The position numbers and the translations under genes are program-made. The notes beneath the pieces were generated by a model. The model saw only the letters and a program-made list of their open reading frames with translations, was not told where the DNA came from and ran no database searches. 64,000 nucleotides of DNA, taken from positions 10,600 through 74,599 of the forward strand of contig JAHISJ010000023.1 of the NCBI GenBank assembly GCA_018818205.1, in the 5' to 3' direction. Shown here piece by piece: positions 1 through 64,000 of this stretch; positions within the stretch are counted from its first letter, which is position 1; each line of letters begins with the position of its first letter. The DNA is from Patescibacteria group bacterium (lineage in GTDB: Bacteria; Patescibacteriota; JABMPQ01; JAHIRA01).

Positions 1-1943
1 TTGTAGTACTTACAGACGCGCAAAACAATACGGTTGATGTAAAGATAGGAGACACAGCAAACAAGACAATCCGTTCACCAAAAACGGTTGTCTTTGAAAG
101 TACATCAAAAACAAACGAGCTTAAAGAAAAAGCTCGAAGTGATGTGTCTGAAGTCTACACCGTGGATCAGTCTGCATACGCACGGCAAGAGGATACGGTA
201 AAAAAAGCGTTTGATACTATACAAGGTATTGCTTTAGATGAACAGATCTCGTTTTTTGAAAAAAAAGAAAAAATTGCACAGCTTCTTGAGTATACCATTG
301 AAGAAGACCACATTACTGCACTTATTCAAAAAGACGCACTAGCACTTCAAGAAACTGAGGATGATGTGCGCTCTGTGCTCCTTGATTTACAAAAATCTGA
401 GTTAATCTCTAAAGACACGCTTGTTGAAGTTAAAAAGCACGTTGGAAACAACATTAATTCTGATGTATCAATAAAGGAAAGAAGCCTTCGTGAGTCACTG
501 ATCAGACACTTCTTAATTACTAACACTCTTGTTGATCAAGAAAAAACTGGAGAAAGAGAAGGGAAGGCAGAAAGGGATGTGGAGCCGGTGTATTACCAAG
601 TGCAAAAGGATGAAATAATTGTTGCAAAGGGAAACGCTGTCGATGACGTAGCTATAGAAAAGCTCTCAGCAACAGGCTTACTTTCCCCAGACTTTGCCAT
701 GAAAGGGAAAATAGGGACGATCCTCCTTATTACGTTACTGAGCTTTCTTGCATGTATCTTTATCCTAAAAAATGTCTCACCTGAGAAGTATATCGTTGCA
801 GTTTCAAGCATCTTGTTCTTTGGGTCAATTATTTTAGTGTTTGTTTCTAAATACTTTTTTACAGAAAAACCTGTAGTCGCCTATATTATACCGCTTGCAG
901 CGTTTCCGGTGGTTATTAGCAAAATCGCAGGGGAGAGAGTTGGCTTTTTCTCGGTACTGTTTTTTTCCATTATTGTTTCCGTTGTTTCGGGAAACCTTAT
1001 GGATGTACTTATTATTCATTTGGTTGTTTCGTTTGTTGCACTCTTTCTCTTCCAGTCGCTTAAACAATTTTCTGACTTACTTAGGTCTGCGGTTATTCTG
1101 TTTTGTATTGACTTTGTGCTACTCCTTGCCTTTCATTTTCTTGCGGGAACATTGGATGTGGTAAAGATAACTGAACTTTTAGTAGTTGCTGCAGCATATT
1201 CATTTTCTACCGTTATCTTGCTCGTAGGGCTTCTTATTGTGCTGAGTGCGTTGTTCCATATTTCGACATTTCCAATACTTCTTGATTTGGCAAATCCCGC
1301 ATCGCCGCTTCTTAGAAGGTTATCAGTATCTGCTCCAGGAACGTATCATCACAGTCTTATTGTAAGTTCTCTTGCTGAACTAGCGGCAAAAAAAGTTGGT
1401 GCTGATGTATTGCTTTGTCGCGTTGCAGCGTACTATCATGATATTGGCAAATTAAAGAACCCGACTTTTTACATAGAGAATAGGAAAGAAAAACCAAAGG
1501 GGGAAATAGGTCCTCTAGAGGAGTCAGAAAAAATTATCAGTCACGTGAAGGAAGGAATAGCATTTGGAGAGAAATATAAGCTGCCAAATGAAATTATTGC
1601 TGCGATTTCTGAGCACCATGGTACGAGCGTAGTACTTTCTTCGTTTAATCGTGCAAAAAGTACCGACGATTCGGCATTCAGATATCCAGGTCCAAAGCCT
1701 CAAACGAGCGTATCCGCAATAATAATGCTTGCAGATTCTGTTGAAGCTTACGTTAGGGCGCAAGCTGATGATAAAAAATTTGATCTTGAGGTGGCAGTGT
1801 CAAAGATAATGTACGATAAACTTAATGATGGTCAGCTCGATAATTCTCCCCTTACTCTTCGCGATATAGAGAAAATTAAACGCTCATTTGTTAAAGTGTT
1901 AAAAGGGGTATATCATGACCGGATCTCATATGAAAAAGAATAA
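1..1943 (+). CDS. pgpH: 7TM receptor with intracellular HD phosphohydrolase domain (PgpH/YqfF-like, putative c-di-AMP phosphodiesterase). The 5' end runs off the window; the frame is open from nt 3 and the GTG at 144 is only the first in-window start.
   Basis: Multi-TM hydrophobic core (LLITLLSFLACIFIL..., VVISKIAGERVGFFSVLFF...). C-terminal HD motif HHSLIVSSLAELAAKKVGADVLLCRVAAYYHDIGK. No stop codon upstream in frame back to nt 3. Gene order pgpH-ybeY-dgkA as in Bacillus yqfF-ybeY-dgkA. Confidence 0.7.
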   Translation, partial: VVLTDAQNNTVDVKIGDTANKTIRSPKTVVFESTSKTNELKEKARSDVSEVYTVDQSAYARQEDTVKKAFDTIQGIALDEQISFFEKKEKIAQLLEYTIEEDHITALIQKDALALQETEDDVRSVLLDLQKSELISKDTLVEVKKHVGNNINSDVSIKERSLRESLIRHFLITNTLVDQEKTGEREGKAERDVEPVYYQVQKDEIIVAKGNAVDDVAIEKLSATGLLSPDFAMKGKIGTILLITLLSFLACIFILKNVSPEKYIVAVSSILFFGSIILVFVSKYFFTEKPVVAYIIPLAAFPVVISKIAGERVGFFSVLFFSIIVSVVSGNLMDVLIIHLVVSFVALFLFQSLKQFSDLLRSAVILFCIDFVLLLAFHFLAGTLDVVKITELLVVAAAYSFSTVILLVGLLIVLSALFHISTFPILLDLANPASPLLRRLSVSAPGTYHHSLIVSSLAELAAKKVGADVLLCRVAAYYHDIGKLKNPTFYIENRKEKPKGEIGPLEESEKIISHVKEGIAFGEKYKLPNEIIAAISEHHGTSVVLSSFNRAKSTDDSAFRYPGPKPQTSVSAIIMLADSVEAYVRAQADDKKFDLEVAVSKIMYDKLNDGQLDNSPLTLRDIEKIKRSFVKVLKGVYHDRISYEKE

Positions 1944-2391
1944 CTGTGTGCTAGAGTATTCCTGGGATAATGACTATTTTAAAAAGAGTTTTTTTGATAG
2001 AATAAATCAGGAGATTATCCTTGCAGAAGTGATAAACAAACCAGTGGAAGTATCACTTTCTCTCGTTGATGATGCTACTATTCGTCAGTATAATGCTCAG
2101 TTTCGCAACAAGGATACCGCAACAGACGTTCTGGCTTTCGCTGAAAAAGATAAAGAAGTTTCATGGCCGGATGAAAAAGAAAAAAACTACTTGGGTGAGA
2201 TCCTGATTTCAGTTGATACTGCAAAAAAACAGGCAAAAGAGCACAAACACAGTTTGTCAGATGAGGTCGCGTGGCTGTACATACATGGATTCTTGCATCT
2301 ATTGGGGTATGATCATGAAATAAGTAAAAAAGAAGCACAAAGAATGGGGGAAAAGACGCAAGAAATATTTTTGAACATTAAAGAGAAATAA
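1915..2391 (+). CDS. ybeY: endoribonuclease YbeY (rRNA maturation factor)
   Basis: Zinc-binding motif HGFLHLLGYDHE (H3xH5xH). About 150 aa. Sits between pgpH-like and dgkA. Confidence 0.8.
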   Translation: MTGSHMKKNNCVLEYSWDNDYFKKSFFDRINQEIILAEVINKPVEVSLSLVDDATIRQYNAQFRNKDTATDVLAFAEKDKEVSWPDEKEKNYLGEILISVDTAKKQAKEHKHSLSDEVAWLYIHGFLHLLGYDHEISKKEAQRMGEKTQEIFLNIKEK

Positions 2392-2771
2392 TGTCATTTC
2401 TTAATCCCGTACGTCTGTTAAAGAGTTTTAAATATGCTAGTACTGGTTTTTTTGAACTCGTAAAAACAGAGCAAAACATTAGAATCCATCTTATACTGAC
2501 TGCCATAGTAGTAGTGCTTATGTTCTATTTTAGGACCACTATTCTTGAAACGAGTGTCCTTATTATTTCGATTGTAATTGTGCTACTGGCAGAGATTATT
2601 AACTCAGTGTTAGAGCGTATTGTTGATATCATTAAACCAAGACTTACACCAGAGGCACGGACAATGAAGGATATTATGGCCGCAATGGTGCTTATGTCAT
2701 CGTTTGGCGCAGTTATTATTGGTCTTCTTATTTTTGTCCCCAAGATTATTGATAAAATTGATATGGTATAG
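2391..2771 (+). CDS. dgkA: diacylglycerol/undecaprenol kinase (DgkA family)
   Basis: 126 aa with 3 TM helices. Motif EIINSVLERIVD matches the DgkA E-x-NSAIE-x-vD signature. ATGA overlap with ybeY. Confidence 0.7.
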   Translation: MSFLNPVRLLKSFKYASTGFFELVKTEQNIRIHLILTAIVVVLMFYFRTTILETSVLIISIVIVLLAEIINSVLERIVDIIKPRLTPEARTMKDIMAAMVLMSSFGAVIIGLLIFVPKIIDKIDMV

Positions 2772-2864
2772 TAAACTATACTTGTATTCATTGTGGAATT
2801 CGATGAAGTCCTTTGAGCGTTGTTAAAACGAAAGGGCAAACTATAAAAAATAAAAAAACCTGAT

Positions 2865-4106
2865 ATGGCAAAAGAGGATATCATTGTTGGGATAGACGTC
2901 GGTTCGTATCATATTCGAACAGTGATTGCTCAATTAAATGTAGAACAGCAAGGTAAGCCACGTATCATTGGTGTTGGTGAGTCTCTTTCAAGTGGAATTA
3001 GAAAGGGAGTTATTGTTGACGTTGAAGAAGCGGTGAGCAGCATCTCAGCAGCTTTGGAAAAAGCTGAACGTACTGGCGGTGTTCCCGTTGAGCGTGCATT
3101 TGTGTCGGTAAGCGGCTCTCATATCCTTGCACAAAAGAGCAAGGGTGTCGTTGCAGTGTCCAGGGCAGATAGTGAGATCACTGAAGAAGATATAGGTAGG
3201 GCAATAGAAGCAGCGTCAGCAGTGTCTGTGCCGCCAAACCATGAGATTCTGCACGTACTTCCACAAAACTTCACCGTAGATGACCAATCAGGTATAAAAG
3301 ACCCCGTTGGAATGAATGGTATTCGGTTAGAGGTGGAAGCGCTTATTATTGAAGGATCTGTTTCATATCTTAAAAATCTTACTAAGTGTATCCATCGTGT
3401 TGGTGTTGATCTTGAATCATTTGTGGTTACCCCGCTTGCGGCAAGCATGTCAGTGCTTTCAAAAAGGCAACGTGAACTTGGCGTAGCACTTATTGATATT
3501 GGTGCAGGAACTACCGGTCTTTCTGTATACGAGGAAGGGGATGTGCTTCATGTGGCAATTCTTCCAGTGGGTTCTGAGCATATTACTAATGACCTAGCGA
3601 TTGGTCTGAGGACCTCTGTAGATATTGCTGAAAAGATTAAAATCTCATATGGAACTGCGCTCGCGTCAGAAATTGATAAGAAAGAAGAAATTAATCTTTC
3701 TAAACTAGACAAAGGTGAAGAAGCAGTTGTATCTCGTAAACGAGTTGCTGAAATAGTCGAGGCACGTCTTTCAGAAATTTTCTCACTTGTAGATAAAGAA
3801 CTTAAAAAAATTGGTAGGTCAGGCAAACTTCCTGGTGGGGTAGTCCTAGTTGGCGGTGGTGCAAAAATTGCCGGTATTGTTGATCTCGCTAAAGAAGAGC
3901 TTCGTCTTCCGGCGCAAGTTGGGTTTCCAGAAAACCTACCAGGTATCTCTGATAAGATGGATGATCCAGTATATGCTGTTGCACAAGGTCTTGCACTATG
4001 GGCTATTGAAAACAAAGATAGTGACTCTTCTTTTGGATCGACTATGGTGAATGCACAGCAAATGGCTGGTAGAGTAAAAAAATGGTTCAAGAATTTCCTT
4101 CCTTAA
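2865..4106 (+). CDS. ftsA: cell division protein FtsA (actin-like ATPase)
   Basis: IVGIDVGSYHIR (phosphate-1), LIDIGAGTTGLSVY (phosphate-2), VVLVGGGAKIAG (adenosine motif). Immediately upstream of ftsZ. Confidence 0.9.
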   Translation: MAKEDIIVGIDVGSYHIRTVIAQLNVEQQGKPRIIGVGESLSSGIRKGVIVDVEEAVSSISAALEKAERTGGVPVERAFVSVSGSHILAQKSKGVVAVSRADSEITEEDIGRAIEAASAVSVPPNHEILHVLPQNFTVDDQSGIKDPVGMNGIRLEVEALIIEGSVSYLKNLTKCIHRVGVDLESFVVTPLAASMSVLSKRQRELGVALIDIGAGTTGLSVYEEGDVLHVAILPVGSEHITNDLAIGLRTSVDIAEKIKISYGTALASEIDKKEEINLSKLDKGEEAVVSRKRVAEIVEARLSEIFSLVDKELKKIGRSGKLPGGVVLVGGGAKIAGIVDLAKEELRLPAQVGFPENLPGISDKMDDPVYAVAQGLALWAIENKDSDSSFGSTMVNAQQMAGRVKKWFKNFLP

Positions 4107-4149
4107 AGTAGACGAGTAACATATGTGTTCAATTTATCCACATGGGTGA

Positions 4150-4177
4150 TTGTGCCTTCGGATTCCTTTGGTATAAT
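4150..4177 (+). promoter_or_regulatory. sigma70-like promoter for ftsZ (TTGTGC-16 nt-TGgTATAAT, extended -10)
   Basis: -35 at 4150-4155, -10 at 4172-4177 with TG at -15/-14. Followed by hairpin AAGGTT..AACCTT plus U-run (4178-4206) in the leader. Confidence 0.45.
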
Positions 4178-4232
4178 AAGGTTGCTTTAAAACCTTATTT
4201 TTTATTATAAAAAGGGAAAGTAACCAAAAACT

Positions 4233-5369
4233 ATGGAAATTAAACCGGAACTAGAGACATTCGCAAAGATAAAAGTGTTGGGTGTCGGAGGCGGAGGAAA
4301 CTCAGCGGTAAGCAGAATGGCTGAGTCAGGAATGAGAGGTATAGAATTTATTGCGGTCAATTCTGATGCTCAAGCTCTTCATTCATCAGGTATAGAAAAA
4401 AAGATTCACATTGGGAAGGAACTCACCAAAGGGCTTGGTGCCGGTATGAATCCAGAGATAGGAAGACAAGCTGCAGAGGAAGATGAGACTGAAATCAGAG
4501 AGGCTTTAGATGGAGCCGACATGGTTTTTATTACGTGTGGTCTTGGCGGCGGTACCGGTACAGGTGCTGCGCCAGCTATTGCAGAAATTGCCCGTGATCT
4601 TGGTACGTTAACCTTGGGTGTAGTTACAAAGCCATTTAGTTTTGAAGGATCACAAAGACGAGAAATTGCAAATAAGGGGCATCTTGAGCTTGAAGATAAA
4701 GTGGACAGCCTTATCACTATTCCAAACGATAAATTGCTACAACTTATTGATAAAAAAACCAGTCTTGTTGACGCGTTTGAAGTTGTTGATGATGTCCTGA
4801 AACAAGGTGTTCAAGGAATATCCGATCTTATCACTATCCCCGGTATTGTTAATGTCGACTTTGCTGACGTTAAAGCTATTATGCAGGGAACGGGGTCAGC
4901 CTGGATGGGTATTGGAAGAGCATCAGGAGAAAATAGAGCCGTTGAAGCGGCTAAGGCAGCAATTGCGAGCCCACTTCTTGAACTCTCTATCGGTGGTGCA
5001 AAGGGTGTTCTCTTTAACATTGCAGGTGGCGAAGATCTAGGTATGTTTGAGATCGATGAGGCTGCACGAGTAGTAACAGAATCGGTTGATCCAGACGCAA
5101 AGATCATCTTTGGTGCGGTAAGAGACCAAGACCTAACCAATGAAATAAAGATAACTGTTATTGCTACAGGGTTTGCAGAAGCAGCAAGAGATAGGCAGGA
5201 AGACACAACAACAGAGGCAAAAACTGGCTTCTTTGGTAAAAAAGAAGAGAAGCCGCTTATGACCGCAACACCAGGGTTTTCCTATAAAAACTCTGATACT
5301 GAAAAAGAAGATACAACAGAAGAGGATGAGTTGGATATCCCTGCATTTATTCGTAAGAAAATGAAGTAG
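4233..5369 (+). CDS. ftsZ: cell division GTPase FtsZ
   Basis: Tubulin signature [12 protein letters not shown]; N-terminal [13 protein letters not shown]; acidic C-terminal tail with DIPAFIRKK. Confidence 0.95.
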
Positions 5370-5397
5370 TTTCGTAGTAAAGAAAATGCTATACTAA

Positions 5398-5423
5398 TAG
5401 GGTCAAAACTGACCCTATTTTTT
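5398..5423 (+). terminator. intrinsic terminator after ftsZ (TAGGGTC-AAAACT-GACCCTA + T6). The T-run abuts the ATG of the next gene.
   Basis: 7-bp perfect stem, 6-nt loop, TTTTTT. Seen directly. Confidence 0.6.
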
Positions 5424-5666
5424 ATGTCCAAAGACACCTCTGCATTAATCATTTCTGTCACGGTGATCCCTCGTGCTAAGAAACAAGAAGTAATTCCTTT
5501 GTCGGAGACCCAGTATAAAGTAAAAGTGCACGATGCTCCTGAAAAGGGTAAAGCGAACAAAGAAGTTGTACGGTTGTTAGCAGATTATTTTAAAGTGAAC
5601 AAAAGAAATGTTCGTATAGTAAAAGGGGAAACAGGGCGTAGTAAAATTGTAGAAGTTCATCAATAG
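5424..5666 (+). CDS. DUF167/YggU-family small protein (UPF0235)
   Basis: 80 aa. Contains KGKANKEVVRLLADYF...VRIVKGETGRSKIVEV, typical of the YggU fold. Confidence 0.55.
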   Translation: MSKDTSALIISVTVIPRAKKQEVIPLSETQYKVKVHDAPEKGKANKEVVRLLADYFKVNKRNVRIVKGETGRSKIVEVHQ

Positions 5667-5693
5667 AACGTTTGGGTAAAACCTATTTATAAA

Positions 5694-5718
5694 AAGCGGA
5701 GAAATAGCCGCTTTTTTT
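5694..5718 (+). terminator. intrinsic terminator (AAGCGG-loop-CCGCTT + T7) abutting the ComEC start
   Basis: 6-bp GC-rich stem, 8-nt loop, TTTTTTT running into ATG 5719. Confidence 0.55.
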
Positions 5719-7209
5719 ATGATTCAAACTATTTCAAAGTCGCAAATCTTTTTTTATTGCTTGGTGGCATGCATAGCCGGTAACATCTTTTTTGGAGTGA
5801 CTAAAAGTATTGAAGCAGTCTTTGCAGTATGTGTGCTTGGGATCATCTTGTATGTCCTATTTTTTCGCTTTTCTCCCTTTGTATTTTTACTTATAATAGT
5901 TTGCTTTTTTTGCAGTGCATTGTTTTTTTGGAGTACGCTTGAAGAGCGAACGACCCATCCACTCACACAAGTGTATGAGGAAGATATTTCATTTGAAGGA
6001 CGTATAGTAGGTGACGTAGAAAAAAATAGCGAGAAACAACGTTTGCGAGTACTCGTAGAGACAGTAAATGGAGAGCTTTTAGATCAACCAAAAACACGGA
6101 TTCTAGTAAACACTATGCTTTTTCCAGAATACAGGTATGGAGACCGGGTACAGGTTTCTGGGATACTCAAAGAAGGAGGAATAATTGAAGATTTTAATTA
6201 CGGAGACTATTTACTTAAAGACAATATCATTGGTGCTATCTATAGAGCAAAAGTTACAAAACTAAGCGAAGAAGGCGGTCCCTTAAGTAGTATTTACGTA
6301 ATAAAAGGTGCTTTTACACGTACCATTAATATCTTGCTCCCAGAGCCGGAGGCATCGTTTTTAGCAGGCCTACTCATTGGTGAACGTCGGTCAATTCCAG
6401 ATGAGGTGCTCGATGCGTTTAATAAAACGGGAACAACACACATCATAGCAATCTCCGGGTACAACATTACGCTCATTTCATCAATTATCCTCTCTATGCT
6501 GAAGGGACGGGTATCGAGACGTATGAGTACTCTCATTATTATTGCAAGCCTCACGGTGTTTGTGCTTATAACCGGAGCATCAGCATCGGTCGTTCGTGCT
6601 GCTGTTATGGGTTCAATTGTACTTATATCAAAAATGTCCGGACGTCTTTCAGACGTTAAGAATGTTCTTGCATTGAGCGCTGTGCTTATGTTGATACAAA
6701 ATCCGTTTGTCCTTACGTATGACATTGGGTTTCAGCTGTCATATGTATCTACCATTGGTCTTGTCTACTTTGCAAAGCCCTGTGAACGTCTCTGTTTTTT
6801 TGTCCCAAAGAAAGGAGGTCTGAGGGAGGCATTAGCTTTGACACTAGCTTCTCAAATCGCGACTCTTCCCATTGTTATTTTAAATTTCAAACGCATATCA
6901 CTTATTGCCCCGCTTGCAAATCTGCTCATTGCGCCATTTATTCCTCTGGGAATGGCAACGGGGTTTTTTGCAGTAGTGATTGGTTTTTTGAGTACCGATG
7001 TTGGCATGGTAGCTTCGTGGGTATCCTACCTTATTTTACATACCATCGTTGCCATTATTATGTATCTCTCAAAGCTTTCATATATTGTTATTGATATTCA
7101 AAAATCGCATGTACCACTTTCAGTGATGATCTGGTCACTCGGACTTACTTTGTGGTTTGGTATTAAACGGTTACACTATGCACGAGCAAAAATCAGCCCA
7201 AAAAACTAA
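5719..7209 (+). CDS. comEC: DNA internalization competence protein ComEC/Rec2, N-terminal DUF4131 plus Competence membrane domain (first of two overlapping ORFs)
   Basis: About 10 TM segments. Competence-domain motif TGTTHIIAISGYNITLISSIIL. C-terminal TM bundle. Confidence 0.75.
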   Translation: MIQTISKSQIFFYCLVACIAGNIFFGVTKSIEAVFAVCVLGIILYVLFFRFSPFVFLLIIVCFFCSALFFWSTLEERTTHPLTQVYEEDISFEGRIVGDVEKNSEKQRLRVLVETVNGELLDQPKTRILVNTMLFPEYRYGDRVQVSGILKEGGIIEDFNYGDYLLKDNIIGAIYRAKVTKLSEEGGPLSSIYVIKGAFTRTINILLPEPEASFLAGLLIGERRSIPDEVLDAFNKTGTTHIIAISGYNITLISSIILSMLKGRVSRRMSTLIIIASLTVFVLITGASASVVRAAVMGSIVLISKMSGRLSDVKNVLALSAVLMLIQNPFVLTYDIGFQLSYVSTIGLVYFAKPCERLCFFVPKKGGLREALALTLASQIATLPIVILNFKRISLIAPLANLLIAPFIPLGMATGFFAVVIGFLSTDVGMVASWVSYLILHTIVAIIMYLSKLSYIVIDIQKSHVPLSVMIWSLGLTLWFGIKRLHYARAKISPKN

Positions 7210-8074
7210 GCTCATCTGGGTACTAAAAGCATTGAGCATTCTACTGATCGCCGCATCAGTCATTTCGGTTATGATTGCGTATTCACGTTCAAAGAAGGAT
7301 GCGGTGGTTGCATTTCTTGATGTTGGACAGGGCGATGCCATCTATATCAGATCTTCTGATACTGATATTCTCATTGATGGCGGGGCAACTGCTGATGTTA
7401 TAGAGAAACTGTCAAAAGAAATGCCTTTTTTTGATAAAACGATTGAACTTATGGTCATGACACACGCTGATGCTGATCATGCCGTAGGACTTGTTGAAGT
7501 TATGAAGAGGTATGAGGTGCTTAAGGTTATAGAGAGTGGTATAACGTGCCATAAAGAGCTGTGCCAGGAATGGGAACGAATTATTGATGAAAAAGGAATA
7601 GATAGGGAATTTGTATATGCAGGAAAGGAATATGTACTCCCAGAGGGAAGGCTAACTGTAGTACATCCGATTGTATCACATGCGGGAATGACGGTAGACG
7701 ACATGAACGAAGCATCGGTTGTCACCTGTCTTACACTCCGTGGCAAAAGCTTCTTACTTACCGGAGACCTTGGGGTAGAAAATGAAAGAAAACTTGTTGA
7801 GCAGGATAATGGCGGGCTCTGCATGGATGCATTGGCTCTTAAGGCTGGGCATCATGGCTCAAAGCATTCAAGCAGCGAAGAAATAATCGAGTATACAAAC
7901 CCTGAATACACGATCATTTCAGCGGGAAAGGACAACAGTTTTGGCCATCCTCACTATGAGGTGATCACGCGCTTTTCCGAGTACACTATCCCCCTGATAG
8001 AAACAGCCAAAAGCGGCACAATCCGATTTGTGTTAGCTGAGGATGGGTCGTATGAAATTAAAACAGATCGTTAA
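7157..8074 (+). CDS. comEC: ComEC C-terminal metallo-beta-lactamase domain, in the +1 frame relative to the upstream ORF (split gene or frameshift)
   Basis: VAFLDVGQGDAIYI, MTHADADHAVGL (HxHxDH), GHHGSKHSS. Overlaps the upstream ComEC ORF by 53 nt in a different frame. Confidence 0.75.
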   Translation: MVLNGYTMHEQKSAQKTKLIWVLKALSILLIAASVISVMIAYSRSKKDAVVAFLDVGQGDAIYIRSSDTDILIDGGATADVIEKLSKEMPFFDKTIELMVMTHADADHAVGLVEVMKRYEVLKVIESGITCHKELCQEWERIIDEKGIDREFVYAGKEYVLPEGRLTVVHPIVSHAGMTVDDMNEASVVTCLTLRGKSFLLTGDLGVENERKLVEQDNGGLCMDALALKAGHHGSKHSSSEEIIEYTNPEYTIISAGKDNSFGHPHYEVITRFSEYTIPLIETAKSGTIRFVLAEDGSYEIKTDR

Positions 8075-9087
8075 ATACTTGCGTAAACCTCAATCAGCTT
8101 CTTTGCAAACGAATCCATATCATATTTCCTAGCAAGGGCATCCGATTCATCTTGCCACGTGTGTAAATAGTCAAGGTCCGTATGTAATTTTGAAATTTCT
8201 AACGTAAAAGAATCAACGTCTTTCCCTTTAAGGTAATGTGCAAAGAGGGAATTTCTATACTCTTTAATATCACGGAGGACTAGAGGAAGGTGGGTAGCGC
8301 TTGCCTCAATCGTTGCAAAAGAAAAGTTCTCATGATGAGAAGGCATAAAATACACATCAGCTGCGGCATAATACCCAGGCATGTCTGAGTATTCAACTGT
8401 TTCGGTAAAAATAACGTTTGAGGGATGGTTTTCGATGATCTCAGAAAGTTCAGCGTATCCTGCGGTTAATTTTCCATATGGCCTGCCACCAACCCACACA
8501 AACGTTGCGTTTGGAAGTTTTCTCGCAACAGCAACAAAGTCTCTAACCCCTTTTCTTGGTTGAATTTGACCCACACTGAGTATCACAAAAGCATCTTTAC
8601 TAATCTTCAGCCTACTTCTGATTAGATCCCTTTTTGTATTATCTGGCTTAAACGTTTCTCTATCAACACTGTTGCACAGCACCACAATAGAGCTCGTCAC
8701 GCCAAGAATCTCAAGTTCCTTTTTTACCTGCGGCGAAACGGCGATGACAGTTTGTGCACGATTATACGCTATCTTTAAATACCATTTGGCAAGTGGCTTC
8801 CAAATTGTGCTAAAAACAAGACTACCATCAAAGGAATCGGGGACCACATGGGCTGATACAATCATTTTGTGCTTGTGTCTTAACGAAGCAAGAATGTATT
8901 TGGGACCAATCGTTTCGGAATGGATGACGTCACAAGTTGAGTTGCTCCCGTTTACTGTGTACTGGATCTTTTTGTTTTTTAGTACCTGTAAAAGCTCAAC
9001 GTATGCGGTGTAGACGCCGTTTGCAGTGCCAACAAATTTTTCACTGATAATATTTATACGCATTTTCTTGGCAGTACAATACATCAA
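8071..9087 (-). CDS. glycosyltransferase family 4 (GT-B, group 1)
   Basis: N-terminal MRINIISEKFVGTANGVYTAYVEL (GT4 N-domain). C-terminal FMPSHHENFSFATIEASATHLPLVLRD (GT4 E-x7-E region). Confidence 0.7.
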   Translation of the reverse strand: MMYCTAKKMRINIISEKFVGTANGVYTAYVELLQVLKNKKIQYTVNGSNSTCDVIHSETIGPKYILASLRHKHKMIVSAHVVPDSFDGSLVFSTIWKPLAKWYLKIAYNRAQTVIAVSPQVKKELEILGVTSSIVVLCNSVDRETFKPDNTKRDLIRSRLKISKDAFVILSVGQIQPRKGVRDFVAVARKLPNATFVWVGGRPYGKLTAGYAELSEIIENHPSNVIFTETVEYSDMPGYYAAADVYFMPSHHENFSFATIEASATHLPLVLRDIKEYRNSLFAHYLKGKDVDSFTLEISKLHTDLDYLHTWQDESDALARKYDMDSFAKKLIEVYASI

Positions 9088-9172
9088 AAAAAGGTTTTTG
9101 TCCAGTTTTTAATCGATGTGAGAAATGTGAACCATTTTGAGATGACAGAACTCTCCTTTTCTATTATCATAG

Positions 9173-10516
9173 ATGCTATATGGAGAAGATTCAAATATGA
9201 ATATTGGTTTTTTTACCGACACCTATCAAAAAGGTTTTAGTGGTGTTGAGACATCAATAAACTCGTTTAAAAAAGAGCTTGAGGCTGAGGGACATACAGT
9301 CTATATCTTTGCGCCTCTTGATGGTGAAAAATGGAATACCAAGGAAGAAAACGACCAAGGTATCTTTAGGCTTCAGGCCATGAACCAAGACTTTTTTCCC
9401 GAGTTTAAATTGACGTTTCCACTGTCTGCAAAAGTGATTGCAAACTTTGGAGAATTTGAACTTGATCTTATTCATTCGCATACCCCGTTCATTATGGGTT
9501 TTTATGCAAACGTGGTTGGTTTCACACTCAACGTTCCTGTCATTCATACCTATCATACACTCTACGAAAAGTTTGCGGGGCATAGTTTTCTAAAAGGGAA
9601 AAAGACTGATAAATTGATTATGAATGTTGCTGCAAAGGTCTCAGTCTTGCATACTGCCAGGTGTAACCGAGTTATTGTTCCTTCAAGAAAAATGAAAAAT
9701 ATTCTCGCGGAGTATGGTATCACTGAGAATGTAACAGTGCTCCCGAGCGGGATCAATTTAGAAGCACTCAAGGACATTGATAAAGATGCGTTTAAGAAAA
9801 AGAACAAGATTTTACAAAAGAAAAAGACACTTCTGTTTGTGGGTAGAATAGGTCGTGAAAAAAACGTCTCATTTCTTTTTGATGCACTCGAAACTATTCG
9901 AAAAAAGAACAAGAATGTCTTACTCATTGTGATTGGCAGTGGTCCCGCAGAGGACGAACTAAAGGAAGAAGCAAAGAAAAGATCACTGGCTAAGAATGTT
10001 CTTTTTGCGGGACATAAAAAGAGAGAAGACGTGTACGAGGCATACGCGGGATCTGACATATTTGCGTTTGCATCACAAACCGATACTCAAAGTTTAGTTA
10101 TTGTTGAGGCTGCCGCATCGGGGCTTCCCATAGTTATGCTCAAGGATGAAGGATTGATAGATCTTGTTAAAGATGGTAAGAATGGGTTTGTGGTAGATAC
10201 TCCTGACGAGTTTGCTGACGCGACCTTAAGGCTACTTTCAAGCAAAAAACTACACGATGATTTTTCAAGAGAAGCAAAAGAGGCTGCAAGCAAGTATTCC
10301 ATTGAAAACCAAACAAGAAAGCTGATCAAAGTGTATCAGGAGACGCTTAAAGATTTTGATGCTGCATCGATTAGAAAGAAGATGCAAAAACAGCTTAAGA
10401 GAGAAGTTGAATTTAAAAAACTATTTGATGTAAAGAAGAATCGTGAATTTTTATCTACATTAAAGGGCAAGACTAAGGAATTACTTAAAAATCTTAATAA
10501 TAAAGTCAATGGATAA
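9173..10516 (+). CDS. glycosyltransferase family 4 with a Lys-rich C-terminal extension. The likely true start is ATG 9197 (MNIGFFTDTY).
   Basis: NIGFFTDTYQKGFSGVETSIN..GHTVYIFAP; FAFASQTDTQSLVIVEAAASGLPIVMLKDEGLIDLVKDGKNGF. Divergent from the other GT4. Confidence 0.7.
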   Translation: MLYGEDSNMNIGFFTDTYQKGFSGVETSINSFKKELEAEGHTVYIFAPLDGEKWNTKEENDQGIFRLQAMNQDFFPEFKLTFPLSAKVIANFGEFELDLIHSHTPFIMGFYANVVGFTLNVPVIHTYHTLYEKFAGHSFLKGKKTDKLIMNVAAKVSVLHTARCNRVIVPSRKMKNILAEYGITENVTVLPSGINLEALKDIDKDAFKKKNKILQKKKTLLFVGRIGREKNVSFLFDALETIRKKNKNVLLIVIGSGPAEDELKEEAKKRSLAKNVLFAGHKKREDVYEAYAGSDIFAFASQTDTQSLVIVEAAASGLPIVMLKDEGLIDLVKDGKNGFVVDTPDEFADATLRLLSSKKLHDDFSREAKEAASKYSIENQTRKLIKVYQETLKDFDAASIRKKMQKQLKREVEFKKLFDVKKNREFLSTLKGKTKELLKNLNNKVNG

Positions 10517-10970
10517 AGAGAGAACACTTATTTTGTGTAAACCCGATGCATTGCAGAGAAACCTGCTTGGTGCGGTTATTTCTCGTTTTGAGAGAAAAGG
10601 GTTAAAGCTTGTTGGGATCAAAATGGTTGGGTTAAGCGATACAGAACTTGACGAGCACTACGCTCATCTTAAAGATAAGCCATTTTTTGAAGGACTTAAA
10701 AAATACATGAAGCAAACGCCGGTTGTAGCCATGGTTCTTGAAGGCGAAGAATGTATTGATGCAGTGAGACTCATCACCGGCGCGACAAAAGGTGCTGAAG
10801 CGGATGCAGGAACCATTCGTGGTGATTTTGCTATGGCAACACCAGGGAACATTGTCCACGCTTCTGATTCAGTTGAGAATGCAAAGGAAGAGATCTATCG
10901 GTTCTTCAATGACGATGAGCTTTACGACTATGCAAAGATTGATGAGACATTCTTGTATTGGAAGGATTAG
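10509..10970 (+). CDS. ndk: nucleoside diphosphate kinase
   Basis: ERTLILCKPDALQRNLLGAVISRFERKGLKLVG. Active-site His in NIVHASDSVENA. Confidence 0.9.
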   Translation: MDKERTLILCKPDALQRNLLGAVISRFERKGLKLVGIKMVGLSDTELDEHYAHLKDKPFFEGLKKYMKQTPVVAMVLEGEECIDAVRLITGATKGAEADAGTIRGDFAMATPGNIVHASDSVENAKEEIYRFFNDDELYDYAKIDETFLYWKD

Positions 10971-10994
10971 AGGGGTACAAATTTTAAAAAAGAA

Positions 10995-11019
10995 GGTGAA
11001 AGATGATTCACCTTTTTTT
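10995..11019 (+). terminator. intrinsic terminator after ndk (GGTGAA-AGATGA-TTCACC + T7)
   Basis: Seen directly. The ATG at 11003 lies in the loop, so the 11003 ORF start is unlikely. Confidence 0.6.
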
Positions 11020-11020
11020 A

Positions 11021-11049
11021 TTGACCAAAAAATTGTTTTTCAGTACTAT
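11021..11049 (+). promoter_or_regulatory. near-consensus sigma70 promoter (TTGACC-17 nt-TACTAT)
   Basis: -35 at 11021-11026 and -10 at 11044-11049. Lies upstream of the Met at 11093. Confidence 0.55.
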
Positions 11050-11092
11050 TGATTTAGTTATTTGCACATTAGTTAGAATCAAAAGTACACAA

Positions 11093-11452
11093 ATGAAAGA
11101 GGAGTCTCCAGTGGTAAAGAAGGAATTTGAGATGGCAGTGTTGGCGATGCAGCAATACTTCCTGGATTTGAAGGAAGATGTCGATGCTCTACAGGCGTTT
11201 GAGGATGAGCTTCAAGATCCTCCGGAAGAATGTACATGCGGAGGAAAAATGGAGTGTGATAGGTGCACGTGGAAACATGTAGCACCTATGCAGTGTGGCA
11301 TTTTGTACTTGCTCCTTGAGGATGTGCGAAATGGTGCTTTTGAAGAAGAGGAGGACTCTTTAAACGGTTTAGAAGAAGGGGAGATTGAATCTCCTTCAGG
11401 TGAGTTTGATGAACCTCCCATTCTGTTGGATTTAGACACTTTATTTCAGTAG
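11093..11452 (+). CDS. small acidic protein with a Cys4 cluster (CTCGGKMECDRCTWKH), unknown function. Start placed at the internal Met downstream of the promoter.
   Basis: ORF 11003-11452 begins inside the ndk terminator. Met at 11093 follows the promoter. Highly acidic C-terminus (EEEEDSLNGLEEGEIESP). Confidence 0.4.
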   Translation: MKEESPVVKKEFEMAVLAMQQYFLDLKEDVDALQAFEDELQDPPEECTCGGKMECDRCTWKHVAPMQCGILYLLLEDVRNGAFEEEEDSLNGLEEGEIESPSGEFDEPPILLDLDTLFQ

Positions 11453-11545
11453 ACGCATACATTTATATTTTAATGAGCACAGGATTCCTCTTGATGCTCT
11501 TTTTGTTATTGAAAAAATAAAAAGCATATGAGAAAGTAACATACA

Positions 11546-11621
11546 CGGGCTGTGGCGCAGTTGGTAGCGCGCACGCATGGGGTGCGTGAGGTCGTCGGTT
11601 CAAATCCGGTCAGCCCGACCA
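11546..11621 (+). tRNA. tRNA-Pro (anticodon GGG), CCA encoded
   Basis: Cloverleaf folded by hand. Acceptor CGGGCUG/CAGCCCG. D-stem GCGC. Anticodon stem CACGC/GCGUG with loop AUGGGGU. T-arm GUCGG-UUCAAAU-CCGGU. Discriminator A then CCA. Confidence 0.85.
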
Positions 11622-11677
11622 TGTACCAGAATAGGAATTTTCGTACATGGCAGGGCCATTTTATTTATAATCTCAAA

Positions 11678-11732
11678 CCCTGTACCGAATTCCTATCCTG
11701 GTACAGGGTGGGGCGCCGGTTTTCAATTTTTT
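11678..11732 (+). terminator. hairpin (CCCTGTACC-13 nt-GGTACAGGG) plus GGCGCC/T-rich tract downstream of tRNA-Pro(GGG). Overlaps a second 17-bp inverted repeat (11624-11640 / 11688-11704).
   Basis: Seen directly; nested alternative stems. Confidence 0.5.
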
Positions 11733-11826
11733 ATGAAGCAAAAAAGCCCTTGCAAAGCTGAACCAACGCTTATACACTGACGGTGAAGCGAGAACGGTGA
11801 ATTCTGCAAAAAATTAACGTAAGCAT

Positions 11827-12213
11827 ATGAGTAAGACTCCCCATAATACAAAAAAGATTTTGATTGTTGAGGATGAGATTTTTCTCTTAGACATTTTAGA
11901 AAAAAGACTCGAGCAAAAAGGCTTCACAGTGCTTAAAGCAGATGATGGTGAAAAAGGGCTTGAGTTTGCGTTACGTGAGCATCCGGACTTAATCCTCCTT
12001 GATATACTTATGCCTAAAATGGATGGTCTCGAGATGACAAAGAAACTACGAGAAGATGCATGGGGAAAAAATGCGCATGTAGTTGTACTTTCAAACTTAA
12101 ATGAAACAGGAACGAGAAGAGAGTTTGAGGAGCTTGGTATAGATGAATACTATGTGAAGTCTGATTGGAAACTGGAAGATATTGGGAAAAAGGCTGAGCA
12201 GTGGCTTGCCTAG
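11827..12213 (+). CDS. orphan response-regulator receiver domain (CheY-like, no output domain)
   Basis: KILIVEDEIFLLDIL..DLILLDILMPKMDGLEM..VVVLSNL: DD pair, phospho-Asp, conserved Thr/Ser and Lys positions. Confidence 0.8.
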   Translation: MSKTPHNTKKILIVEDEIFLLDILEKRLEQKGFTVLKADDGEKGLEFALREHPDLILLDILMPKMDGLEMTKKLREDAWGKNAHVVVLSNLNETGTRREFEELGIDEYYVKSDWKLEDIGKKAEQWLA

Positions 12214-12238
12214 AGTTTGTATGTTTTTCGTATCATAA

Positions 12239-12259
12239 AGCTGGACTATCCGGCTTTTT
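12239..12259 (+). terminator. intrinsic terminator after the receiver gene (AGCTGG-ACTAT-CCGGCT + T4)
   Basis: 6-bp stem with one G.U pair, followed by TTTT. Confidence 0.45.
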
Positions 12260-12299
12260 GTTTGAATCTAATACAATAATACGATAGAGTAATAATTGA

Positions 12300-12371
12300 C
12301 GGGATATAGCGCAGTGGTAGCGCGCATCGTTCGGGACGATGAGGTCGCCGGTTCAAATCCGGCTATCCCGA
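12300..12371 (+). tRNA. tRNA-Pro (anticodon CGG), CCA not encoded
   Basis: Acceptor CGGGAUA/UAUCCCG. D-stem GCGC. Anticodon stem CAUCG/CGAUG with loop UUCGGGA. T-arm GCCGG-UUCAAAU-CCGGC. Discriminator A. Confidence 0.85.
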
Positions 12372-12457
12372 TTAGTTAACGATAATAGTCTGTCTATCCA
12401 AGAAAAAAAACAGTTATGCGAGCTCCTTGATAGCGGTGTATTTCCTGAAAACGTTAG

Positions 12458-12492
12458 AGACCTATGTACATTGTATGTGTAGGTCTTTTTTG
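12458..12492 (+). terminator. intrinsic terminator downstream of tRNA-Pro(CGG) (AGACCTA-15 nt-TAGGTCT + T6)
   Basis: Perfect 7-bp stem and T-run. Confidence 0.5.
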
Positions 12493-12514
12493 TTTATATT
12501 CATATCTTCTTTAT

Positions 12515-12554
12515 GAAAATAAAAAAGCCCCGAGAATTTCAAAGAATTCAGGGG
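12515..12554 (-). terminator. minus-strand intrinsic terminator for the 13432->12588 operon (CCCC..GAATTy hairpin followed by U-run when read on the minus strand)
   Basis: Read on the minus strand: CCCCTGAATTCTTTGAAATTCTCGGGGC then TTTTTTATTTTC. Confidence 0.45.
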
Positions 12555-12587
12555 ACCAAGAACCTAAGAATCAAAAAAAACCTAGAA

Positions 12588-13088
12588 TCAAAATGGCACT
12601 TTTGAAGCAATCGCTTGCTTTGGGACAATCGAATGGTGAAAGAAGCATGAATTTTTTTTCTTATCTTCGAATGGTACTGTTTCTATTGTTATATGTTGAT
12701 TTGCTTGCAAGAATGTGTTAGCTATCATAAAGTGTTGTTGGGCTGAAGTAAATAAAAATGAGTACTCTCTTTCACAATTTACTGGGAAAAGTAGGGGTAG
12801 ATAGTTGTATAAAAATCGTAAAATCTGTGCTTGAGTTAAACAAAGCTTATCAAGATCCTCTTTGAAGCAGCTAAATCTAGTTGATTCATACCAGAAAATG
12901 CGTTCTAAGTAACAGACACAAACCTCAACTTCTAGTGTGTCTGGTACAAGGAATGAGAATAAAGGGTTTAATCTTCTATTAGGAAATAATCTCAAAAATA
13001 GGTTATGCACTGACACGTCCTTGCAAGCTGGTATGATAAATGGCTCTTTTGACGAGTCCCATATAATTGGAGTGGTAGTATCCTTCAT
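12588..13088 (-). CDS. hypothetical protein (166 aa, Phe/Leu/Cys-rich, no recognisable domain). Second gene of a two-gene antisense operon.
   Basis: ORF with a 4-nt ATGA overlap to the upstream gene. AT-rich (about 35 % GC by eye). Followed by its own terminator. Confidence 0.35.
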   Translation of the reverse strand: MKDTTTPIIWDSSKEPFIIPACKDVSVHNLFLRLFPNRRLNPLFSFLVPDTLEVEVCVCYLERIFWYESTRFSCFKEDLDKLCLTQAQILRFLYNYLPLLFPVNCEREYSFLFTSAQQHFMIANTFLQANQHITIETVPFEDKKKNSCFFHHSIVPKQAIASKVPF

Positions 13089-13432
13089 GTTCTCTCCTTT
13101 GCACTTATTCTGTTAAAAACGTCATGTGTTGCATTTAATGTTCCCCACTGTTCATCGTGAATCATGAGAACAATACTCACGTCGAATGGCTTATCTGACG
13201 TGAGTCTAATACGCCGACGCGTTAAGGTATGTGGTCCATTAAAACATTGCTGCTCTCTGCACGTGATAGCTTCTTCACTAAGAACTTCTCTTTGTGCATT
13301 TCCGTGCACATAGTAAGAAATTTCAGCAAGCAGAGATATGATTCCTTTTTTATCATGAAAAAAAGCTTCACACACTTCTAAAATGTAGCTTAGTACCACT
13401 GTTTTCACACTTTCCTCCTCATAGAAGATCAA
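13085..13432 (-). CDS. hypothetical protein (115 aa). First gene of the antisense operon next to the tRNA-Pro genes.
   Basis: ORF. Divergent promoter region 13433-13550 shared with the + strand FMN-reductase gene. No motif recognised. Confidence 0.4.
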   Translation of the reverse strand: MIFYEEESVKTVVLSYILEVCEAFFHDKKGIISLLAEISYYVHGNAQREVLSEEAITCREQQCFNGPHTLTRRRIRLTSDKPFDVSIVLMIHDEQWGTLNATHDVFNRISAKERT

Positions 13433-13550
13433 ACACTTCGGCTTGCAATTTAACCATGTATTCTATGAAGGTACAAGAGATTATTACTGTCATCCAAAAG
13501 TAATCGTATAAAGGTATGCTATAATAACTCAAAGTAAATAACAAAAAAAT

Positions 13551-14114
13551 ATGGAAGAAAAAGTATCACTTGTTCTCATGTTGGGAACAAACAGACAAGA
13601 CAGCGAGAGTACCAAAGTAGCACAATTTCTCCTTAAAGAGCTTAAAAAAAGGGATGAAATAGAAACAACGTTTCTTGATCTCCATGACGTATCTATTCCA
13701 CAAGATAACTACGGGCAAGATTTAAAGGAGCATCTTAAGGAATATAAAGAGGCGATTACACAAGCAGATGGACTCATTATTGTGGTGCCAGAGTACAATC
13801 ACGGGTATCCGGGGATATTAAAATCGGTACTTGATTCACTATACCCTGAGTATGAGCGTAAGGCTGCTGGTCTTGTGGGCGTCTCAGCAGGCCCCTGGGG
13901 TGGAACACGGGTTATAGAAAACCTAATCCCTGTCCTCAAAATGCTCGGACTGGTGGTAACAGCTTCAGATCTTCAATTCCCCAATGTTAAGAATCTCTTT
14001 GATGAAGACGGTGATATTGTTGGCAAACAATATAACGAGCACACGGAGAAATTCATAGATACCGTTGTCTGGTTGAGTAAAACGTTAAAATGGGGACGAG
14101 AGAATCTTGATTAA
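13551..14114 (+). CDS. NADPH-dependent FMN reductase / flavodoxin-like fold oxidoreductase
   Basis: VSLVLMLGTNRQDSESTKVAQFL..ADGLIIVVPEYNHGYPGILKSVLD..GLVGVSAGPWGG, typical of SsuE/NAD(P)H-FMN reductases. Confidence 0.7.
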   Translation: MEEKVSLVLMLGTNRQDSESTKVAQFLLKELKKRDEIETTFLDLHDVSIPQDNYGQDLKEHLKEYKEAITQADGLIIVVPEYNHGYPGILKSVLDSLYPEYERKAAGLVGVSAGPWGGTRVIENLIPVLKMLGLVVTASDLQFPNVKNLFDEDGDIVGKQYNEHTEKFIDTVVWLSKTLKWGRENLD

Positions 14115-14166
14115 GCATTGCACGTGTGATACTATGTAATCCTGATTACTGAATAATACAATTTTT

Positions 14167-14799
14167 GTGCCGATTAATTTCCTTTTTTCACAACCGATTC
14201 TTTTTGTCGCATGGGCAGTAGCTCTGGTTATTGCTATTTCGTTTCATGAATTTTCTCATGCTCTTGCAGCGTATCTTCTGGGTGATATTACCGCAAAAGA
14301 AGAAGGAAGACTCACATTAAATCCAGCGGCCCATTTGAGCTTATGGGGCACCGTTATGCTTTTTTTAGCAGGATTTGGGTGGGGAAAGCCAGTGCCATTT
14401 AATCCATACAATCTCAAGCATCAGCGTTTGGGTCCAGTTATCATTGCACTTGCAGGACCACTCTCAAATCTACTCCTTATCGTTGTATTTGGACTCTTTT
14501 TTAAGTTTGTGTTTCCATTGTTTGGTCTTGATAAGGGCAATGCTTTATACTCTTTTCTAATGATTTTTTTGGTGTCAAACGCAATACTATTGCTTTTCAA
14601 CTTACTTCCCATTCCTCCCCTTGATGGCTCTAAACTACTTTTTGCAGTCATGCCTGACTCTTGGACCCCAGTAAAGGCTTTTCTTCAACAGTACGGCTTT
14701 TTTATTCTTATCGGGTTTATTCTTGTAGGATCACCTTTTCTTTGGGAGCTATTAGAGCTGTTTCAAAGATATTTCTTATCTTTATTTATCCCTTTTTAG
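14167..14799 (+). CDS. peptidase M50 family (site-2 protease-like membrane zinc metalloprotease), GTG start
   Basis: HExxH in FHEFSHALAAYLLGD; multiple TM helices; LLPIPPLDGSKLL (LDG motif). Confidence 0.7.
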   Translation: MPINFLFSQPILFVAWAVALVIAISFHEFSHALAAYLLGDITAKEEGRLTLNPAAHLSLWGTVMLFLAGFGWGKPVPFNPYNLKHQRLGPVIIALAGPLSNLLLIVVFGLFFKFVFPLFGLDKGNALYSFLMIFLVSNAILLLFNLLPIPPLDGSKLLFAVMPDSWTPVKAFLQQYGFFILIGFILVGSPFLWELLELFQRYFLSLFIPF

Positions 14800-14850
14800 T
14801 AATACTGCGATTATTCCTTGACGCGAGTAATAATTCCTGCAATACTTATC

Positions 14851-14878
14851 TTGTTATACATATCAAGAGACGTATAAT
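14851..14878 (+). promoter_or_regulatory. sigma70-like promoter for rpsL-rpsG (TTGTTA-16 nt-TATAAT)
   Basis: -35 at 14851-14856 and -10 at 14873-14878. The -10 lies about 30 nt upstream of the rpsL ATG. Confidence 0.5.
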
Positions 14879-14907
14879 TAATTTTCGTATAGTGTAAGTT
14901 ATTTTTT

Positions 14908-15333
14908 ATGCCTACGGTTAACCAACTGGTCAGAAAGAAGAGAAAGCAAGTAACCAAAAAGTCAAAAGCACCTGCACTTCAGAAGGTGTATAATAGTGTT
15001 ACTAAGCGATCAAAAACCCTTCCAAAGGGTAGCGCTTTTAAGCGTGGTGTCTGTGTTAAGGTTACGACGACAACGCCAAAAAAACCTAACTCAGCGCTCC
15101 GTAAAATTGCTCGTGTGCGGTTAACAAACGGTATTGAGGTGACTGCCTATATTCCGGGTGAAGGTCATAATCTACAGGAGCATTCAATCGTATTAATACG
15201 TGGTGGAAGAGTCAAAGATCTTCCTGGAGTGAAGTATCACATTGTGAGAGGTCCTCTTGATGCAGCAGGTGTAGACAACAGAAGGCAAGGACGCAGCAAA
15301 TACGGGGCAAAAATGCCCACCGGTAAAAAATAA
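14908..15333 (+). CDS. rpsL: 30S ribosomal protein S12
   Basis: [13 protein letters not shown].., [37 protein letters not shown]. Confidence 0.95.
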
Positions 15334-15350
15334 TAATTGTACTTAGAACT

Positions 15351-15821
15351 ATGTCAAGACGAGCAAGAGCGCCAAAGAAAAAAAGGATTCCAGATTACAA
15401 GTTTAAGAATGAACTTGTGGCAAAGTTTATCAACCACATCATGAAGGATGGTAAAAAAGGTGCAGCAGAGCGCGTGGTGTATGGATCTTTTGATATTATT
15501 TCAGAAAAAGCAAAAAAGGAACCTGTTGAGGTTTTTGATCAAGCATTAAGAAACGTCGGTCCGTCACTCGAAGTCAAGGGTAGAAGAATTGGTGGTGCAA
15601 ACTATCAAATTCCTTATGAAGTTCATGGCGACAGGCGAGACACGCTTGCTATGCGCTGGATTATTGAAGCGTGTAGAAGAAAAAAAGGTAAGCCTATGGC
15701 TGAGTTTCTTGCAACTGAACTGATCGATGCTTCTGAAAAGCAAGGTTCAGCATACAAAAAACGTGAAGATGTACAGAGAATGGCAGAAGCAAATAAAGCG
15801 TTTGCTCATTTTGCGAGATAA
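15351..15821 (+). CDS. rpsG: 30S ribosomal protein S7
   Basis: KFINHIMKDGKKGAAERVVY..EVKGRRIGGANYQIPYEV..AMRWII; immediately follows rpsL. Confidence 0.95.
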   Translation: MSRRARAPKKKRIPDYKFKNELVAKFINHIMKDGKKGAAERVVYGSFDIISEKAKKEPVEVFDQALRNVGPSLEVKGRRIGGANYQIPYEVHGDRRDTLAMRWIIEACRRKKGKPMAEFLATELIDASEKQGSAYKKREDVQRMAEANKAFAHFAR

Positions 15822-15839
15822 AAGTACAAATAAAATAGT

Positions 15840-16202
15840 ATGGAAAAGAGCTTAGTAAGATTTTTAGTAATGGTAGTAGCCATTGCTTTTTGTATTAGTG
15901 GTACCACTGTACATGCACAAGATGATACACTCGCAGGGCTTCTCGCTGTTGGTGGAATCAGCCTTGTATCAATCATATGGATGCTGTGGATGGGGTTTGT
16001 ATTTTTGATGATGCTTGTAAATATTGCAGGAATGGTTTTTTGGATTTTTATGATTATAGACGCGGCAAAAAGAAAGTATAAAACAGAAAATGACCAGTTA
16101 CTGTGGATTCTTGTGGTGGTACTCACTGGGTGGATAGGTGCGCTCATCTATTACTTTATGGTCAAAAGAAAAGAAGATAAGCTCAATGAAGACAACAAGT
16201 AG
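15840..16202 (+). CDS. small membrane protein with signal peptide and PLDc_N-like motif (WILVVVLTGWIGALIYYF)
   Basis: Signal peptide, then two TM helices. The W...P/G..G..YY motif resembles the cardiolipin-synthase N-terminal-domain (PLDc_N) family. Low certainty. Confidence 0.4.
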   Translation: MEKSLVRFLVMVVAIAFCISGTTVHAQDDTLAGLLAVGGISLVSIIWMLWMGFVFLMMLVNIAGMVFWIFMIIDAAKRKYKTENDQLLWILVVVLTGWIGALIYYFMVKRKEDKLNEDNK

Positions 16203-17397
16203 AGACACAAAAAATATATTCATTGTTTTTGCCCTTCTTTTGGTAGTTGGTCTCTCAACTACCTTTTATTTTGTATGGAGAAATAATAAAATCGACTCAT
16301 ATACAGAGCCGCAAGATATGGTAGAGATTGACAATATCAACATCGTTCCTGAAAGCTCACAAGGTAAGATTGGTGACTATCTTCCGACGCCAACTAAAGT
16401 ATTCATTAAAGAAGATCAATATATATTCCTCGGTACGATAAACGGAGAAACATATATTCAACTTCAAAAAAGAAAAAACGATGAGTTTGATATGAGTATA
16501 CTCATCCAAGATCCAAATATAACTAGTGCCGTCATTGACACATCAGATGAACACATATTGTATACAACCAGTAAATCAGAGAACAACCTAAGTGGAGGGC
16601 TTTACAATGTAACGCTCAAAACGCAAAAAAAAGAACTTATTGCTGAAAACGTAGCAGGCGTTCAAACATACAGTGATGCTTCATTTTCTAAAGATGGAAA
16701 CAGTCTTGCAGCATTGCAAGAAAAAGAAGGGACAAAAGAACTGGTATTGTATGATGTGAACAAAAAAGTGTTTCAACGAGTAAAGCATTCAGATGAGTTG
16801 CCACTTACGGTTTCTCAGTATGAGTGGCTTCTGGATAATAGTATTCTTTTAGTTGGATACGAGGATGAGAAGGGGAAAGTATACAGGCTACATGATGCAA
16901 GCAGCGATGGGTTTGCTGAAGAACTTTCCTTCAACCAGTTTTTTGCTGAAAACGAAACGCCGCTTCTTGCTAAGCAATCAGCAGATGGTGAGAAAATTGC
17001 AGTGCTGTTTGAGCGAGTAATAGATGAAAATAAAAAGGAGCTCGGGCTCGCCGTTTTTAGAGGTGATTCGTTTATGGAGAGGAAGGATATAGAGCTTCCT
17101 GAGGGAAAGCATGTTGAGTATGCATGGGGAGATGGTGCGGAGCTCTACGCAACACTGGGAACTGATTTTTACAAAATAGATACTACTGCTGAGGAGCTTG
17201 CATTGTCAGAGAAACCACTTGTAGAAAATAGGGGATACCTCTATGCAATTCTAGATGATGTATTTGTATTTAGAAAAACATATCAGTTTGAAGATGATAC
17301 CTTGACAAAACTCATCTTTTATGATAAACTGAGGGAAGATGAAGCAGCATATGAGACTGAATTCAATTCATATATTACCCTTTTAGATATAACCTAA
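16186..17397 (+). CDS. membrane-anchored protein with PD40/TolB-like beta-propeller repeats. Start placed at the Met just before the TM helix.
   Basis: TM IFIVFALLLVVGLSTTFYFVW. Repeated S-x-DG-x-x-hydrophobic motifs (SFSKDGNSLAAL, QSADGEKIAVLF, FLGTINGETYIQL). Confidence 0.45.
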   Translation: MKTTSRDTKNIFIVFALLLVVGLSTTFYFVWRNNKIDSYTEPQDMVEIDNINIVPESSQGKIGDYLPTPTKVFIKEDQYIFLGTINGETYIQLQKRKNDEFDMSILIQDPNITSAVIDTSDEHILYTTSKSENNLSGGLYNVTLKTQKKELIAENVAGVQTYSDASFSKDGNSLAALQEKEGTKELVLYDVNKKVFQRVKHSDELPLTVSQYEWLLDNSILLVGYEDEKGKVYRLHDASSDGFAEELSFNQFFAENETPLLAKQSADGEKIAVLFERVIDENKKELGLAVFRGDSFMERKDIELPEGKHVEYAWGDGAELYATLGTDFYKIDTTAEELALSEKPLVENRGYLYAILDDVFVFRKTYQFEDDTLTKLIFYDKLREDEAAYETEFNSYITLLDIT

Positions 17398-17402
17398 AAA
17401 TT

Positions 17403-19400
17403 ATGCAAGAGTTACAACAGCAACCCCCAAGTTCTGAGCGTGAACAGCCAATCGATCCTGAGGATGATTTTGAAGAGCTCACGGTAGAAGACGTGCTCCC
17501 GGATATGTCCTCTGAAGCGGGTGCTGCAATTTTTATGGAAGAATTAAAACAAAGAATCGAGGAGGATGAATATGAAGCGGCAAAGCTTATCGAGGAAGCC
17601 ATGGCTGGTATTAATGAGGGGTACAGTCCAGATGACCCTGGGAAAAGTGAGAGACCGCTTAAAGAAGTATATGATGAGTACACAAAACTACAAAAGGCTT
17701 TAAAAGAAGCGGGAGTGTCCGTGGAACTTGATTTTGATTCAGGAGGTGAAGATCGAGCACGTGCCAACATTCTTCCTTCTCTTGCACGTACAATAAACGT
17801 TGAACTGGGAAGTTTAGAGATATATCTGGAAGAAGAAGCAACTATGGATTTTAAACAATTCCAGGAAGATTTTGTTCCTTTAATGCAAGAATCTAATACT
17901 CTTCGTGCAGAGGGTGAGAAGGCAAGGCCGGATCAAGTTAAATCGTTTATTAACAAAACAAAAGCAAAATATACTCAGTGGAGAAACGCAGTAAACAGCA
18001 TGCCGGAAGGACAAAAACGTGGCGAGCTTCTTATGGAAATTGGCCATTTAAACTCGCTGGCTCAAGAAATGGAGATGTTTGCAGATTCACTCGTGGTTTT
18101 GGAAGAAACAGATGTTGACAATCAGCGTTCTGCCGGTAAACAAGAAGGTCAGAGAGATATTGGAGCTGAACAAGAAAGAAATAAAGCGCTTGTAGATCGT
18201 CAAAAGAATATTGCTGGAGGTATCGTTGAAACTGTGCAACAGATTGAAAGGCTGGAAGATGTTATTAAAATCGAAGAAGAAAAAGAAAATCCTGACAAAA
18301 CGCATTTGACTACTTTGCGTGGCGATCTTCGTATTCAACAAATTAGGATGAGTCAGGGTGAGCAGCAAATGTTCAATGCAGAGTTCGATTTTGCGTCAGA
18401 AGATGATAAAGAAAATTTGCGAGAAGATCTCAAAGAAGAGCTTGCAGAACAAGTGGATCTGTCGCGTGAGATTTTTCATAATGCACTTATTGTTACCGGA
18501 GATAAGAAAAATTTTTCAACTAAAGAACTGAGTAAACATATTGCGGTTCTTTCTGAATCAGTAAACGCGTTAAATCATGATGAGTCTCGTCTAAATATTC
18601 GTGGGATGGTCACGGTAGATAAAAAGAATACGGCGCAAATTCTTAAAGCAGAGCGAGAAATACAGCGTATGGCTATGCAGCTTGAGGAACGATTGAATCT
18701 TAGAGAAGAGAACAAAAAGCTTTTGGAAAGAGAGGAGGAACTCATTCCAAAAGAATACAAAGAACAACAGCTCGCGGAAGTGATAGATCTGTCAGAAAGG
18801 ATAGAACAAAAGGTGAGAGATACATATGGTGAAGATGAACGATTAGATTCACTGATACGGCATGAGATCAACAAGATAGATATGGATGCGCATTTTAAGT
18901 CAAAGGAATTGGAAAAAGAGGTTGCTGTGCTACAAGCGGAATTTCAAAAATATGAAGATTTTATGGAAGATGGAGACATTAAGCTTGATATGAACAATTT
19001 ATTTTCAAACAATACATTCACAGCAACTCGTGAAAGGATTAGGTTTTGGAGGAAGATTGGAAAATTAGAACCAGAACCAGAAACTGAAAGTAAAGCTGTT
19101 GAGAAAACAGAGGAAACAGCGCCAGAGACTGAAAGTGATGTTGGCGAGGAAACCGAGGAAACAATATCAGAAACTGAAAGTGAGGTTGGTGAGGAAACCG
19201 AGGAAACAGCGCCAGAACCTGAAAGTTACAGAGAGTTTTCTGGCCTATCTGTAGATGAATTTGCCACTCGTTTAATTGCTGCTGAAAGTGAAATGTACGC
19301 AAAAAAAACTGAGCTCGAAAAACTCAATCTAGCGCGCGATTTCTGGAAAATACAGTATAGAGGAGTGGGTGATAGAAGAAAGACGAAAAAAGCCGCATAA
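17403..19400 (+). CDS. large acidic coiled-coil protein (665 aa) with C-terminal ETEE tandem repeats. Unknown function.
   Basis: Glu/Lys-rich with heptad-like segments. No P-loop or catalytic motif seen. DNA-level 45-bp tandem repeat at 19076-19226. Confidence 0.5.
   Translation: MQELQQQPPSSEREQPIDPEDDFEELTVEDVLPDMSSEAGAAIFMEELKQRIEEDEYEAAKLIEEAMAGINEGYSPDDPGKSERPLKEVYDEYTKLQKALKEAGVSVELDFDSGGEDRARANILPSLARTINVELGSLEIYLEEEATMDFKQFQEDFVPLMQESNTLRAEGEKARPDQVKSFINKTKAKYTQWRNAVNSMPEGQKRGELLMEIGHLNSLAQEMEMFADSLVVLEETDVDNQRSAGKQEGQRDIGAEQERNKALVDRQKNIAGGIVETVQQIERLEDVIKIEEEKENPDKTHLTTLRGDLRIQQIRMSQGEQQMFNAEFDFASEDDKENLREDLKEELAEQVDLSREIFHNALIVTGDKKNFSTKELSKHIAVLSESVNALNHDESRLNIRGMVTVDKKNTAQILKAEREIQRMAMQLEERLNLREENKKLLEREEELIPKEYKEQQLAEVIDLSERIEQKVRDTYGEDERLDSLIRHEINKIDMDAHFKSKELEKEVAVLQAEFQKYEDFMEDGDIKLDMNNLFSNNTFTATRERIRFWRKIGKLEPEPETESKAVEKTEETAPETESDVGEETEETISETESEVGEETEETAPEPESYREFSGLSVDEFATRLIAAESEMYAKKTELEKLNLARDFWKIQYRGVGDRRKTKKAA
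19076..19226 (+). repeat. intragenic 45-bp tandem repeat (about 3 copies) encoding ET(A/I)(P/S)ETES(D/E)VGEETE
   Basis: Units beginning near 19112, 19157 and 19202 are nearly identical at the DNA level. Confidence 0.7.
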
Positions 19401-19415
19401 AACAAAAAAGCAGAG

Positions 19416-19886
19416 TTATTGTTTAAACATCTCTGCTATAAGTTCTTGGTCAGCACCTTCTTTAACAAAAAATGGTCCAATGCGTTCTAATGTGCCATTG
19501 CGTAAGGTCCTTAACAAGTATATAAATTGTTTCCAATTACCGTGAAGTATAATGATTATTCCTCCTTTTCCATCTGATTCACGTTCGCAAATAAGATGTA
19601 ATGCCTGATCAGCTCTTGGGATAATATCAACACAATTACTAATACTTCTTGGTGACACAGCACCCATAACTGCTTGTAAGTGGAGAACCCCATTTTCAAA
19701 GTCTTCTATGACTATGAAATGGTTCCAGAAGAGATGATCATTTTTTTCAATTCTTATACGTTCCAATGTGTGGTCTTCGGGGGTTGAATTATCTTTCATC
19801 ATGAAGATGTAGTCGCAGATGAAGAAGCCAATGGCAGTACCAATTTTTTTAATGAGTGTATTAATATGATTGAAAAACTTTTTCAT
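19416..19886 (-). CDS. hypothetical protein (about 156 aa). Start set at ATG 19886, preceded by GGGAGG.
   Basis: Strong SD (rc of cctccc at 19891-19896) 6 nt before ATG. No domain recognised. Confidence 0.4.
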   Translation of the reverse strand: MKKFFNHINTLIKKIGTAIGFFICDYIFMMKDNSTPEDHTLERIRIEKNDHLFWNHFIVIEDFENGVLHLQAVMGAVSPRSISNCVDIIPRADQALHLICERESDGKGGIIIILHGNWKQFIYLLRTLRNGTLERIGPFFVKEGADQELIAEMFKQ

Positions 19887-20009
19887 TTTTCCTCCCAAAA
19901 AATGTGTACATTGTAACAATCGATTATACCCCAAAATATTCGCACGGTCAATAGTTCCTCTCTATCCAAAAGAATGGTACAATGACGTTATAACATAGTT
20001 TCAAAAAAT

Positions 20010-22175
20010 ATGGTTGAACAGCAATCAAAAAAAGAACAAAAAGCCCCTTCAAACGAAGCGTTTGCCGATCTTATTGAAAGCAATCCTCGTTTTTCAGAAG
20101 GAAAAGATGATGAGCAAGTGCAGTTTATCATTGAGGCTCTAGACATGGTTTCAGATGATGTCCTTTCACCAAAAGAGGGGCAAGAACCAAAGAGCCCCGC
20201 GGAAGTACTCGCAGCGTATCAGCTCATTTTTAATAAGGTGGTAGAGAGTCCACAGCATGAAGCGTTTTTGAGTAGCGGGATCTCTGGAAATGCAGTCTAT
20301 CAAATTAAAGAGGCTCCACCTCATTATGCCAAAGCACTCCAATCACTTGAAGATAGAATAGAAGATCAAAGGAGACTTATGATTGCGCTTAGAACCGGTC
20401 AAGATTCCTCAGAATATGACAAAACCACAGCAACGCATAATCTAAAAGTGATTGTTAAAAACCTACGTACCCGAGCACATGCCAAGCAGCCTAAAGATCG
20501 TATACAAGCAGATTCTTACGAGGTTGTGCTTGAACGTGAATTAGTAGCGAAACAGTTGGAAGATGCGGGGTATGTAGAGGCTCTAGATGATTCACTCTCC
20601 GTGAATGTACAAAAGTCACCATATGAGTATACTGTTCCCGTCGCTGAGTTAAACGATCTTCGCCTGGAAGAAGAGATTTTGGAGACGGCTGAAAGTAGGC
20701 AAAAAAAGACTACAACTGATGAGGAGTGGGACTTAGTTATGGATAATGCTGAGGCGGTGAAAAGAAAAGAGAAACTGCAAGAAAAGAGTGATGAACTTAA
20801 GACTGAGGGCCTTTCTGAGAATGAGCAAAAACAGTTAGAATCTGAAACTCGATATCTTGAGTATCTTATGGCACTCGAGGACGCGCGAGTAGAAGGAAAC
20901 AAGACACGAGTGCTTGCCCGTAAGTATGAAGCGAAGCGTGCTCCAATAAGATTTGAAGCGGATACGCGAATGGCCCGGCGTAAAGAAGCGGAAGAGGAAG
21001 TTCACAAAGTTATCCCCGGCAAGCAAGCTGAGAGAGAAGACTTTGGAGGAGAAGAAGCGGATGCCGAGAAAAAAAAGCGAGAAGCTGAGAGTGATGAAAC
21101 ACTAACAATGCAGAGCCAGGATGCGTTAAAGCCAATCCGGGAACATGTAGAAGGTGTGTATTCACGTGCAGAAAAATTTGCGCTGGCAACGGAGCACTTG
21201 ATTAATCAGGGTATGTATGAGGAGGTAACGTTTACTGAAGATGTACCCATGTTAGATAGAGAAGGAAATAGTGTTTTGGGAGCGGAGGGTAAAGAACTTA
21301 CCAAGCAGGAAAAAAGAGTGGAGCAAGCATATAAAGTTGAGCTAACCCCAGATGAAATTAAAACAATGATTGATTCATTGTCAAGACTCAGGGAGCGCAT
21401 GGTAAATGAGAAGGTGCGGGCAGAAGCGGGACTGGAATCATCAGTAGGTATTGTCGAACTTAATTCAGCGTATACCTTTGCAACAATGAATTTGGAGACA
21501 TCTCTTGGGAGAGTTGAGTCTCGACTCAAAAACCTACGACAAGAACTTGGAGCTTTAGAAGAAATCAAAAAGCTTGAATCAGGTGAGAAGGCGCTAGCCT
21601 ACGTACATCCAGAAATTTACCGGGAACTTCACGGCAAAGTAGAACGGCTTGTAAATTTTGATGAACTAAAAGAACATTTTGCTGAGCGTCATGCAGAATT
21701 AGCAAAGCGACTGGGCAAAAAATCACTTGAATCGTTTGGCGATGCATTCATTTTTGAAGAAGTGAAAAAGGATTTACTTAAAGAATCCAGAGAGCTCAAG
21801 CATGAGCTTGGAAGGATGCATATGGAAGTAGGAAGTTTAGAAAATGATAATAATGATGTTGATGATGAGTTACAATCATATGGAATTCAAGATGAGCCAG
21901 GATTACTCATAAACGTGTGGAGAAGATTCACAAAAGCCGATAAAGGAAGGAAGGAAACGCTTGCTCAAAAAAGAGAGGCTTTGCTTAAAGTAAAGCAAAA
22001 AAATACAGAAAAAATAAACATGATACGTTCACAAGCAGGTGAAGTTGCAGAAAAGGTAGCAATAAATATTGTAACGAGAACCGTAATAGAAGAAAAACTG
22101 AAGGTGCTCAAAGCCACAGGTGAGAGAAGTGAACAACGTAAACTGGGCAGTCTCTTTAAGCCAATAGAAGCCTAA
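20010..22175 (+). CDS. large acidic coiled-coil protein (721 aa). Unknown function.
   Basis: Glu/Lys/Arg-rich helical sequence. No NTP-binding or catalytic motifs recognised. Confidence 0.5.
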   Translation: MVEQQSKKEQKAPSNEAFADLIESNPRFSEGKDDEQVQFIIEALDMVSDDVLSPKEGQEPKSPAEVLAAYQLIFNKVVESPQHEAFLSSGISGNAVYQIKEAPPHYAKALQSLEDRIEDQRRLMIALRTGQDSSEYDKTTATHNLKVIVKNLRTRAHAKQPKDRIQADSYEVVLERELVAKQLEDAGYVEALDDSLSVNVQKSPYEYTVPVAELNDLRLEEEILETAESRQKKTTTDEEWDLVMDNAEAVKRKEKLQEKSDELKTEGLSENEQKQLESETRYLEYLMALEDARVEGNKTRVLARKYEAKRAPIRFEADTRMARRKEAEEEVHKVIPGKQAEREDFGGEEADAEKKKREAESDETLTMQSQDALKPIREHVEGVYSRAEKFALATEHLINQGMYEEVTFTEDVPMLDREGNSVLGAEGKELTKQEKRVEQAYKVELTPDEIKTMIDSLSRLRERMVNEKVRAEAGLESSVGIVELNSAYTFATMNLETSLGRVESRLKNLRQELGALEEIKKLESGEKALAYVHPEIYRELHGKVERLVNFDELKEHFAERHAELAKRLGKKSLESFGDAFIFEEVKKDLLKESRELKHELGRMHMEVGSLENDNNDVDDELQSYGIQDEPGLLINVWRRFTKADKGRKETLAQKREALLKVKQKNTEKINMIRSQAGEVAEKVAINIVTRTVIEEKLKVLKATGERSEQRKLGSLFKPIEA

Positions 22176-22201
22176 AAACAAACAAAAAAAGCGCTTAGAA
22201 T

Positions 22202-22756
22202 TCATTCTAGCGCTTCATTAACGAGGTCATCGAGCTCAACTCGAGTACCGTTTTTAATATCAAAAACAATTTTTTCAGGAACGTATTTTTCTGACCCAAT
22301 AAGCATCAAAAGGTCTCTTGGAGGCTTTTTTATGATATGAAGTTTCAGTAGCACCTCATTTTGAGGATCTAGCGAAAGCATATAATCTGTATCTTTGGGT
22401 GGAAGTGCTTCAAAAAAGACGTTTATTGGACTTAAAAGATCCCCACCTCCAAATTGTAACAAGTGGATAGCGCTAAGTGGGCTTTGTACTACGCCCCCTT
22501 GATTTGATGAAAGTCGTAAAATAACATACCCATCACTATCATTGCCGGCATACTTAATGACGCAATGTTGAAAGAAGATGATCGATAATGCCTTTCTTTC
22601 TTCCTTAGAAAAATAAGGTTTAATCCACCAGGGTTTAAAAAAACCAATGGTGCGTGCAATCCAGAGCCAGATCTTCCAAAGAATCCGGTTCCTTTTCATA
22701 ATTTTGTTCCAATTCTGAAATGAATCGGTGTAGTGTTTTGGCATTTCAGCCATCAT
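22202..22756 (-). CDS. hypothetical protein (184 aa) with a Trp-rich amphipathic N-terminus. Possibly a membrane-associated PH-like protein.
   Basis: ORF convergent with the 721-aa gene. An imperfect palindrome at 22186-22213 may be a bidirectional terminator. Confidence 0.4.
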   Translation of the reverse strand: MMAEMPKHYTDSFQNWNKIMKRNRILWKIWLWIARTIGFFKPWWIKPYFSKEERKALSIIFFQHCVIKYAGNDSDGYVILRLSSNQGGVVQSPLSAIHLLQFGGGDLLSPINVFFEALPPKDTDYMLSLDPQNEVLLKLHIIKKPPRDLLMLIGSEKYVPEKIVFDIKNGTRVELDDLVNEALE

Positions 22757-22841
22757 TCCTCCTAATGCAATTTTCAGCTTGTAACTATACCGTTTTTTTG
22801 GTATTGTGTCTAGAGCAATTTACAAAAAGTAATATAAGTCT

Positions 22842-23534
22842 ATGAATGCTAAAGTATGGATTGTCATTATTATTGCAGTCGTGCTTGCAGGTGCACTGTG
22901 TGGTTCTGCTGTCTATTTCTGGCAGGGCAATACATGTCGGGTAGAAAAAAATGAGCTTATAGGTCAAATGCAAGATCTAAATGCTGATGTTCACGCATGT
23001 GAAAAAGAGATAGATGAGGTAGCGATGATTCCAAAGAAAATGGATGATGTAAAAGTAGATGAACCAGCCTACAAAGACATTACGGTTATGGGTGGCTATA
23101 CCGCAGAGGTCCCAGACACCTGGAGCGTAACCACTATTAGTGAGAGTATAGGCGAGAATTCTCTCCCTGACTTACCTACTCAGGCAATCAGTCCTAGCGA
23201 TGTAAGTTTTGGTGATATTCATGCCGGTCAAGTTGACTTTTTCTACGCGCAAAATGACATTGTAGATACATTAATAGAAGAAGAGAAGAATCAAGACGAC
23301 TCAGTAAAAACGACGTGGACTACAGAAGACATTGCTGGGTTTGAAGCGCAGGTTGTTGAATATGACCCCAACTCGGACATAAAAGGTGCTGGGAGTAAAA
23401 AATATTTTGTTACATTAGATGGCGTTGATGTTTCTGGGTTTGATGTTAAAACTATGATGATGTATGTTCATGGAGATGATGATCCAGAATATCAAGCTGA
23501 GCTAGAAAAGTTTTTTCAAAGCATTACCAAATAG
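22842..23534 (+). CDS. N-terminally membrane-anchored acidic protein (230 aa). Unknown function.
   Basis: TM WIVIIIAVVLAGALCGSAVYFW followed by an acidic soluble domain. Confidence 0.45.
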   Translation: MNAKVWIVIIIAVVLAGALCGSAVYFWQGNTCRVEKNELIGQMQDLNADVHACEKEIDEVAMIPKKMDDVKVDEPAYKDITVMGGYTAEVPDTWSVTTISESIGENSLPDLPTQAISPSDVSFGDIHAGQVDFFYAQNDIVDTLIEEEKNQDDSVKTTWTTEDIAGFEAQVVEYDPNSDIKGAGSKKYFVTLDGVDVSGFDVKTMMMYVHGDDDPEYQAELEKFFQSITK

Positions 23535-23680
23535 CACAGCGTTCTTGCTGATATTTAGGGAGTAGCTTTCCACTTGTCTGTTTTGGTGAGTCATGTTTTA
23601 ATGTAAGAAACAAACTTGCGTATGCGCAAGGTATGTTTGGATTACTTATTATATTTAAATACAATTTGAGGATCAAATAA

Positions 23681-25771
23681 ATGCCTAGAGAGTATTCACT
23701 AGAGAAAACCAGAAATATTGGAATTATCGCACACATCGATGCCGGTAAAACTACCGTAACCGAGCGTATTTTGTTCTACACGGGGATTTCACATAAAATT
23801 GGTGAGGTCCATGAGGGTGAAGCAGTTATGGACTGGATGGAGCAGGAACGTGAGAGAGGAATCACTATCACCTCAGCTGCAACAACGTGTTTTTGGAAGG
23901 ATCATAGAATCAATATTATTGATACCCCCGGACATGTTGACTTTACCGTAGAAGTTGAGCGGTCACTTCGTGTACTCGATGGCGGTGTGGTGGTTTTTGA
24001 TGGTGTCGCAGGCGTTGAACCGCAGTCAGAAACGGTATGGCATCAGGCCGATAAATACAAGGTTCCTCGTATTTGTTTTATCAATAAAATGGACAGAACC
24101 GGCGCCGATTTTTTTGCAGCGCTTGATTCTATTCATGAGAGACTTTCAAAAAGTGCAGTACCGATTCAGCTTCCCATTGGCGCAGAAGATCAGTTTGGTG
24201 GGGTGATTGACCTTATCAATGAGAAGAAATTGGTTTTTGAGGGGGAAATGGGTGCGATAATAAAAGAAGAAGAAGTCCCGGAAGACATGAAGGATCAAGT
24301 AAAAGAGTACCGGGACAAAATGGTAGAAAAGATTGTTGAGCAAGATGAAGCACTCATGGAGAAGTATCTTGAAGGAACTGAGGTAACACCAGAGGAGCTT
24401 ATAGAAGCACTAAGAAAAGGCGTTCTCTCGCTTGATATTATTCCTGTTATGTGCGGAACTGCGCTTAAAAATCAAGGTGTTCAACCGGTTTTGGATATGG
24501 TTATTAAACTGTTGCCGTCCCCGCTCGATGTACCTCCAGTTAAGGGCGAAGATCCAAAAGATCCGGAAAAAGAACTTGAGAGAAAAGCAGATGATAACGA
24601 GCCATTCGCTGGCCTCGCGTTTAAGGTTGCATCCGATCCATATGTGGGCAAACTTGTCTTCTTTAGAGTCTACTCAGGCATGCTTTCCTCTGGATCATAT
24701 GTTCTAAACAGCGCTACCGGAAACAAAGAGCGTGTTGGAAGAATCGTACGTATGCATGCAGATAAAAGAGAAGAAGTGACAGAAATGTACGCGGGTGATA
24801 TTGCAGCAATCGTAGGGCTTAAAGACACTACAACCGGTGACACATTATGTGATCAGGATAGTCCAATAATTCTTGAAAAAATAACCTTTCCAGAACCCGT
24901 TATCTCTATTGCCATTGAGCCAAAAACTAAAGCGGATCAAGAAAAGATGGGTAACGCGCTCAAAACACTTTCAGAAGAGGATCCAACATTTAGGGTCAGG
25001 TCAGATGAAGAGACTGGACAAACAATCATTGCCGGTATGGGAGAACTCCATCTGGATATCATTGTTGACAGAATGAGCAGAGAGTTTAAAGTTGAAGCAA
25101 ATATCGGAAAGCCTCAGGTTGCTTACAGAGAAACAATAAAGAAAAGTTCAGAAGCGGAAGGAAAGTACATCAAGCAGTCCGGTGGTCGTGGGCAATATGG
25201 CCATGTGTGGCTGAGAGTTGAGCCAAATGAGGTCGGTAAAGGATTTGAATTTGGAAATGAGATAAAAGGTGGTGCAATCCCACAGGAGTTTATTCCTCCG
25301 GTCGAGAAGGGTGTTAGAGAAACACTAGATAACGGTGTTCTCGCTGGGTATCCACTCGTAGACATCAAGGCAACGCTTTTTGATGGTTCGTTCCATGATG
25401 TTGACTCGTCCGAGGCAGCATTTAAAATCGCCGGTTCCATGGCGCTTAAAGCAGGCTGTCTTAAAGCAGATCCTGTTATACTCGAGCCGGTTATGAAAGT
25501 CGAGGTATTAACCCCAGAAACGTACATGGGTGATATCGTTGGCGACTTAAACTCCAAGCGCGCAAAAATTGACGAGATGACTGACAGAGGTCAAATGAAG
25601 GTCGTTAAGTGTATGGTGCCGCTTGCATCAATGTTTGGATATGCAACGTCACTCAGATCTATGACCCAAGGCCGTGGAAGCTATATCATGGAGTTTGATC
25701 ATTATGAAGAGGTGCCAAAGAACGTCGCAAAAGAGATCATCGAAGTTAAAACCGGCGTAGCTGCAAAATAA
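23681..25771 (+). CDS. fusA: translation elongation factor G
   Basis: G1 [10 protein letters not shown]3 [13 protein letters not shown]. 696 aa; domains II-V recognisable. Confidence 0.95.
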
Positions 25772-25785
25772 AACCATTTGATCTC

Positions 25786-25820
25786 TACGTAGGGGCGCCC
25801 CTTGTGGGCGCCCTTTTTTT
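25786..25820 (+). terminator. fusA terminator formed by copy 1 of a GC-rich palindrome (TACGTAGGGGCGCCCCTTGTGGGCGCCC + T7)
   Basis: 9-bp GC stem, 5-nt loop, TTTTTTT. Related copies at 26881-26917 and 30351-30380. Confidence 0.7.
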
Positions 25821-25880
25821 GTGCACGCAAAATCCCATAAAAACAATATATACGGGCGGAATTCATGCTATTTAAATCAC

Positions 25881-26315
25881 TCAATCTTTCTCAAACATCT
25901 CCAAAAACTCCACATACCCCTCTTTCTCCAAATCCTCTTTAGAAATAAATCGCAAAGCTGCAGAATTAACACAATAGCGCTTACCGTCTGGTTCTGGCCC
26001 ATCATCAAATACATGCCCCAAATGCGAGGCACCTTTTTTACTTTTCACTTCTGTTCGCTCCATACCGAGCTTCGTATCTTTTTTTTCGATAGCACATTCG
26101 CTACTTACCGTCTGAGAAAAACTGGGCCAACCGGTTCCAGAATCAAACTTATCTTTTGAACTAAATAATGGTTCACCGGTAGCCACATCAACATAAATAC
26201 CTTCTTGCTTGTTGTCCCAGTATTCATTGTTAAATGCAGGCTCCGTGCCTTCTTCCTGTGTCACTGAGTATTGGAGGGGAGTCAACTTCTTTCTTAAATC
26301 TTTTTTGTCATTCAT
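25881..26315 (-). CDS. msrB: peptide methionine (R)-S-oxide reductase MsrB
   Basis: GTGWPSF; the catalytic [11 protein letters not shown]; [10 protein letters not shown]. Confidence 0.9.
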
Positions 26316-26832
26316 GGCTTTTAATATATTCCTCTCTCCCTGATCCTTTTTTATATGCTAAATAGTGCTCTTGCCTCTTTTTGTAGTAATCTTGATGTTC
26401 TTCCTCAGCTTCATAAAACGGTTTTTCGGGAAGAATCTTTGTGACAATCGGACTATCATATTTACTTGAGCGTTCTAAATCGGCTTTAGATTCTTTTGCA
26501 TACTTTTTTTGTTCATCGTCAGTGTAAAAGATTACCGTCTCATACTGCGAGCCTCTATCAGCAAATTGCCCTCCTTTGTCAGTCGGATTAATGTTTCCCC
26601 AAAAACGATTCAGTAGTTCAGGATACATTATAACTTCTGGGTCGTAGATCACTTTAGTTGCTTCAATATGCCCGGTAGTTCCAGTGGAAACTTCTTCATA
26701 CGTTGGATTTTCTGTATTGCCACCGGTATACCCATTTATAGCTTCAATAACGCCATCAAGCTCTTCCATAGCGGCTTCAATACACCAAAAGCAGCCTCCG
26801 GCGAAGATTGCGTGTTTGTAGTTGTCTTTCAT
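26308..26832 (-). CDS. msrA: peptide methionine (S)-S-oxide reductase MsrA
   Basis: N-terminal [14 protein letters not shown] (GCFWG/C active site); [22 protein letters not shown]. Confidence 0.9.
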
Positions 26833-26880
26833 GTAACAATTTTACCATATCTACACGTACATGCATATTTGCACAAAACA

Positions 26881-26917
26881 CCACGTAGGGGCGCCCCTTG
26901 TGGGCGCCCCTACGTGG
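26881..26917. repeat. GC-rich perfect palindrome, copy 2 (CCACGTAGGGGCGCCCC-TTG-T-GGGCGCCCCTACGTGG)
   Basis: 16-bp arms. Located about 50 bp upstream of the msrA start, in an otherwise AT-rich intergenic region. Confidence 0.8.
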
Positions 26918-26967
26918 GGATGTTGTAGGCACAGTATAATAATGCTTTTTGATAAATATTTTTAACT

Positions 26968-26996
26968 GTCATCCCCGTGGAGGCGGGGATCCATCT
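26968..26996. repeat. left 29-bp terminal inverted repeat (GTCATCCCCGTGGAGGCGGGGATCCATCT). Itself contains a 7-bp hairpin.
   Basis: 28/29 match to the reverse complement of 28322-28350. Confidence 0.75.
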
Positions 26997-27096
26997 GCTT
27001 GTTGTGAATATTGGTGGTTTGACAGTACGATGTAAAATAGATATACTTACGTAGCAAAATTACATAAAAAACAAAAATAAGCAGCGCTGGCGCTGT

Positions 27097-28308
27097 TTGT
27101 TTTATTTGATACTAATAATGAACAAAACACGCGAAACATTTGGAGAAATTCTAATTATTTTAAGCTCAGCTTTAGTAGGATTGTCTTTTCAAGAAAATAA
27201 AATCCTTGCCATCTTTTTTTTGATTGCATTGATTTTTGGTTTATATTTGAAGGTCTTTTATAACAAAATAAATACATGCTTAGCTTCTCTTCGAAGGAGA
27301 ACAGACAAATCAATTGTTGTTGGAATCTTGAATGAAATTGATTGGAGCGAATTTAGTAAATTTGGAAGAAGCTGGTCTCCTTATTCCTATGAAGATTGGA
27401 AGGAAGGATTTGAAAGAAGGAATACAATTGTAAAACCGATTAACAAAATAACAGCTTTTCGTCTTAATCGTTGTGATATAGTTTTAAATCCATATAGTGG
27501 CGTATACCCCGAAAGTGATGCAGAATCATTGGAGAGCTTACATCTATTTTTTGATTATGTCTCTCGTGGTGGTGTATTTGTGAACGTTGGTGATATTCCC
27601 GGATATTATGAATACAGCAAACCCCTATATAAACCATACAATTCAGTGCTTATGCAAAATGGAAGATACGAAGTTAATCATGCTCCGTTTGTAAATAATT
27701 TAAAGATTAGAGTCCATCTTGTGGGCGAGAACGATCAATTTATAGTGCCTAGAGATAGTAATGACTATGAAGTAGAGCGATATATTGTGGTAAAAGAGGG
27801 AAAAGAACAGCAGGATTGTATTAGTGAAAACTATATCCCATGGGGGGAAGGTTGTTATGAAAGAAAAAAATATGATTTAGGTGTAAAAGAATTTCCTGAA
27901 GGAGAATATTCTTCTTGTTTTAGAAAAAAATATGGAGAGGGTTCTTTTATTATTTCATTAATGCATATGGGAAAAGCAGAACAAAAAGATGATGAGGATG
28001 CCAAAGATAAGCATCCAAACAAAAGTGTAAAAAATATTCTTATTATAAATGCCATTAGGAGTGTTATATCAAAAGAAAAAAATTTCTTTGGTAGTATTTA
28101 TCGTTATATTAAAGGTAAGATTAGTATTATATTTAAACATATAGGTATAGTCTCATTTTTTGGCAAGATGGCTTTTTTAGTAGTGATTACATGGCTCATT
28201 ATAGTAACATTTGTATTATTTTATTTTAGGTTTTATCAGTGTCCATATCAAAAAAATGGCAAAGAAAACAATTATTATATTGATTCAGTCACAATCAAGA
28301 TCAGGTAA
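27097..28308 (+). CDS. hypothetical membrane protein (403 aa), very AT-rich codon usage (K/N/I/Y/F-rich). N- and C-terminal TM segments flank a Tyr/Glu-rich soluble domain.
   Basis: ORF. TM helices ILIILSSALVGL, AIFFLIALIFGLYL, FLVVITWLIIVTFVLFYF. No catalytic motif recognised. Confidence 0.45.
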   Translation: MFYLILIMNKTRETFGEILIILSSALVGLSFQENKILAIFFLIALIFGLYLKVFYNKINTCLASLRRRTDKSIVVGILNEIDWSEFSKFGRSWSPYSYEDWKEGFERRNTIVKPINKITAFRLNRCDIVLNPYSGVYPESDAESLESLHLFFDYVSRGGVFVNVGDIPGYYEYSKPLYKPYNSVLMQNGRYEVNHAPFVNNLKIRVHLVGENDQFIVPRDSNDYEVERYIVVKEGKEQQDCISENYIPWGEGCYERKKYDLGVKEFPEGEYSSCFRKKYGEGSFIISLMHMGKAEQKDDEDAKDKHPNKSVKNILIINAIRSVISKEKNFFGSIYRYIKGKISIIFKHIGIVSFFGKMAFLVVITWLIIVTFVLFYFRFYQCPYQKNGKENNYYIDSVTIKIR

Positions 28309-28321
28309 TTTTGATTTGAGA

Positions 28322-28350
28322 AGATGGATCCCCGCCTCCACAGGGATGAC
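28322..28350. repeat. right 29-bp terminal inverted repeat (AGATGGATCCCCGCCTCCACAGGGATGAC)
   Basis: Reverse complement equals the left repeat with one mismatch. Confidence 0.75.
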
Positions 28351-28476
28351 AAAAACAAAGACAATCATAAATGAATCGTACCCGACTGCATGGTCATTCC
28401 ATATTCACAATACAAAAAACCCTCCACGCATACATGCACGGAGGGGATCTCGTTTTTAGCATTAATCTGAAAAAAA

Positions 28477-30249
28477 TCAGAAGGTGTAGAAGACGTTTAA
28501 GGAAAAGTAGGTAAGTTTCAAAGTGGCAAGAGGATTAGGATTCTCCAGGCTATAGTAGGTGTACATGCCTGGTTTCCATTTGAGCGAAAACCCAAATGTG
28601 CTCGGTCTCATATCAAACTTCTCAGAAAGATACCATCCTCCTCGCAGTTCAACATAGATGCCGTGCAAGGAATGCCCCATGGCTTGTGTCACAGACAGAT
28701 TATAATATTTTACTGTCTTTGATATGCCATAAAGGTTAGTATGCCATCCCATTGCGGCAACAAAGAAGAAGTCTGATTTATGTCGTTTGCCACTAAGGTA
28801 AAAATCCATGCCAAAGAGAATGTGCAAATCGAACCCATTTGGATTAAACATATTCATTCCAACGGTCACTTCAAGCGATCCACCAATAGGAGCAATTTTT
28901 CCTTTAACCCGTGTTATTCCACCAATAGTAAGGGAAGATTTCCTGGAAATCTTTGCAAAGTCAGTTGTAAATCCAAGCGTGGGCCCAAACTGTACAATGA
29001 CATTGCGGCTGGATTTCTTTTTTGAAGTCACTTTTCTCCATGTCACTTTCTTTGTTAGTGGCCATGGTGGCGGGTATCTGTTATACAGCTTTTCAGCAAT
29101 TTTTCTACCAGTTGGAAGTGGGTTTTTAACGAATTTTTTTCTACCTACTTTACTTAAAAAGCTTTTAACATGGCTTACAACACCGCCTCCAAATACTTGA
29201 TGACTAAGGCCAAGTTTGTAAACTATTTTTTGGTAGTCCTCTCTTCTTCTTGGGTAGGTTCCTGAGAAGGAAATTCCACCAGACAAACCTGAATGCGATC
29301 CAGTTGAGCTGAGTGTGCGCCTAACCTCGATACCATATGAGGCACCAAATCTTTTATCTGGCACACAAGATATCAAAAGGAAAAGCGGTATGTTTTTCTT
29401 GGAACATTCCGTATAAAACTTTCGAACTTCTGGATTACTTTTGTCAAAGCGACTTTGGCTATCCGAAGTCGCACGTATAGAAAGAGTAGATTGTATTTTA
29501 ACAACTGCACCAAGATTAAGCGATTCTTTAAGTGAAACAACAATAGCATCTCGAACGAGCTTACAAAATCGTCCCTTCATCTCATATGTACCAATGCCAA
29601 TCAGCTTTGTCACAGTTCGTGCAGCAGGCTTCCAAGGCAATGGATACCGCTTACGCAGAATATCTGCAACTTTTTTTGGCCAGGTAGTATTATTCTTCTT
29701 CCAAAGCTGTGCACGATTACTTTTGGCATAATACGCATTAATCTTGTATTGAAGTGAATCACTTTCGAAGCCAACCCCATATAATTGTACAAGCTTTAAG
29801 TAAGGGTCGTTATAATTCAAAGAAAACGTAATACCGCCTCCATTGTACGCACGAAGCCCGGTATTATTTACAGGATGATAATTTTGAATAACTTGTACAA
29901 ATTCGTAGTAGAAATGAACTGTACTTTGGCTATAAGGGGTACATCCAAGTAACAAGAAAAGCTTAACTTTCTTTTTTATAGCTTCTTTGTGAAACTTCTT
30001 TACAACATTGGGAGCAATCTTGTTATAATCAGGCACCAAACTTTTTGTCGTGTGACTAAGCGTAAGGTATGAATTGAATCTCACTACCGATCCCTTTTTA
30101 AGCATCGCTTTAAGTGATTCAACAACCAAGTCGCGACTCAGTTTGCACAATGTGCCCTTCATCGCATAACCACCAACGCCAATAACGGCGCTTCCAAATA
30201 CATTCTGTGGCAGCAGCAAAAGCGCTACCAAAAACAACATTTTTCTCAC
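28477..30249 (-). CDS. secreted protein (590 aa): signal peptide, two tandem copies of a roughly 90-aa domain, and a C-terminal beta-rich region ending in aromatic Phe (OMP-like beta-signal)
   Basis: Signal peptide MRKMLFLVALLLLPQNVFGSA. Duplicated GxGxY-MKG-x-CKL-x-RD-x-VV-SLK...LFLL-x-C-x-P blocks. C-terminus ...LKLTYFSLNVFYTF. Confidence 0.45.
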   Translation of the reverse strand: MRKMLFLVALLLLPQNVFGSAVIGVGGYAMKGTLCKLSRDLVVESLKAMLKKGSVVRFNSYLTLSHTTKSLVPDYNKIAPNVVKKFHKEAIKKKVKLFLLLGCTPYSQSTVHFYYEFVQVIQNYHPVNNTGLRAYNGGGITFSLNYNDPYLKLVQLYGVGFESDSLQYKINAYYAKSNRAQLWKKNNTTWPKKVADILRKRYPLPWKPAARTVTKLIGIGTYEMKGRFCKLVRDAIVVSLKESLNLGAVVKIQSTLSIRATSDSQSRFDKSNPEVRKFYTECSKKNIPLFLLISCVPDKRFGASYGIEVRRTLSSTGSHSGLSGGISFSGTYPRRREDYQKIVYKLGLSHQVFGGGVVSHVKSFLSKVGRKKFVKNPLPTGRKIAEKLYNRYPPPWPLTKKVTWRKVTSKKKSSRNVIVQFGPTLGFTTDFAKISRKSSLTIGGITRVKGKIAPIGGSLEVTVGMNMFNPNGFDLHILFGMDFYLSGKRHKSDFFFVAAMGWHTNLYGISKTVKYYNLSVTQAMGHSLHGIYVELRGGWYLSEKFDMRPSTFGFSLKWKPGMYTYYSLENPNPLATLKLTYFSLNVFYTF

Positions 30250-30350
30250 AATTTCCTCCTTTTGTGAATGAAAAAAAGACCATAAGAATGCGTGTCACCA
30301 TAGCATAAAACCCAGACCACGTCAACCCAAAAAGGACAATATTATGATTC

Positions 30351-30380
30351 GTAGGGGCGTCCCTTGTGGACGCCCTCTAT
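30351..30380. repeat. GC-rich palindrome, copy 3 (GTAGGGGCGTCCC-TTGT-GGACGCCCTCTA), degenerate
   Basis: Shares core GTAGGGGCGyCCCTTGTGGrCGCCC with copies 1 and 2. Located upstream of the start of the minus-strand 590-aa gene and upstream of tuf. Confidence 0.65.
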
Positions 30381-30612
30381 CCACACCCTCAAAAAATCCA
30401 ATGTAAGGGAATAACAGGCAATCGTGTCTATTTTTTCTTTTATCCAAGCCAAAAAAAAGTATCTCCAAGCTCAAAAGGGTATACGGAAATAAAATACTTG
30501 CATGATTTACAAGAACTTGTTATACTCATGCCTAGTGTTACGCTAGGTTGATTCTAGCGGGACTTAATGTTCAACATAATTTTATCTATCAATAGTATTA
30601 AATCAAAAAAAT

Positions 30613-31803
30613 ATGGCAGAAAAATTCGAACGTACAAAACCCCATCTCAACGTGGGTACCATTGGACACGTTGATCATGGTAAAACTACACTGACTGCGG
30701 CAATCCTTAAAGTTATTGGTGCTTCAGGCGTTGGTAAAGCACAAGATAAAGATGTCAGTCAAATCGATAATGCTCCAGAAGAAAAAGAGCGTGGTATTAC
30801 TATTGCGACTTCTCACTGTGAGTATGAGACAGAGAAGAGACACTATGCACATGTTGACTGCCCAGGACATGCTGATTATGTCAAGAACATGATCACCGGT
30901 GCTGCTCAAATGGACGGTGCTATTTTAGTGGTATCTGCAGCTGATGGCCCTATGCCACAAACACGTGAACACATTCTACTTGCTAAACAAATTGGTGTTC
31001 CCTCAATTGTTGTTTTCTTAAATAAGGTTGATCAGGTTGATGATCCAGAGCTTATTGAGCTAGTTGAAGAAGAAGTACGTGATCTTCTTAAAAAATATGA
31101 ATTCCCAGGTGATGAAATTCCTATCATTAAAGGGTCAGCACTCAAAGCACTTGAGAATCCTTCAGGTGATGATGCAAAGCCTGTTTTAGAACTTCTTGAG
31201 GCACTTGATACCTACATTCCTGAGCCTGAGAGAGATATTGACAAGCCATTCCTTATGCCAATTGAGGACATCTTCTCAATAGAAGGTCGAGGTACAGTGG
31301 TAACCGGTAGAATTGATCGTGGTGTAGTTAACGTTAATGACGAGGTAGAAATTGTCGGTCTGCGCCCAACGCAAAAGACGATTGTTACCGGAATTGAGAT
31401 GTTCAACAAGTCACTCGATGAAGGTAAGGCTGGCGATAACGCTGGTATACTCGTTAGAGGTACTAAAAAAGAAGAAGTTGAGCGTGGACAAGTTCTTGCA
31501 AAGCCAGGGACAATCACTCCTCACTCTGAGTTTGAAGCAGAGGTGTATATTCTTACTAAAGAAGAAGGTGGTAGACATACTGCATTTGCAAAGGGTTACA
31601 AGCCGCAGTTTTACGTCAGAACAACAGACGTAACTGGTGAAGTTGAGCTTCCAGAAGGTACAGAAATGGTTATGCCAGGTGACACTGCAAATCTAAAGGT
31701 TAAGCTGGCAAAAGAAGTTGCCATGGAAGACGGTATGCGCTTTGCTATTCGTGAAGGTGGTAGAACCGTTGGTGCGGGAGTTGTTTTAAAGATCATTAAA
31801 TAA
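30613..31803 (+). CDS. tuf: translation elongation factor Tu
   Basis: [51 protein letters not shown]. Confidence 0.95.
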
Positions 31804-31814
31804 TTAAACAATCA

Positions 31815-31852
31815 AAAGAGGAACGTAACGTACGTTCCTCTTTGATAGTTTT
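31815..31852 (+). terminator. intrinsic terminator/attenuator after tuf (AAAGAGGAACG-loop-CGTTCCTCTTT + T-rich)
   Basis: 11-bp perfect stem followed by GATAGTTTTT. Confidence 0.55.
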
Positions 31853-31863
31853 TGCAAACATAC

Positions 31864-32301
31864 ATGGTTAAAGCGAGTACTAAACAAGTGAAGAAAAAAG
31901 TGGAGAAGAAATCAGAGAAGAAATCTGATGCCAAAAAGGCCATTCGAGGCTCTGAGGAGCCTTCAGGCTCTCGAAAAGAGAAAAAGACTCCAGAAGAAAA
32001 GCAACGCATCAGAATAAAGATCAAAGCGTACGATCATAAGCTTATTGATCAATCTGCTGCACAAATTGTTGACACTGCAGAAAGAACAGGTGCACGAGTG
32101 TGTGGTCCTGTGCCGCTTCCGACAGAGAGACACAGAGAGACCGTTATCAGATCTCCCTTTGCTCATAAAGATTCGCGTGAACAGTATGAAATCCGCGTTC
32201 ACAAGCGTTTAGTAGACATTGTTGACTCTAATCAGAAGACAATCGAATCTTTAACAGAGCTAAATCTGCCAGCAGGGGTTGATATTGAAATAAAGATGTA
32301 G
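31864..32301 (+). CDS. rpsJ: 30S ribosomal protein S10 with an approximately 45-aa Lys-rich N-terminal extension. A TTG at 31852 is an alternative start.
   Basis: Core [54 protein letters not shown] matches the S10 fold. N-terminal [16 protein letters not shown] tail. Confidence 0.9.
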
Positions 32302-32381
32302 TATACTGCATTGTTACCCTGTTGAATCTGAATGCAGTAGTATCTGTACTTTCAGATTGGGTCGGGAGCTAAGAGTCCTCC

Positions 32382-32416
32382 GTAAGACTCATACATATAG
32401 GTCTTACTTTTTATTT
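32382..32416 (+). promoter_or_regulatory. terminator-like hairpin (GTAAGAC-12 nt-GTCTTAC + TTTTTATTT) inside the rpsJ-rplC spacer. Candidate attenuator.
   Basis: 7-bp stem plus U-run only about 20 nt upstream of the rplC ATG. Additional 9-bp stem at 32304-32339. Confidence 0.35.
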
Positions 32417-32437
32417 ACACTACCGTTGATTAATCAT

Positions 32438-33067
32438 ATGAAGGCGCTACTAGGTAAAAAAATTGGAATGTCACGAGTCTTTGACCAAAACGGCACCGCA
32501 GTGCCGGTGACGCTTGTTACGGCTGGTCCCTGCACAGTGACTGCCAGAAAGACAAATGATAAGGACGGCTATCTCGCAGTTCAGCTTGCGTATGGCTTAA
32601 AGAAGTCAAAAAAGGGAAAGAAAGAAAGTATCAAAGACTATGCATTTGTAAGAGAATGGAGAACAACACAGGTTGATGAAGCATACGAGCTTGGAAAAGA
32701 AGTCACCGCAGCAGTAATCAATAAAGGTGATCTTGTTACCGTAACCAGTACATCAAAAGGTAAAGGATTTATGGGTGTTGTTAAAAGATATGGGTTCAAG
32801 GGGTCACCAAAGACGCATGGTCACAAGCACGATTTAAGAAAACCGGGATCAATCGGGTGCGCGTTTCCTGAGCATGTTTTGAAGGGTAAAAAGATGGCAG
32901 GCCGGATGGGTGGTGGTACAGTAACAGTGCAAAATTTAGCGGTTATTGATGTAGATCCAGAAAAGAACCTGATAGCACTTAGTGGTTCAATACCAGGAGC
33001 CCGCAATACATATCTCAAACTTATTGTGACAAAGTCTTCAGAAGATAAAGAAGGTAAGAGTAAGTAA
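32438..33067 (+). CDS. rplC: 50S ribosomal protein L3. Start at the internal ATG; the ORF-track start at 32357 is unlikely.
   Basis: MKALLGKKIGMSRVFDQNGTAVPVT.., GKGFMGVVKRYGFKG.., HGHKH. Confidence 0.9.
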   Translation: MKALLGKKIGMSRVFDQNGTAVPVTLVTAGPCTVTARKTNDKDGYLAVQLAYGLKKSKKGKKESIKDYAFVREWRTTQVDEAYELGKEVTAAVINKGDLVTVTSTSKGKGFMGVVKRYGFKGSPKTHGHKHDLRKPGSIGCAFPEHVLKGKKMAGRMGGGTVTVQNLAVIDVDPEKNLIALSGSIPGARNTYLKLIVTKSSEDKEGKSK

Positions 33068-33708
33068 TGTCAAAAGTAACACTTTATAGTCAAGATGGAT
33101 CCAAGCAAAAAGAGGTAGAACTTCCTCCTGAGGTTTTTGAAGTTGCGGTAAAAGAAGAGCTTATCACCCGTGTATTAAATGCTTTTTTGGCAAACAGACG
33201 GGAAGCTATTGCACATACAAAAACACGTTCAGAAAGACGTGGTGGTGGTGCAAAGCCGTGGAAGCAAAAAGGGACCGGTCGTGCGCGTCACGGGTCAAAC
33301 CGTTCTCCGATTTGGAAAAAGGGTGGTGTTACGTTCGGACCAAGAAACGACAGAAATTTTTCAAAGAAGATCAACAAGAAGGAGAAGAAATCAGCATTAC
33401 TTATGACTTTTTCACTTAAGGCACAAGATAAGAACATTCGTGTTCTTGATGATATTAAGTTCGAAGCTGTTAAAACGAAGAAGATGGCAGAAATGCTTAA
33501 GGGGCTTGATCTTTCAGAAAAGAAATCGCTTATTGTTCTTCCTAAAAAAGATGATATAGTTGTAAAATCTGCACGAAACATTCCGATTGCTAAAGTGGCT
33601 ACCGTTGAAACAGTCAATCTGTATGACGTATTGAATGCAGAGGTGTGTGTAATGCCATATGAGTCATGCGCAAAGCTTAAAGAGCGTTTTATTAAGTCAG
33701 AAAAATAA
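33067..33708 (+). CDS. rplD: 50S ribosomal protein L4
   Basis: ERRGGGAKPWKQKGTGRARHGSNRSPIWKKGGVTFGP; position after L3. Confidence 0.9.
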   Translation: MSKVTLYSQDGSKQKEVELPPEVFEVAVKEELITRVLNAFLANRREAIAHTKTRSERRGGGAKPWKQKGTGRARHGSNRSPIWKKGGVTFGPRNDRNFSKKINKKEKKSALLMTFSLKAQDKNIRVLDDIKFEAVKTKKMAEMLKGLDLSEKKSLIVLPKKDDIVVKSARNIPIAKVATVETVNLYDVLNAEVCVMPYESCAKLKERFIKSEK

Positions 33709-33713
33709 GCATC

Positions 33714-34127
33714 ATGGGACTTCTAGATACCATTTCAAAAAAGGATAAGAAGACTGCAAAGCCTGTAAAAAAGGCTAAGAAGTCTGCGTCTAAAAAGGCT
33801 ACTTCTAAATCTTCAAAGAAGGTAAAGAAGGTACGTGTACACTCGAGTGCCAATCGAGTGCTTAATAAACCCTTAGTTTCAGAAAAAGCTGCATGTATGG
33901 AAACAGAGGGTAAATATGTATTCAGTGTTGCAAAAGATGCTTCAAAAAGCGATGTAAAGCGAGCAGTTAGTGCTCTTTACAATGTAACACCAGTTAAAGT
34001 AAACGTAGTAAACGTTCTGGGAAACAAGAGTAGAAGTGGACACAAAATGCGTAAATCGAGTACGTACAAGAAGGCGATTGTGACTCTTGCACAGGGTGAA
34101 AAGATTCAATTATACGAAGGAGTATAA
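33714..34127 (+). CDS. rplW: 50S ribosomal protein L23 with an approximately 45-aa Lys-rich N-terminal extension
   Basis: Core VLNKPLVSEKAACMETEGKYVFSVAKDASKSDVKRAV..LYNVTPVKVNV. N-terminal KKTAKPVKKAKKSASKK tail. Confidence 0.85.
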   Translation: MGLLDTISKKDKKTAKPVKKAKKSASKKATSKSSKKVKKVRVHSSANRVLNKPLVSEKAACMETEGKYVFSVAKDASKSDVKRAVSALYNVTPVKVNVVNVLGNKSRSGHKMRKSSTYKKAIVTLAQGEKIQLYEGV

Positions 34128-34131
34128 AGCT

Positions 34132-34977
34132 ATGCCAATTAAAACATACAAACCGACAACTCCTGCAAGACGGTATATGTCAAATACTGATTTTTCAGAA
34201 ATCGATAAAAAGAGGCCGGAAAAGAGTCTCGCAAGTAATATCAAGAAGAAGGCAGGAAGAAACAACACAGGGACTATCACAGTCAGAAGACGTGGCGGTG
34301 GATCAAAGAGACAGTATCGTGCAATTGATTTTAAAAGAACACGTTTTGATGAGAAAGCGACAGTTACTTCTATAGAATACGATCCAAACCGAACCTCCTT
34401 TATTATGCTTGTAGAATATCCAGACGGCACTAAGTCATATATTCTTGCACCAAAAGAGTTAGAAAAAGGTGCTACAGTGGTTTCGAGTGATAAGAAAATA
34501 GAGCCGGAAACAGGGAGCAGAATGCCCCTTAAATTTGTCCCGGATGGAAGTTTTGTATACAATATTGAACTGACGCCAAAGTGTGGTGGATGCATTGTGA
34601 GATCAGCAGGTGGGACAGCAACACTCATGGGTAAAGAAGGAGGCTTTGCACAACTCAAGTTGCCGTCAGGAGAAATCAGACTTGTTAAAGATGGTTGTGC
34701 AGCATCAATTGGGCAGCTCAGTAATGTTGTTCATGAGAAAACGGTCATTGGTAAAGCGGGACGTGTTAGACATATGAGAAAGCGTCCGTCAGTGCGTGGT
34801 AAAGCTATGAATCCGGTTGACCATCCACATGGTGGTGGTGAAGGACGTTCACCTATTGGCCTTACTCATCCTAAGACTAAATGGGGAAAACCAGCACTCG
34901 GTGTAAGGACAAGGAAAAAGAACAAGAAGTCAGGTAAGTATATTGTACGCGATAGACGAGCGAATAAGCGTAAATAG
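34132..34977 (+). CDS. rplB: 50S ribosomal protein L2. Start at ATG 34132; the ORF-track start at 34087 overlaps the rplW end.
   Basis: MPIKTYKPTTPARR, TVRRRGGGSKRQYR, MNPVDHPHGGGEGRS. Confidence 0.95.
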   Translation: MPIKTYKPTTPARRYMSNTDFSEIDKKRPEKSLASNIKKKAGRNNTGTITVRRRGGGSKRQYRAIDFKRTRFDEKATVTSIEYDPNRTSFIMLVEYPDGTKSYILAPKELEKGATVVSSDKKIEPETGSRMPLKFVPDGSFVYNIELTPKCGGCIVRSAGGTATLMGKEGGFAQLKLPSGEIRLVKDGCAASIGQLSNVVHEKTVIGKAGRVRHMRKRPSVRGKAMNPVDHPHGGGEGRSPIGLTHPKTKWGKPALGVRTRKKNKKSGKYIVRDRRANKRK

Positions 34978-35056
34978 CGAATAAAGTTGTTGACGGCCCT
35001 TTTTAAAAGGGGTATACTACCAAATTAATTGGATACTAATTTTTTGAAGAACGCTC

Positions 35057-35404
35057 ATGTCACGAAGTCTTAAAAAAGGGTTGTATGTAGATGAAAAGCT
35101 TTTGAAGAAAATTCAAAATCTTAGAGCAGGCGATAAAACCGTTATTAAAACCTGGGCACGTGCATCATCAATTGCACCGGAGATGGTTGGGTTTACTATT
35201 GGTGTTCATAACGGTAGAGATCATATTCCTGTATTTATATCCGAGGATATGGTCGGACATAAGCTTGGTGAATTCTCACCAACAAGAACGTTTAGAGGGC
35301 ACGGTGGTAGAAAAGCTAAAGAAGAGGCAATTGCTGCAGCAACAGCTGAGAAGGCAAAACAGGCACAGGCAGAAACAACACTTTCATCTGATAAAAAAGA
35401 GTAA
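35057..35404 (+). CDS. rpsS: 30S ribosomal protein S19 with an Ala/Lys-rich C-terminal extension
   Basis: [19 protein letters not shown].., [37 protein letters not shown]. Confidence 0.9.
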
Positions 35405-35409
35405 ATAGT

Positions 35410-35859
35410 ATGGAATCCAGAGCAATATTAAGACATGCACGAGTAGCACCACGCAAGGCGAGATTAGTCGCAGATTTGGTGCGCGGAAAAGAAGTTGATG
35501 AAGCATTAAAGCAGCTTGCATTTTTGAATAAGAAGAGTGCGTATTTTTTTACAAAGCTGGTAAATTCCGCAGCAGCAAACGCGGTTCATAACCATGATTT
35601 AAACAGATCAAGTCTTAAAGTTTCAACAGTGCTTGTAAATGAAGGCCCAGTTTTCAAAAGGTGGCAGCCACGCGCATTTGGTCGTGCATTCCCGATTTTA
35701 AAGAAGACAAGTCATATTACTATAGGGTTAAGCGGGGAAAAAGTAAGAAAGAAAGTTGAGCAAGAGAAGGAAAAGAAAGCTGTAGAAGGCTCCCGAGGGG
35801 AAGGTACTACTGGAAAAGAAGCACAGAAGAAATCTGTTCGTTCTAAGAAAGATAATTAA
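35410..35859 (+). CDS. rplV: 50S ribosomal protein L22 with a Lys/Glu-rich C-terminal extension
   Basis: ARVAPRKARLVADLVRGKEVDEALKQLAF, GPVFKRWQPRAFGRAFPILKKTSHITI. Confidence 0.9.
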   Translation: MESRAILRHARVAPRKARLVADLVRGKEVDEALKQLAFLNKKSAYFFTKLVNSAAANAVHNHDLNRSSLKVSTVLVNEGPVFKRWQPRAFGRAFPILKKTSHITIGLSGEKVRKKVEQEKEKKAVEGSRGEGTTGKEAQKKSVRSKKDN

Positions 35860-35871
35860 TAAGGCGCAAAA

Positions 35872-36549
35872 GTGGGACAAAAAGTTAATCCAATAAGTTT
35901 CAGATTAGGTGTACTCAAGGACTGGAGATCAAAGTGGTTTGCGCCAAAGCGAAACTACAGACATCTTCTCAAAAGAGATATTGAGCTCAGGTCTTTTCTA
36001 CGCAAAAGGCTAAAAAATGCTGCTGTGTCTCGTATTGACATTGAGCGGTCTCCCCGCGTGGTATCTATTATTATCTATTCCTCACGTCCCGGTATAATTA
36101 TTGGTAGAGGGGGGTCAGGAATTGAAGAATTAAAAAAGGAAATTTTCACTATTATTCAAGAGAATATTAAGATCGATATTAATATTAAAGAAATAAGACG
36201 TCCAGAGACAGATGCAGCTATTGTTGGATTCCTCATTGCTGAACAGATTGAAAAGCGTATTCCGTTCAGGCGAGTTATTAAGCAGTCACTCGACAGGATT
36301 CAGCAGAACAAAGAGATCCAAGGTGCGCGTATTATGGTTGCAGGTAGACTCGACGGTTCAGAAATGTCCAGACGAGAATGGGTCAGCTTTGGTAAAATTC
36401 CGCTTCATACAATTCGAGCAGATATTGATTTTTCTCAGACTCTTGCACACACTACGTATGGCGTGATTGGTATTAAAGTATGGCTTTATAAAGGTGAAAT
36501 TTTTGAAGAAAAGAAGGCTAAAGAAGAAGTTAAGAATGATAAGGAATAG
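35872..36549 (+). CDS. rpsC: 30S ribosomal protein S3 (GTG start)
   Basis: GQKVNPISFRLGVLKDWRSKWFA (KH domain), IIIGRGGSGIEELKKE. Confidence 0.9.
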   Translation: MGQKVNPISFRLGVLKDWRSKWFAPKRNYRHLLKRDIELRSFLRKRLKNAAVSRIDIERSPRVVSIIIYSSRPGIIIGRGGSGIEELKKEIFTIIQENIKIDINIKEIRRPETDAAIVGFLIAEQIEKRIPFRRVIKQSLDRIQQNKEIQGARIMVAGRLDGSEMSRREWVSFGKIPLHTIRADIDFSQTLAHTTYGVIGIKVWLYKGEIFEEKKAKEEVKNDKE

Positions 36550-36558
36550 GATACGCAT

Positions 36559-36972
36559 ATGTTGATGCCAAAGAAGGTAAAACACAGAAAGTGGCAAAAG
36601 GGACGCAATAAATTGCGCAACGTTTCTAAAAGTGGAAACGAGCTTGCTTTTGGTACCTATGCTCTTAAATCTTTGGAAAGTAAATGGATTACCTCACGTC
36701 AGATAGAAGCATCAAGGCGTGCTATGACCAGATTTGTGCAACGCGGCGGTAAGATATGGATCCGTATTTTTCCAGACAAGCCTGTGACTCAAAAAGGCGC
36801 AGAAATGCCTATGGGTAAAGGAAAGGGCGCAGTAGACCATTTTGTATTTAATTGTAGACCAGGAAGAATAATTTTTGAAATTGACGGTGTCCCAAGAGAT
36901 GTTGCTGAAGAAGCAATGCAACTTGCAGCACACAAACTTCCGGTCAAGACTAAGTTTATAGAGAAGCAATAA
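36559..36972 (+). CDS. rplP: 50S ribosomal protein L16
   Basis: [15 protein letters not shown].., [31 protein letters not shown]. Confidence 0.9.
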
Positions 36973-37190
36973 TGAAGCTTAAGGAAATTAGAGCAAAGTC
37001 AGTAAGTGATTTGCAGAAACTCTTAGCAGAAAAAAGAGAAACGCTAAGAGATATTCGTTTTAAGGTGTCTCAAAACCAGCATAAGAATTACAATGAGCTG
37101 GGAGTGCTTAAAAGTGATATCGCACAGATTTTAACAGTAATGAAAGAAATGAAGCTTGTAGATGAACTATCTAATAAGGATTCTAAATAG
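36972..37190 (+). CDS. rpmC: 50S ribosomal protein L29
   Basis: [36 protein letters not shown]; ATGA overlap with rplP. Confidence 0.85.
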
Positions 37191-37192
37191 AG

Positions 37193-37465
37193 ATGAGCAT
37201 GCATAAGTCTACAGAAAAGGTGATAAAAAAACGAATTACCGGTGAGGTTATTAGTGACGGTATGGATAAGACTATTGTTGTTGCAGTAAAAACGTTAAAG
37301 ACCCATCCGCTTTACAAGAAGCGCTACAGATCAACCAGGAAGTACAAGGCTCATGATCCAAAGAATACGTGTAAGGTAGGTGACACAGTAACTATGGTTC
37401 ACTGTCGTCCACTTTCTGCAGAAAAAAGATGGCGTGTAGAATATGATAATAAGGCTAATAAGTAA
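37193..37465 (+). CDS. rpsQ: 30S ribosomal protein S17
   Basis: [43 protein letters not shown]. Confidence 0.85.
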
Positions 37466-37467
37466 TC

Positions 37468-37833
37468 ATGATTAGAGAAGAAACAGTTCTCCAAGTTGCA
37501 GACAACTCAGGCGCCAAGAGGGTGCGCTGTATTAAGGTGCTCGGTCCCACGAAAAAAAAGATTGCTCAAATTGGTGATGTTATTACTGTTGTTGTTGCAG
37601 AAGCAGTTCCAGGTGGAGCTTTAAAGAAAAAATCAGTAGAAAAGGCGGTTATTGTGAGGCAAAGAAAAGAGTTTGGTAGAAAAGACGGTTCATTTATTAG
37701 ATTCGATGAGAACGCAGTTGTTATGTTAGATGGAACCGAACCAAGAGGAACTCGTATTTTTGGGCCAGTTGCACGGGAGCTGAGAGCTCGGGGGTATCAA
37801 AAAATCATTTCTCTAGCTCCGGAGGTCATATAG
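37468..37833 (+). CDS. rplN: 50S ribosomal protein L14
   Basis: [26 protein letters not shown].., [23 protein letters not shown]. Confidence 0.95.
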
Positions 37834-37843
37834 AAGTAACCAT

Positions 37844-38167
37844 ATGAAGAAGATGAGAATTAAAAAGAATGATCACGTTTTAGTAATTGCAGGTAAAAAC
37901 CGCGGTAAAAAAGGAAAGGTACTTGAAGTACTTCCAGAAAAAAACCGTATTGTTGTTGATAAAGTAAACAAGTCATTCAGAAATGTACGTCCAAAGAAAG
38001 AGGGAGAAAAGGGACAACGCATTGAGTATTTTGCGCCCCTGCATGTATCAAACGTTATGATCATTGATCCCAAGTCAAATAAGCAGACACGAATTGGAAT
38101 TAAGAAGCTTGAAAATGGTGAGAAGGTGCGCGTAAGTAAGAAAACTGGTGAAAATTTAGATAAATAG
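37844..38167 (+). CDS. rplX: 50S ribosomal protein L24
   Basis: MRIKKNDHVLVIAGKNRGKKGKVLEVLPEKNRIVVDKVN (KOW motif). Confidence 0.85.
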   Translation: MKKMRIKKNDHVLVIAGKNRGKKGKVLEVLPEKNRIVVDKVNKSFRNVRPKKEGEKGQRIEYFAPLHVSNVMIIDPKSNKQTRIGIKKLENGEKVRVSKKTGENLDK

Positions 38168-38168
38168 T

Positions 38169-38720
38169 ATGTCAAGACTTAGAAAACAATACAATAAAAC
38201 GGTCGTTAAGGATCTTCAAAAGGAACTATCTATTGCAAATGTGATGTCAGTTCCAAAAATTGAGAAGGTCGTTGTTACTATTGGTACCGGAAAAGCCTTG
38301 AAAGATGCAAAGTTTCTTGATACGATGATTGAAAATTTACGGCGCATTACTGGTCTTCAGCCGGTGAAGACACGTGCAAAAGAATCTATTTCAAATTTTG
38401 GTATTAGAGAAGGAATGACAGTAGGACTTCAAGTAACACTGAGAAAAGAAAAGATGTATGATTTTGTTGATAAGCTTGTTAATATTACCCTTCCTCGCGT
38501 ACGTGATTTTCAGGGTCTAAGCACTTCCTCATTTGATGGTAAGGGCAGCTACACAATTGGTTTTAAAGAGCATGTAGTGTTTCCGGAAATCAAAAGCAGT
38601 GATGTAGCACGTATTCATGGACTTGGCGTGACGATTTCGACAACAGCTTCTTCAAAGGAAGAAACGTATGCACTTCTAAAGGCACTCGGTTTCCCATTTA
38701 AGAAAGAGGATAGAGAATAG
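38169..38720 (+). CDS. rplE: 50S ribosomal protein L5
   Basis: PKIEKVVVTIGTG.., GIREGMTVGLQVTLRKEKMYDFVDKLVNITLPRVRDFQGL. Confidence 0.9.
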   Translation: MSRLRKQYNKTVVKDLQKELSIANVMSVPKIEKVVVTIGTGKALKDAKFLDTMIENLRRITGLQPVKTRAKESISNFGIREGMTVGLQVTLRKEKMYDFVDKLVNITLPRVRDFQGLSTSSFDGKGSYTIGFKEHVVFPEIKSSDVARIHGLGVTISTTASSKEETYALLKALGFPFKKEDRE

Positions 38721-38732
38721 ATATTAAATTTT

Positions 38733-38918
38733 ATGGCAAGAAAAGCACTTATTGCAAAAGCTAAGAAAACTCCAAAATACTCAACACGCATCGTGAGACG
38801 TTGTTCAGTGTGCGGTAGATCTCGTGCGTATATGAGACGTTTTGGTTTATGCCGGATCTGTTTTAGAGAGCTTGCAAGCAAGGGTGAAGTTCCTGGCGTA
38901 AGAAAATCAAGTTGGTAA
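38733..38918 (+). CDS. rpsN: 30S ribosomal protein S14, Zn-ribbon type Z (61 aa)
   Basis: [38 protein letters not shown] (C-x2-C...C-x2-C). Confidence 0.85.
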
Positions 38919-38940
38919 ATCACACTATTAATTTTTCATT

Positions 38941-39339
38941 ATGACCGATCCAATCGCTGACATGCTTACAAGAATTCGAAACGCTCAACTCACAAGGAAG
39001 AACGAGGTTTGCATGCCTTATTCAAATCTCAAATTTGAGCTAGCAAAAATTCTGGAAAAGGAAGGATATATTTCTAGCGTAAAAAAGAGGAAAGAAAGAG
39101 AGAGCGTTAGGAAGAACATTATTGTGACGCTCAAAAGAGATGAGGACGGAACAGGAGCTATTAAACATATTGCACGGGTTAGTAAGCCTGGCCAAAGGAT
39201 TTATGTAAAAAGTACAGAAATCCAGAAAGTGCTTCAGGGGCTAGGCATTGCTGTTATATCAACGTCTCAGGGTCTTATGACCTCATATGGAGCAAAGGCA
39301 AGAAAGCTTGGGGGAGAAATAATTTGTAACGTTTGGTAA
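38941..39339 (+). CDS. rpsH: 30S ribosomal protein S8
   Basis: MTDPIADMLTRIRNAQLTRKNEV..; ..GIAVISTSQGLMTSYGAKARKLGGEIICNVW. Confidence 0.9.
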   Translation: MTDPIADMLTRIRNAQLTRKNEVCMPYSNLKFELAKILEKEGYISSVKKRKERESVRKNIIVTLKRDEDGTGAIKHIARVSKPGQRIYVKSTEIQKVLQGLGIAVISTSQGLMTSYGAKARKLGGEIICNVW

Positions 39340-39343
39340 TATC

Positions 39344-39880
39344 ATGTCACGATTAGCACGAAAACCATTAGAGATCCCAGAAAATGTCGAAGTTCAAGTA
39401 ACTGACGGCACGGTTTTAGTTAAAGGTCCAAAAGGTGAGCTTAAAGTTGTCCTTGCCCCCGCTGTTACAGTAAAGAGGGAAGAAAACGAACTTCTAGTCT
39501 CTGTTTCTTCCGATGAGGAGCATGCAGTGTGGGGAACAATGTGGTCACTGCTTAGAAATGCACTGATTGGTGTGTCTAAGGGATTTGAGAGAAAACTCGA
39601 GATCAACGGTGTTGGCTATAGAGCACAGGTGCAGGGAAAAAAGATTGTACTAAATCTTGGCTTCTCTCATCCTGTTGAGATTGAAGCTCTCGAGGGAGTA
39701 GAGTTTAAGGTCGAAGATAACATTATTGTGGTAAGTGGTATTGATAAAGAAAAGGTTGGTAGACTAGCTGCAAAGATTAGAGCTCAAAAAAAACCTGAAC
39801 CATACAAGGGTAAAGGGATCAAGTATATTGAAGAGCATGTAAGAAGAAAAGCAGGCAAGAAGGCAGCTGCCGCAGAATAA
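39344..39880 (+). CDS. rplF: 50S ribosomal protein L6
   Basis: MSRLARKPLEIPENVEVQVTDGTVLVKGPKGEL.., PEPYKGKGIKYIEEHVRRKAGK. Confidence 0.9.
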   Translation: MSRLARKPLEIPENVEVQVTDGTVLVKGPKGELKVVLAPAVTVKREENELLVSVSSDEEHAVWGTMWSLLRNALIGVSKGFERKLEINGVGYRAQVQGKKIVLNLGFSHPVEIEALEGVEFKVEDNIIVVSGIDKEKVGRLAAKIRAQKKPEPYKGKGIKYIEEHVRRKAGKKAAAAE

Positions 39881-39893
39881 TTAATATAGATCA

Positions 39894-40241
39894 ATGAAGA
39901 GTAGAGACAAGAGACGTATACATAGGCATAAGCGAGTGCGTGCAAAGGTGTACGGAACAAAAGAAGTTCCGAGGCTTTCAGTATACAAAAGTTTGAATCA
40001 TCTGTACGTTCAAATTATTAACGATGACAAGCAGCAAACACTTCTTGGGCTTTCTGATACAGTGCTTAAGGAAGAATCACTAAAGAAGAGTGAAAAAGCT
40101 GCAAAACTTGGTGAAGAGATAGCTAAGAAAGCCAAAGAAAAGAAGATCACGTCAGTTGTTTTTGATCGTGGTGGCTATGCGTATTTAGGACGCGTGAAAG
40201 CTCTTGCTGACGGTGCAAGAAAAGGCGGTTTACAATTTTAA
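39894..40241 (+). CDS. rplR: 50S ribosomal protein L18
   Basis: RLSVYKSLNHLYVQIINDDKQQTL.., VVFDRGGYAYLGRVKALADGARKGGLQF. Confidence 0.85.
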   Translation: MKSRDKRRIHRHKRVRAKVYGTKEVPRLSVYKSLNHLYVQIINDDKQQTLLGLSDTVLKEESLKKSEKAAKLGEEIAKKAKEKKITSVVFDRGGYAYLGRVKALADGARKGGLQF

Positions 40242-40258
40242 TTAACGAGTAAAAGAAA

Positions 40259-40948
40259 ATGGCAGATAGACGACGAAAATTTAGACGGAAGCCAAAATCT
40301 GAGTTTGATCAGAAGCTTGTTGATATTCGCCGCGTTACCCGCGTTGTCGCAGGTGGTAGACGTATGCGTTTTAGAGTGACCATTGTTCTTGGTGATAAGA
40401 AAAGACGCGTAGGTGCTGGAACTGCAAAGGGTAATGATGTCAGCTCAGCAATCGAAAAGGCAATTAAACAAGCAAAGAAGAACATGGTAACGGTGCCAGT
40501 TACAGAAAATGGCACTATCCCTCACGAGGTAATGGTAGAAGAAGGATCAGCCAGACTCTTTTTGAAGCCGGCGTTTCCTGGAACTGGTATTATTGCCGGT
40601 GGTTCTGTCCGTTCAGTCCTTGAACTCGCGGGTGTACGAAACGTGTTTAGTAAGATTTATGGCACGAACAATAAGCTCAATAATGTTAACGCAACAGTTA
40701 AGGCTCTTTCTGAAATGAGAAGTAAAGAGAAAGTATTTAAACTTAGAGGGAAAGAGTTTAAAGAAAAAACCGATGCTTCTGTAAAAGAAGAAGTAAAGAA
40801 AGTTCCTGAGGAAGAGAAGAAGCAGGTGTTAAAGAAACCATCAACAGTAGAAAAGAAGCCAGCTGTTCAAGGTTCTGTCCTCGACTCCGAGGTCGCTCAG
40901 ACTCGAGGAGAGGAGCCTGCCCCTAAGGCAAAAGATAAGCAGAAATAA
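40259..40948 (+). CDS. rpsE: 30S ribosomal protein S5 with an approximately 60-aa Lys/Glu-rich C-terminal extension
   Basis: VDIRRVTRVVAGGRRMRFRVTIVLGDKKRRVGAGTAKGNDVSSAIEKA.., GTGIIAGGSVRSVLELAGV. Confidence 0.9.
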   Translation: MADRRRKFRRKPKSEFDQKLVDIRRVTRVVAGGRRMRFRVTIVLGDKKRRVGAGTAKGNDVSSAIEKAIKQAKKNMVTVPVTENGTIPHEVMVEEGSARLFLKPAFPGTGIIAGGSVRSVLELAGVRNVFSKIYGTNNKLNNVNATVKALSEMRSKEKVFKLRGKEFKEKTDASVKEEVKKVPEEEKKQVLKKPSTVEKKPAVQGSVLDSEVAQTRGEEPAPKAKDKQK

Positions 40949-40955
40949 GAATACT

Positions 40956-41402
40956 ATGGTTAAGCTTCATTCATTAAAAAAGGATTCAGGTTCTGCTAAA
41001 AAGAGAAAACGTGTTGGGCGTGGTGGCGCTACCGGTACCTTTTGTGGAAAAGGGTGTAAAGGACAAAAAGCTCGTTCAGGCTATTCACGTAGGCGGGGTT
41101 TTGAAGGTGGCAGAACAAGTCTCTCAAAGCAATTACCTAAGCTTAAAGGGTTTAAAAGCTTTAAAAAACAAGCAGTTCCTATTTCTTTAGATATCTTAAG
41201 CAAACAGTATAAAGATGGAGAATTAGTCACATCAACGTCGCTAAAAAAGCACAATCTTATCCCATCAATGAGCACCCCCTGGAAGATATTGAATAGTGGG
41301 GAGATTTCAAAGAAGGTAGTGGTAAAAAATGGACTAGTCTCTAAAGAGGCACAAAAAGCAATAGAGGCTCAAGGAGGAGAGGTAACTCTTTCAAAAAAAT
41401 AA
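40956..41402 (+). CDS. rplO: 50S ribosomal protein L15. No rpmD (L30) lies between rpsE and rplO.
   Basis: MVKLHSLKKDSGSAKKRKRVGRGGATG..GKGCKGQKARSGYSRRRGFEGG. Confidence 0.85.
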   Translation: MVKLHSLKKDSGSAKKRKRVGRGGATGTFCGKGCKGQKARSGYSRRRGFEGGRTSLSKQLPKLKGFKSFKKQAVPISLDILSKQYKDGELVTSTSLKKHNLIPSMSTPWKILNSGEISKKVVVKNGLVSKEAQKAIEAQGGEVTLSKK

Positions 41403-41410
41403 ATCTGCAC

Positions 41411-42049
41411 ATGGACGAGCAATCAGAAAAAGATCTTGGGGAATTAGAAAAAACGTTACAATCAGTAAAAGAAAGCATTATTAAAGTACAGAAAGATGAT
41501 GCTAAAATTAGTGATTGTTTTGTAAGTGCGCAGACCTTTGACAATCAAAAACGGTATATGAGAGACTTGTATGAAGAAGATCCTGATCCAGAAATATTAA
41601 AAAAGGTTGATGAGCTAGAGCAGGCAGCGCAGGAAGAGTATAAAAAAATGTTTTCCGTATATGATAGACTCTCTGACAAGGAAGTGATAGATGACCTTCA
41701 CATGGAGCTTGAGAAGCTCTACGAGGATTACGCAGAAAAAATGAACTATATTGGCGAGGTGTCAGATGATAAACTTATTGCTATCCTTGAAGCTAGGGAT
41801 AGAATAAAAATAGTGTTCGATGAAATGGAGATGTGGCTTGATCGATTCACTGAAGCAGACCAGCGTGCGTATGAACGTAAAAATGAGCTTTTTGAGAAAA
41901 TTAAAAAGCGTGATGACAAGCTTCAGAATGAACTAGTTGTTAAGTCCCAATTCCATCAAAGGATTTACGATACTGCACGGGAAAAACTTATTAAGCCGCC
42001 TAAAGGCTCAGAGCGATTCAACTTCTGGTGGTGGCATATTGGAAGGTAA
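41411..42049 (+). CDS. hypothetical acidic helical protein (212 aa) inserted between rplO and secY
   Basis: ORF with a start 8 nt after the rplO stop. Overlaps the secY start region. Glu/Asp/Lys-rich with no recognised domain. W-rich C-terminus FNFWWWHIGR. Confidence 0.45.
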   Translation: MDEQSEKDLGELEKTLQSVKESIIKVQKDDAKISDCFVSAQTFDNQKRYMRDLYEEDPDPEILKKVDELEQAAQEEYKKMFSVYDRLSDKEVIDDLHMELEKLYEDYAEKMNYIGEVSDDKLIAILEARDRIKIVFDEMEMWLDRFTEADQRAYERKNELFEKIKKRDDKLQNELVVKSQFHQRIYDTAREKLIKPPKGSERFNFWWWHIGR

Positions 42050-42054
42050 TATAC

Positions 42055-43335
42055 GTGTTAGAGAAGATTGTACAGATTTTTAGGATAAAAGAACTAAGAA
42101 ACAAGATATTATTTGTCTTGGCGCTTCTTGGTGTTTTTAGATTACTTGCCACTATTCCAGTTCCTGCCGTGGATCCTGCTGGGCTTAAGAGTCTATTTGA
42201 AAGCAACCAGCTTTTTGGTCTCTTGAATCTCTTTTCCGGTGGTGGCATGGAGAACTTTTCTTTGGTTGCACTTGGTGTTGGACCATATATTACCGCATCG
42301 ATTATTATGCAGCTTTTGACTATGGTAATCCCGAGTTTAGAGCGAATGCAAAAGGAAGAAGGTGAGGAAGGACGACGTAAAATAAATAAGATTACGCGGT
42401 ATTTGACGATCCCCCTTGCATTAATGCAAGGCTATGCAATGATTTCATTTTTACAAAGGTCAGGAGTAAATCTTCTTTCGGATGACTCACTCTGGACAAT
42501 CATTTCAACGGTGATGATTGTAGCTACTGGTACGGTACTTCTTATGTGGATTGGAGAGCTTATTAGTGAAAAGGGTATTGGCAATGGTATTTCGCTTATT
42601 ATCTTTGCGGGTATCGTTTCTGCTATACCTACGGCATTAAAGCAAACAATTGTAAGTTTTGATTCATCAAAAGTAATTGATATAGTCGTCTTTGCTGTTG
42701 TGGCCGTTGTGGTAATTGCAGCTATTGTCTTTATTACAGAGGGGCAGCGCAATATTCCTATCTCGTACGCGCGTCGTGTGCGTGGGAACAGAATGTACGG
42801 AGGTACTGCATCACACTTGCCACTTCGCGTAAATCAAGCAGGTGTTATCCCAATCATCTTTGCTATGTCAATAATGCTTGCTCCGGGGCTTGTAGCGAGT
42901 TTCTTTGTGAATACCCAAAATCAACTTGTTTCAGATATTTCTCAAAACATTGTTGATCTGTTCCAAAATCAGCTCTTTTATGGACTTCTGTATTTTGTAT
43001 TAGTGGTTGCGTTTACCTATTTTTATACTGCGGTTACGTTTGATCCCAAACAGATTGCAGAAAATGTACAAAAAAACGGTGGATTTATCCCGGGTATTAG
43101 ACCAGGAAAGCCCACTGCTGATTATTTACACAAAACACTCAACAGAATTACTTTGACCGGTGCACTCTTCCTTGGTTCTGTTGCTGTGCTACCGTTTGTT
43201 TTAAAATTAGTCATAGATATCCCATCGCTTGTTATTGGTGGCACAGGAATATTAATTGTGGTGAGTGTGGTTATTGAAACGGTCAAACAGGTTGAATCGC
43301 AGCTCGTTATGCGTGATTATGAGTCATTCTATTAA
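42055..43335 (+). CDS. secY: preprotein translocase subunit SecY. Start set at an in-frame GTG 42055; the ORF-track start is ATG 42028.
   Basis: IKELRNKILFVLALLGVFRLLATIPVPAVD.., GIGNGISLIIFAGIVS.., 10 TM segments. Confidence 0.9.
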   Translation: MLEKIVQIFRIKELRNKILFVLALLGVFRLLATIPVPAVDPAGLKSLFESNQLFGLLNLFSGGGMENFSLVALGVGPYITASIIMQLLTMVIPSLERMQKEEGEEGRRKINKITRYLTIPLALMQGYAMISFLQRSGVNLLSDDSLWTIISTVMIVATGTVLLMWIGELISEKGIGNGISLIIFAGIVSAIPTALKQTIVSFDSSKVIDIVVFAVVAVVVIAAIVFITEGQRNIPISYARRVRGNRMYGGTASHLPLRVNQAGVIPIIFAMSIMLAPGLVASFFVNTQNQLVSDISQNIVDLFQNQLFYGLLYFVLVVAFTYFYTAVTFDPKQIAENVQKNGGFIPGIRPGKPTADYLHKTLNRITLTGALFLGSVAVLPFVLKLVIDIPSLVIGGTGILIVVSVVIETVKQVESQLVMRDYESFY

Positions 43336-43341
43336 AGAGGC

Positions 43342-43983
43342 ATGAAACACTACGACGCACTTATCTTTATGGGTATTCAGGGATCTGGCAAAGGGACACA
43401 GGCACGTCTCCTTGCGGATGAATTTGGATATTCTATTTTGGAAGCAGGGAAAATTTTACGTGAAGAAGCAGCAAGTGGCTCTAGTCTCGGAAAGAAAATA
43501 GACGAAATCATTCATGGTAAAGGTGAACTTGTGCCGGATGAAATTACCAAAGAGCTTGTTAAAAATTTTTTAAATGACATCCAGGAGGGCACTCCAGTAA
43601 TTTTTGATGCGTATCCGCGCACTCTTGTACAACTGCATGATCTTGAGGAAATTCTAAAAGAACACAATATAGCAAATTATCGTGTAGTCTACTTCACCCT
43701 TACTGATGATGAAGCTATGAAGCGTTTGTTAAGTCGAAGAGAATGCGAATCGTGTAAAGCACCAACAAGTGATAGTGCTGAGGAAGCATGCAAGAAATGC
43801 GGAGGCACATTAGTTCGAAGAAAAGATGATGAACCTGAAAAGATTCAAAAACGACTCGCATGGAGTCATAAGGAAACACAACCGGTCGTTGATGCATACG
43901 AAGAAAAAGGTGTTCTTATTGTCGTTGATGGCAATGAATCAATTGACCAAGTGTATGAAGAGTTAAAGCAAAAACTTGCCTGA
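43342..43983 (+). CDS. adk: adenylate kinase with a Cys4 zinc LID
   Basis: IFMGIQGSGKGTQA (P-loop), LID CESCKAPTSDSAEEACKKCGG, RKDDEPEKIQKRL. Confidence 0.9.
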   Translation: MKHYDALIFMGIQGSGKGTQARLLADEFGYSILEAGKILREEAASGSSLGKKIDEIIHGKGELVPDEITKELVKNFLNDIQEGTPVIFDAYPRTLVQLHDLEEILKEHNIANYRVVYFTLTDDEAMKRLLSRRECESCKAPTSDSAEEACKKCGGTLVRRKDDEPEKIQKRLAWSHKETQPVVDAYEEKGVLIVVDGNESIDQVYEELKQKLA

Positions 43984-44752
43984 ACCAAAAGAAGCAATGG
44001 CTCACGCAGTACTTAAGACAAAAGAAGAGATACATACGATGCGCGAAGGAGGTAAGCGCCTTTTTTATATATTACAGTGTTTAAAAGAACTTGTTGTGCA
44101 CGGTGAGCGCAGTGGAGCAGTTCTTGATGAAAAAGCGAAAGAGCTTGCAAAAAAGTATGACGGAGCCCCTTCGTTTAAAGGCTATAAAGGGTATCCTGCC
44201 AATCTCTGTGTTTCAGTCAACGATGAGGTGGTGCACGGGGTGCCGCATGACAAGGTCATTAATGAAGGTGATTTGCTCAAGCTTGATTTTGGGTTCTGGT
44301 ATAACGGACTGTGTACTGACAGTGCAGTAACTCTACCTGCCGGTAGATGCTTAAAACGTGATATGAAACTTATTGCCGTAACTGAGAAAGCATTATACGC
44401 TGGAATTAATAAGGCATGGGAGAGGAACCAAATGGGAGATATTGGCTATGCGATTCAATCCTACGTTGAGGGAGAAGGGTTTTCTGTAGTACGAGAACTG
44501 GTTGGGCATGGTGTGGGAAGGGATATCCATGAGCCGCCGCAGATTCCAAATTACGGTTCAAAAAAGCAGGGAATCGCTCTAAAAAAAGGTATGACGCTTG
44601 CGCTTGAACCGATGGTAAATAGTGGAGGATCAAAAGTCTTTTTTGAAGAAGATGGTTGGACCGTTAAGACGGTAGATGGTGGTCACTCTGCTCATTTTGA
44701 ACACACTATTGCAATTACTGAAGGAGGCCCGATTATTTTAACAAAGGAGTAG
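43976..44752 (+). CDS. map: methionine aminopeptidase type I
   Basis: GYKGYPANLCVSVNDEVVHGVP, HGVGRDIHEPPQIPNYG, GMTLALEPMV, HFEHTIAIT (metal-ligand residues). Confidence 0.9.
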   Translation: MPEPKEAMAHAVLKTKEEIHTMREGGKRLFYILQCLKELVVHGERSGAVLDEKAKELAKKYDGAPSFKGYKGYPANLCVSVNDEVVHGVPHDKVINEGDLLKLDFGFWYNGLCTDSAVTLPAGRCLKRDMKLIAVTEKALYAGINKAWERNQMGDIGYAIQSYVEGEGFSVVRELVGHGVGRDIHEPPQIPNYGSKKQGIALKKGMTLALEPMVNSGGSKVFFEEDGWTVKTVDGGHSAHFEHTIAITEGGPIILTKE

Positions 44753-44759
44753 GTATACT

Positions 44760-45155
44760 ATGATTCTAGGAATCGATTACGGAGAAAAAAAGACTGGACT
44801 CGCTGTTTGGTATCCAGAAAATGATATAGTGCTTCCAAGAAAAACTATTCACCACACATCAGACAAGCAGCTTATTTCTTTTCTAAAAAAAACAGTAGAG
44901 GAGGACGATATTCAAGAAATCGTGCTTGGAAAACCTATCGGTCTTTCAGGAAATGAAACCGATCAAACCAGAAAGACACTCGAATTTAAGAAAGAGTTAG
45001 AAAAAAGTATTTCTATTCCAGTACATCTCACCGATGAGCGGTTAAGCACAAAACAAGCTCAAGTTTTTTTTGATGAAAAACAGACTGCAGATGAGGACAG
45101 TCTTGCTGCATGTGTTATACTAGAGACATATATAGACAAAAAAAGTCACCAATAG
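44760..45155 (+). CDS. ruvX: YqgF/RuvX-family putative pre-16S rRNA nuclease / Holliday-junction resolvase-like
   Basis: MILGIDYGEKKTGLAVW.., EIVLGKPIGLSGNETDQTRKTLEFKKEL.., LTDERLST. Confidence 0.75.
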   Translation: MILGIDYGEKKTGLAVWYPENDIVLPRKTIHHTSDKQLISFLKKTVEEDDIQEIVLGKPIGLSGNETDQTRKTLEFKKELEKSISIPVHLTDERLSTKQAQVFFDEKQTADEDSLAACVILETYIDKKSHQ

Positions 45156-45167
45156 TAATGAATTTTT

Positions 45168-45914
45168 ATGAAACTATCAGTCATCATTCCCGCTTACAAT
45201 GAAAGTAAGCGGATTATCCCAACATTAGAGTCAGTACAAAACTATCTTCAAAACCAAGAGTATGAATCAGAAGTCATTGTTGTGGCTAATGGGTGCAGCG
45301 ATGATACGGTGGAAGTTGCAAACTTGTTCCAGGGTAAAATCAATAATCTTAATGTGCTAAACATTGAAGCAAAAGGGGGTAAGGGCTGGGCGGTCAAAGA
45401 GGGAATGGCTAAAGCCAAAGGAGAAGTTGCCGTATTTATGGATGCCGACAATGCAACCAAGCTTAGTGAAATGGATCATTTCTGGAAATACTTCAATCAA
45501 GGGTATGATGTTGTTATTGGATCCAGAGCGCTTGCTCAGTCTAAAATTACACAAAAACAACCTTTCTATAGACGCTGGCTTGGCAAAAGCGGAAACCTGC
45601 TTATTCGTATGGTACTCATTCCAGGCATTCATGATACGCAATGTGGCTTTAAGGCATTTACGAGTAAGGCTTACGATGATATTTTTTCCAGACTTACTAT
45701 CTTTGGGTGGGGATTTGATATGGAGGTACTCGCAATTGCGAGGCACAAAGGATACAATGTAAAGGAGGAGCCGGTGACGTGGCATGACATTGGAGAAAGT
45801 CGAGTTGAACCCATTAAAGCCGCATTAAATACGTTAAAAGAACTCTATATTATTAGAAAGAATTTAATAAAAGGAACATATGGCAGAGCTGCTAAAAAAA
45901 GAGAACACAAGTAG
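45168..45914 (+). CDS. glycosyltransferase family 2 (polyprenol-phosphate sugar transferase, DPM/GtrB-like)
   Basis: LSVIIPAYNESKRI.., VVANGCSDDT.., FMDADNAT (DxD), CGFKAF. Confidence 0.75.
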   Translation: MKLSVIIPAYNESKRIIPTLESVQNYLQNQEYESEVIVVANGCSDDTVEVANLFQGKINNLNVLNIEAKGGKGWAVKEGMAKAKGEVAVFMDADNATKLSEMDHFWKYFNQGYDVVIGSRALAQSKITQKQPFYRRWLGKSGNLLIRMVLIPGIHDTQCGFKAFTSKAYDDIFSRLTIFGWGFDMEVLAIARHKGYNVKEEPVTWHDIGESRVEPIKAALNTLKELYIIRKNLIKGTYGRAAKKREHK

Positions 45915-46920
45915 TTTTGCGGAGTTTAGACAAAGCCCGGTTACTAAGAGGTGGGTACTTGTTAACCCTGGACGTGCGAGACGTCCAGAGGAGTTTGATC
46001 AATCAAAGAAAAGGAGACAGGGGAAGGCGTCAAAAGAAAGTTGTCCGTTTTGTCATGGGAATGAGGCAAAATTTACTCCAAAAAGCCTTTTAGAACTCTA
46101 CATGCCTGGCCAAAAGGAATGGGCAGTTAGAGTGGTTCCCAATAAATACCCGGCAGTGCTTGAGGAAGAGGTAGACTTAGAGCCAAGCCTTATTGACACG
46201 TATCACAAGAGAAAAGCAGCGACAGGGACACATGAAGTGCTCATAACAGGTGATCACGATAAGTACACGGCAAAAATGCCGGTTCCTCTTGTTGATAAAA
46301 TGCTTGAGACGTATCAGCTTCGTATTCAGGAGCTTTCAAGAAACAAGCATATAGAGTATGTGATTATTTTCCAGAACCAAGGAGATGAGGCAGGGGCATC
46401 TGTGGTGCATCCTCATTCGCAGCTTATTTCTATGAACCATGTACCGTCTCACCCGCTTGGAGAAATAAAAAATTCAAAGGTGTATTTTAAGAAGCACAAG
46501 CGGTGTCTTATCTGTGATATATTAAAGCTGGAACGCGATTTGCAAAAACGGGTGGTAATGGAGTCTGACAATTTTATTGTCTATATGCCGTATGCAGCAC
46601 GGTTTCCCTTCAAAGTATGGTTGCTTCCAAAGGATCATCATTCAATGTTTGAATCTCTTGAGCCAGCACTCAGAAGAGAACTTGCGGAAGTTTTAAAAGA
46701 GTATTTAAGCATTCTTGATAAGAAGCTCGGTGAGCCGGCATACAACTATTATTTACATACGTTGCCGGTAAATGGGGCATACAGTGATGAGCAAGACTCA
46801 TACCATTGGCATTTTTCTATCTTCCCAAGAATAAACATCTTGGCTGGTTTTGAGTTTGGTGCAGGAATTGCAATCAATGAAATGCCACCGGAGATGGCGT
46901 GTGAGTTTTTGAAGAAGTAA
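45880..46920 (+). CDS. galT: galactose-1-phosphate uridylyltransferase (HIT superfamily, class I GalT-like)
   Basis: RWVLVNPGRARRPEE, zinc CPFCHGNE, active-site HPHSQLISM (H-P-H), second half-domain present. Confidence 0.8.
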   Translation: MAELLKKENTSSFAEFRQSPVTKRWVLVNPGRARRPEEFDQSKKRRQGKASKESCPFCHGNEAKFTPKSLLELYMPGQKEWAVRVVPNKYPAVLEEEVDLEPSLIDTYHKRKAATGTHEVLITGDHDKYTAKMPVPLVDKMLETYQLRIQELSRNKHIEYVIIFQNQGDEAGASVVHPHSQLISMNHVPSHPLGEIKNSKVYFKKHKRCLICDILKLERDLQKRVVMESDNFIVYMPYAARFPFKVWLLPKDHHSMFESLEPALRRELAEVLKEYLSILDKKLGEPAYNYYLHTLPVNGAYSDEQDSYHWHFSIFPRINILAGFEFGAGIAINEMPPEMACEFLKK

Positions 46921-46932
46921 TTATCTACAAAT

Positions 46933-47418
46933 ATGGACTTCGTCCACCTCTTCCAAAACATTCCGCACTGGCTTGCAACAATGATGACGGCAATGCTTCC
47001 AATCGGAGAACTGAGAGCTGCTCTGCCAATAGCACTTACCGTCTATAATATGCCTTTTTGGGAGGCATACTTGTTTAGTGTTGCTGGAAACTTGATCCCT
47101 GTAGCGTTTATTCTATGGTTTCTTGACCCTGTCTCAAAGTGGCTCATGAAGCACTCAAAGCTTATGAATCGCTTTTTTACGTGGCTTTTTGACAGAACTC
47201 AAAAAAAGCATACTAAAAAGTTTGAAAAGTGGGGAGTAATAGCTCTTATCACTTTTGTCGCAATTCCTCTTCCAATAACAGGTGCATGGACAGGATCAGT
47301 AGCTGCATTTGTCTTTGGTATTCCCTTTAAAAAAGCGTTTCCACTTATTGCAATTGGCGTATTAATTGCAGGGATTATTGTTGGCGCAATGACACTTGGA
47401 GTAGCTTCAGTATTTTAA
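46933..47418 (+). CDS. small polytopic membrane protein (COG2426-like, function unknown)
   Basis: 161 aa with about 4 TM helices (MMTAMLPIGELRAALPIAL.., IPLPITGAWTGSVAAFVFGIPF). Confidence 0.45.
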   Translation: MDFVHLFQNIPHWLATMMTAMLPIGELRAALPIALTVYNMPFWEAYLFSVAGNLIPVAFILWFLDPVSKWLMKHSKLMNRFFTWLFDRTQKKHTKKFEKWGVIALITFVAIPLPITGAWTGSVAAFVFGIPFKKAFPLIAIGVLIAGIIVGAMTLGVASVF

Positions 47419-47436
47419 ATTATTAACCATTGTATC

Positions 47437-48189
47437 ATGGAACCAAAAACAATTATTGCCGCGAATTGGAAGATGAATCTAGCGCTCGATGAAGCGGTCA
47501 TATTAGCTCGAGATATTGAAAAGTACGTAGAGGAAAACAAGGTTCAAAATGAAGTGGTTTTATGCCCTACGTTTATGCAGTTGCCGCTGGTTAAAGATGA
47601 GGTAGTTAAGGTTATCCTTGGTGCACAAGATGTCTACTATGAAGATAATGGCGCTTTTACTGGTGAGATCTCAACAGAAATGCTTAAAGAAATACAGACG
47701 TCATATGTTATTGTTGGCCATTCTGAGAGACGGCATGTCTTAGGTGAGACAGATGAAATCGTTAATAAGAAGAATAAAAAAGTGCTTGATTCTGGCATGA
47801 AGTCAATCTTTTGTGTAGGAGAGACAGAAGAGCAAAGAGAGAATGGTGAGACTGATGATGTGCTTATAACCCAAGTAGTCGCAGGCCTCGAAGGAGCAAC
47901 ACCTGAGCAAATGAAGGACGTTGTTATCGCCTACGAGCCGGTATGGGCAATCGGGACAGGAAATAACGCAACTCTAGAGGATGCAGAAGCCGCGATCAAA
48001 ACAATTAGAAAAACAATTGCAGAAAAGTATTCTGTAGAGACAGCTCAGGAATTGTCTGTCTTGTATGGTGGAAGCGTAAAGCCAGATAATATTGACGATT
48101 TTGCAAATAGTGATGAAATAAATGGTGTATTGGTTGGCGGTGCAAGCTTAAAGAAAGACGACTTTATTCAACTCATTCAAGCGTTTTAG
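47437..48189 (+). CDS. tpiA: triosephosphate isomerase
   Basis: IAANWKMN, VIVGHSERR, FCVGETEEQRE, AYEPVWAIGTG, YGGSV. Confidence 0.9.
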   Translation: MEPKTIIAANWKMNLALDEAVILARDIEKYVEENKVQNEVVLCPTFMQLPLVKDEVVKVILGAQDVYYEDNGAFTGEISTEMLKEIQTSYVIVGHSERRHVLGETDEIVNKKNKKVLDSGMKSIFCVGETEEQRENGETDDVLITQVVAGLEGATPEQMKDVVIAYEPVWAIGTGNNATLEDAEAAIKTIRKTIAEKYSVETAQELSVLYGGSVKPDNIDDFANSDEINGVLVGGASLKKDDFIQLIQAF

Positions 48190-48190
48190 T

Positions 48191-50509
48191 ATGAGAGGAG
48201 AACAGGAAAAAATAGCGTACATAGAAAGCCAAGCTGAATCAGATCCAGCTATTTTAGAGTTCCTAGAAAGATTAGATGCAGACGAACTTAAAGAGTATGA
48301 CGACAGAAAATGGATGGGGCAGCACGAAGAGCTTAGAAATGGTGTTCGTGAAATGTGCTCTCTACCAGTGAATGAAGAAACATGGGGGAAAATAGTGAGT
48401 AAGCTTCATGAAATAGATTTTCTTGGAGCGCTGTCTTCCCCAGAAGTGGTTAGGAATCCCGCTGTGGATAAACAAGACTTAATGCATAGGCTAATAGAGA
48501 AACAAAGTCCCTGGATTGATGAGATGTTTGAGAGTTGCAGAGATCAACTCACCAACCTTGACGAAATTTTTGACTATTTTTGGAAATACGGTCATTACTA
48601 CATGATTTTAGGGCATTTAGAAGACTTTGAGCAATACGTTTCCGATCATCAAAGATTAGTTGATAGAGCATTAAAGCATGGTGTTACCGGCAACTGGGAA
48701 GCGGTTATTGAAAATTTAGACAAACTAAAAGGAGTAGATAAAGAAGAAGTATTTGACGAGGCGTATGAGAGGCTTTGGGTATATGCAGAAAAAAATAAAG
48801 ATCAGAAAGAATTTAATGAACTCTATGCCATTGTAGGGGAGAATATACATAAGCTTCCAGAAATAGGTTCAGATCGAGCGGATGAAGTTATTGCAGGACT
48901 TATAAATATGGATAGGCTTGATTTAGCTGAGAGAGTAAATCAAAAAACTGGAATACCTGACAAGCTCTTACATGAAGTTTCTAAGAAATATAAAGGAAGA
49001 GTGGATTTAAGGTTGTTTGTGCTTGCTCAGCAAATATATGAAGAAGAACCCGCAGAAGACTTTCGTGCACTCGGCGTGCAAGAGACAGGAGAAAAAGGAC
49101 TGCAAGAGTTGATTGAGGTGTATCAAAGGGAAAGGAGCCGCATAATCAGTGGTGATTTTTCTTTGGAGGACTTCCAAAATAGTGTTTTTGATACTATGTT
49201 TAAGTCTATTGTTCGTTTTGGGTATGCAGAATATGGTGATCAAAATGAAGCTGTCTTTAGAGCAAAAGTAGAGCTGTATTATAGTAATGAATCTCAGTAT
49301 GTATCCCTTAATGAAGCATATGTAGCCAGTGAGCCAGTACGCGTTTTCCGGTATGACGGAAAAGCTCAAGACGAGTTCCAATTCCCTGAACCAGTACAAC
49401 ACAGACTCAACGTTCTACTACATTCCATTGAAGAAGCGAGAAGGTTCGCTGGACAAGACGAGGGTGCCAATCTTCTTTTAGAGAGGATTCGTGAGAAACG
49501 AAGTAAAGCTGTACTAGAACTTGCAGAGCGTATAGAATCACAAGAAAACGAAAAGGCTAAAATTGCATTTAGTGATCTCCAAGCAAATTTAGAGGCGCTT
49601 GATTTAGAAGAGCTCAAAAATCCTCAGGAAATGTTTGTTACTCTCAGAAAAAGCAATTTTTTTGAAGAAGAACTCAGGCAAGCCATGTTTTATTTTGCAT
49701 TTCTTAATCATCCGAACTTCTTAGAAAAAAGAGTAGGTGAATTTAATAGGGAAAACTCCTCCATAGATGAACTGAGCTGGGTGCACAATTTTACTGGTCA
49801 TGTAGCTTTACAAGCAACACTTCTTCCCTATTTTAAAAATAATAAAGCTCGCAAAGAACTAAAAAGTCTCTTAAATACTTCAGCACTTAAACAAGGGATT
49901 TCTCAATATTCCAACTTGCCTACAAAAGGCAGCAAGTCCATGCGTTTTGATCCGCACAGAGATCTCCTTACCGAATTTTCTGGATATATTGCCGATGCGT
50001 GTTGGACAGAGGGAGACGTGGATGATGAAGAGAATATTTTTGAAGGTGAAGTAGTAAGCATTCTTGATGAATTTCCTAATGTTGTCTCAGAAAATTTTGT
50101 TATTAACCCTGACACCGAGAATGAAAAATTTGGTGGTGCAACCTTGCTTATAGAAACAGAAAGCAAAGATAATGAGAAGCTACTTGTCATTACAGGAATA
50201 AATCCTCTAGAAAACGTTATTAATCAGCTTTCTCCTAGAGATTTTCTAAAACAGTATCTCATTCATCTCGACAAGGCGGCAAAGAGGTTAGAAAGAAAAA
50301 CTGCCATTACGATTGATGATCACTCTGGCGGCTCTGCAACCAATCGTCCAACCTTTTTCGCTTATTTGAGTAAAATTAAACCGTATTTAAAAAAAGTCAC
50401 ACTCAAGTCTAAAGAAGACACTGAGTTTAATGGCTATGATATTCGAGAGGACACCTATTTAATTTCCGTAGAGGATTTAGAAAGAATAGAAAAGGAATTA
50501 AATCTATGA
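48191..50509 (+). CDS. large acidic alpha-helical hypothetical protein (772 aa). The start lies 1 nt after the tpiA stop.
   Basis: ORF. No catalytic or NTP-binding motif recognised. ATGA-type overlap with the downstream DUF1801 gene. Confidence 0.5.
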   Translation: MRGEQEKIAYIESQAESDPAILEFLERLDADELKEYDDRKWMGQHEELRNGVREMCSLPVNEETWGKIVSKLHEIDFLGALSSPEVVRNPAVDKQDLMHRLIEKQSPWIDEMFESCRDQLTNLDEIFDYFWKYGHYYMILGHLEDFEQYVSDHQRLVDRALKHGVTGNWEAVIENLDKLKGVDKEEVFDEAYERLWVYAEKNKDQKEFNELYAIVGENIHKLPEIGSDRADEVIAGLINMDRLDLAERVNQKTGIPDKLLHEVSKKYKGRVDLRLFVLAQQIYEEEPAEDFRALGVQETGEKGLQELIEVYQRERSRIISGDFSLEDFQNSVFDTMFKSIVRFGYAEYGDQNEAVFRAKVELYYSNESQYVSLNEAYVASEPVRVFRYDGKAQDEFQFPEPVQHRLNVLLHSIEEARRFAGQDEGANLLLERIREKRSKAVLELAERIESQENEKAKIAFSDLQANLEALDLEELKNPQEMFVTLRKSNFFEEELRQAMFYFAFLNHPNFLEKRVGEFNRENSSIDELSWVHNFTGHVALQATLLPYFKNNKARKELKSLLNTSALKQGISQYSNLPTKGSKSMRFDPHRDLLTEFSGYIADACWTEGDVDDEENIFEGEVVSILDEFPNVVSENFVINPDTENEKFGGATLLIETESKDNEKLLVITGINPLENVINQLSPRDFLKQYLIHLDKAAKRLERKTAITIDDHSGGSATNRPTFFAYLSKIKPYLKKVTLKSKEDTEFNGYDIREDTYLISVEDLERIEKELNL

Positions 50510-50832
50510 ACACTGATGTAGGCAATTATTTTAATAACCAAAAATCCCCCCAAAAAGAGGTAGCTCTGGCTCTCAGAAAAATCATCAAAAAAACCTTTCC
50601 AAAAATCAAAGAAGAAATGAAGTACGGCGTACCCTACTATGAGGATAAATTTTACATTGTTGCCCTAAAAGATCACGTAAATCTAGGCTTTTCAATAATA
50701 GGATTAAGTAAAGATGAGATAGTATTGTTTGACGGTGGCGGAAAAACGACCAAATACATTGCCGTTGATTCTCCTAAAAAAATTGATGAGAAGAAAATAG
50801 TTAAGTTATTGAAACTAGTTTGGAATAAGTAA
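50506..50832 (+). CDS. DUF1801 (YdhG-like) small protein
   Basis: 108 aa; KEVALALRKIIKKTFPKIKEEMKYGVPYYEDKFYIVALKDHVNLGFS, typical of DUF1801. Confidence 0.5.
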   Translation: MNTDVGNYFNNQKSPQKEVALALRKIIKKTFPKIKEEMKYGVPYYEDKFYIVALKDHVNLGFSIIGLSKDEIVLFDGGGKTTKYIAVDSPKKIDEKKIVKLLKLVWNK

Positions 50833-50838
50833 TGTCCT

Positions 50839-53800
50839 ATGAGCAGATCAAGAGAAGAATTTTCTAGAGAGAGTCAGCGTGCAGAAATTCGTGAGTATGT
50901 CAAGACGGAGATTCTTAGATGTGAGCAAGAAGTGCTTTCCCAAGAAATGCGAGATACAAATAAGTATAACGTTAAAGCGTGTTTTGAAGAAATCTCTGAG
51001 ACACTAGGAAAAGAGCCCTATATAGATCACATACTGACGGCAGAGGACGCAAAACGCTTTTTAAATGGCATGGTAGGTGTTCTAAAATCATTTAGAACAT
51101 ACGAGGAAGGAAACGGTATTATTGATGTAACACAAAATACCATGAAAACGGCACTAACTGACGTAACATCACTGCTGAGAGATGATGTACAAGGTGATTT
51201 TGAAAGAGTAACCGGCTTTATAAAAGATAATCCACGTCGTGTTACAAATCACCAGCCCGAACTAAACGCACTAACAGAAATTGCCAATGTAAGCGCGCTT
51301 ATTCGCTCAAGTGAGGATCTTCGGAGACTGTTGAAATTTGCGCATATTCTTGGACGCTCAAAAGTAGAAAAATGTATTGGTAGAGAAGACTATTCTCCAA
51401 AGAAAAAGAGGCTTCTTGAGTCAATCACTGATCCCAAAAAAAGAGAAAAATTAATACAGGGCGTATATGGGCAAGAAACAGAGCAGATAGAGCGATTTTC
51501 GCAAATGCGTGAGCTTCTTCAAGACTCTCATGATTTGAGCAATTACTTACGGATTGTTGAAATAGATACATCGTATCGACCAGATGGGCATAGATTCCCA
51601 GGAGATTCCGGGAGAAAAACACATTTTTTAAGTGATGCACTAAGTAAAAGTCCCGATGATGCGCGGGCATTCATTGCTCTTGCCGGTAGATTTGCAAAGA
51701 GAGGCATTGATCCTCAGTTTGTATACGACCATGAAGATGTTCTTGCCACTGAAGAAATCTCAGAAGATGGCGAAGGACTTTTAGCGCTACCTTTTGAACT
51801 TAGAGGTAAATGGCTTAGTGAGTGTGAGAAAATCGTTGCTAGAAACACTGGAGCATTAGAAAATATAGCACCATTCATTAGTGAGGGGCTCGTTTCTGAT
51901 GCTGATGTTCAAGCTGACGCTCGGAAAGCGTTAGACACTATTGTTCAAATGCTTGTAAGAAATGTTAATGGATCTGATATAAAAGTATTGTGTAGATTAA
52001 TCCCTGAGGCTTTGACTTATCTCAAAAAAATTGATAGAGAAGATACCCTGAGTCTTGAAGAAAAAACGAATGAGTATTTAACGAGCCTTGGTACATTCTC
52101 AAAAATTAATAGAGAGTCCGGGCATAGTAGAAGAGTAACTCAGCAGTATGCGCATCAATTTTTTTCTGATGACGTGCAGGAGGTGTTGCCGCATCTTACA
52201 GAGCTCATGCGTTCATTACTCATTGATAGAATGAGAGATGATAGAGACATGGCACGTATTGTTATTGAAAAACTCGATTCCTTTTACCAAGATTCTATTG
52301 CAGCAAGCGCTGTAAGAATAGCATTAGAACATCCAAAGGTTGCAGAGTTATTTGTGCAAATGTACGACGAATCTCCTGTTTGGAAGGATGAACCATGGGT
52401 TCCTTATGCATTGAAGGTCGCACAAAATAGAATAGAAAAAACTGGCGAGACAGAGGCATTGGAAAAAACTTTTGAGGAATATAATGACTTAGGTGAGAAG
52501 GGTGGTTTACAAGAGAAAGATGGATATGAGGATCATTTTTATCGTCTAAATAAAGAAAAAATTCTCTTTGCGCGTGGAGTTGCTGCTCTTTTAAGAAATC
52601 CTGAGCAAGCCCAAAAAGAGGGTGAAATGAGTTTAAATCAAGAAGGAAGAGAGGCCTTGCAGCAGATCAAAGACATTTTAGCAAAAGAATACGAGATGTT
52701 CAAAGAAGAGCTCCTTGCTGAAGAATTTGTGCCAACCGAGGACACTGATGCATTGTTTTCACCTGAAAACAGTGATGTTAAGATGAACAATCTTATGCCC
52801 AATGTGGAGAATTTTGTTGGGAGATATGTATCACTTCTTGCGGAAGGAAACCCGGAGGATCTAAATCGAATTTTAATTGAAAATAGGGAGGCAATTAAAA
52901 GCCTTGTAAAAGAGGGGTTTAGAAAGTACAGAAAGGCTTACATTATAGATATTCCTCTGTATGACAAGCTTTACAAAGAGCTTGATCTAATGCGCGAGTC
53001 TGGAAGGGACCCAATGGAAGTGTACATTGGGAGGGCGTTTGTTCAGGCATATGTTGGGAGGCGAGCACAAGAAATGGCCAGAAAAGGGTCACTTGATGAT
53101 AATCAAAGAGAAGCATTAGAGAAGAGCGGTGAAATAATCAGTATTAGACCACAGTATATTGTGTATCCACGCTACTTTGCACTCAATATAAAGCAAGAGG
53201 TACTTACCGAGTATTTAAAACAAGAGCAAATCAGTCATGAGCAAGATCCTGTTTTTTGTGATGTTGGACATCATGGTCTTGTGCCAGAGCATATGATGCG
53301 CATAATGGGATTTGATGATACTGAGATTGATGCACGTATCCACATGCTTCTTGCGGATGATAAAAAGAGGCAAGTAATTGGTGTCCCATACTATTACAGT
53401 ATGTCTGAGACTGAAGAAATTGAGGCAGAGGCAACTGCAGAAGAGATGTCTTTTGGGCTCTATAGAAATCCAAAAACAGGAAAGATTCAAAATGTAGCCC
53501 GTCCAGCATCGCCTGAAGATCAGTTTCATTTTGAGATGGTAAAACAAGCAATTACCCGACATTATTGGGTGAGAGAGAAGCGTCACTTTAATCCTTTCAA
53601 GACAGTTAACCACGAATCAGAGAAGTACCGAATACGCATTAAGCAGGAATGTGATGAAAATATCCCTCTTGGGTTTCTTGACGATCCGGAGGAATATATT
53701 GCAACGCACGCAAAAGGTATTCAAGGCGATGTTGATGTAAGTGAACAAAGAACATCGCATTTTTCACTTTCCAACGGAGATCACGTAGTCGCAAAAAAAT

Positions 53801-54207
53801 TTGGCACTACTGATAACAAGAAAGCACAAAGAGAATATATGACTCTTTTGCGAGCAAAGGAAGAAAATTTCCCCGTCCCCGCTCCTATTGGAATAGTAAA
53901 TGGAAAAGAAGGATCTGAAAATTCGTACGTTCTTTTAGAGTATACAGATGGTGTTCAAGCTAGTGAGTTTGAGAGTTATTTGAGGGGCTTGGGATTGCCT
54001 GGTGAAGATATTACTCAGTTACTTACAACGCTAGAGGGAATGAGCATTAAACTGAGAAACACATTTGCAGAAGATTTGGCCATCACAAAAGACTGGACGT
54101 ACGATGACCTCATAGTTGATTTTGATGAAGACCAGGGTATAATCAGGAGTATTACATCGGTTGATTGGGAGGATGCTGAGCCCTATAGTTTTCAGTTTGA
54201 AATATAA
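50839..54207 (+). CDS. giant hypothetical protein (1122 aa). Mostly alpha-helical and acidic. The C-terminal 190 aa or so has an atypical protein-kinase-like / Kdo-kinase-like motif arrangement.
   Basis: C-terminal order resembles a protein-kinase-like fold: VAKKF (beta3 Lys), REYMTLL (alphaC Glu), LLEYTDG (hinge), DDLIVDFDED (catalytic loop), SVDWED (DFG-equivalent). Stop overlaps the epmA ATG (TAATG). Confidence 0.5.
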   Translation: MSRSREEFSRESQRAEIREYVKTEILRCEQEVLSQEMRDTNKYNVKACFEEISETLGKEPYIDHILTAEDAKRFLNGMVGVLKSFRTYEEGNGIIDVTQNTMKTALTDVTSLLRDDVQGDFERVTGFIKDNPRRVTNHQPELNALTEIANVSALIRSSEDLRRLLKFAHILGRSKVEKCIGREDYSPKKKRLLESITDPKKREKLIQGVYGQETEQIERFSQMRELLQDSHDLSNYLRIVEIDTSYRPDGHRFPGDSGRKTHFLSDALSKSPDDARAFIALAGRFAKRGIDPQFVYDHEDVLATEEISEDGEGLLALPFELRGKWLSECEKIVARNTGALENIAPFISEGLVSDADVQADARKALDTIVQMLVRNVNGSDIKVLCRLIPEALTYLKKIDREDTLSLEEKTNEYLTSLGTFSKINRESGHSRRVTQQYAHQFFSDDVQEVLPHLTELMRSLLIDRMRDDRDMARIVIEKLDSFYQDSIAASAVRIALEHPKVAELFVQMYDESPVWKDEPWVPYALKVAQNRIEKTGETEALEKTFEEYNDLGEKGGLQEKDGYEDHFYRLNKEKILFARGVAALLRNPEQAQKEGEMSLNQEGREALQQIKDILAKEYEMFKEELLAEEFVPTEDTDALFSPENSDVKMNNLMPNVENFVGRYVSLLAEGNPEDLNRILIENREAIKSLVKEGFRKYRKAYIIDIPLYDKLYKELDLMRESGRDPMEVYIGRAFVQAYVGRRAQEMARKGSLDDNQREALEKSGEIISIRPQYIVYPRYFALNIKQEVLTEYLKQEQISHEQDPVFCDVGHHGLVPEHMMRIMGFDDTEIDARIHMLLADDKKRQVIGVPYYYSMSETEEIEAEATAEEMSFGLYRNPKTGKIQNVARPASPEDQFHFEMVKQAITRHYWVREKRHFNPFKTVNHESEKYRIRIKQECDENIPLGFLDDPEEYIATHAKGIQGDVDVSEQRTSHFSLSNGDHVVAKKFGTTDNKKAQREYMTLLRAKEENFPVPAPIGIVNGKEGSENSYVLLEYTDGVQASEFESYLRGLGLPGEDITQLLTTLEGMSIKLRNTFAEDLAITKDWTYDDLIVDFDEDQGIIRSITSVDWEDAEPYSFQFEI

Positions 54208-55214
54208 TGGGCGTTTCAGTGAATACAAGCTTTTCTCCACTTTCAAAAAAAAAGAAAGAAATTCTAAAAAAGCGAATGCAGATTCAAAAATCCATTCGTT
54301 GTTTTTTTGATCAAAAAGGTTTTATGGAAGTCGAGACTCCAAAACTTGTGAGTCTCCCTGGCATGGAACCAAATCTAACTCCATTTAGGACCTCACTGTT
54401 AAGAAACAAAAAAAACCACGATGCCTATCTCATAACATCCCCTGAATACCACATGAAAAAGATTTTGTGTTCTGGCATGAAAAAGATTTGGCAAATGTGC
54501 CCGGTTTTTAGAAACGCTGAAGAAAAAAGTCCCTATCACAACCCGGAATTTACCATGATCGAATGGTACATTACTGGTGGTAATTACAAAAGTATGGCCG
54601 ATTTTACCGAAGAGCTTGTTTTGTATATTTCTCAAGGATTTGCAAAACTACAAAAACCATTTGAACACATAACCTGCAGAGAAGCTTTTTTAGCATATAC
54701 TGGATTGCATCTTGAAGAGTTGTATCAAGACAAAGACACGTTTATAAAAAAAGCTCAAGGGATCGGATATGCGGTTACTGTGAGAGACGAAACAGCAGAT
54801 ATTTTTTATAAGATATTTCTAAAAGACATTGAACCTCATCTCGGGAAAAAGAAACCGACTTTTCTCTTTGACTATCCTGCAGAATTTGCAGCTCTATCTA
54901 AAATTAAGAAGGATAACCCATTATTTTGTGAGCGGTTTGAGCTGTATATTGACGGCATAGAAATCGCTAATGCATTCTCAGAACTTACCTATCCAAAAGA
55001 GCAGAAAGAAAGACTGCAAAAGGAGAGACAGGAGCGCAAGGAGCTAGGCAAAGAAGTATACGACGTTGACACGGGCTTTATTGACGCGTTAGAATATGGT
55101 ATGCCCAAATCGAGCGGCATTGCACTTGGATTTGATAGATTAGTTATGGTACTTACCGGGACAAAGTCAATTTCTGAAGTGATGTGGTTTTCGGGCGAAG
55201 AAGTGTTTGAGTGA
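54207..55214 (+). CDS. epmA: EF-P--(R)-beta-lysine ligase EpmA (PoxA/GenX; class II LysRS catalytic-core paralog lacking the anticodon-binding domain)
   Basis: Motif-by-motif match to E. coli EpmA: TSPEYHMKK, FRNAEEKSPYHNPEFTMIEWY, KKKPTFLFDYPA, ERFELYIDGIEIANAFSELT, GMPKSSGIALGFDRLVMVLTG. 335 aa. Confidence 0.85.
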   Translation: MGVSVNTSFSPLSKKKKEILKKRMQIQKSIRCFFDQKGFMEVETPKLVSLPGMEPNLTPFRTSLLRNKKNHDAYLITSPEYHMKKILCSGMKKIWQMCPVFRNAEEKSPYHNPEFTMIEWYITGGNYKSMADFTEELVLYISQGFAKLQKPFEHITCREAFLAYTGLHLEELYQDKDTFIKKAQGIGYAVTVRDETADIFYKIFLKDIEPHLGKKKPTFLFDYPAEFAALSKIKKDNPLFCERFELYIDGIEIANAFSELTYPKEQKERLQKERQERKELGKEVYDVDTGFIDALEYGMPKSSGIALGFDRLVMVLTGTKSISEVMWFSGEEVFE

Positions 55215-55237
55215 ATTTTGCAAATTAAAAAACGAAC

Positions 55238-55795
55238 ATGTCTGCAAACGATCTAAAAAAAGGCTCAGCGATTATTTTTAAAGGCGAACCTCACTCAGTG
55301 GTTGAGGCTAAATTTGTATTTCCTGGAAAAGGTCAAGCCTTTGTTAAATCAAAACTCAAAAATCTAAAAACAGGCAATGCTCTTGAACATGTATTTAAAT
55401 CGAATGATTCAGTTGAGGAGGCCGATGTAACGCTCAGAAAAACCACCTATCTCTATGCAGATGACGAGAACTTTTACTTTATGGATCCCGAAACGTACGA
55501 TCAGCAACCAATTCCTCGTGATATTATTGGTAACAGATACGCGTTTATGAAGGAAAACAGTGAAGTAAAAGGCGTCTATCTTGAGGGAACTATATTTGAT
55601 ATTGAGCTGCCGCCAAAGCTCGTCTTTAAAGTCGTTGAAGCACCACCGGGAGTAAAAGGTGACAGTTCAACAAATGTGACCAAAAAAGTCACTATAGAAA
55701 CAGGCGGCAAAGTAGCTGTACCTCTTTTTATCAATGAGGGCGATAAGATTAGAGTTAAGACTGATACAGGGGAGTACGTTGAGAGAGTGAAGTAA
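55238..55795 (+). CDS. efp: translation elongation factor P
   Basis: MSANDLKKGSAIIFKGEPH.., modification loop FPGKGQAFVKSKL (Lys in PGKGQ equals E. coli K34 position). Three OB/KOW domains. Confidence 0.9.
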   Translation: MSANDLKKGSAIIFKGEPHSVVEAKFVFPGKGQAFVKSKLKNLKTGNALEHVFKSNDSVEEADVTLRKTTYLYADDENFYFMDPETYDQQPIPRDIIGNRYAFMKENSEVKGVYLEGTIFDIELPPKLVFKVVEAPPGVKGDSSTNVTKKVTIETGGKVAVPLFINEGDKIRVKTDTGEYVERVK

Positions 55796-55912
55796 ATATT
55801 CGGGAAGACGCTCTTCATGTAATGAAAATTGAAAATTATTCTGATTGCTTAACCACGTCACTATTGCTATAATAAACGTGGTTTTTTAGCTGTGCAAAAA
55901 TAATTAAAACAT

Positions 55913-56941
55913 ATGCCGATAAAATTTGCTATCAATGGATTTGGCCGTATTGGTCGTCCTACCTTTAAAGTTGCGATTGAAAATCCTGATATTGACATTG
56001 TCGCAATTAATGATTTGACCGACAACAAGATGCTTGCGCATCTGTTAAAATATGACACCAATTATGGCACACTCGATAAAACAGTTGAGGCACAAGATGA
56101 CAAGCTTATAGTCGACGGCAAAGAATATCATGCTTTTTCTGAGCCTGATCCTGCCAAGCTTCCTTGGAAGGAGCTTGGTGTTGATGTTGTATTAGAATGT
56201 ACCGGTGTTTTTAGAAAGTATGAGGACGCAAAAAAACATCTTGATGCTGGTGCAAAGCTGGTTATTATCTCTGCGCCGGGAAAAGGCGGTCCAATAAAAA
56301 CGTTTGTTCGTGGTGTTAATGACAATGAGTTTGATCCCAAGGAAAACACAGTGATTGACAATGCATCCTGTACCACGAACAGTATTGCCCCGGTCATTAA
56401 AGTATTGCAAGAGAGTGTAGGAATAGAAAAAGCATTCTTAACAACAATCCATTCATATACCGCGGATCAAAACTTAGTTGACGGTCCACACAAAAAAGAC
56501 TTAAGACGCGCTCGTGCCGCTGCCGTAAACTTAATTCCAACATCAACGGGAGCCGCAACGGCAACGTGTGATGTCGTAAATGGCATTGAGCCTGCCGTCT
56601 TTGATGGCCTCTCTATCCGTGTACCTACCCCGGTTGTTTCTCTCTCAGACGTTACCGCGGTAACAAAAGAAGACGTAACGGTAGAGAAAGTAAATGAGCT
56701 AATAAAGAATGCAGCGGGGACCGATGAATACAAAGGGATTATCCGGTATACGGAAGAAGAGCTCGTTTCATCTGATATAAAGGGAACTACCTATTCAGGC
56801 GTATTTGATTCAAAATTAACAAACGTTGTTGGTGGTAATTTGCTTAAAGTGATTATTTGGTATGACAATGAGTGGGCATATTCAGTGAGACTGGTGGATC
56901 AGGCTATTGAGTATGGGAAAAAGATAGTTAGTGGTGTTTAA
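55913..56941 (+). CDS. gap: glyceraldehyde-3-phosphate dehydrogenase
   Basis: INGFGRIGR (NAD), ASCTTNSIAP (catalytic Cys), WYDNEWAYS. Confidence 0.95.
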   Translation: MPIKFAINGFGRIGRPTFKVAIENPDIDIVAINDLTDNKMLAHLLKYDTNYGTLDKTVEAQDDKLIVDGKEYHAFSEPDPAKLPWKELGVDVVLECTGVFRKYEDAKKHLDAGAKLVIISAPGKGGPIKTFVRGVNDNEFDPKENTVIDNASCTTNSIAPVIKVLQESVGIEKAFLTTIHSYTADQNLVDGPHKKDLRRARAAAVNLIPTSTGAATATCDVVNGIEPAVFDGLSIRVPTPVVSLSDVTAVTKEDVTVEKVNELIKNAAGTDEYKGIIRYTEEELVSSDIKGTTYSGVFDSKLTNVVGGNLLKVIIWYDNEWAYSVRLVDQAIEYGKKIVSGV

Positions 56942-56968
56942 GTAAAAATTATAGCTAAATCGATAACA

Positions 56969-58432
56969 ATGGTAAGAGAAGCTCCTGGACCAGAAATAGA
57001 AGGATATAACAAGGAAATACAAAAAGGAACAAAGGAACAAATAGTTCTTATAGAAGGTCCTGAATATAAATACTGGGAAATTCCTGAAGAAATAGAGAGG
57101 ACTGGAGAAATCGCCGTATCTCAGGATGGGAGTCAGCTTATGCTTGGTAAGCTTAAAGAAGGGGGAGAAGCAGTATTTGTGAACTTCAGAAAGGGAAGTG
57201 TCTTTGAAAGGGTTAAGGATTTACAGTGGGCGCAAGATTCAAGTGATTTTGTTTATATCGGAAAAAGATATCACATTGATGAGGAGGTGCCGTCAGGCGG
57301 AGAGATTGCCGAGGAAGGAGACTTAGATGATCTTGAAGTGTTAATATGCAACGGAGAGGAGGTTTTTCAGAGCAAATCGTTGTCCTTTCCCGCGATTAAT
57401 CCAAACGGAGAAACTTTTTCTTGTGTTAAAAATCAGAAAGGAGACAAGGGAGATTGGTCTTTGTGGGGAGGAGCGTTAATTATTAATGGGAAACGTCGAA
57501 CAAGTCCTGAACGTTCAGTAACACTTATGCATCGAGGTATACAGTATTCTCTTGATGGTAAAAAAATTGCTGTAGACTATTCTTCTCGTCTTGACAGGGA
57601 AGATGAGAGAACAAGAGAAAATATGACAGCAATTTTGGATGAGGAGAATCAATATCATATTATTCCCGCTCGTGATACAAGAAACTCGCAATTTTCCCCA
57701 GATAGCAACGATTTTTACTGCACGGGAATAGATTTCCGTACAGAGATTCCCACCATTTACAAAAATGAAGAAGGGATTTTCGAAGGAGACCCCGATGAAC
57801 AAGGGTATTATTCAAATCTCAAAGTTGCACCGGATTCAACACATTGTGCGTATACGCATGTAATTGCAAGAGAGAATGCAGCAGAAAGTTCACGTTTTCA
57901 ATGCATGATAAATGGGGAAAGACGGGGTGAGCCGGTGAACGATATGGGTGCTTTTGTATGGTCACGCGATTCATCTAAAGTTGCCATAGAGACAAAATCA
58001 TGGAAAGGGGATACAAAAGATTCTAAGAATATAAGAGAATCTATACGAGAGTACTCGGTTAAATCTAACGATGAGCATCGAGGAAAGGAATATGACTCAG
58101 TAAGTTTGCCAACATATTCGTCAGATGGCAAGCATCTCGCCTATTTTGCTTCAAATGACAGTACAGGATTTATGCTAGTATTTAATGATGAGGAATATCC
58201 ACTATATGATAACGAAACAATGTCCACAAAAACTGATCAAGTAGGAAACAGGCCCCTAGATTTACGTTTTGAGGAAGAAACCGTACAAGGAACTGCAGTA
58301 AGTCTTGAAGCAACATTTAAAATTGATGGGAGAATTGCAGTGCGAACATTTATGTTCAGCGAAGCGGTTGATCCAGTAAAAAGAGAACAATTAGAACTTG
58401 AAGATGGGCTCTTTTCACTTGATAGTGATTAA
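56969..58432 (+). CDS. cytoplasmic PD40/TolB-like beta-propeller repeat protein (487 aa), unknown function
   Basis: No signal peptide. Repeated S-x-DG/PD-x-x-hydrophobic blades: SQDGSQLML, NPNGETFSCV, SLDGKKIAVD, SPDSNDFYCTG, APDSTHCAYT, SRDSSKVAIE, SSDGKHLAYFA. Confidence 0.5.
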   Translation: MVREAPGPEIEGYNKEIQKGTKEQIVLIEGPEYKYWEIPEEIERTGEIAVSQDGSQLMLGKLKEGGEAVFVNFRKGSVFERVKDLQWAQDSSDFVYIGKRYHIDEEVPSGGEIAEEGDLDDLEVLICNGEEVFQSKSLSFPAINPNGETFSCVKNQKGDKGDWSLWGGALIINGKRRTSPERSVTLMHRGIQYSLDGKKIAVDYSSRLDREDERTRENMTAILDEENQYHIIPARDTRNSQFSPDSNDFYCTGIDFRTEIPTIYKNEEGIFEGDPDEQGYYSNLKVAPDSTHCAYTHVIARENAAESSRFQCMINGERRGEPVNDMGAFVWSRDSSKVAIETKSWKGDTKDSKNIRESIREYSVKSNDEHRGKEYDSVSLPTYSSDGKHLAYFASNDSTGFMLVFNDEEYPLYDNETMSTKTDQVGNRPLDLRFEEETVQGTAVSLEATFKIDGRIAVRTFMFSEAVDPVKREQLELEDGLFSLDSD

Positions 58433-58453
58433 TTTTATAATTCCAGAAGTGCT

Positions 58454-59629
58454 ATGATAAAAAAAACAATCAAAGATATAGGTGTTAAGGATAAAAGTGT
58501 TCTTGTCCGAGTGGATTACAATGTTCCCCTTGATGATGAGGGCATTATTGTTGATGATAATAGAATCAAAGCATCGCTGCCCACACTGACGTACTTAATT
58601 GATCATGGAGCAAAAGTAATAGTGGTTACTCACGTAGGTCGTCCCAAGGGTATTGTTGAAGAAAAGTTAAAGACAGACAATGCAGCAAAGGAACTCTCCA
58701 CATTGCTTGGCAGAGAAGTAAAAAAAGTAAATGACTGCGTTGGCCCGGAGGTAAAAGAAGCTGTTTCCCAGATGAAAGAGGGTGACGTGCTCATGCTTGA
58801 AAACGTTAGGTTTAATAAGCAAGAAAAAGAAAACGATCCGGATTTTGCCAGAGAGCTTGCTTCGCTTGCTGATATTTTTGTACTTGATGGATTTGGTGTT
58901 TCTCATAGAGACCAAACCTCTGTAACGGGCGTGACGCACTATTTGCCCTCTGTTTTGGGGCTACTTATGGAAAAAGAGGTAGAAACACTTACCAAGGTTC
59001 GTGAAAATCCAGAAAAGCCACTTATCGTTGTTATGGGAGGAGTCAAGCTGGAAACCAGGATTCCCATGATCGATGAATTTGTGGAAAAAGCAGACAAGAT
59101 TCTTTTTGGCGGTGCCATGATTTTTACCTTTTTTAAAGCAATGGGCAAGGAAATTGGTAGTTCACTTGTTGATGAGAACTTTGTAGATGCTGCAAAAAAA
59201 ATTCTAGAAAAATACCCAGATAAGCTGGTGTTTCCTCAAGATGTGGTTGTTGCACTAAAGCTAGAAGAAGGAGTAGAGTCGCAAATAGTTTCTATTGATG
59301 ATATCCCACCAGATATGATGGGGCTTGATGTTGGCCCAAAGACGGTAGATAGCTTTTACAATGAATGTAGGGACGCAAAAACGATTATTTGGAATGGCCC
59401 GCTCGGTGCCTTTGAGATACCCCCATTTGATAAAGGAACCAAGGAATTTGCTGAAAAAATAGCTACCCTTTCAGCATTTACGCTCATTGGTGGTGGAGAT
59501 ACTGCTGCCGCTTTAGAAAAGGACGGTCTTGATCAAAAAATGGATTTTGTGTCGACCGGAGGCGGTGCATCGCTTACTCTTCTTGAAGGTAAAAGTCTCC
59601 CTGGATTTGAAGCGCTAAATGATGCATAA
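58454..59629 (+). CDS. pgk: phosphoglycerate kinase
   Basis: VLVRVDYNVPLDD, VGRPKG, LENVRFNKQE, WNGPLGAFE, STGGGASLTLLEGK. Confidence 0.95.
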   Translation: MIKKTIKDIGVKDKSVLVRVDYNVPLDDEGIIVDDNRIKASLPTLTYLIDHGAKVIVVTHVGRPKGIVEEKLKTDNAAKELSTLLGREVKKVNDCVGPEVKEAVSQMKEGDVLMLENVRFNKQEKENDPDFARELASLADIFVLDGFGVSHRDQTSVTGVTHYLPSVLGLLMEKEVETLTKVRENPEKPLIVVMGGVKLETRIPMIDEFVEKADKILFGGAMIFTFFKAMGKEIGSSLVDENFVDAAKKILEKYPDKLVFPQDVVVALKLEEGVESQIVSIDDIPPDMMGLDVGPKTVDSFYNECRDAKTIIWNGPLGAFEIPPFDKGTKEFAEKIATLSAFTLIGGGDTAAALEKDGLDQKMDFVSTGGGASLTLLEGKSLPGFEALNDA

Positions 59630-59682
59630 TCACTATGAGTTCATCAGTGTAATTTATTTTAGAGTGTAATTAACCAGGTACT

Positions 59683-60297
59683 ATGCCAGATATAACTAAA
59701 GCAAACATTCAAGCGTACGATAAAACAGCAAAGGAGTATGACGAGTGGGCAAACTCCTATAATATGCAATCGGCATATGAGCAGTTTAGGGAGTATATGG
59801 ATAAGACTGAGGGAGTCATTATTGATGTCGGCTCAGGAACGGGAAGAGATGCAAGAGCACTTACTGATAGTGGATACGAGGTACATGGCGTTGATCTTTC
59901 AGATAACATGCTTCAAATCGCAAAGATTAAAGCCAGAAACGCTACGTTCCATAAAATGGACTTTAGGCACCTGGAATTTGATGACAACCATTTTGATGGT
60001 TTTTGGGCAAATGCGAGTTTATTTTTGGTCGTAAGACCTGAGCTCGAGGAGTCAATAAAAGAACTCTACCGTGTAACCAGGAAGGGTGGCACCGGATATT
60101 TGTCATTTGAAGAGGGGGAAGGTCTAAAAATAAAAGAAGTAGATAAAGAGACAAAAAAGCAGCAGGAGCTGTATTCATATTCTGAAGTGAGAGATTTGCT
60201 GAAAGAAGTAGGTTTTAGGGTTCTTATGACAGAGAGAAAAGAAGATCAAAAGCGAAAGGGCCTCTTTTGGCTCAGATATTTTGTAAGAAAAGTATAA
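59683..60297 (+). CDS. class I SAM-dependent methyltransferase
   Basis: Motif I VIIDVGSGTGRDARAL, motif post-I GVDLSDNML, DGFWANASL. Confidence 0.7.
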   Translation: MPDITKANIQAYDKTAKEYDEWANSYNMQSAYEQFREYMDKTEGVIIDVGSGTGRDARALTDSGYEVHGVDLSDNMLQIAKIKARNATFHKMDFRHLEFDDNHFDGFWANASLFLVVRPELEESIKELYRVTRKGGTGYLSFEEGEGLKIKEVDKETKKQQELYSYSEVRDLLKEVGFRVLMTERKEDQKRKGLFWLRYFVRKV

Positions 60298-60314
60298 AAA
60301 ATAACATCAGAGAA

Positions 60315-61559
60315 ATGTCGACAAAAATAACAGAACTAAAGGCAGTAGAGATCCTTGATTCAAGGGGAAATCCTACGCTAAAGGTTAAAGCGCTTCTTGC
60401 AAATGGAAGCTTTGGTTTTGCCTCAGTCCCTTCTGGCGCGTCAACAGGTGTGTTTGAAGCAGTTGAGCTTCGCGATGGCGATGAATCGCGGTATGGTGGC
60501 AAGGGAGTTACTAAAGCGGTAGAGCATGTTAACTCCATTCTCAATGATGAGCTTAGGGGGTTTGATGCTGAAAATCAAGAAGCACTTGATACAAAAATGA
60601 TAGAGATTGATGGCACGGAGAATAAAGGGCGACTCGGTGCTAATGCTATTCTTGGGGTGTCACTTGCAGCAGCAAAGGCAATAGCATGGTCACATAACAT
60701 GCAACTGTATGAATACATTAAGAAGCTTACCGGCAATGATTCATTTTCTTTCCCTCGTCCAATGATGAACATCATTAATGGAGGTAAACATGCAGACTCA
60801 GGGCTTGATATTCAGGAATTTATGATTATGCCAAAAAAGCAAGAGATGTCAGAAATGGTAAGGATTGGTGCTGAGGTTTTCCATACATTAAAGAAAGTGC
60901 TTCAAGAAAAAGGAGAATCAACCGGTGTTGGCGATGAGGGTGGTTTTGCGCCAAAGCTCAGTGAAAACAAAGAAGCACTTGAGTTGATTATGACCGCTAT
61001 AGAAAAAGCAGGCTATACGCCAGGTGAGGATATTACTATTGCGCTTGATTCTGCTGCAGCCTCATTTTACAACAAGAATGAAAATATTTATGAGATGAGC
61101 TCCGGTAAACGCTCAACAGAGGAACTCCTTGATTACTACAGTGAACTTACTGAAAGCTTTCCAATAATCTCCATTGAAGATCCGTTTGACGAAAACGATT
61201 GGGATGGATTTATAATGATGACAGAAAAGTACGGCGATACTCTTCAGATCGTGGGGGATGATCTCTTTGTAACCAATCCTAAAATACTCAAACGGGGTAT
61301 AGAAGAAAAAGCAGCGAACGCAGTGCTCATAAAGCTCAACCAAATCGGAACATTAACTGAGACGATTCAAACTATTAATCTTGCAAAAGAAGCTGATTTC
61401 AAGACTATTATTTCTCATAGATCGGGTGAAACATGCGATACGACAATCGCAGATCTTGCATACGGTTCAGCAGCAGGGCAGATAAAGACAGGGTCGCTTT
61501 CCAGAAGTGAGCGTATCTCAAAGTATAATCGGTTGCTTGAAATTCAATACCGGTTTTAA
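60315..61559 (+). CDS. eno: enolase. Start at internal ATG 60315; the ORF-track start at 60267 overlaps the methyltransferase.
   Basis: ILDSRGNPTL, GASTGVFEAVELRDGD, IEDPFDENDWDGF, ISHRSGETCDTTIADLA, IKTGSLSRSERISKYN. Confidence 0.95.
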   Translation: MSTKITELKAVEILDSRGNPTLKVKALLANGSFGFASVPSGASTGVFEAVELRDGDESRYGGKGVTKAVEHVNSILNDELRGFDAENQEALDTKMIEIDGTENKGRLGANAILGVSLAAAKAIAWSHNMQLYEYIKKLTGNDSFSFPRPMMNIINGGKHADSGLDIQEFMIMPKKQEMSEMVRIGAEVFHTLKKVLQEKGESTGVGDEGGFAPKLSENKEALELIMTAIEKAGYTPGEDITIALDSAAASFYNKNENIYEMSSGKRSTEELLDYYSELTESFPIISIEDPFDENDWDGFIMMTEKYGDTLQIVGDDLFVTNPKILKRGIEEKAANAVLIKLNQIGTLTETIQTINLAKEADFKTIISHRSGETCDTTIADLAYGSAAGQIKTGSLSRSERISKYNRLLEIQYRF

Positions 61560-61588
61560 TACTATTTGAAGAGTAGGAATGAACGAGA

Positions 61589-63172
61589 ATGGATAAAAAA
61601 AAGCCGGTAGTACTTGTAATACTTGATGGCTGGGGCGTTGCCCCACCTTCTCCAGGGAACGCAATAACTATTGCACGTACCCCCGTTTTTGATGCGCTCA
61701 TAAACGAGTATCCTCGTGCAACCATTCAAGCTGCTGGTGAGGCAGTTGGGCTACCCTGGCAGAATATGGGCAACTCTGAGGTGGGCCATATGAACATTGG
61801 TTCCGGACGTATTATGTATCAGGAGTTACCGCTTATAAATAAGGCTATTCGTGATGGTTCGTTTTTTGAAAACCAGTCGTTTAAGAATGCTGTTCGTCAT
61901 GTAAAACGATTTCACTCAAAATTGCATCTTATGGGACTTTTGAGTAAAGGGGGTGTGCATGCCCAGATTAATCACATTTATGCGCTCCTTGAACTTGCAA
62001 AGAGGCAGGGGCTTAGAAAGGTGTACTTACATCTATTTCTTGATGGGAGAGATGCGCCAAAGGATTCTGCGCTAGACTACTTGACTGAACTTACGCAGAA
62101 AATGAAAGAACTTGGCATAGGTGAGATTGCGAGCATCACTGGAAGATTTTACGCAATGGATCGAGACAGAAGATGGGATAGGGTTCAAAAGGCGTATGAC
62201 GTACTCATTTTTAGTAAAGGGAAGAAGGCAGGAAACCCAATATATGCAGTAAAAAAGGCCTATCAACAAAACGTATTTGACGAGGAATTTCCACCAACAG
62301 TTGTTACAAAAAAAGGTGAACCTGTCGCAAGAATTGACACTAACGATGCTCTCATCTTCTTTAATTTTAGGGCAGACAGGGCGCGACAACTATCTGAGGC
62401 ACTCACAGATAAGAATTTCAATGCGTTTAAGCCAGTTAAGCGGCTAGACAATCTCTACATGGTGACTATGACTAAGTATAATCAAGAGTCTGCTTGTCAC
62501 CCAGCGTATGTTAGAGAAGAAATAAAAAATACATTAGGCGAAGTGATTTCAAGAAAGTCGCTTAAGCAAGTACGCATTGCAGAGACAGAAAAGTATGCTC
62601 ACGTCACGTATTTTTTTAATTGTGGGCGTATTGATCCGTACAAAAATGAAATGAGGGAGCTCGTGTCATCGCCACCCATTTCTAGCTATGCAAGAAAGCC
62701 TGAGATGAGCGCCCCAGAGGTAACAAAAAAGGCATGTGATGCACTCAAAAAAAATGTGTACGATTTTTATTGCATAAATATTGCAAATCCAGATATGGTT
62801 GGTCATACAGGAGAACTTAAAGCAGCTATTTTGGCTGTTGAATCCGCAGATAGGTGCCTTGGAAAGATTGTAAATGAAGTTATAAAAAAAGATGGTCTAC
62901 TAGTTGTTACTGCAGATCATGGAAATGCCGAGGTTATGATTGATTTGATATCAGGAGATGAAGACAAAGAACATACTGCGTTTCCTGTGCCATTTATTTT
63001 TATGACAAAAGATGCACAAGGCAAACCAATCACTTCAATAGAAAAAAAGAATCTTCACTCGCTTGCACCGATCGGTGTTCTTGCAGATGTCGCACCGACC
63101 ATATTAGAATCGCTGGCGCTTGATATTCCAGAGGAGATGACCGGTATCAGCTTAATAAATACTATTCTTTAA
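61589..63172 (+). CDS. gpmI: 2,3-bisphosphoglycerate-independent phosphoglycerate mutase
   Basis: PVVLVILDGWGV, GNSEVGHMNIGSGR, TADHGNAE, ADVAPTIL (iPGM metal-binding and catalytic Ser region). Confidence 0.9.
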   Translation: MDKKKPVVLVILDGWGVAPPSPGNAITIARTPVFDALINEYPRATIQAAGEAVGLPWQNMGNSEVGHMNIGSGRIMYQELPLINKAIRDGSFFENQSFKNAVRHVKRFHSKLHLMGLLSKGGVHAQINHIYALLELAKRQGLRKVYLHLFLDGRDAPKDSALDYLTELTQKMKELGIGEIASITGRFYAMDRDRRWDRVQKAYDVLIFSKGKKAGNPIYAVKKAYQQNVFDEEFPPTVVTKKGEPVARIDTNDALIFFNFRADRARQLSEALTDKNFNAFKPVKRLDNLYMVTMTKYNQESACHPAYVREEIKNTLGEVISRKSLKQVRIAETEKYAHVTYFFNCGRIDPYKNEMRELVSSPPISSYARKPEMSAPEVTKKACDALKKNVYDFYCINIANPDMVGHTGELKAAILAVESADRCLGKIVNEVIKKDGLLVVTADHGNAEVMIDLISGDEDKEHTAFPVPFIFMTKDAQGKPITSIEKKNLHSLAPIGVLADVAPTILESLALDIPEEMTGISLINTIL

Positions 63173-63183
63173 CTACACTTTCA

Positions 63184-64000
63184 TGGCAGAAAAGAAATAT
63201 GAAGTCATAACTATAGGCGGGTCAACACTCGATATTTTTATGAAGGACGGTGAGTTTGAAATCTCAAAAAAGGTGGATGATACAGAGCAGCTTTGTATGA
63301 CGTTTGGCGATAAAATTATTGTTGACGATGTACATTTTACTTACGGTGGAGGCGGCATGAACACAGCGGTATCTTTTGCGTACCTCGGTCTAAGTACTGC
63401 ATTTATTGGTATTGTTGGCGATGATGAAATAGGAAAAGGTATTTTAAAGAGGGTAGAGGAAAGAGGTATTGCACATGAATACATTACGGAAAGCAATGAA
63501 GGTAAAAGCGGGCTTTCTGTTGCATTGCATGCAGGTAAGCGTGAGAGAACACTTTTATTGTTCAGAGGTGTAAATGATCAGCTAAAGCCTACATACTTAA
63601 AAGAAGAGGTATTAAATAGTTCTAAATGGCTATACCTTTCACATCTTTCCGGGGACAGTGATACCTGTATTGAGAAATTTGCATCGTTTCTGGGAGATCA
63701 CCCAGAAACATTCCTTGCGTGGAATCCAGGATCAACACAACTTAAAAAAGGCATTGAGCATCTCTCTTCACTACTCGCACATACGACTATTTTAAACATC
63801 AATAAAGAAGAAGCGGAATTGTTGTCAGGGCTAAGTATTGCGCGTGATCCAAATCTCAAGGAATTTCAAATAGACGATCTTACCCCAATTCATGAAAAAC
63901 TAAGCGCGCTCGGTCCAAAAATTGTTGTTATAACCGATGGCAAAAAAGGAGCGAGTGTGTATGAGGATGGAAACACTAGTACGTCAGAAAATCATGAAAT
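63184..64000 (+). CDS. PfkB-family carbohydrate kinase (ribokinase-like), 3' end beyond the window
   Basis: VITIGGSTLDIF.., GGGGMNTAVSFAYLG (GG motif). The open frame continues to the window end. Confidence 0.7.

Follow-up and report, generated by a model that had tools for sequence, protein, structure and literature searches.

A layered block of seven unannotated genes between rpsG and fusA in a patescibacterial str operon

The str operon, in which rpsL, rpsG, fusA and tufA follow one another in E. coli and most bacteria, is among the most conserved of bacterial gene arrangements. Multigene insertions between concatenated transcription and translation operons are described for Gammaproteobacteria as lineage-specific and vertically inherited (PMC6735719, abstract). 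The locus presented below resembles those insertions in that lineage-specific genes lie in a deeply conserved array of translation genes and appear to have been inherited vertically thereafter. However, the insertions described in that abstract separate whole operons, whereas here the genes lie inside an operon, seem to have arrived stepwise and are followed by a putative new promoter.

We analyzed a stretch of 64,000 nucleotides from a Patescibacteria genome (the window), in which the str operon is opened from inside. It shares with the canonical operon the flanking genes and their order, the adjacency of rpsL and rpsG, and an upstream promoter-like site, but seven genes (7.7 kb) precede fusA, another 4.8 kb precede tuf, and fusA has a leader and apparently a promoter of its own. 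Rather than a contiguous, co-directional run of rpsL, rpsG, fusA and tuf, the window has genes on both strands in the gaps. We favor, with a probability of about 0.6, the reading that this block is a clade-specific, vertically inherited module that was built stepwise at the rpsG/fusA junction of a small Patescibacteria lineage and whose first three genes probably encode an envelope complex.

Layout and coding capacity of the block

As the first-pass annotation had it, rpsG stops at 15821, fusA starts at 23681, and seven ORFs of no recognized function lie between; the gap measures 7.86 kb, the seven coding ORFs span 7.7 kb, and all of them are hypothetical proteins in the NCBI annotation (KKH43_03970-04000, Patescibacteria). 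Upstream, rpsL and rpsG form the first half of the str operon with a spacing of 17 bp, and a candidate promoter, putatively assigned from its consensus match, lies 30 nt 5' of the rpsL ATG. The features from this site to the end of fusA are as follows:

14851..14878, + strand: candidate rpsL promoter, TTGTTA-16-TATAAT (consensus scan, 10/12 matches)
14908-15333, + strand: rpsL (Pfam Ribosom_S12_S23, 7e-38)
15351-15821, + strand: rpsG (Pfam Ribosomal_S7, 4e-60)
15840-16202, + strand: o120, small PLDc_N membrane protein
16186-17397, + strand: o419, membrane-anchored beta-propeller (predicted)
17403-19400, + strand: o665, acidic helix-rich protein
19398..19437, - strand: predicted o172 intrinsic terminator, a 7-bp stem followed on the minus strand by UUUUUUGUUUU
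19416-19886, - strand: o172, small antisense gene
19923..19951, - strand: o172 promoter-like site, TTGACC-17-TATAAT (11/12, the best consensus match in the 17 kb scanned)
20010-22175, + strand: o721, acidic helix-rich protein
22189..22215, - strand: predicted o184 intrinsic terminator, a stem, bulged once, followed on the minus strand by UUUUUUUGUUUGUUUUU
22202-22756, - strand: o184, small antisense gene
22784..22812, - strand: o184 promoter-like site, TAGACA-17-TATAGT (consensus scan, 10/12)
22842-23534, + strand: o230, membrane-anchored acidic protein
23573..23602, + strand: putative fusA promoter, extended -10 (CTTGTCT, N15, TG-T-TTTAAT)
23615..23630, + strand: hairpin in the fusA leader, CTTGCG-TATG-CGCAAG, close to where the transcript is predicted to start
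23681-25771, + strand: fusA, with seven EF-G Pfam domains
25791-25815, + strand: GC-rich fusA terminator, 10 pairs (8 GC), then a T-run

The first three genes, o120, o419 and o665, form a tightly coupled + strand trio, joined by a 17-nt overlap and then a 5-nt gap, in agreement with the earlier description. Codon-usage log-likelihood is positive in the own frame only for all seven ORFs (0.06-0.23 per codon), the other five frames scoring -0.2 to -0.8. The GC3 of the block ORFs (0.31-0.40) and their codon scores match those of the flanking genes, and the block is thus native in composition.

These data bear on the idea that the block is an assembly or gene-calling artefact, that is, a chimeric contig or a set of spurious ORFs. 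The source is indeed a metagenome-assembled genome, and gene calling in a relative yielded one ORF that proved spurious (the "197 aa" ORF of L172; relatives are given L numbers throughout). Yet every ORF codes in its own frame only, the Logan assembly SRR6514274 (possibly from the same sample as the source) recovers the identical arrangement with 100% protein identity, and relatives from other samples share the architecture. The concern raised at first pass about sequencing or assembly artefacts is therefore dismissed, and we regard such an origin as hardly conceivable.

Proteins encoded by the block

The PLDc_N domain occurs in stand-alone proteins, for which we know of no function, and at the N-terminus of cardiolipin synthase. 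o120 resembles both: it passes the gathering threshold of Pfam PF13396 (27.5 bits over residues 66-106, the cut-off being 23.3), which upholds the initial assignment as a PLDc_N-like small membrane protein, and its C-terminal helix carries the motif W-x-L-V-V-x-L-x-x-W-x-G-A-x-I-Y-Y. Three hydrophobic segments are found, a signal-like N-terminal segment and helices 55-73 and 90-108, the latter making up the transmembrane helix pair with a conserved aromatic/glycine motif that characterizes PLDc_N; W89, L91, V92, V93, W98, G100, A101, Y104 and Y105 are invariant in four orthologues. Unlike cardiolipin synthase, o120 has no catalytic PLD domain, and unlike other PLDc_N proteins it has the extra signal-like segment. 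We favor the 120-aa form, starting 18 nt past the rpsG stop, over the 73-aa call in NCBI because A32, G33 and W47 are conserved. Orthologues with 39-59% identity over the aligned part occur in L084, L086, L087, L089, L090, L091, L102, L169, L171 and L172, either directly 3' of rpsG or past an intervening methyltransferase gene, and a PLDc_N gene also lies 3' of rpsG in L173 and L174. The fixed position after rpsG is clade-specific as far as searched, a str context being seen in only 4 among the 80 PLDc_N loci that a metagenome scan returned.

o419 starts with the ATG used by NCBI and Logan (403 aa, overlapping the o120 stop by 17 nt) or with a GTG at 16138 (419 aa). Topology prediction gives a single N-terminal membrane helix, and an AlphaFold2 model from eight sequences (pLDDT 77.7, pTM 0.74) places a helix at residues 6-37 and 28 strands within residues 78-402. 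We therefore predict an N-terminal membrane helix, a disordered linker and an extracytoplasmic beta-propeller. The best Foldseek matches in the PDB are TolB (1c5k, E 1e-9, TM 0.43) and S9 peptidase propellers; across TolB structures E ranges from 1e-9 to 1e-8, with TM just 0.40-0.45. The first description as a membrane-anchored PD40 propeller holds for the anchor helix and, in the model, for the fold. Pfam PD40 (PF07676) gives no match at E up to 1, and only faint matches to other propeller families appear; the alignment shows motifs that, in our reading, resemble the "SPDG" repeat of PD40.

TolB, of the Tol-Pal system, has a propeller of six blades. o419 shares with it the predicted extracytoplasmic location as well as the structural match, but the 28 modeled strands suggest seven blades, the TolB N-terminal domain is missing, and the protein would be held by an uncleaved membrane helix and a disordered linker instead of carrying a signal peptide. 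The score against the TolB equivalog model (NCBIfam TIGR02800) is 18 bits, for a cut-off of 343. In the window and seven relatives, tolQ, tolR, tolA and pal are not among the neighbors, which are rpsG, PLDc_N and helical proteins. Only seven full-length relatives of o419 were found among 1.84 billion representatives, and all five that were looked up sit 3' of rpsG and PLDc_N.

o665 begins 5 nt past o419, occupies the position of the first long helical protein of the relatives, has no membrane helix, and is helix-rich, acidic (pI 4.56) and predicted to be cytoplasmic. It contains an acidic repeat (three 45-nt units at 19068-19226, repeat family D1), and matches nothing in Pfam, NCBIfam, PADLOC or the PDB; one sub-threshold PHROG match of unknown function was seen (E 0.0056). 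One HMM relates it to its positional orthologues with 11.3 bits (shuffles up to 5.5, n=2000), while two other HMMs gave no signal. For o721 (pI 5.16), the match to an HMM of six relatives reaches 26.5 bits (shuffles no higher than -0.2, n=1000), BLASTP reaches L172_634 and L174_421p at about 7e-4, and the conserved core comprises roughly residues 431-540. Its single-sequence AlphaFold2 model is nearly all helix, with long helices, at low confidence (pLDDT 49). Within the block of L171, the two long helical proteins are paralogues (L171_493 versus L171_593, 2e-8). By these sequence comparisons o665 and o721 are members of a single diverged family that has no counterpart in Pfam or the PDB, the assignment being firm for o721 and marginal for o665.

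Both proteins had been called acidic coiled-coil proteins at first pass. Acidic they are, and the coiled-coil part is partly right: in a crude home-made test about 13% of each fits a heptad pattern, over two stretches of some 45 residues each, which is roughly 2 sd above shuffles. The intermediate-filament-like proteins crescentin, FilP and Ccrp are likewise acidic, helix-rich, cytoplasmic, non-enzymatic and rapidly diverging. o665 and o721 share these traits with them but differ in that low heptad fraction by the same crude test and in having no sequence match in Pfam or the PDB.

The two small antisense ORFs reported earlier hold up as genes, each with a Shine-Dalgarno site, a promoter-like site, a terminator and an own-frame coding score. 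o172 encodes 156 aa from the ATG at 19886, with GGAGG 5 nt before it, or 172 aa from a TTG at 19934; o184 is preceded by AGGAGG and appears in NCBI as a 180-aa version. RNAfold gives -12.2 kcal/mol for the o172 terminator and -13.0 kcal/mol for that of o184, both on the minus strand. The hairpin terminators claimed initially are thus accepted for the minus-strand genes but not for the + strand genes at the convergent junctions, the o172 hairpin having no U-run on the + strand. Counterparts of o172 in the same orientation and of similar size are found in L084 (159 aa) and L171 (142 aa), and o184 has a minus-strand counterpart of 150 aa in L171. Sequence comparison did not establish homology among these small proteins, including o172 and its positional counterparts, which we count against our preferred reading; a leave-one-out HMM gave weak support for o184 (9/1000 shuffles).

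o230 is, as first described, membrane-anchored and acidic, with a single N-terminal helix at 5-23 and a pI of 4.12. No family or PDB match exceeds a curated cut-off (PDB E about 1), and sub-threshold matches fall on the N-terminal helix only (Pfam LapA_dom, E 0.07; PHROG Rz-like spanin, E 0.002). Its position is taken in L171 by an unrelated anchored protein of 205 aa and in L084 by none, and o230 therefore belongs to the variable tail of the block.

Probable stepwise growth of the junction among relatives

Close spacing of rpsG and fusA is, as had been assumed, the rule: across 76 other genomes the rpsG-fusA gap has a median of 35.5 bp and is at most 300 bp in 72. Among relatives of the window, L088 has the two genes contiguous with no insert, and L086, L087, L089, L091 and L102 have rpsG-PLDc_N-fusA, with fusA 15-75 bp past PLDc_N. 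The order rpsG, PLDc_N, propeller and long helical protein, in some cases with a methyltransferase gene after rpsG, is found in L084, L169 with L083, L171, L172, L173, L174 and L090. L171 repeats the seven-gene strand pattern of the window (113, 419, 493, -142, 593, -150 and 205 aa, minus signs marking the minus strand). Intermediate stages with zero, one, three and seven inserted genes are thus visible in living relatives.

At least six related genomes, all recovered from other samples, carry the core trio in its rpsG-linked order. The trio lies 3' of rpsG in every genome examined and keeps its overlaps or gaps within 68 bp in seven genomes. The block proteins evolve very fast: between the window and L084, identity is 80% for EF-G, 72% for S7, 51% for PLDc_N and 27% for the propeller, while the helical proteins are near the detection limit. 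In a neighbor-joining tree of EF-G, computed without support values, a single clade unites the four genomes that carry the block and have a full-length EF-G, and the PLDc_N-only genomes fall outside it. The insert-free L088 adjoins the block clade, and PLDc_N loss or a tree error is therefore required; in L171, no fusA was found past the block within the 5 kb recovered. Both observations count against the preferred reading. The PLDc_N-only distant relatives and the one relative without an insert suggest stepwise accretion. The block is layered, with an older PLDc_N gene as its oldest insert, a core trio and a variable tail, and is not one insertion.

Recent acquisition had been offered at first pass as one of two alternatives; it would mean horizontal transfer of a genomic island, the remnant of a prophage or the cargo of a transposon into the str operon. 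The alternating strands do look island-like, and a word-indexed search of 5.8 billion proteins returned no homologue of o721 but itself. Set against this are a GC content and GC3 like those of the flanks, the absence of bounding direct or inverted repeats, of an integrase or transposase and of an adjacent tRNA (the nearest tRNAs lie 3.5 kb upstream), and orthologous blocks at the same site in at least six relatives whose housekeeping proteins are only 70-83% identical. PADLOC and phage genomes gave no match, PHROG only two sub-threshold ones (E 0.002-0.006), and all seven proteins are without a PADLOC or Pfam match to anti-phage defence or toxin-antitoxin models. By Pfam, PADLOC, PHROG, repeats, tRNA, composition and phage genomes the block is thus not a genomic island or mobile element; recent acquisition is largely refuted and very unlikely, and the other alternative, an old lineage-specific module, is supported by the same genes recurring in the same order after rpsG.

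Alternatively, the junction may be a permissive site where unrelated, weakly constrained orphans pile up because insertions at rpsG/fusA are tolerated in Patescibacteria, with no complex or functional module involved. Four of the 76 genomes have an rpsG-fusA gap that exceeds 300 bp, and three of these are Patescibacteria. Unrelated genes interrupt these junctions in other Patescibacteria: glmM lies between rpsG and fusA in L066, the gaps of L056 and L004 measure 430-500 bp, and L056 and L074 have 1.2-3 kb between fusA and tuf. The extreme sequence divergence and the tail, which differs between relatives (a methyltransferase, a 326-365 aa acidic protein, o230 versus L171_205), fit as well. In contrast, the order, orientation and coupling of PLDc_N, propeller and helical protein are kept in seven genomes despite a propeller identity of 22-28%, a degree of conserved order usually read as selection on an operon, and all seven ORFs have intact frames and native codon usage. 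We consider an accumulation of orphans unlikely.

For a clade-specific module, the comparison supports a first step in which a small PLDc_N membrane gene would have become fixed directly after rpsG, and a second in which one sub-clade would have added the anchored TolB-like propeller and acidic helical genes behind it, giving the coupled trio. In a third step, seen in part, the long helical gene would have been duplicated, small antisense genes, each bringing a Shine-Dalgarno site, a promoter and a terminator of its own, would have come between the copies, and a variable anchored exoprotein gene would have been placed at the block end.

The putative fusA promoter and the possible role of the trio

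Expression of fusA would then lie beyond simple read-through. An extended -10 motif, CTTG[CT/A]NN-N15-TGNTT[AT]AAT, lies 64-78 nt 5' of the fusA ATG in the window, L083, L084, L085, L172 and L173, with fixed spacing and amid otherwise diverged intergenic DNA. These are all six block-bearing genomes with a recovered fusA upstream region; we note that the motif was derived from the same alignment that displays its conservation. It is absent 5' of fusA where the insert is PLDc_N only or nothing, and the window contains 4 matches versus 0.76 expected. The small hairpin noted earlier at 23615-23630 was found, and hairpins of 5-6 bp lie at an equal distance from the -10 box in L084, L085, L172 and L173, differing in stem sequence; RNAalifold on the poorly aligned fusA leaders returned no consensus structure. 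The earlier remark that fusA regains its own leader is strengthened by the promoter motif conserved in the six genomes.

Given the conserved extended -10 promoter, the str operon is probably split into two transcription units, as judged from sequence: the old operon would run rpsL-rpsG-PLDc_N-propeller-helical protein, with o120, o419 and o665 co-transcribed with the ribosomal genes, and the conserved promoter and leader hairpin would serve a separate fusA unit. The essential gene downstream, fusA, thus seems to owe its rescue to a new promoter.

The trio would most likely form a membrane-spanning envelope complex with three parts: one protein integral to the membrane, a propeller outside the cytoplasm that would bind a ligand or surface, and a scaffold inside the cytoplasm, with expression presumably tied to growth rate through the ribosomal-protein promoter. 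An envelope-associated complex is our best guess for the function of the block. Of the original suggestion of an envelope or cell-division role, the envelope part fits the TolB-like propeller model and the topology predicted for three proteins out of the seven, while cell division is without support.

A bolder version holds that the trio is a previously unknown envelope-spanning apparatus of the clade, for example a host-contact or cell-shape/division structure, with transcription from the rpsL promoter coupling its amount to the synthesis of ribosomes. If so, the proteins would evolve fast because they interact with a partner that itself changes, for instance a host surface. We regard this version as unlikely.

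The fixed position after rpsG could also be due to a role in translation, the helical proteins or the whole trio being lineage-specific ribosome-associated or membrane-targeting factors. Strict conservation marks the place directly 3' of rpsL-rpsG, where gaps are short and no terminator is convincing, and the L171 block stays with rpsG though fusA is not adjacent. However, predicted topology puts three of the seven products in the membrane or outside the cytoplasm, none of the products resembles any ribosomal or translation-factor family, and ribosome-binding proteins are usually conserved and basic, whereas the block proteins are acidic and fast-evolving. A translation role is accordingly quite unlikely.

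In sum, the block is genuine and lacks annotation, yet it is a curiosity of evolution and by itself reveals no new mechanism. The three or four protein families that it holds, all unannotated and strictly rpsG-linked in an uncultivated clade, are reasonable targets for studies of the Patescibacteria envelope or host interface.

The operon is interrupted a second time between fusA and tuf, which had been taken as contiguous; the gap of 4.84 kb holds msrB, msrA and two ORFs of no assigned function:

25881..30249, between fusA and tuf: msrB (-), msrA (-), o403 (+) and o590 (-) (Pfam SelR, PMSR; ORF list)
30613-31803: tuf, with EF-Tu Pfam domains

The interrupted str operon and its rarity

The str operon of the window is interrupted between rpsG and fusA by seven ORFs, named here by their lengths in amino acids (o120, o419, o665, o172, o721, o184 and o230).

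Features of the str region
14908-15333: rpsL
15351-15821: rpsG
Between rpsG and fusA: seven ORFs, NCBI hypothetical proteins KKH43_03970 to KKH43_04000 (MBU1119010-16)
23681-25771: fusA
30613: start of tuf

The source contig, from the NCBI 'Patescibacteria group bacterium' genome, is 318 kb long, and the Logan assembly of SRR6514274, possibly the same sample as the NCBI genome, carries the identical arrangement with 100% protein identity. Each of the seven ORFs has a positive codon-usage score in its own frame only, the GC3 of the block (0.31-0.40) is in the range of rpsL, rpsG, fusA and tuf, and GC content is flat over the region. From the Logan match, the codon scores, the native GC3 and the flat GC, we therefore find that the interruption is real. 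Most details of the first-pass annotation were correct, and its proposed comparison of GC and codon usage shows the block to resemble the flanking genes. Its placement of fusA directly before tuf does not hold, as msrB, msrA and two further ORFs fill 25881-30249.

The first three genes of the block are tightly coupled: 18 nt separate rpsG from o120, a 17-nt overlap joins o120 to o419, and a gap of 5 nt precedes o665. No Shine-Dalgarno sequence is recognisable before rpsL, o120, o665, o721 or o230 (stretches inspected include 14880-14907, 15822-15839 and 17398-17402); clear GGAGG or GAGGA sites precede o172, o184 and fusA (19887-19900, 22757-22770 and 23660-23680). Two tRNA-Pro genes, with anticodons GGG and CGG, lie at 11546-11621 and 12300-12371, 3.5 kb upstream of the region.

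Among 76 comparison genomes gathered with S7 as the probe, rpsG and fusA lie a median of 35.5 bp apart, with 300 bp or less between them in 72 genomes. Of the four genomes with larger gaps, three are other Patescibacteria, one a Paceibacterota genome with a glmM insert and two with gaps of 430 bp and 505 bp. Similarly, only two of the compared genomes, both Patescibacteria, have fusA-tuf gaps above 400 bp.

Interruptions of the str operon in compared loci
L066 (Paceibacterota), 6571-8019: glmM interrupting the operon
L056 (Taylorbacteria), 9197-9547: 116-aa membrane ORF
L056 (Taylorbacteria), 11780-14745: 3-kb insert
L004, 10435-10940, and L074, 12626-13870 (two Saccharibacteria): gaps of 0.5-1.2 kb

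It therefore follows from this gap survey that a split str operon is rare overall, yet recurrent in the Patescibacteria superphylum, with different inserts each time. The Taylorbacteria membrane ORF between rpsG and fusA was considered as a PLDc_N protein and rejected by Pfam. By S7, no close relative of the window is found among the GTDB matches listed, the best of them sharing 56-62% identity, values that serve as a baseline only. Lineage-specific genes lodged in a conserved array of translation genes are a known kind of event (compare PMC6735719); we found no description of the present arrangement in the literature.

Stages of the insertion and its age

The nearest genomes were found via EF-G and their gene contexts then read. 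The synteny comparison that the first-pass annotation had called for yields a series running from no insert, through a PLDc_N gene only, to the trio of PLDc_N membrane protein, membrane-anchored propeller and acidic helical protein (o120, o419 and o665 in the window), and on to the seven-gene pattern. In L088 (74% EF-G identity), rpsG and fusA are 25 bp apart. Five relatives with 70-80% EF-G identity (L086, L087, L089, L091 and L102) have only a PLDc_N gene between rpsG and fusA; the distance to fusA is 15-18 bp from this gene in L086 and L087 and 70-190 bp from the PLDc_N match in L089, L091 and L102. The order in L084 is rpsG, a DOT1-like methyltransferase, PLDc_N, a 401-aa propeller, 584 aa, 159 aa (minus strand), 628 aa and fusA. 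In all five propeller loci looked up (L169, L171, L172, L173 and L174), the propeller gene is preceded by rpsG and PLDc_N and followed by the gene of a long helical protein, and L171 repeats the seven-gene and strand pattern of the window (113, 419, 493, -142, 593, -150 and 205 aa). After this block (L171 8667-13275) follow a 73-aa coiled-coil ORF, a 600-aa AlaRS-like protein (tRNA-synt_2c and tRNA_SAD) and an FtsA-like protein; over the available stretch, no fusA comes after the block.

In a neighbour-joining tree of EF-G, drawn without support values, a single clade unites the four block-bearing genomes for which EF-G is full-length, with the PLDc_N-only genomes outside it. The insert-free L088 adjoins this clade, which implies either loss or an error of the tree. 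Identity between the window and L084 is 80% for EF-G, 83% for EF-Tu, 81% for S12 and 72% for S7; it is 51% for PLDc_N and 27% for the propeller, and the long proteins are barely alignable.

Together, these comparisons favour an old, vertically inherited module, accreted at a gene junction whose interruption Patescibacteria tolerate. Of the two origins initially proposed, an old lineage-specific module is supported by orthologous blocks in genomes that share only 70-83% identity in their core proteins. The other, recent acquisition, is very unlikely, because this divergence is joined by native composition and by a lack of mobility marks: no repeats, integrase or adjacent tRNA were found, and the only phage or defence matches are two sub-threshold PHROG matches. 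The main rival reading sees a permissive site that has collected unrelated passenger genes, which the variable tail of the block would fit; against this, the order, orientation and tight spacing of the trio are kept in seven genomes despite propeller identities of 22-28%. The interest of the locus lies in its visible intermediate stages, the predicted, conserved replacement promoter of fusA, and unannotated protein families strictly linked to rpsG; on its own, the finding does not expose a new mechanism.

We note that a membrane-anchored DOT1-like methyltransferase of ~185 aa lies between rpsG and PLDc_N in L084 (3543-4094), L172 (759-1310) and L171 (1090-1653) and is absent from the window, L169, L173 and L174. 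In the PLDc_N-only loci L086 (1-5316) and L087 (1-5559), genes for phytoene synthase, an amine-oxidase-type desaturase, UbiA and photolyase lie immediately upstream of the M50-rpsL region, with a tocopherol-cyclase-like gene also in L087; such genes are unusual for Patescibacteria.

Predicted products of the block

o120 scores above the Pfam threshold for PLDc_N and has an N-terminal signal-like segment and two more hydrophobic helices. In o419 (403 aa from its ATG), a disordered linker joins a single N-terminal membrane helix to an all-beta domain. Structure prediction, another check suggested initially, gave an AlphaFold2 model of o419 (pLDDT 77.7, pTM 0.74; alignment with seven relatives) of propeller type that most closely resembles TolB and S9 peptidase propellers; by sequence, an assignment to TolB was rejected (18 bits vs a cut-off of 343). 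A word-indexed search with o419 returned no match, since the representative of its 90% cluster is a fragment of 51 aa. An exhaustive HMMER search got round this problem and found only seven full-length propeller relatives among 1.84 billion representative proteins. Near the 5' end of the o419 coding sequence (16242-16263) lies a terminator-like hairpin that only L169 shares; since L169 encodes a similar peptide there, we regard the hairpin as a by-product of coding.

Neither o665 (pI 4.56) nor o721 (pI 5.16) has a membrane segment, and Pfam, NCBIfam, PADLOC and the PDB give no match to either; a single sub-threshold PHROG match, to which no function is assigned, is seen for o665. A single-sequence model of o721 is almost all helix, with low confidence, and too poor for a fold search. 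These proteins had been described as acidic coiled coils. The acidity stands, and 'acidic helical' is the safer label because a crude heptad test marks only ~13% of either protein. Within o665, an acidic repeat of 15 residues, E-T-E-S-x-V-G-E-E-T-E-E-T-x-P, is encoded by three tandem 45-nt copies, 77-83% identical, at 19068-19226.

Sequence matches through relatives link the long proteins into what appears to be one family. L084_584, the 584-aa protein of L084, matches L171_493 at 3e-10, which in turn matches L171_593 at 2e-8; the latter two are paralogues, being two genes of one block. L173_597 matches L172_634 at 2e-19, and o721 matches L172_634 and L174_421p at about 7e-4. Against a six-relative profile o721 scores 26.5 bits, with 1000 shuffles at or below -0.2, and the shared core lies around residues 431-540 of o721. 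A profile of the helical family has no match in the PDB. For o665 the homology signal is marginal, and we therefore treat it as a putative positional orthologue. Direct BLASTP detects no paralogy between o665 and o721 (for the long proteins it is seen only via relatives), between o172 and o184, or between o419 and o230.

The predicted topology, an integral membrane protein with an anchored extracytoplasmic propeller and cytoplasmic acidic helical proteins, suggests an envelope-associated complex that would be expressed with ribosomal proteins. A role of the block genes in translation fits poorly, as the products are acidic, fast-evolving and partly extracytoplasmic.

The two minus-strand genes, o172 (156 aa from the ATG at 19886) and o184, each have a GGAGG-type ribosome-binding site and, upstream, a good match to the promoter consensus; the strongest match of the 17 kb scanned is that of o172, TTGACC-17-TATAAT. 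A hairpin with a U-run, a candidate terminator on the minus strand only, accompanies each gene. Consequently, of the alternating-strand genes with hairpin terminators described initially, the hairpins are confirmed and terminator character is limited to the minus strand. Leave-one-out HMM tests of the small antisense proteins are mixed, one being clearly above shuffles, three weakly above and four not; an N-terminal 'IGFF' motif common to three is not counted as proof. A plus-strand '197-aa' ORF in L172 is a gene-caller error, the actual gene, on the minus strand, being homologous to the gene upstream of fusA in L085. o230 is acidic (pI 4.12) with an N-terminal membrane anchor.

The fusA leader and the fusA-tuf junction

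Alignment of the otherwise diverged DNA 5' of fusA in five block-bearing genomes reveals one conserved element, CTTG[CT]NN-N15-TGNTT[AT]AAT, 67-78 nt before the ATG, which is a predicted extended -10 promoter. In L173, the sixth genome with the element, the distance to fusA is 64 nt and A occupies the [CT] position. Genomes that retain the coupling of fusA to PLDc_N or rpsG do not have the element; slightly relaxed, it occurs four times in the 64-kb window vs 0.76 expected. The small leader hairpin reported earlier at 23615-23630 is present, and in five of the six genomes, the window included, a hairpin of 5-6 bp follows the element at the same distance, the stem sequence in the window being unlike the others. 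RNAalifold found no consensus in the fusA leaders because MAFFT misaligned L083. We infer that fusA is now probably a separate transcription unit, with the hairpin at the predicted 5' end of its mRNA.

The fusA-tuf separation of 4.8 kb (25881-30249) holds msrB (minus), msrA (minus), a 403-aa ORF (plus) and a 590-aa ORF (minus). The contents differ among relatives: an acidic protein of 116-118 aa in L086 and L087, a 558-aa minus-strand gene in L084, three tandem proteins of HTH_3 repeats in L085, and nothing in L102. The 403-aa ORF (27097-28308), with the lowest GC of the region (0.305), a GC3 of 0.23 and hydrophobic helices at both ends, has no family match and no counterpart in the relatives, and may be of foreign origin.

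The 590-aa ORF (28477-30249) has no Pfam or NCBIfam match; the L084 558-aa gene, in the same position and orientation, is weakly similar to it (E 0.001). It has a signal peptide and a pI of 10.1; its N-terminal region is duplicated internally, and its C-terminus looks beta-rich and ends in ...YTF, which we take to resemble outer-membrane barrel proteins; such an ending is odd for a Patescibacterium. Finally, GC-rich palindromes with the common core GGGGCGCCC flank msrB-msrA, one at 25791-25815, which is also the fusA terminator, and one at 26881-26917, a near-perfect 37-nt palindrome that lies upstream of msrA in the divergent region. Allowing up to one mismatch, this core is found 12 times in the window vs 2.4 expected.

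Follow-up and report, generated by a model that had tools for sequence, protein, structure and literature searches.

GTAG- and CGTC-tagged palindromic repeats in a lineage-specific spacer between fusA and tuf of a Patescibacteria genome

Described repeat systems and the fusA–tuf spacer

The closest described systems are the GTAG-tagged REPs and REPINs, which occur with RAYT (TnpA_REP) transposases (Nunvar 2010, PMC2817692; Di Nocera 2013, PMC3733652; Bertels & Rainey 2011, PMC3116915), and the CGTC-tagged REPs, a family defined in PMC3733652 that includes dRS3/NIME of Neisseria and RPE-4 and RPE-6 of Rickettsia (PMC3733652; PMC1797815). The consensus of dRS3 is ATTCCCN8GGGAAT (PMC1797815). Further parallels are provided by the minimal mobile elements of Neisseria, by integron attC sites and cassettes, and by the ends of IS200/IS605 (IS608) elements, whose Y1 HUH transposase family is related to RAYTs.

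Here, we describe the spacer between fusA and tuf in a Patescibacteria metagenome-assembled genome (GC content ~40%), analyzed in a window, i.e., the whole stretch of DNA under study, of 64,000 nt. The spacer is 4841 bp long (fusA stop at 25771, tuf start at 30613). The fusA product is 100% identical to P0001, a Patescibacteria group bacterium protein named elongation factor G, with EF-G Pfam domains recorded, and the syntenic tuf genes of relatives carry EF-Tu Pfam domains. The 72 kb examined contain three GTAG-tagged and two CGTC-tagged REPs, all located within 4.6 kb (Table 1). All four intergenic spacers of the gap contain a REP, compared to 0/28 others (Fisher p = 2.8e-5), which bears out the initial annotation in that a hairpin repeat delimits every transcription unit. 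The gene content described there, namely, msrBA, an AT-rich membrane-protein ORF, and a secreted protein encoded on the minus strand, also matches the results of the Pfam, ORF, and hydrophobicity analyses.

Table 1. Features of the fusA–tuf region (window coordinates)
Feature	Position	Strand	Basis
fusA (EF-G), left conserved flank	23681–25771	+	696-aa ORF
REP A1: GTAG head, 8-bp stem GGGCGCCC, loop CTTGT	25789–25813	+	pattern match and terminator scan
msrB	25881–26315	−	Pfam SelR, 7.5e-48
msrA	26308–26832	−	Pfam PMSR, 7.2e-61
REP A2: same core, head mirrored at the 3′ end; perfect palindrome, 16-bp arms	26881–26917	.	repeat analysis
REP B1, CGTC-type (dRS3-like): TGTC/ATCCCCGT/GGAG/GCGGGGAT/CCA	26967–26993	+	repeat analysis
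Promoter-like TTGACA-17-TATACT, 5′ of the 396-aa ORF, inside the B-bounded segment	27019–27047	+	consensus match only
396-aa ORFan membrane protein (403 aa from TTG at 27097)	27118–28308	+	ATG start, hydrophobic segments
REP B2, second CGTC-type copy	28325–28351	−	repeat analysis
Ordinary terminator-like hairpin with T-run, 3′ of the 590-aa ORF	28420–28445	−	terminator scan
590-aa secreted/surface protein (predicted)	28477–30249	−	signal-peptide-like N-terminus
REP A3: GTAG head, stem GGGCGTCC/GGACGCCC	30351–30375	+	pattern match
TATCCACA motif, start of the clade-conserved tuf upstream region	30378–30385	+	comparison with relatives
Promoter-like TTGCAT-17-TATACT, for tuf and the S10 operon	30498–30526	+	read from sequence
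tuf (EF-Tu), right conserved flank	30613–31803	+	396-aa ORF with EF-Tu sequence motifs

Hairpins and genes of the spacer

The pattern GTAGGGGCGYCCCTTGTGGRCGCCC occurs at 25789–25813, 26885–26909, and 30351–30375, always on the plus strand and with no mismatches, confirming the three copies reported initially. No further matches were found in the 64 kb at up to three mismatches (0.00 expected in shuffled sequences), nor any copies in the 8 kb beyond the window on its upstream side. Judged by its sequence, the palindrome is a GTAG-tagged REP, as the GTAG head, the 8-bp GC stem, and the 5-nt loop fit the definition in PMC3733652. Copies A1 and A2 have exactly 27 nt in common (ACGTAGGGGCGCCCCTTGTGGGCGCCC), and similarity between REP copies ends at the hairpin borders. 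The flanks of all REPs in the gap are AT-rich and host-like, the GC-richness being confined to the 25–37 bp hairpins. As in known GTAG REPs, a terminal GTAG tetranucleotide is followed by a GC-rich stem and a short loop, and the elements are extragenic, lie near gene 3′ ends, and show compensatory and G-T stem variants. They differ in their very low and strictly local copy number (three in 72 kb) and in their host, a small AT-rich Patescibacteria genome with no RAYT seen nearby.

A1 begins 17 nt past the fusA stop codon and is followed by a TTTTTTT (T7) run at 25814–25820. It is picked out by the consensus terminator scan, and its RNA fold has an energy of −20.2 kcal/mol. A1 with the T7 run is most likely the intrinsic terminator of fusA, a predicted role in line with that proposed in the initial annotation. 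A2, also correctly recognized there as a perfect palindrome, folds at −40 to −41 kcal/mol on both strands, with z-scores of −6 to −7. Its 3′ CTAC extension is absent from all 238 copies elsewhere, so that a perfect 37-bp palindrome with a mirrored head sets A2 apart from other GTAG REPs (0/238). In A3, C>T and G>A changes relative to the other copies are compensatory and leave the stem paired; the exact T + A variant is also present in other phyla. On one side of A3 is the promoter-like site of the 590-aa ORF; on the other, A3 ends 2 nt before the TATCCACA motif, with which the conserved region upstream of tuf begins. A further difference from known GTAG REPs is the placement of A2 and A3, two copies out of three, in divergent spacers; both are without plus-strand T-runs.

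The 396-aa ORF is enclosed by inverted repeats at 26967–26999 and 28319–28351 (33 nt, 94% complementary). These had been described as terminal inverted repeats of the membrane-protein gene; the repeats are real, but their class is different. By sequence criteria, B1 and B2 are REPs of the CGTC-tagged, dRS3-like class, given the TGTC tag, the 8-bp stem beginning with AT, the 4-nt loop, and the CCA tail. Their core, ATCCCCN8GGGGAT, resembles the dRS3 consensus. B2 is inverted relative to B1, with the tags outward, and this head-to-head (HH) orientation is the commonest type of dimer. However, the arms are separated by 1319 nt with an entire gene in between, as against the usual 20–100 bp for dimers; moreover, there is no array here, and neither a phage nor a Piv-type recombinase was seen in association. 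A single C>T change in B2 converts a G-C pair to G-T on the tagged strand. CGTC-type REPs were also found elsewhere singly.

The msrA and msrB genes overlap by 8 nt, and their GC3 is host-like. The nearest MsrA homologue (67% identity) belongs to the nearest relative, GCA_018818905.1, but is encoded elsewhere in that genome. The 396-aa ORF has hydrophobic segments at both ends (~22–51 and 337–374) and no match in Pfam or NCBIfam; a search of 5.8 billion proteins gave one distant homologue. Its GC content is 30.8%, with the lowest GC3 among 63 genes (z = −3.1), and it is probably of foreign origin. The promoter-like site preceding it is the top-scoring site of the scan (11/12 positions, consensus match only). 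The 590-aa ORF has an N-terminal hydrophobic segment at 4–26, host-like GC3, and no family match in Pfam or NCBIfam; its N-terminus is weakly similar (E = 0.001) to that of a 558-aa ORF with the same position and orientation in the relative L125. The codon-usage discontinuity that the initial annotation had suggested looking for is seen for the ORFan but not for msrBA and the 590-aa ORF.

Relatives and distribution of the repeats

Five relatives, with EF-G 76–80% identical, were compared: each has different genes between fusA and tuf, and no A- or B-type REPs were found in these five spacers. Separation of fusA and tuf by lineage-specific DNA, as originally suggested, is upheld. By contrast, no relative with contiguous fusA–tuf and a single palindrome was seen, and two of them (L125 and L123) have ordinary hairpin and T-run terminators at the position of A1 3′ of fusA. 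The outer copies A1 and A3 are located at the edges of the variable DNA. Downstream of A3, the TATCCACA 8-mer recurs 200–235 nt upstream of tuf in L123, L134, and L135, and the layout of the tuf promoter is matched in L125 (TTGCAC-17-TAGAAT).

The exact 22-nt core of the A palindrome was found at more than 200 loci from many phyla. It occurs at no fewer than 120 genome loci, in Chloroflexota, Latescibacterota, Acidobacteriota, Gemmatimonadota, Proteobacteria, Bacteroidota, Planctomycetota, and Verrucomicrobiota, and also at 80 metagenome loci and in five viral contigs. GTA directly precedes the core in 119/135 copies from genome assemblies, the flanks being otherwise unrelated. Among sequence variants beside the searched core, the stem center is fully Watson–Crick in ~75 and not in ~10. 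A G-T pair at the stem center on the GTAG strand is present in 168/398 copies, marking one strand as the functional one. In low-GC metagenome contigs, A-type REPs stand directly 3′ of genes on the sense strand; in one of them (L209), they follow successive housekeeping genes. Since the palindrome is a generic REP in many phyla, bracketing of genes alone is not evidence for cassettes. Of the two observations that the initial annotation considered contrary to a cassette-like region, a palindrome generic to hundreds of unrelated intergenic sites was found, and identical fusA–tuf gene content in all relatives was not, as the spacer genes differ in every relative examined.

A core identical to the A copies adjoins RAYT genes in other genomes, in a further likeness to GTAG REPs. 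Three such loci were observed: in L001, the ORF at 3952–4728 scores 80.5 as an NCBIfam REP-associated tyrosine transposase (cut-off 80) and has REPs on its flanks, and in L055 and L092, palindrome copies lie within or adjoin RAYT-like genes. Another RAYT-like gene is present in the relative L134. REPIN–RAYT systems are described as mostly vertically inherited (10.1101/2022.05.22.493013), in contrast to the identical 25-mer across many phyla. No integrase, transposase, or RAYT was found (Pfam, NCBIfam, or precomputed Pfam hits) among all non-ribosomal window ORFs of at least 120 aa, i.e., those outside the ribosomal-protein block (32357–39880 and 40956–41402), in agreement with the earlier statement on integrases. 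A tblastn search with a RAYT query gave no match in the window, and no RAYT was found across the 72 kb examined.

Origin of the spacer

We consider it probable that the fusA–tuf spacer is a lineage-specific hypervariable insertion site with GTAG- and CGTC-tagged REPs in all four intergenic gaps, and that the hairpins arrived as small units. Several points count against this reading. A classical REP family is dispersed and high-copy, as opposed to three plus two strictly local copies here; no RAYT was found in the 72 kb; no dedicated transposase is known for CGTC-type REPs; and divergent spacers, where A2 and A3 sit, are a less usual REP location. Besides, coincidence of REPs with junctions of lineage-specific DNA is also predicted by REP-mediated insertion.

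The latter explanation, which seems unlikely, holds that REPs are recombination joints for the capture of whole transcription units, either by a Y1 HUH enzyme (RAYT, in an IS608-like “peel and paste” between same-orientation hairpins) or by a hairpin-targeting recombinase. Insertion into a resident REP would leave the unit bracketed by direct copies, and A1–A3 are all direct, their number being that of the units plus one. The msrBA operon lies between copies identical over 27 nt, i.e., same-orientation subterminal hairpins at segment ends as in IS200/IS605, and the different location of msrA in the nearest relative indicates that it has moved. The outer copies coincide exactly with the limits of the variable DNA, and an inverted pair of CGTC REPs precisely delimits the foreign ORFan together with its promoter-like site; in Neisseria, dRS3 repeats serve as targets of integration and have been proposed as sites of recombination (PMC1797815). 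Further support comes from the RAYT-like gene of L134 and from parallels elsewhere, namely, a BrnT/BrnA toxin–antitoxin pair between two doublets of the A-type REP (L041) and a gene pair with both REP types at its end (L153) that appears, on visual inspection of the translation, to be of nucleotidyltransferase/HEPN type. On the other hand, the argument concerns a single locus, with no supporting empty site or circular junction, no enzyme found in the 72 kb examined, and no relative with a single resident REP in the spacer. The same orientation of three copies has a chance probability of 1 in 4, and the housekeeping genes of L209 are REP-bracketed as well, so bracketing arises without a cassette mechanism. 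Unlike IS200/IS605 elements, the msrBA segment is without tnpA/tnpB or signs of excision, and its cargo is a housekeeping-type operon.

Less probable still is a swap of the whole spacer in the style of minimal mobile elements, by homologous recombination in the conserved flanking genes after DNA uptake, the REPs being carried in passively from a REP-bearing donor of similar GC. As in Neisseria, where the concept is documented, conserved genes flank different whole genes in each genome, and every relative has different cargo at the same syntenic site. A competence gene, comEC, is present in the window, dRS3-like repeats are nearby, and the codon usage of msrBA and the 590-aa ORF is host-like. 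However, the differences here are between genera or species at the above EF-G identities, rather than between strains, the flanks are str and S10 operon genes, and exchange by transformation is hypothetical. No donor was found, the nearest MsrA being 67% identical and the relatives having none of these REPs. Crossover in flanking genes would not account for REPs situated precisely at the limits of the variable DNA, and the ORFan, whose composition departs from that of the remaining block, points to more than one event.

That the 1385-bp segment 26967–28351 is an insertion sequence, with terminal inverted repeats around a transposase gene, is very improbable and largely refuted. The 33-nt repeats, the single ORF filling the element, the IS-typical size, and the deviant GC agree with it, but the ORF matches no family of transposases, integrases, or nucleases, is hydrophobic at both ends, and has only its single distant homologue and no second copy; no target-site duplication is visible, and the supposed terminal repeats are ordinary CGTC-type REPs that occur singly elsewhere. 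We give similarly little credence to an artifact of metagenome assembly, in which sequences of different organisms were joined into a chimera through short repeats common to them. While the same 25-mer is present in many co-occurring taxa and palindromes may mislead assemblers, an independent assembly (Logan contig of SRR6514274, L121) has no mismatches over window positions 13681–30795, i.e., agrees base for base over all five repeats. Further, the shared repeat is just 27 nt, msrBA and the 590-aa ORF use host codons, the best MsrA match is in the nearest relative, and every REP is flanked by AT-rich host-like DNA. Finally, an integron-like array of attC sites and gene cassettes, whose sole support is the superficial pattern of genes between palindromes (with toxin–antitoxin modules among bracketed units in L041 and L153), is refuted by the element structure: of the “attC/REP-like” boundaries noted initially, only the REP-like part stands, as the 25–37 bp perfect or near-perfect GTAG-headed hairpins are far shorter than attC and have no R′′/L′′/L′/R′ boxes or GTTRRRY core, no IntI or other tyrosine recombinase, attI, or Pc was seen in the window, promoter-like sites accompany the units, which face both ways, and many genomes carry this element as a dispersed REP.

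Under the favored reading of a hypervariable insertion site, the cargo probably entered by recombination at a permissive position, and would comprise msrBA, whose position changed within the clade, an AT-rich ORFan of foreign origin, and a fast-evolving surface protein. Because tuf has its own predicted promoter, the operon could tolerate such interruption. The hairpins would have come as discrete small units via the single-strand RAYT-type route proposed for GTAG REPs, and may have settled where insertion was tolerated, in new spacers that are non-essential and separate self-contained transcription units. After settling, they would act as hairpins on the GTAG strand: A1 with its T7 run would terminate and protect the fusA transcript in place of the ordinary terminator of the relatives, and A2 and A3 probably guard against read-through into the tuf promoter and into the inserted units, which are oriented in opposite directions.

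Palindromes and inverted repeats in the fusA–tuf gap

The three palindromes, the gap genes and the inverted repeats are accurately described in the initial annotation and are reproduced in a second assembly of the same sample (L121, a Logan contig of SRR6514274), while the ENA contig k141_1722070 of ERZ27247128, 318,406 bp long, covers the upstream part of the window. Given this agreement, the arrangement is not an assembly accident; a chimera was also rejected because codon usage is host-like. The coordinates of all features are collected in the table.

Features of the window, of its relatives and of other loci with GTAG-headed elements
Feature	Sequence	Coordinates	Strand	Description
Second assembly (L121)	window	13681–30795		identical to window
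rpsG–fusA spacer	window	15840–23534		seven ORFs, one with a PLDc_N domain, six without Pfam match; no REPs
fusA	window	end 25771
A1	window	25789–25813	+	copy of GTAGGGGCGYCCCTTGTGGRCGCCC
A2	window	26885–26909	+	copy of GTAGGGGCGYCCCTTGTGGRCGCCC; perfect palindrome with 16-bp arms at 26881–26917
msrB, msrA	window		-	Pfam SelR and PMSR
Rejected insertion sequence	window	26967–28351
ORFan	window	ATG 27118	+	396 aa (403 aa from upstream TTG); AT-rich, hydrophobic ends
590-aa ORF	window		-	signal-like N-terminus
A3	window	30351–30375	+	copy of GTAGGGGCGYCCCTTGTGGRCGCCC
8-mer TATCCACA	window	30378–30385
tuf	window	start 30613
Palindrome between tuf and rpsJ	window	31815–31843		perfect, 13-bp stem, AAAGAGGAACGTAACGTACGTTCCTCTTT
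rpsJ ORF	window	31852–32301		149 aa from TTG 31852; Pfam Ribosomal_S10 spans residues 54–148 only
fusA–tuf spacer	L123			EF-G 80%; 135-aa and 104-aa ORFs
fusA–tuf spacer	L125		-	EF-G 80%; single 558-aa ORF
fusA–tuf spacer	L133			EF-G 78%; three proteins with repeated HTH_3 domains
fusA–tuf spacer	L134, L135			EF-G 76%; one ORF, 116–118 aa
8-mer TATCCACA	L123	3853
8-mer TATCCACA	L134	10446/10456		inverted pair
8-mer TATCCACA	L135	10452/10462		inverted pair
GTAG-headed palindrome	L133	9881–9905		other sequence, GTAGCCCCGTATTACGCGGGGCTAC; past tuf
RAYT-like gene	L055	1716–2387
RAYT-like gene	L092	5803–6414
RAYT-like gene	L134	2603–3316		repeats at ~2920–3068
BrnT toxin gene and partner BrnA	L041	660–1470		Gemmatimonadota MAG; with AT-rich upstream region between two ~105-bp doublets of the same GTAG REP
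Apparent nucleotidyltransferase/HEPN-type gene pair	L153	1–1000		36% GC metagenome contig; judged by eye from translation; exact-core GTAG REP and CGTC-type REP at 3' end, ATCCCGG-type hairpins on other side
Three consecutive genes with REPs	L209	5717–8001		39% GC metagenome contig; gltX-like gene, cysS, SPFH gene

The three copies of the 25-nt element within this gap of 4841 bp carry no mismatches. No further site was found in the 64-kb window at up to three mismatches, nor in shuffled sequence, and the 8 kb upstream contain no repetitive extragenic palindromes (REPs) either; the three copies in these 72 kb all lie within 4.6 kb. Each copy starts with an unpaired GTAG head and has a stem of 8 bp, mostly G+C (GGGCGCCC or GGGCGTCC), with the short loop CTTGT. 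In A3, a C>T change is matched by a G>A change, and the stem GGGCGTCC with GGACGCCC stays paired. A1 and A2 are identical over 27 nt, the likeness ending there on either side. The mirrored head of A2 has no counterpart in the other copies from the scanned loci (0/238). With a fold of -20 kcal/mol and a U-run behind it, A1 was scored as an intrinsic terminator; A2 folds at -40 kcal/mol on either strand. An Rfam search with the elements gave no family, the five matches being far below gathering scores.

All three copies are intergenic, A1 lying 17 nt past the fusA stop, and A2 and A3 in divergent spacers. The window has a G+C content of about 40%, the GC-rich part is confined to the hairpins, and their immediate flanks resemble host DNA, which argues for arrival as discrete short units rather than within larger foreign fragments. 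Short ORFs reading through the hairpins (e.g., peptides GAPLVGAP and GRPQGAPL) should not be annotated as genes. The palindrome between tuf and rpsJ, which has a terminator score on both strands, is unrelated to the REPs. The S10 proteins of relatives are 113–119 aa long; either the rpsJ ORF next to this palindrome is extended at its N-terminus by a lysine-rich stretch, or its start is misassigned.

The 396-aa ORF (the ORFan) is flanked by 33-nt inverted repeats, B1 and B2, that are 94% complementary. Each arm reads TGTC-ATCCCCGT-GGAG-GCGGGGAT-CCA, i.e., a TGTC tag, a stem of ATCCCCGT and GCGGGGAT around the loop GGAG, with two G-T pairs in B2, and a CCA tail. CGTC-tagged REPs have the tag CGTC, often TGTC, a stem of 8–9 bp starting with A-T, T-A, a loop of 4–5 nt and a CCA tail; they mostly form head-to-head dimers, usually 20–100 bp apart, and have no dedicated transposase (PMC3733652). 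By sequence, the B arms thus agree with this type of REP in every respect. The two copies are indeed head-to-head, but they enclose a whole gene and are separated by 1319 nt, unlike the usual dimer. Their core is ATCCCCN8GGGGAT; that of dRS3 of Neisseria, a member of the CGTC family, is ATTCCCN8GGGAAT. Of the 120 loci listed from genomes, 22 have a CGTC-type element within 8 kb of the GTAG REP. Among 54 such elements in the fetched loci, 43 carry the tag CGTC and 49 the tail CCA, and they are also plain in two viral contigs. The viral contig L127 (11 kb) also has copies close to each end, but these are REP clusters and not true terminal repeats.

The GTAG core in other genomes

A scan with the 22-nt core across bacterial and archaeal genomes, each species being represented once, retrieved at least 120 loci, the source genome not being among those obtained. 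Among the loci listed, the core occurs in Chloroflexota (many Dehalococcoidia and Caldilineaceae), Latescibacterota, Acidobacteriota, Gemmatimonadota, Alpha- and other Proteobacteria, Bacteroidota, Planctomycetota, and Verrucomicrobiota. GTA precedes it in 119 of the 135 copies among the matches listed, restoring the GTAG head, and the remaining flanks are unrelated. A metagenome scan, limited to core copies with a nearby AT run, gave 80 loci, again without the source contig. The identical 25-mer spans many phyla and includes low-GC contigs.

Near the core copies are sister elements that share its head and loop but have other stem centres (AAC/GTT, GAC/GTC, GGC/GCC, AGG/CCT, and others). Approximately 75 of the differently sequenced stem variants near listed copies are fully Watson-Crick at the stem centre vs. 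about 10 that are not. G-T pairs on the GTAG strand were observed at the stem centre in 168 of 398 copies, suggesting that one strand is the functional one. GTAG-tagged REPs are defined by a GTAG end, a stem of 6–13 bp, a short loop, complementary stem variants, and G-T pairs (PMC3733652), and in sequence the palindromes of the window match these features. Families of this class are also expected in many copies scattered over a genome.

In low-GC contigs, the GTAG REP is located from a few to about 130 nt past stop codons on the sense strand, and such placement just 3' of genes is the usual one for REPs. In L209, three stem variants of the GTAG superfamily follow three consecutive stops on the sense strand, one each. 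A Bacteroidota-type variant of the core, in which GCAG replaces GTAG as the head and another small hairpin, GGTCGCCTTTCAAAGGCGA, comes next, was observed in contigs of Ga0256406 (L136–L215) and in L015 and L117, with many occurrences in one metagenome.

Several copies are partnered with genes for REP-associated tyrosine transposases (RAYTs), which are Y1 HUH enzymes; a RAYT gene between REPs of its own type forms a REPtron. One ORF in L001 reaches the curated NCBIfam cut-off for RAYTs and has REPs of the GTAG superfamily, including the exact core, on both sides. L055 and L092 contain RAYT-like genes under the cut-off, with a palindrome inside or beside the gene, and another RAYT-like gene under the cut-off (E = 6e-14) was found in L134, a relative of the source. 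No RAYT gene was found in the window. The RAYT-like genes of L055, L092, and L134 contain their own REPs in frame, directly past the HUH motif, while the RAYT of L001 is without such an insert. In the two Chloroflexota genes (L055 and L092), the palindrome-encoded peptide VGAPLVGA comes after the MPNH.H motif, within 8–11 residues of it, and in L134 three AT-rich GTAG units (DHNNVETIRGVETIH) occupy the same spot, the last being a perfect palindrome, GTAGAGACAATTCATGAATTGTCTCTAC.

Genes and variability of the fusA–tuf spacer

EF-G of the window has an identical match in a protein named elongation factor G, from a Patescibacteria group bacterium, and the next relatives are 76–80% identical. All five relatives analyzed (L123, L125, L133, L134, and L135) lack msrBA between fusA and tuf, and none of their loci contains GTAG or CGTC elements of the window type. 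The spacer, as far as gene content tells, is a hot spot filled differently in each lineage. Intergenic alignments are too diverged for breakpoints to be located, save for the T-run after A1 and the motif TATCCACA, which is conserved 200–235 nt ahead of tuf in the source as well as in L123, L134, and L135. This 8-mer resembles a DnaA box.

A REP is located in each of the four spacers of the gap and in none of the 28 other window spacers longer than 20 bp (Fisher p = 2.8e-5). A1 is followed by seven T; its place is taken in L125 and L123 by ordinary terminators of unrelated sequence, each a hairpin with a T-run. A3 ends 2 nt ahead of the conserved TATCCACA and hence delimits the variable DNA on the right, as A1 does on the left. 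The spacer between the divergently oriented msrA and ORFan contains A2 and B1, and B2 lies just past the ORFan stop. By sequence definition all these elements are REPs, and they are confined to lineage-specific spacers.

The genes of the gap differ in character. GC3 of the ORFan is the lowest among the 63 window genes (z = -3.1), while the composition of msrB, msrA, and the 590-aa ORF is ordinary. The ORFan has no match in Pfam or NCBIfam and a single distant homologue (29% identity) among 5.8 billion proteins; its structure model has a mean pLDDT of 42.6, the confident part being hydrophobic helices only. The closest MsrA, 67% identical, is encoded in the same MAG as L123, on another contig, with neither an adjacent msrB nor REPs, and a donor search gave no homologue of higher identity. 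Probably, msrA was relocated within the clade and not imported from afar. The 590-aa gene may be an older occupant of the spacer, since the 558-aa ORF of L125 shares its position and strand, is similar in size, and has weak N-terminal similarity (E = 0.001). The gap was filled by at least two events. In a consensus scan, each inter-REP unit has its own promoter-like sites and, where relevant, terminator-like sites. The promoter-like sequence of tuf is TTGCAT-17-TATACT, and its layout recurs in L125.

The str operon of the window is interrupted at a second point, between rpsG and fusA, by seven ORFs. L125 contains there a series of ORFs of like order, strand, and size, the PLDc_N ORF being also matched by Pfam; L134 and L135 contain the PLDc_N gene alone.

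Origin and possible role of the elements

We propose that the REPs came in as small hairpin units through the single-strand HUH mechanism that has been suggested for GTAG REPs. Two observations lead us to this view: RAYT genes accompany identical copies elsewhere, and the relative L134 has a RAYT-like gene. GTAG units in L134 are AT-rich, whereas those of the source have the GC-rich form typical of Chloroflexota and others, which may point to a recent import. The REPs would now work as hairpins on the GTAG strand. A1 with its U-run is a predicted intrinsic terminator of fusA, and A2 and A3 may stop read-through between opposed units and into the tuf promoter. The latter is the weakest step of the proposal, because A2 and A3 have no U-runs on the + strand.

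The strongest rival explanation is that the REPs are the joints of the gene insertions. A1, A2, and A3 are in direct orientation, copies outnumber units by one, the 27-nt identity is shared by the copies that flank msrBA, and the copies coincide exactly with the edges of the variable DNA; moreover, a foreign gene with its promoter-like site is exactly bounded by inverted CGTC REPs. A precedent is dRS3 of Neisseria, a target of integration and a proposed recombination site (PMC1797815), and parallels are seen in the BrnT/BrnA pair between REP doublets (L041) and in L153, where REPs of both types lie at one end of the apparent nucleotidyltransferase/HEPN-type pair. The case itself concerns a single locus, with no enzyme found within 72 kb, no empty site, and no circular junction, and the REP-bracketed housekeeping genes of L209 indicate that bracketing arises without a cassette mechanism. 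We consider joints of this kind unlikely. An elaboration would have the REPs as joints of integrase-free gene capture, in which a RAYT-type HUH enzyme, perhaps using competence-acquired DNA, would carry complete transcription units bounded by REPs into the Patescibacteria spacer in single-stranded form; the GC-rich REPs, identical to those in Chloroflexota and other GC-rich bacteria, would have been imported from neighbours or hosts, leaving A2 with its mirrored head as a scar of fold-back fill-in. This scenario is very unlikely.

Alternatively, the whole spacer could have been swapped by recombination within the conserved flanks. In its gene content, the spacer resembles the minimal mobile elements of Neisseria, where alternative genes occupy one syntenic site, with five contents in the five relatives. 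Such elements are exchanged by transformation and homologous recombination in the flanks, whereas in the window ComEC alone was noted. By itself, a swap leaves the position of the REPs at the exact edges of the variable DNA unexplained, and we find it quite improbable.

The initial annotation had likened the palindromes to attC/REP-like cassette boundaries, and the integron half of this comparison does not hold. attC sites are 57–141 bp long, with R''/L'' and L'/R' boxes, a GTTRRRY core, and extrahelical bases, whereas the elements of the window are perfect hairpins of 25–37 bp with no GTTRRRY at their borders. In integrons, IntI with attI and Pc lies beside the array, and the cassettes are mostly promoterless and in one orientation. 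No tyrosine recombinase was found among the scanned window ORFs, and the gap units face both ways and contain promoter- and terminator-like sites. An insertion sequence at the ORFan was also rejected: despite the inverted repeats, there is no target-site duplication at the outer edges, no Pfam or NCBIfam transposase match, no second copy in the window, and a single distant protein homologue overall, the protein having hydrophobic termini. Chance terminators were rejected as a reading of the palindromes.

REPs have usually been studied as abundant, vertically inherited repeats of Proteobacteria, and our literature search found no paper dealing with both REP/RAYT (REPIN) systems and Patescibacteria. 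The elements reported here are, on sequence grounds, members of two described REP superfamilies. Their occurrence together in an ultra-small, AT-rich Patescibacteria genome is unusual, as are the very low and purely local copy number, the mirrored head of A2, the restriction to a single stretch that differs from all relatives, and a sequence identical to that of REPs in distant GC-rich phyla. In annotation, such hairpins should not be named attC sites. The locus is a convenient natural case for studying the entry of REPs into a naive genome and for asking if they come after gene insertions or take part in making them. The str operon of this clade is broken at two points, with the fusA–tuf spacer a hot spot for new genes, which is relevant to how reduced genomes gain accessory functions, e.g., methionine sulfoxide repair.

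Follow-up and report, generated by a model that had tools for sequence, protein, structure and literature searches.

A divergent NTS/dRS3-like hairpin pair around a predicted archaeal-type membrane-protein gene between fusA and tuf in a Patescibacteria genome

What kind of unit is a single AT-rich gene that stands between two near-perfect inverted repeats and has no transposase? The question is raised by a locus in a 64-kb stretch of DNA (hereafter the window), part of a 318-kb contig listed as "Patescibacteria group bacterium". An earlier note had read the locus as a mobile cassette, resembling a MITE or the remnant of an insertion sequence (IS), between 29-bp terminal inverted repeats. The repeats themselves are confirmed at the positions reported there. 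As listed in Table 1, the 29-mer GTCATCCCCGTGGAGGCGGGGATCCATCT occurs once on the plus strand and once as its reverse complement with an inter-arm distance of 1325 bp, and the two copies agree at 28 of 29 positions, the sole mismatch being a C to T change at the ninth base of the right copy. According to a repeat finder the arms reach 33 nt each at 94% complementarity, which makes them the longest inverted repeat of the window. Dinucleotide shuffles of the window gave zero 29-mer matches, and a search of 72 kb (the window plus 8 kb to its left) returned the pair alone (n = 2), with no third copy.

Table 1. Features of the repeat-bounded locus and its surroundings, in window coordinates.
Feature	Position	Strand	Remarks
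ComEC gene	5719-7209
fusA	23681-25771
Second, unrelated hairpin repeat	26880-26917		GTAG + GGGGCGCCCC palindrome; -25 kcal/mol; 50 bp outside left arm
Left NTS/SRM-type hairpin repeat	26967-26999	+	core 29-mer 26968-26996; GTCAT end outward
Predicted sigma-70-like promoter	27019-27047	+	TTGACA-17-TATACT, 11/12 consensus; putative function, from consensus match
Cargo gene, 396 aa	27118-28308	+	ATG start as in public annotation; one long ORF between arms
Right NTS/SRM-type hairpin repeat	28319-28351	-	core 28322-28350; GTCAT end outward
Intrinsic-terminator-like hairpin of 587/590-aa gene	28420-28445	-	just beyond right arm
tuf	30613-31803

Both arms are intergenic. In the left core a GTC triplet is followed by the stem ATCCCCGT / GCGGGGAT, which encloses a GGAG loop, and then by a C. 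As single-stranded DNA each arm is predicted to form a hairpin of 8 pairs, one of which is the mismatched T/G position, in agreement with the earlier proposal that each repeat folds on itself. The predicted folding energy is -7.7 kcal/mol for the left arm (z = -2.7 against shuffles) and -4.5 kcal/mol for the right arm (z = -1.2), whose stem is weaker because of the C to T substitution. A stem weakened in this way is what might be seen in a relic that is decaying and no longer has a function. A scan of the window at Rfam gathering thresholds found two tRNAs and no other RNA family.

The layout of these hairpins resembles that of the Neisseria Transformation Sequence (NTS), CGTCATTCCCGCGMAVGCGGGAATCYRG, described by Chenal et al. 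(Nat Commun 2025, PMC11893778). The inner palindrome of the NTS is the long-known repeat dRS3, and the same paper describes a wider class of "Ssn-related motifs" (SRM) across bacteria, naming Sphingomonas and Rickettsia as SRM-rich. For binding, the nuclease SsnA, a 94-aa single-domain GIY-YIG protein, requires the motif to be single-stranded and in one particular orientation, and it cleaves a few bases upstream of the motif. The ssn genes code for single-domain GIY-YIG proteins of the cd10448 type and often have the motif on both sides. The most important base for binding is the C directly after the palindrome, and the three bases preceding the palindrome matter most for cleavage (PMC11893778).

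Like the NTS, the window motif is a directional hairpin whose GC-rich palindrome is preceded by GTCAT and followed by a C. The motif (TGTCATCCCCGTGGAGGCGGGGATCCAT) is identical to the NTS at 22 of 28 positions, and 2 of the 6 differences make up a compensatory stem pair (T-A to C-G). Both copies carry the GTC triplet directly upstream of the palindrome (GTC-ATCCCC...) as well as the C directly after it (...GGGGAT-C), and the palindrome core, ATCCCC-N8-GGGGAT, corresponds to ATTCCC-N8-GGGAAT in dRS3. With 6 mismatches against the 1 allowed, the motif lies outside the published NTS definition. The degenerate SRM pattern, as we transcribed it from the Methods of PMC11893778, also has no match in the window, and the same transcribed pattern matches sister copies of the motif at four loci in other genomes (L001, L003, L007 and L009). 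Since the published search strings do not find it, we call the window motif a divergent, not a canonical, SRM member. On sequence grounds the 29-mers are a variant of the NTS/dRS3-type SRM hairpin family.

The earlier note had suggested a search for further copies of the repeat. We scanned a 25-base core of the motif over one genome per species, 596 Gb in all. A single exact match was present in each of 14 species, which belong to unrelated groups and are all organisms other than the source of the window. The number expected by chance is estimated at ~0.001 in 596 Gb. Hosts include Sphingomonas, Sphingorhabdus, beta- and gammaproteobacteria, Desulfosarcina and Desulfocapsa, and also a Rickettsia endosymbiont, Caedibacter and a Wolfebacteria genome. 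A metagenome scan gave 2 further matches, both of them small pairs in high-GC DNA, and the viral contigs scanned gave none.

At these outside loci a short spacer and then a sister motif in inverse orientation, for example GGATTCCCGCCTTCGCGGGAATGAC, typically come after the 25-mer. Seven of the 16 loci have the 25-mer in a small inverted pair that spans 69-95 bp, with a spacer of 11-37 nt. The order in all seven is a plus copy and then a minus copy, so that the GTCAT ends face outward, and none of the seven is surrounded by a target-site duplication. Arm identity in these small pairs is 22-26/29, as compared with 28/29 in the window. The SRM family is widespread, mostly alone or in small pairs, and outward-facing inverted pairing is its habitual arrangement. 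The earlier note had thought it equally possible that two copies of a hairpin element had inserted in opposite orientation; the hairpin as the unit was correct, but the outward pairing is a habit of the family and not a coincidence. The window arms are unusually alike and the 72 kb hold no other copy, which makes it unlikely that the two inserted independently of each other.

Outward-facing SRM copies also bound a nuclease gene within the same phylum. In the Wolfebacteria genome (locus L007) we found a 95-aa ORF with a GIY-YIG domain (Pfam E = 8e-18), in which Tyr7, Tyr18 and Glu65 have the same spacing as Y6, Y17 and E64 of SsnA. On either side of this ORF stands an outward-facing copy of one SRM variant (GTCATCCTG.TCCGCCGGCTGGCGGATTCAG), the two copies agreeing at 33 of 38 positions, and at least 15 GTCAT-hairpins lie within 8 kb at this locus. 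This nuclease-coding unit has the same architecture as the window cassette, with a hairpin variant different from the window 29-mer. The SRM-ssn-SRM unit of L007 thus places the SRM/ssn system in the phylum Patescibacteria, which the main text of PMC11893778 does not mention. In the 72 kb around the window locus we found no convincing GIY-YIG (ssn) gene, either with a six-frame signature regex of the window or in the Pfam listing.

The gene between the arms was compared with the other genes of the window. The earlier note had described exactly one ORF between the repeats, of 403 aa (27097-28308), which holds for a TTG start at 27097; the ATG at 27118 is the more likely start. The AT-richness that the note had estimated by eye, against about 40% GC in the neighbors, is also real. 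The GC content of the cargo gene is 30.8%, compared with 39.9 ± 2.6% for the 68 window genes (z = -3.5), and its GC3 is 22.9% (z = -3.0), both the lowest in the window. The lowest-GC stretch of 1383 bp in the 64 kb begins at 27001. A predicted promoter follows the left arm inside the cassette, ~70 bp ahead of the cargo ATG (Table 1).

The cargo ORF has no Pfam or NCBIfam match. An exhaustive HMMER search nevertheless collected 216 representative relatives, mostly of 300-340 aa, which share the motifs NPYGG.YPE and GG.FVN..D.P; in 5 of 60 aligned members there is a weak match to the GH42 trimerisation domain. An AlphaFold model built on the family alignment reached a pLDDT of 78.6 and a pTM of 0.76, compared with a pLDDT of 42.6 for a single-sequence model. 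In the model two N-terminal and two C-terminal long helices surround a central alpha/beta domain, as expected from the transmembrane segments that the note had placed at both ends of the protein. Foldseek matched the central domain to GH42 domain B and to ThuA-like proteins (E = 3e-5 to 7e-4). Based on this model, the cargo is a predicted membrane-anchored ThuA/GH42M-like (class I glutamine-amidotransferase-like) protein of an unnamed family. Neither Pfam, NCBIfam nor the fold search indicated a transposase, integrase or nuclease domain, and the note's reading of a protein free of transposase motifs is upheld at the level of both homology and structure.

Where its context is known, the cargo family is mostly archaeal. 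One relative is encoded on an archaeal contig beside ribosomal proteins L13e and L15e and RNase P proteins, another adjoins a gene with Pfam DUF3194, a neighbor that we take to be archaeal, and a third is carried by the Saccharolobus shibatae plasmid pB12E5. No hairpin motif was found near cargo relatives in the three contexts examined. The homologues examined there are also lower in GC than their surroundings, so that part of the low GC of the cargo may be typical of the family as such. To that extent it may not reflect recent transfer, which makes the argument from composition somewhat weaker.

The cassette lies between fusA and tuf, in a gap that also holds msrB, msrA (minus strand) and an uncharacterised 587/590-aa gene. 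The terminator-like hairpin of this last gene stands beyond the right arm and is therefore not part of the cassette. A homology search with the 590-aa protein gave no matches, the query protein itself included; its counterpart in the relative L020 is of marginal similarity. In four relatives with EF-G identities of 76-80%, gene order is conserved on either side of the fusA-tuf gap. The gap itself contains a 558-aa gene in L020, genes of 135 aa and 104 aa in L018/L019, three HTH-repeat genes in L023 and a 116-aa gene in L024. Since the gap genes differ in each relative, the fusA-tuf gap is a variable spot between very conserved genes.

Neither the cargo gene nor the motif is present in the fusA-tuf gaps of the four relatives; conservation of the ORF at this locus in relatives that lack the repeats, which would have spoken against the earlier proposal, is thus not seen. 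We conclude that the cargo is a foreign accessory gene, with a predicted promoter of its own, and that relatives lack it at this locus. The empty sites that the note had hoped for were not recovered. The relatives differ across the whole gap, and all contigs that contain the exact MsrA or 587-aa protein also carry the cassette; one Logan contig and the window share 13.7 kb of identical sequence. No precise empty site was found among these contigs, and the nearest relatives, with EF-G identities of no more than 80%, are too distant to provide one.

We favor, with moderate confidence, an explanation in which an SRM pair brackets an archaeal-type accessory gene in a variable gap and in which Ssn-type cutting alters the exchange of that gene. 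The GTCAT-outward layout of the window pair matches that of the small SRM pairs, that of the SRM-ssn-SRM unit of Wolfebacteria and that of the NTS-gene-NTS configuration around Neisseria membrane-protein genes. Neisseria motifs cluster around membrane-protein genes, and the NTS-gene-NTS configuration lowers transformation when SsnA is present (PMC11893778). By analogy we infer that cutting at the window locus would proceed as follows. SRM arms in single-stranded DNA would be bound by small single-domain GIY-YIG Ssn nucleases and cut a few bases 5' of GTCAT. The locus would become single-stranded, for example, on DNA uptake, replication or repair, and whichever strand were exposed would present one of the two hairpins the right way round for cleavage. 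A cut by an Ssn-type nuclease just beyond that end of the cassette would sever it from one flanking homology arm, and gain, replacement or loss of the bracketed gene by recombination would be changed thereby.

DNA uptake is plausible in this host because a ComEC gene is present in the window, and the host, a reduced-genome bacterium, probably depends on it. The effect on transformation that we propose is extrapolated from experiments in Neisseria meningitidis and may differ here. As for the origin of the arrangement, gene and repeats probably formed one unit before or at arrival, and this unit probably entered the variable gap by recombination, with no transposase.

Alternatively, the locus could be a non-autonomous transposable cassette, with SRM-ssn-SRM as the autonomous form and Ssn moving the cargo derivative in trans. 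The geometry of the ends is that of L007, the arms are unusually alike at 28/29 and they precisely delimit a compositionally odd segment; the small outward-facing pairs in many genomes would resemble internally deleted derivatives. We nevertheless think this alternative unlikely, as the 72 kb contain neither a second copy nor an ssn gene, no empty site or polymorphism appears among contigs with the neighboring proteins, and cargo homologues elsewhere stand without repeats. Target-site duplications, which the note had proposed to look for immediately outside 26968 and 28350, are missing, there being no direct repeat at either possible boundary (outer flanks ...ATATTTTTAACT and AAAAACAAAGAC...). 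Single-strand transposons of the IS200/IS605 type typically lack a target-site duplication, and its absence is compatible with transposition of that type. However, the outward arms lead to two predicted cuts on opposite strands, whereas both ends of IS200/IS605 are cut on one strand, and simple peel-and-paste excision therefore does not follow. The authors of PMC11893778 noted that NTS-ssnA-NTS resembles an insertion sequence and drew the analogy to REP/RAYT. Ssn is not known to carry out transposition.

The wider claim, that SRM-bounded units are Ssn-driven mobile elements and that this cassette, as a non-autonomous member, brought a membrane-protein gene of archaeal type into Patescibacteria, is in our judgment quite improbable. 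If it were true, single-strand DNA transposons would gain a new class in Ssn/SRM, one that can take passenger genes along. What stands of the mobile cassette described earlier is a true repeat pair that bounds a single foreign gene; marks of transposition are missing from the 72 kb and the contigs compared, and mobility is unproven.

It is also rather doubtful that the association of gene and repeats is secondary, the gene having inserted into a pre-existing SRM pair or two solo hairpins having landed independently. The motif occurs most often as small pairs with spacers of 11-37 nt, which makes a pre-existing pair a plausible target, dRS3 in Neisseria is a reported target of a phage recombinase (PMC11893778, introduction), and the cargo family is archaeal and repeat-free elsewhere. 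On the other hand, no other copy of the motif is present in the 72 kb or in the fusA-tuf gaps of the four relatives, and nothing thus suggests that such pairs were available as a target in this lineage. It is improbable that two hairpins landed separately within 1.4 kb, in opposite orientation and at 28/29 identity; proximity alone would be expected at an estimated ~4% for two random copies in 72 kb.

That the arms simply regulate, as terminator or insulator hairpins, or form an inverted repeat by chance is very improbable: they are intergenic and hairpin-forming, the left one just upstream of the predicted promoter, but no shuffle yields even one match, neither arm was called terminator-like or has a T-run on the relevant strand while the GGGGCGCCCC hairpins and the 28420-28445 hairpin were called so, and exact conservation of a 25-mer across phyla is unexpected for ordinary terminators.

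The preferred explanation, an SRM pair that brackets an accessory gene and alters its exchange, draws on a motif family, a nuclease and a gene-bracketing configuration that were all published in 2025. The arrangement is a known one and no new kind of element. The locus is an SRM arrangement in Patescibacteria with unusual cargo and by itself is nothing mechanistically new. It shares with the Neisseria system an intergenic position, inverted copies that flank a gene, and a motif spread over many bacterial groups. It differs in that two copies are seen in 72 kb, compared with hundreds in Neisseria, in that the cargo is archaeal-type with no ssn gene in 72 kb, and in that the host belongs to a phylum absent from the main text of PMC11893778, to which the known arrangement is here extended.

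For the role of Ssn nucleases and their hairpins outside Neisseria, and for the mobility of motif-bounded units, the locus offers a clean minimal case, with one near-identical motif pair and one foreign gene with a predicted promoter between two highly conserved bacterial genes. Two defined oligonucleotides would serve as substrate for asking whether such hairpins mark genes for restricted or for promoted exchange. The locus is also a tidy test case for the movement of SRM-bounded units.

Several other systems resemble the locus in part. The intergenic mosaic elements of Neisseria consist of dRS3 inverted repeats around short repeat units, and like them the cassette is a segment enclosed by inverted copies. 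Those arrays are highly iterated with units of 50-150 bp, whereas here a single pair surrounds a 1.3-kb gene. The minimal mobile elements of Neisseria are variable gene cassettes that stand between conserved genes and are exchanged by transformation and homologous recombination. With them the locus has in common that fusA-tuf content differs in each of five genomes and that a ComEC gene is present in the window; however, minimal mobile elements are defined within one naturally transformable species, while the genomes compared here are 76-80% identical in EF-G.

MITEs and IS-derived cassettes, with which the earlier note had identified the locus, likewise have terminal inverted repeats, foreign content and no internal transposase. 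The identification does not hold, as the repeats are SRM-type hairpins, there is no target-site duplication and there are no further copies in 72 kb; no transposase family was found that shares the ends of the window arms. An IS or transposase origin was thus rejected, the ORF having no transposase, integrase or nuclease domain either.

The REP/BIME sequences and their RAYT proteins offer the analogy that was drawn in PMC11893778. Both systems have short extragenic hairpins recognised as single-stranded DNA, with inverted copies flanking the gene for their own nuclease and no target-site duplication. The nucleases are of different types, Ssn being GIY-YIG and RAYT being HUH/Y1 (IS200/IS605-like), and no Y1_Tnp gene is present among the window-region genes with Pfam listings. 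Furthermore, the 29-mer has no GTAG, which is found instead in the other hairpin family of the window. Besides the copy 50 bp outside the left arm (Table 1), sister copies of this GGGGCGCCCC hairpin are located at 25786-25815 and 30349-30378.

In its behavior, the fusA-tuf gap is an accessory-gene hotspot. Gene order is kept on both of its sides across five related Patescibacteria genomes (that of the window and those of the relatives L018/L019, L020, L023 and L024), and the gene content of the gap itself is wholly different in each of the five. The table includes the set of tandem paralogues that fills the gap in L023. Near the str operon of the relative L024, a 237-aa gene gives a faint match to Y1_Tnp (IS200/RAYT-like).

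The gap in the window holds the cargo gene, an AT-rich membrane-protein gene bracketed by inverted 29-mer hairpins, and a neighboring gene whose 587/590-aa product is internally duplicated, with residues ∼20–110 resembling residues ∼220–300. This neighbor had no database relatives in a word-indexed search, which missed even the query itself, and it bears just a marginal resemblance to the 558-aa gene that takes the equivalent place in L020. The cargo protein has a homologue on an archaeal plasmid, Saccharolobus shibatae pB12E5 (26% identity, E = 5e-14 in a pairwise comparison), where the gene is adjoined by one annotated as a "plasmid regulator".

We also observed a second family of hairpin repeats in the window, ACGTAGGGGCGCCCCTTGTGGGCGCCCCTACGT (−25 kcal/mol), which is REP-like in that it combines a GTAG tetranucleotide with a GC palindrome. 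The 64-kb window contains exactly three copies, all within the fusA-tuf gap and placed at the borders of gene blocks. Two of the three score as terminator-like, and in the remaining, third copy two compensatory substitutions are present (GGGGCGTCCC...GGGACGCCC).

The Wolfebacteria locus L007, which shares a 25-mer core with the 29-mer hairpin of the window, is an SRM/Ssn system (GTCAT hairpins with a small GIY-YIG single-strand DNA nuclease) within Patescibacteria, with at least 15 GTCAT hairpins of several variants in 8 kb. Since Ssn and NTS, the Neisseria version of the motif, act on transforming DNA, the state of ComEC is relevant. In the window ComEC shows up as two overlapping ORFs, which could reflect a split gene or a frameshift.

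Upstream of the gap, ∼8 kb separates rpsL and rpsG from fusA, a layout partly kept in L020. No Pfam domain was found in any of the large genes lying between rpsG and fusA, and the 665-aa ORF among them contains a 45-nt tandem repeat.

Coordinates of the features discussed
Feature	Locus	Position	Description
ComEC, two overlapping ORFs	window	5719-8074	DUF4131+Competence (496 aa); Lactamase_B (298/305 aa)
rpsL + rpsG	window	14908-15821	
Large lineage-specific genes	window	15840-23534	419, 665, 172, 721, 184, 230 aa
45-nt tandem repeat	window	19068-19226	
fusA-tuf gap	window	25771-30613	
ACGTAGGGGCGCCCCTTGTGGGCGCCCCTACGT hairpins	window	25786-25815, 26880-26917, 30349-30378	
587/590-aa gene	window	28477-30249 (-)	signal-peptide-like N-terminus
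Three tandem paralogous genes	L023	4528-8349	∼390 aa each; many HTH_3/HTH_31 repeats per gene
237-aa gene	L024	2603-3316	
ssn-like GIY-YIG gene with flanking hairpins	L007 (MGIW01000003.1)	2950-3560	gene of 95 aa between outward-facing copies of one GTCAT-hairpin variant
Cargo-gene homologue	L022 (pB12E5)	4608-5621 (NZ_CP077716.1 36369-37382)	hypothetical protein
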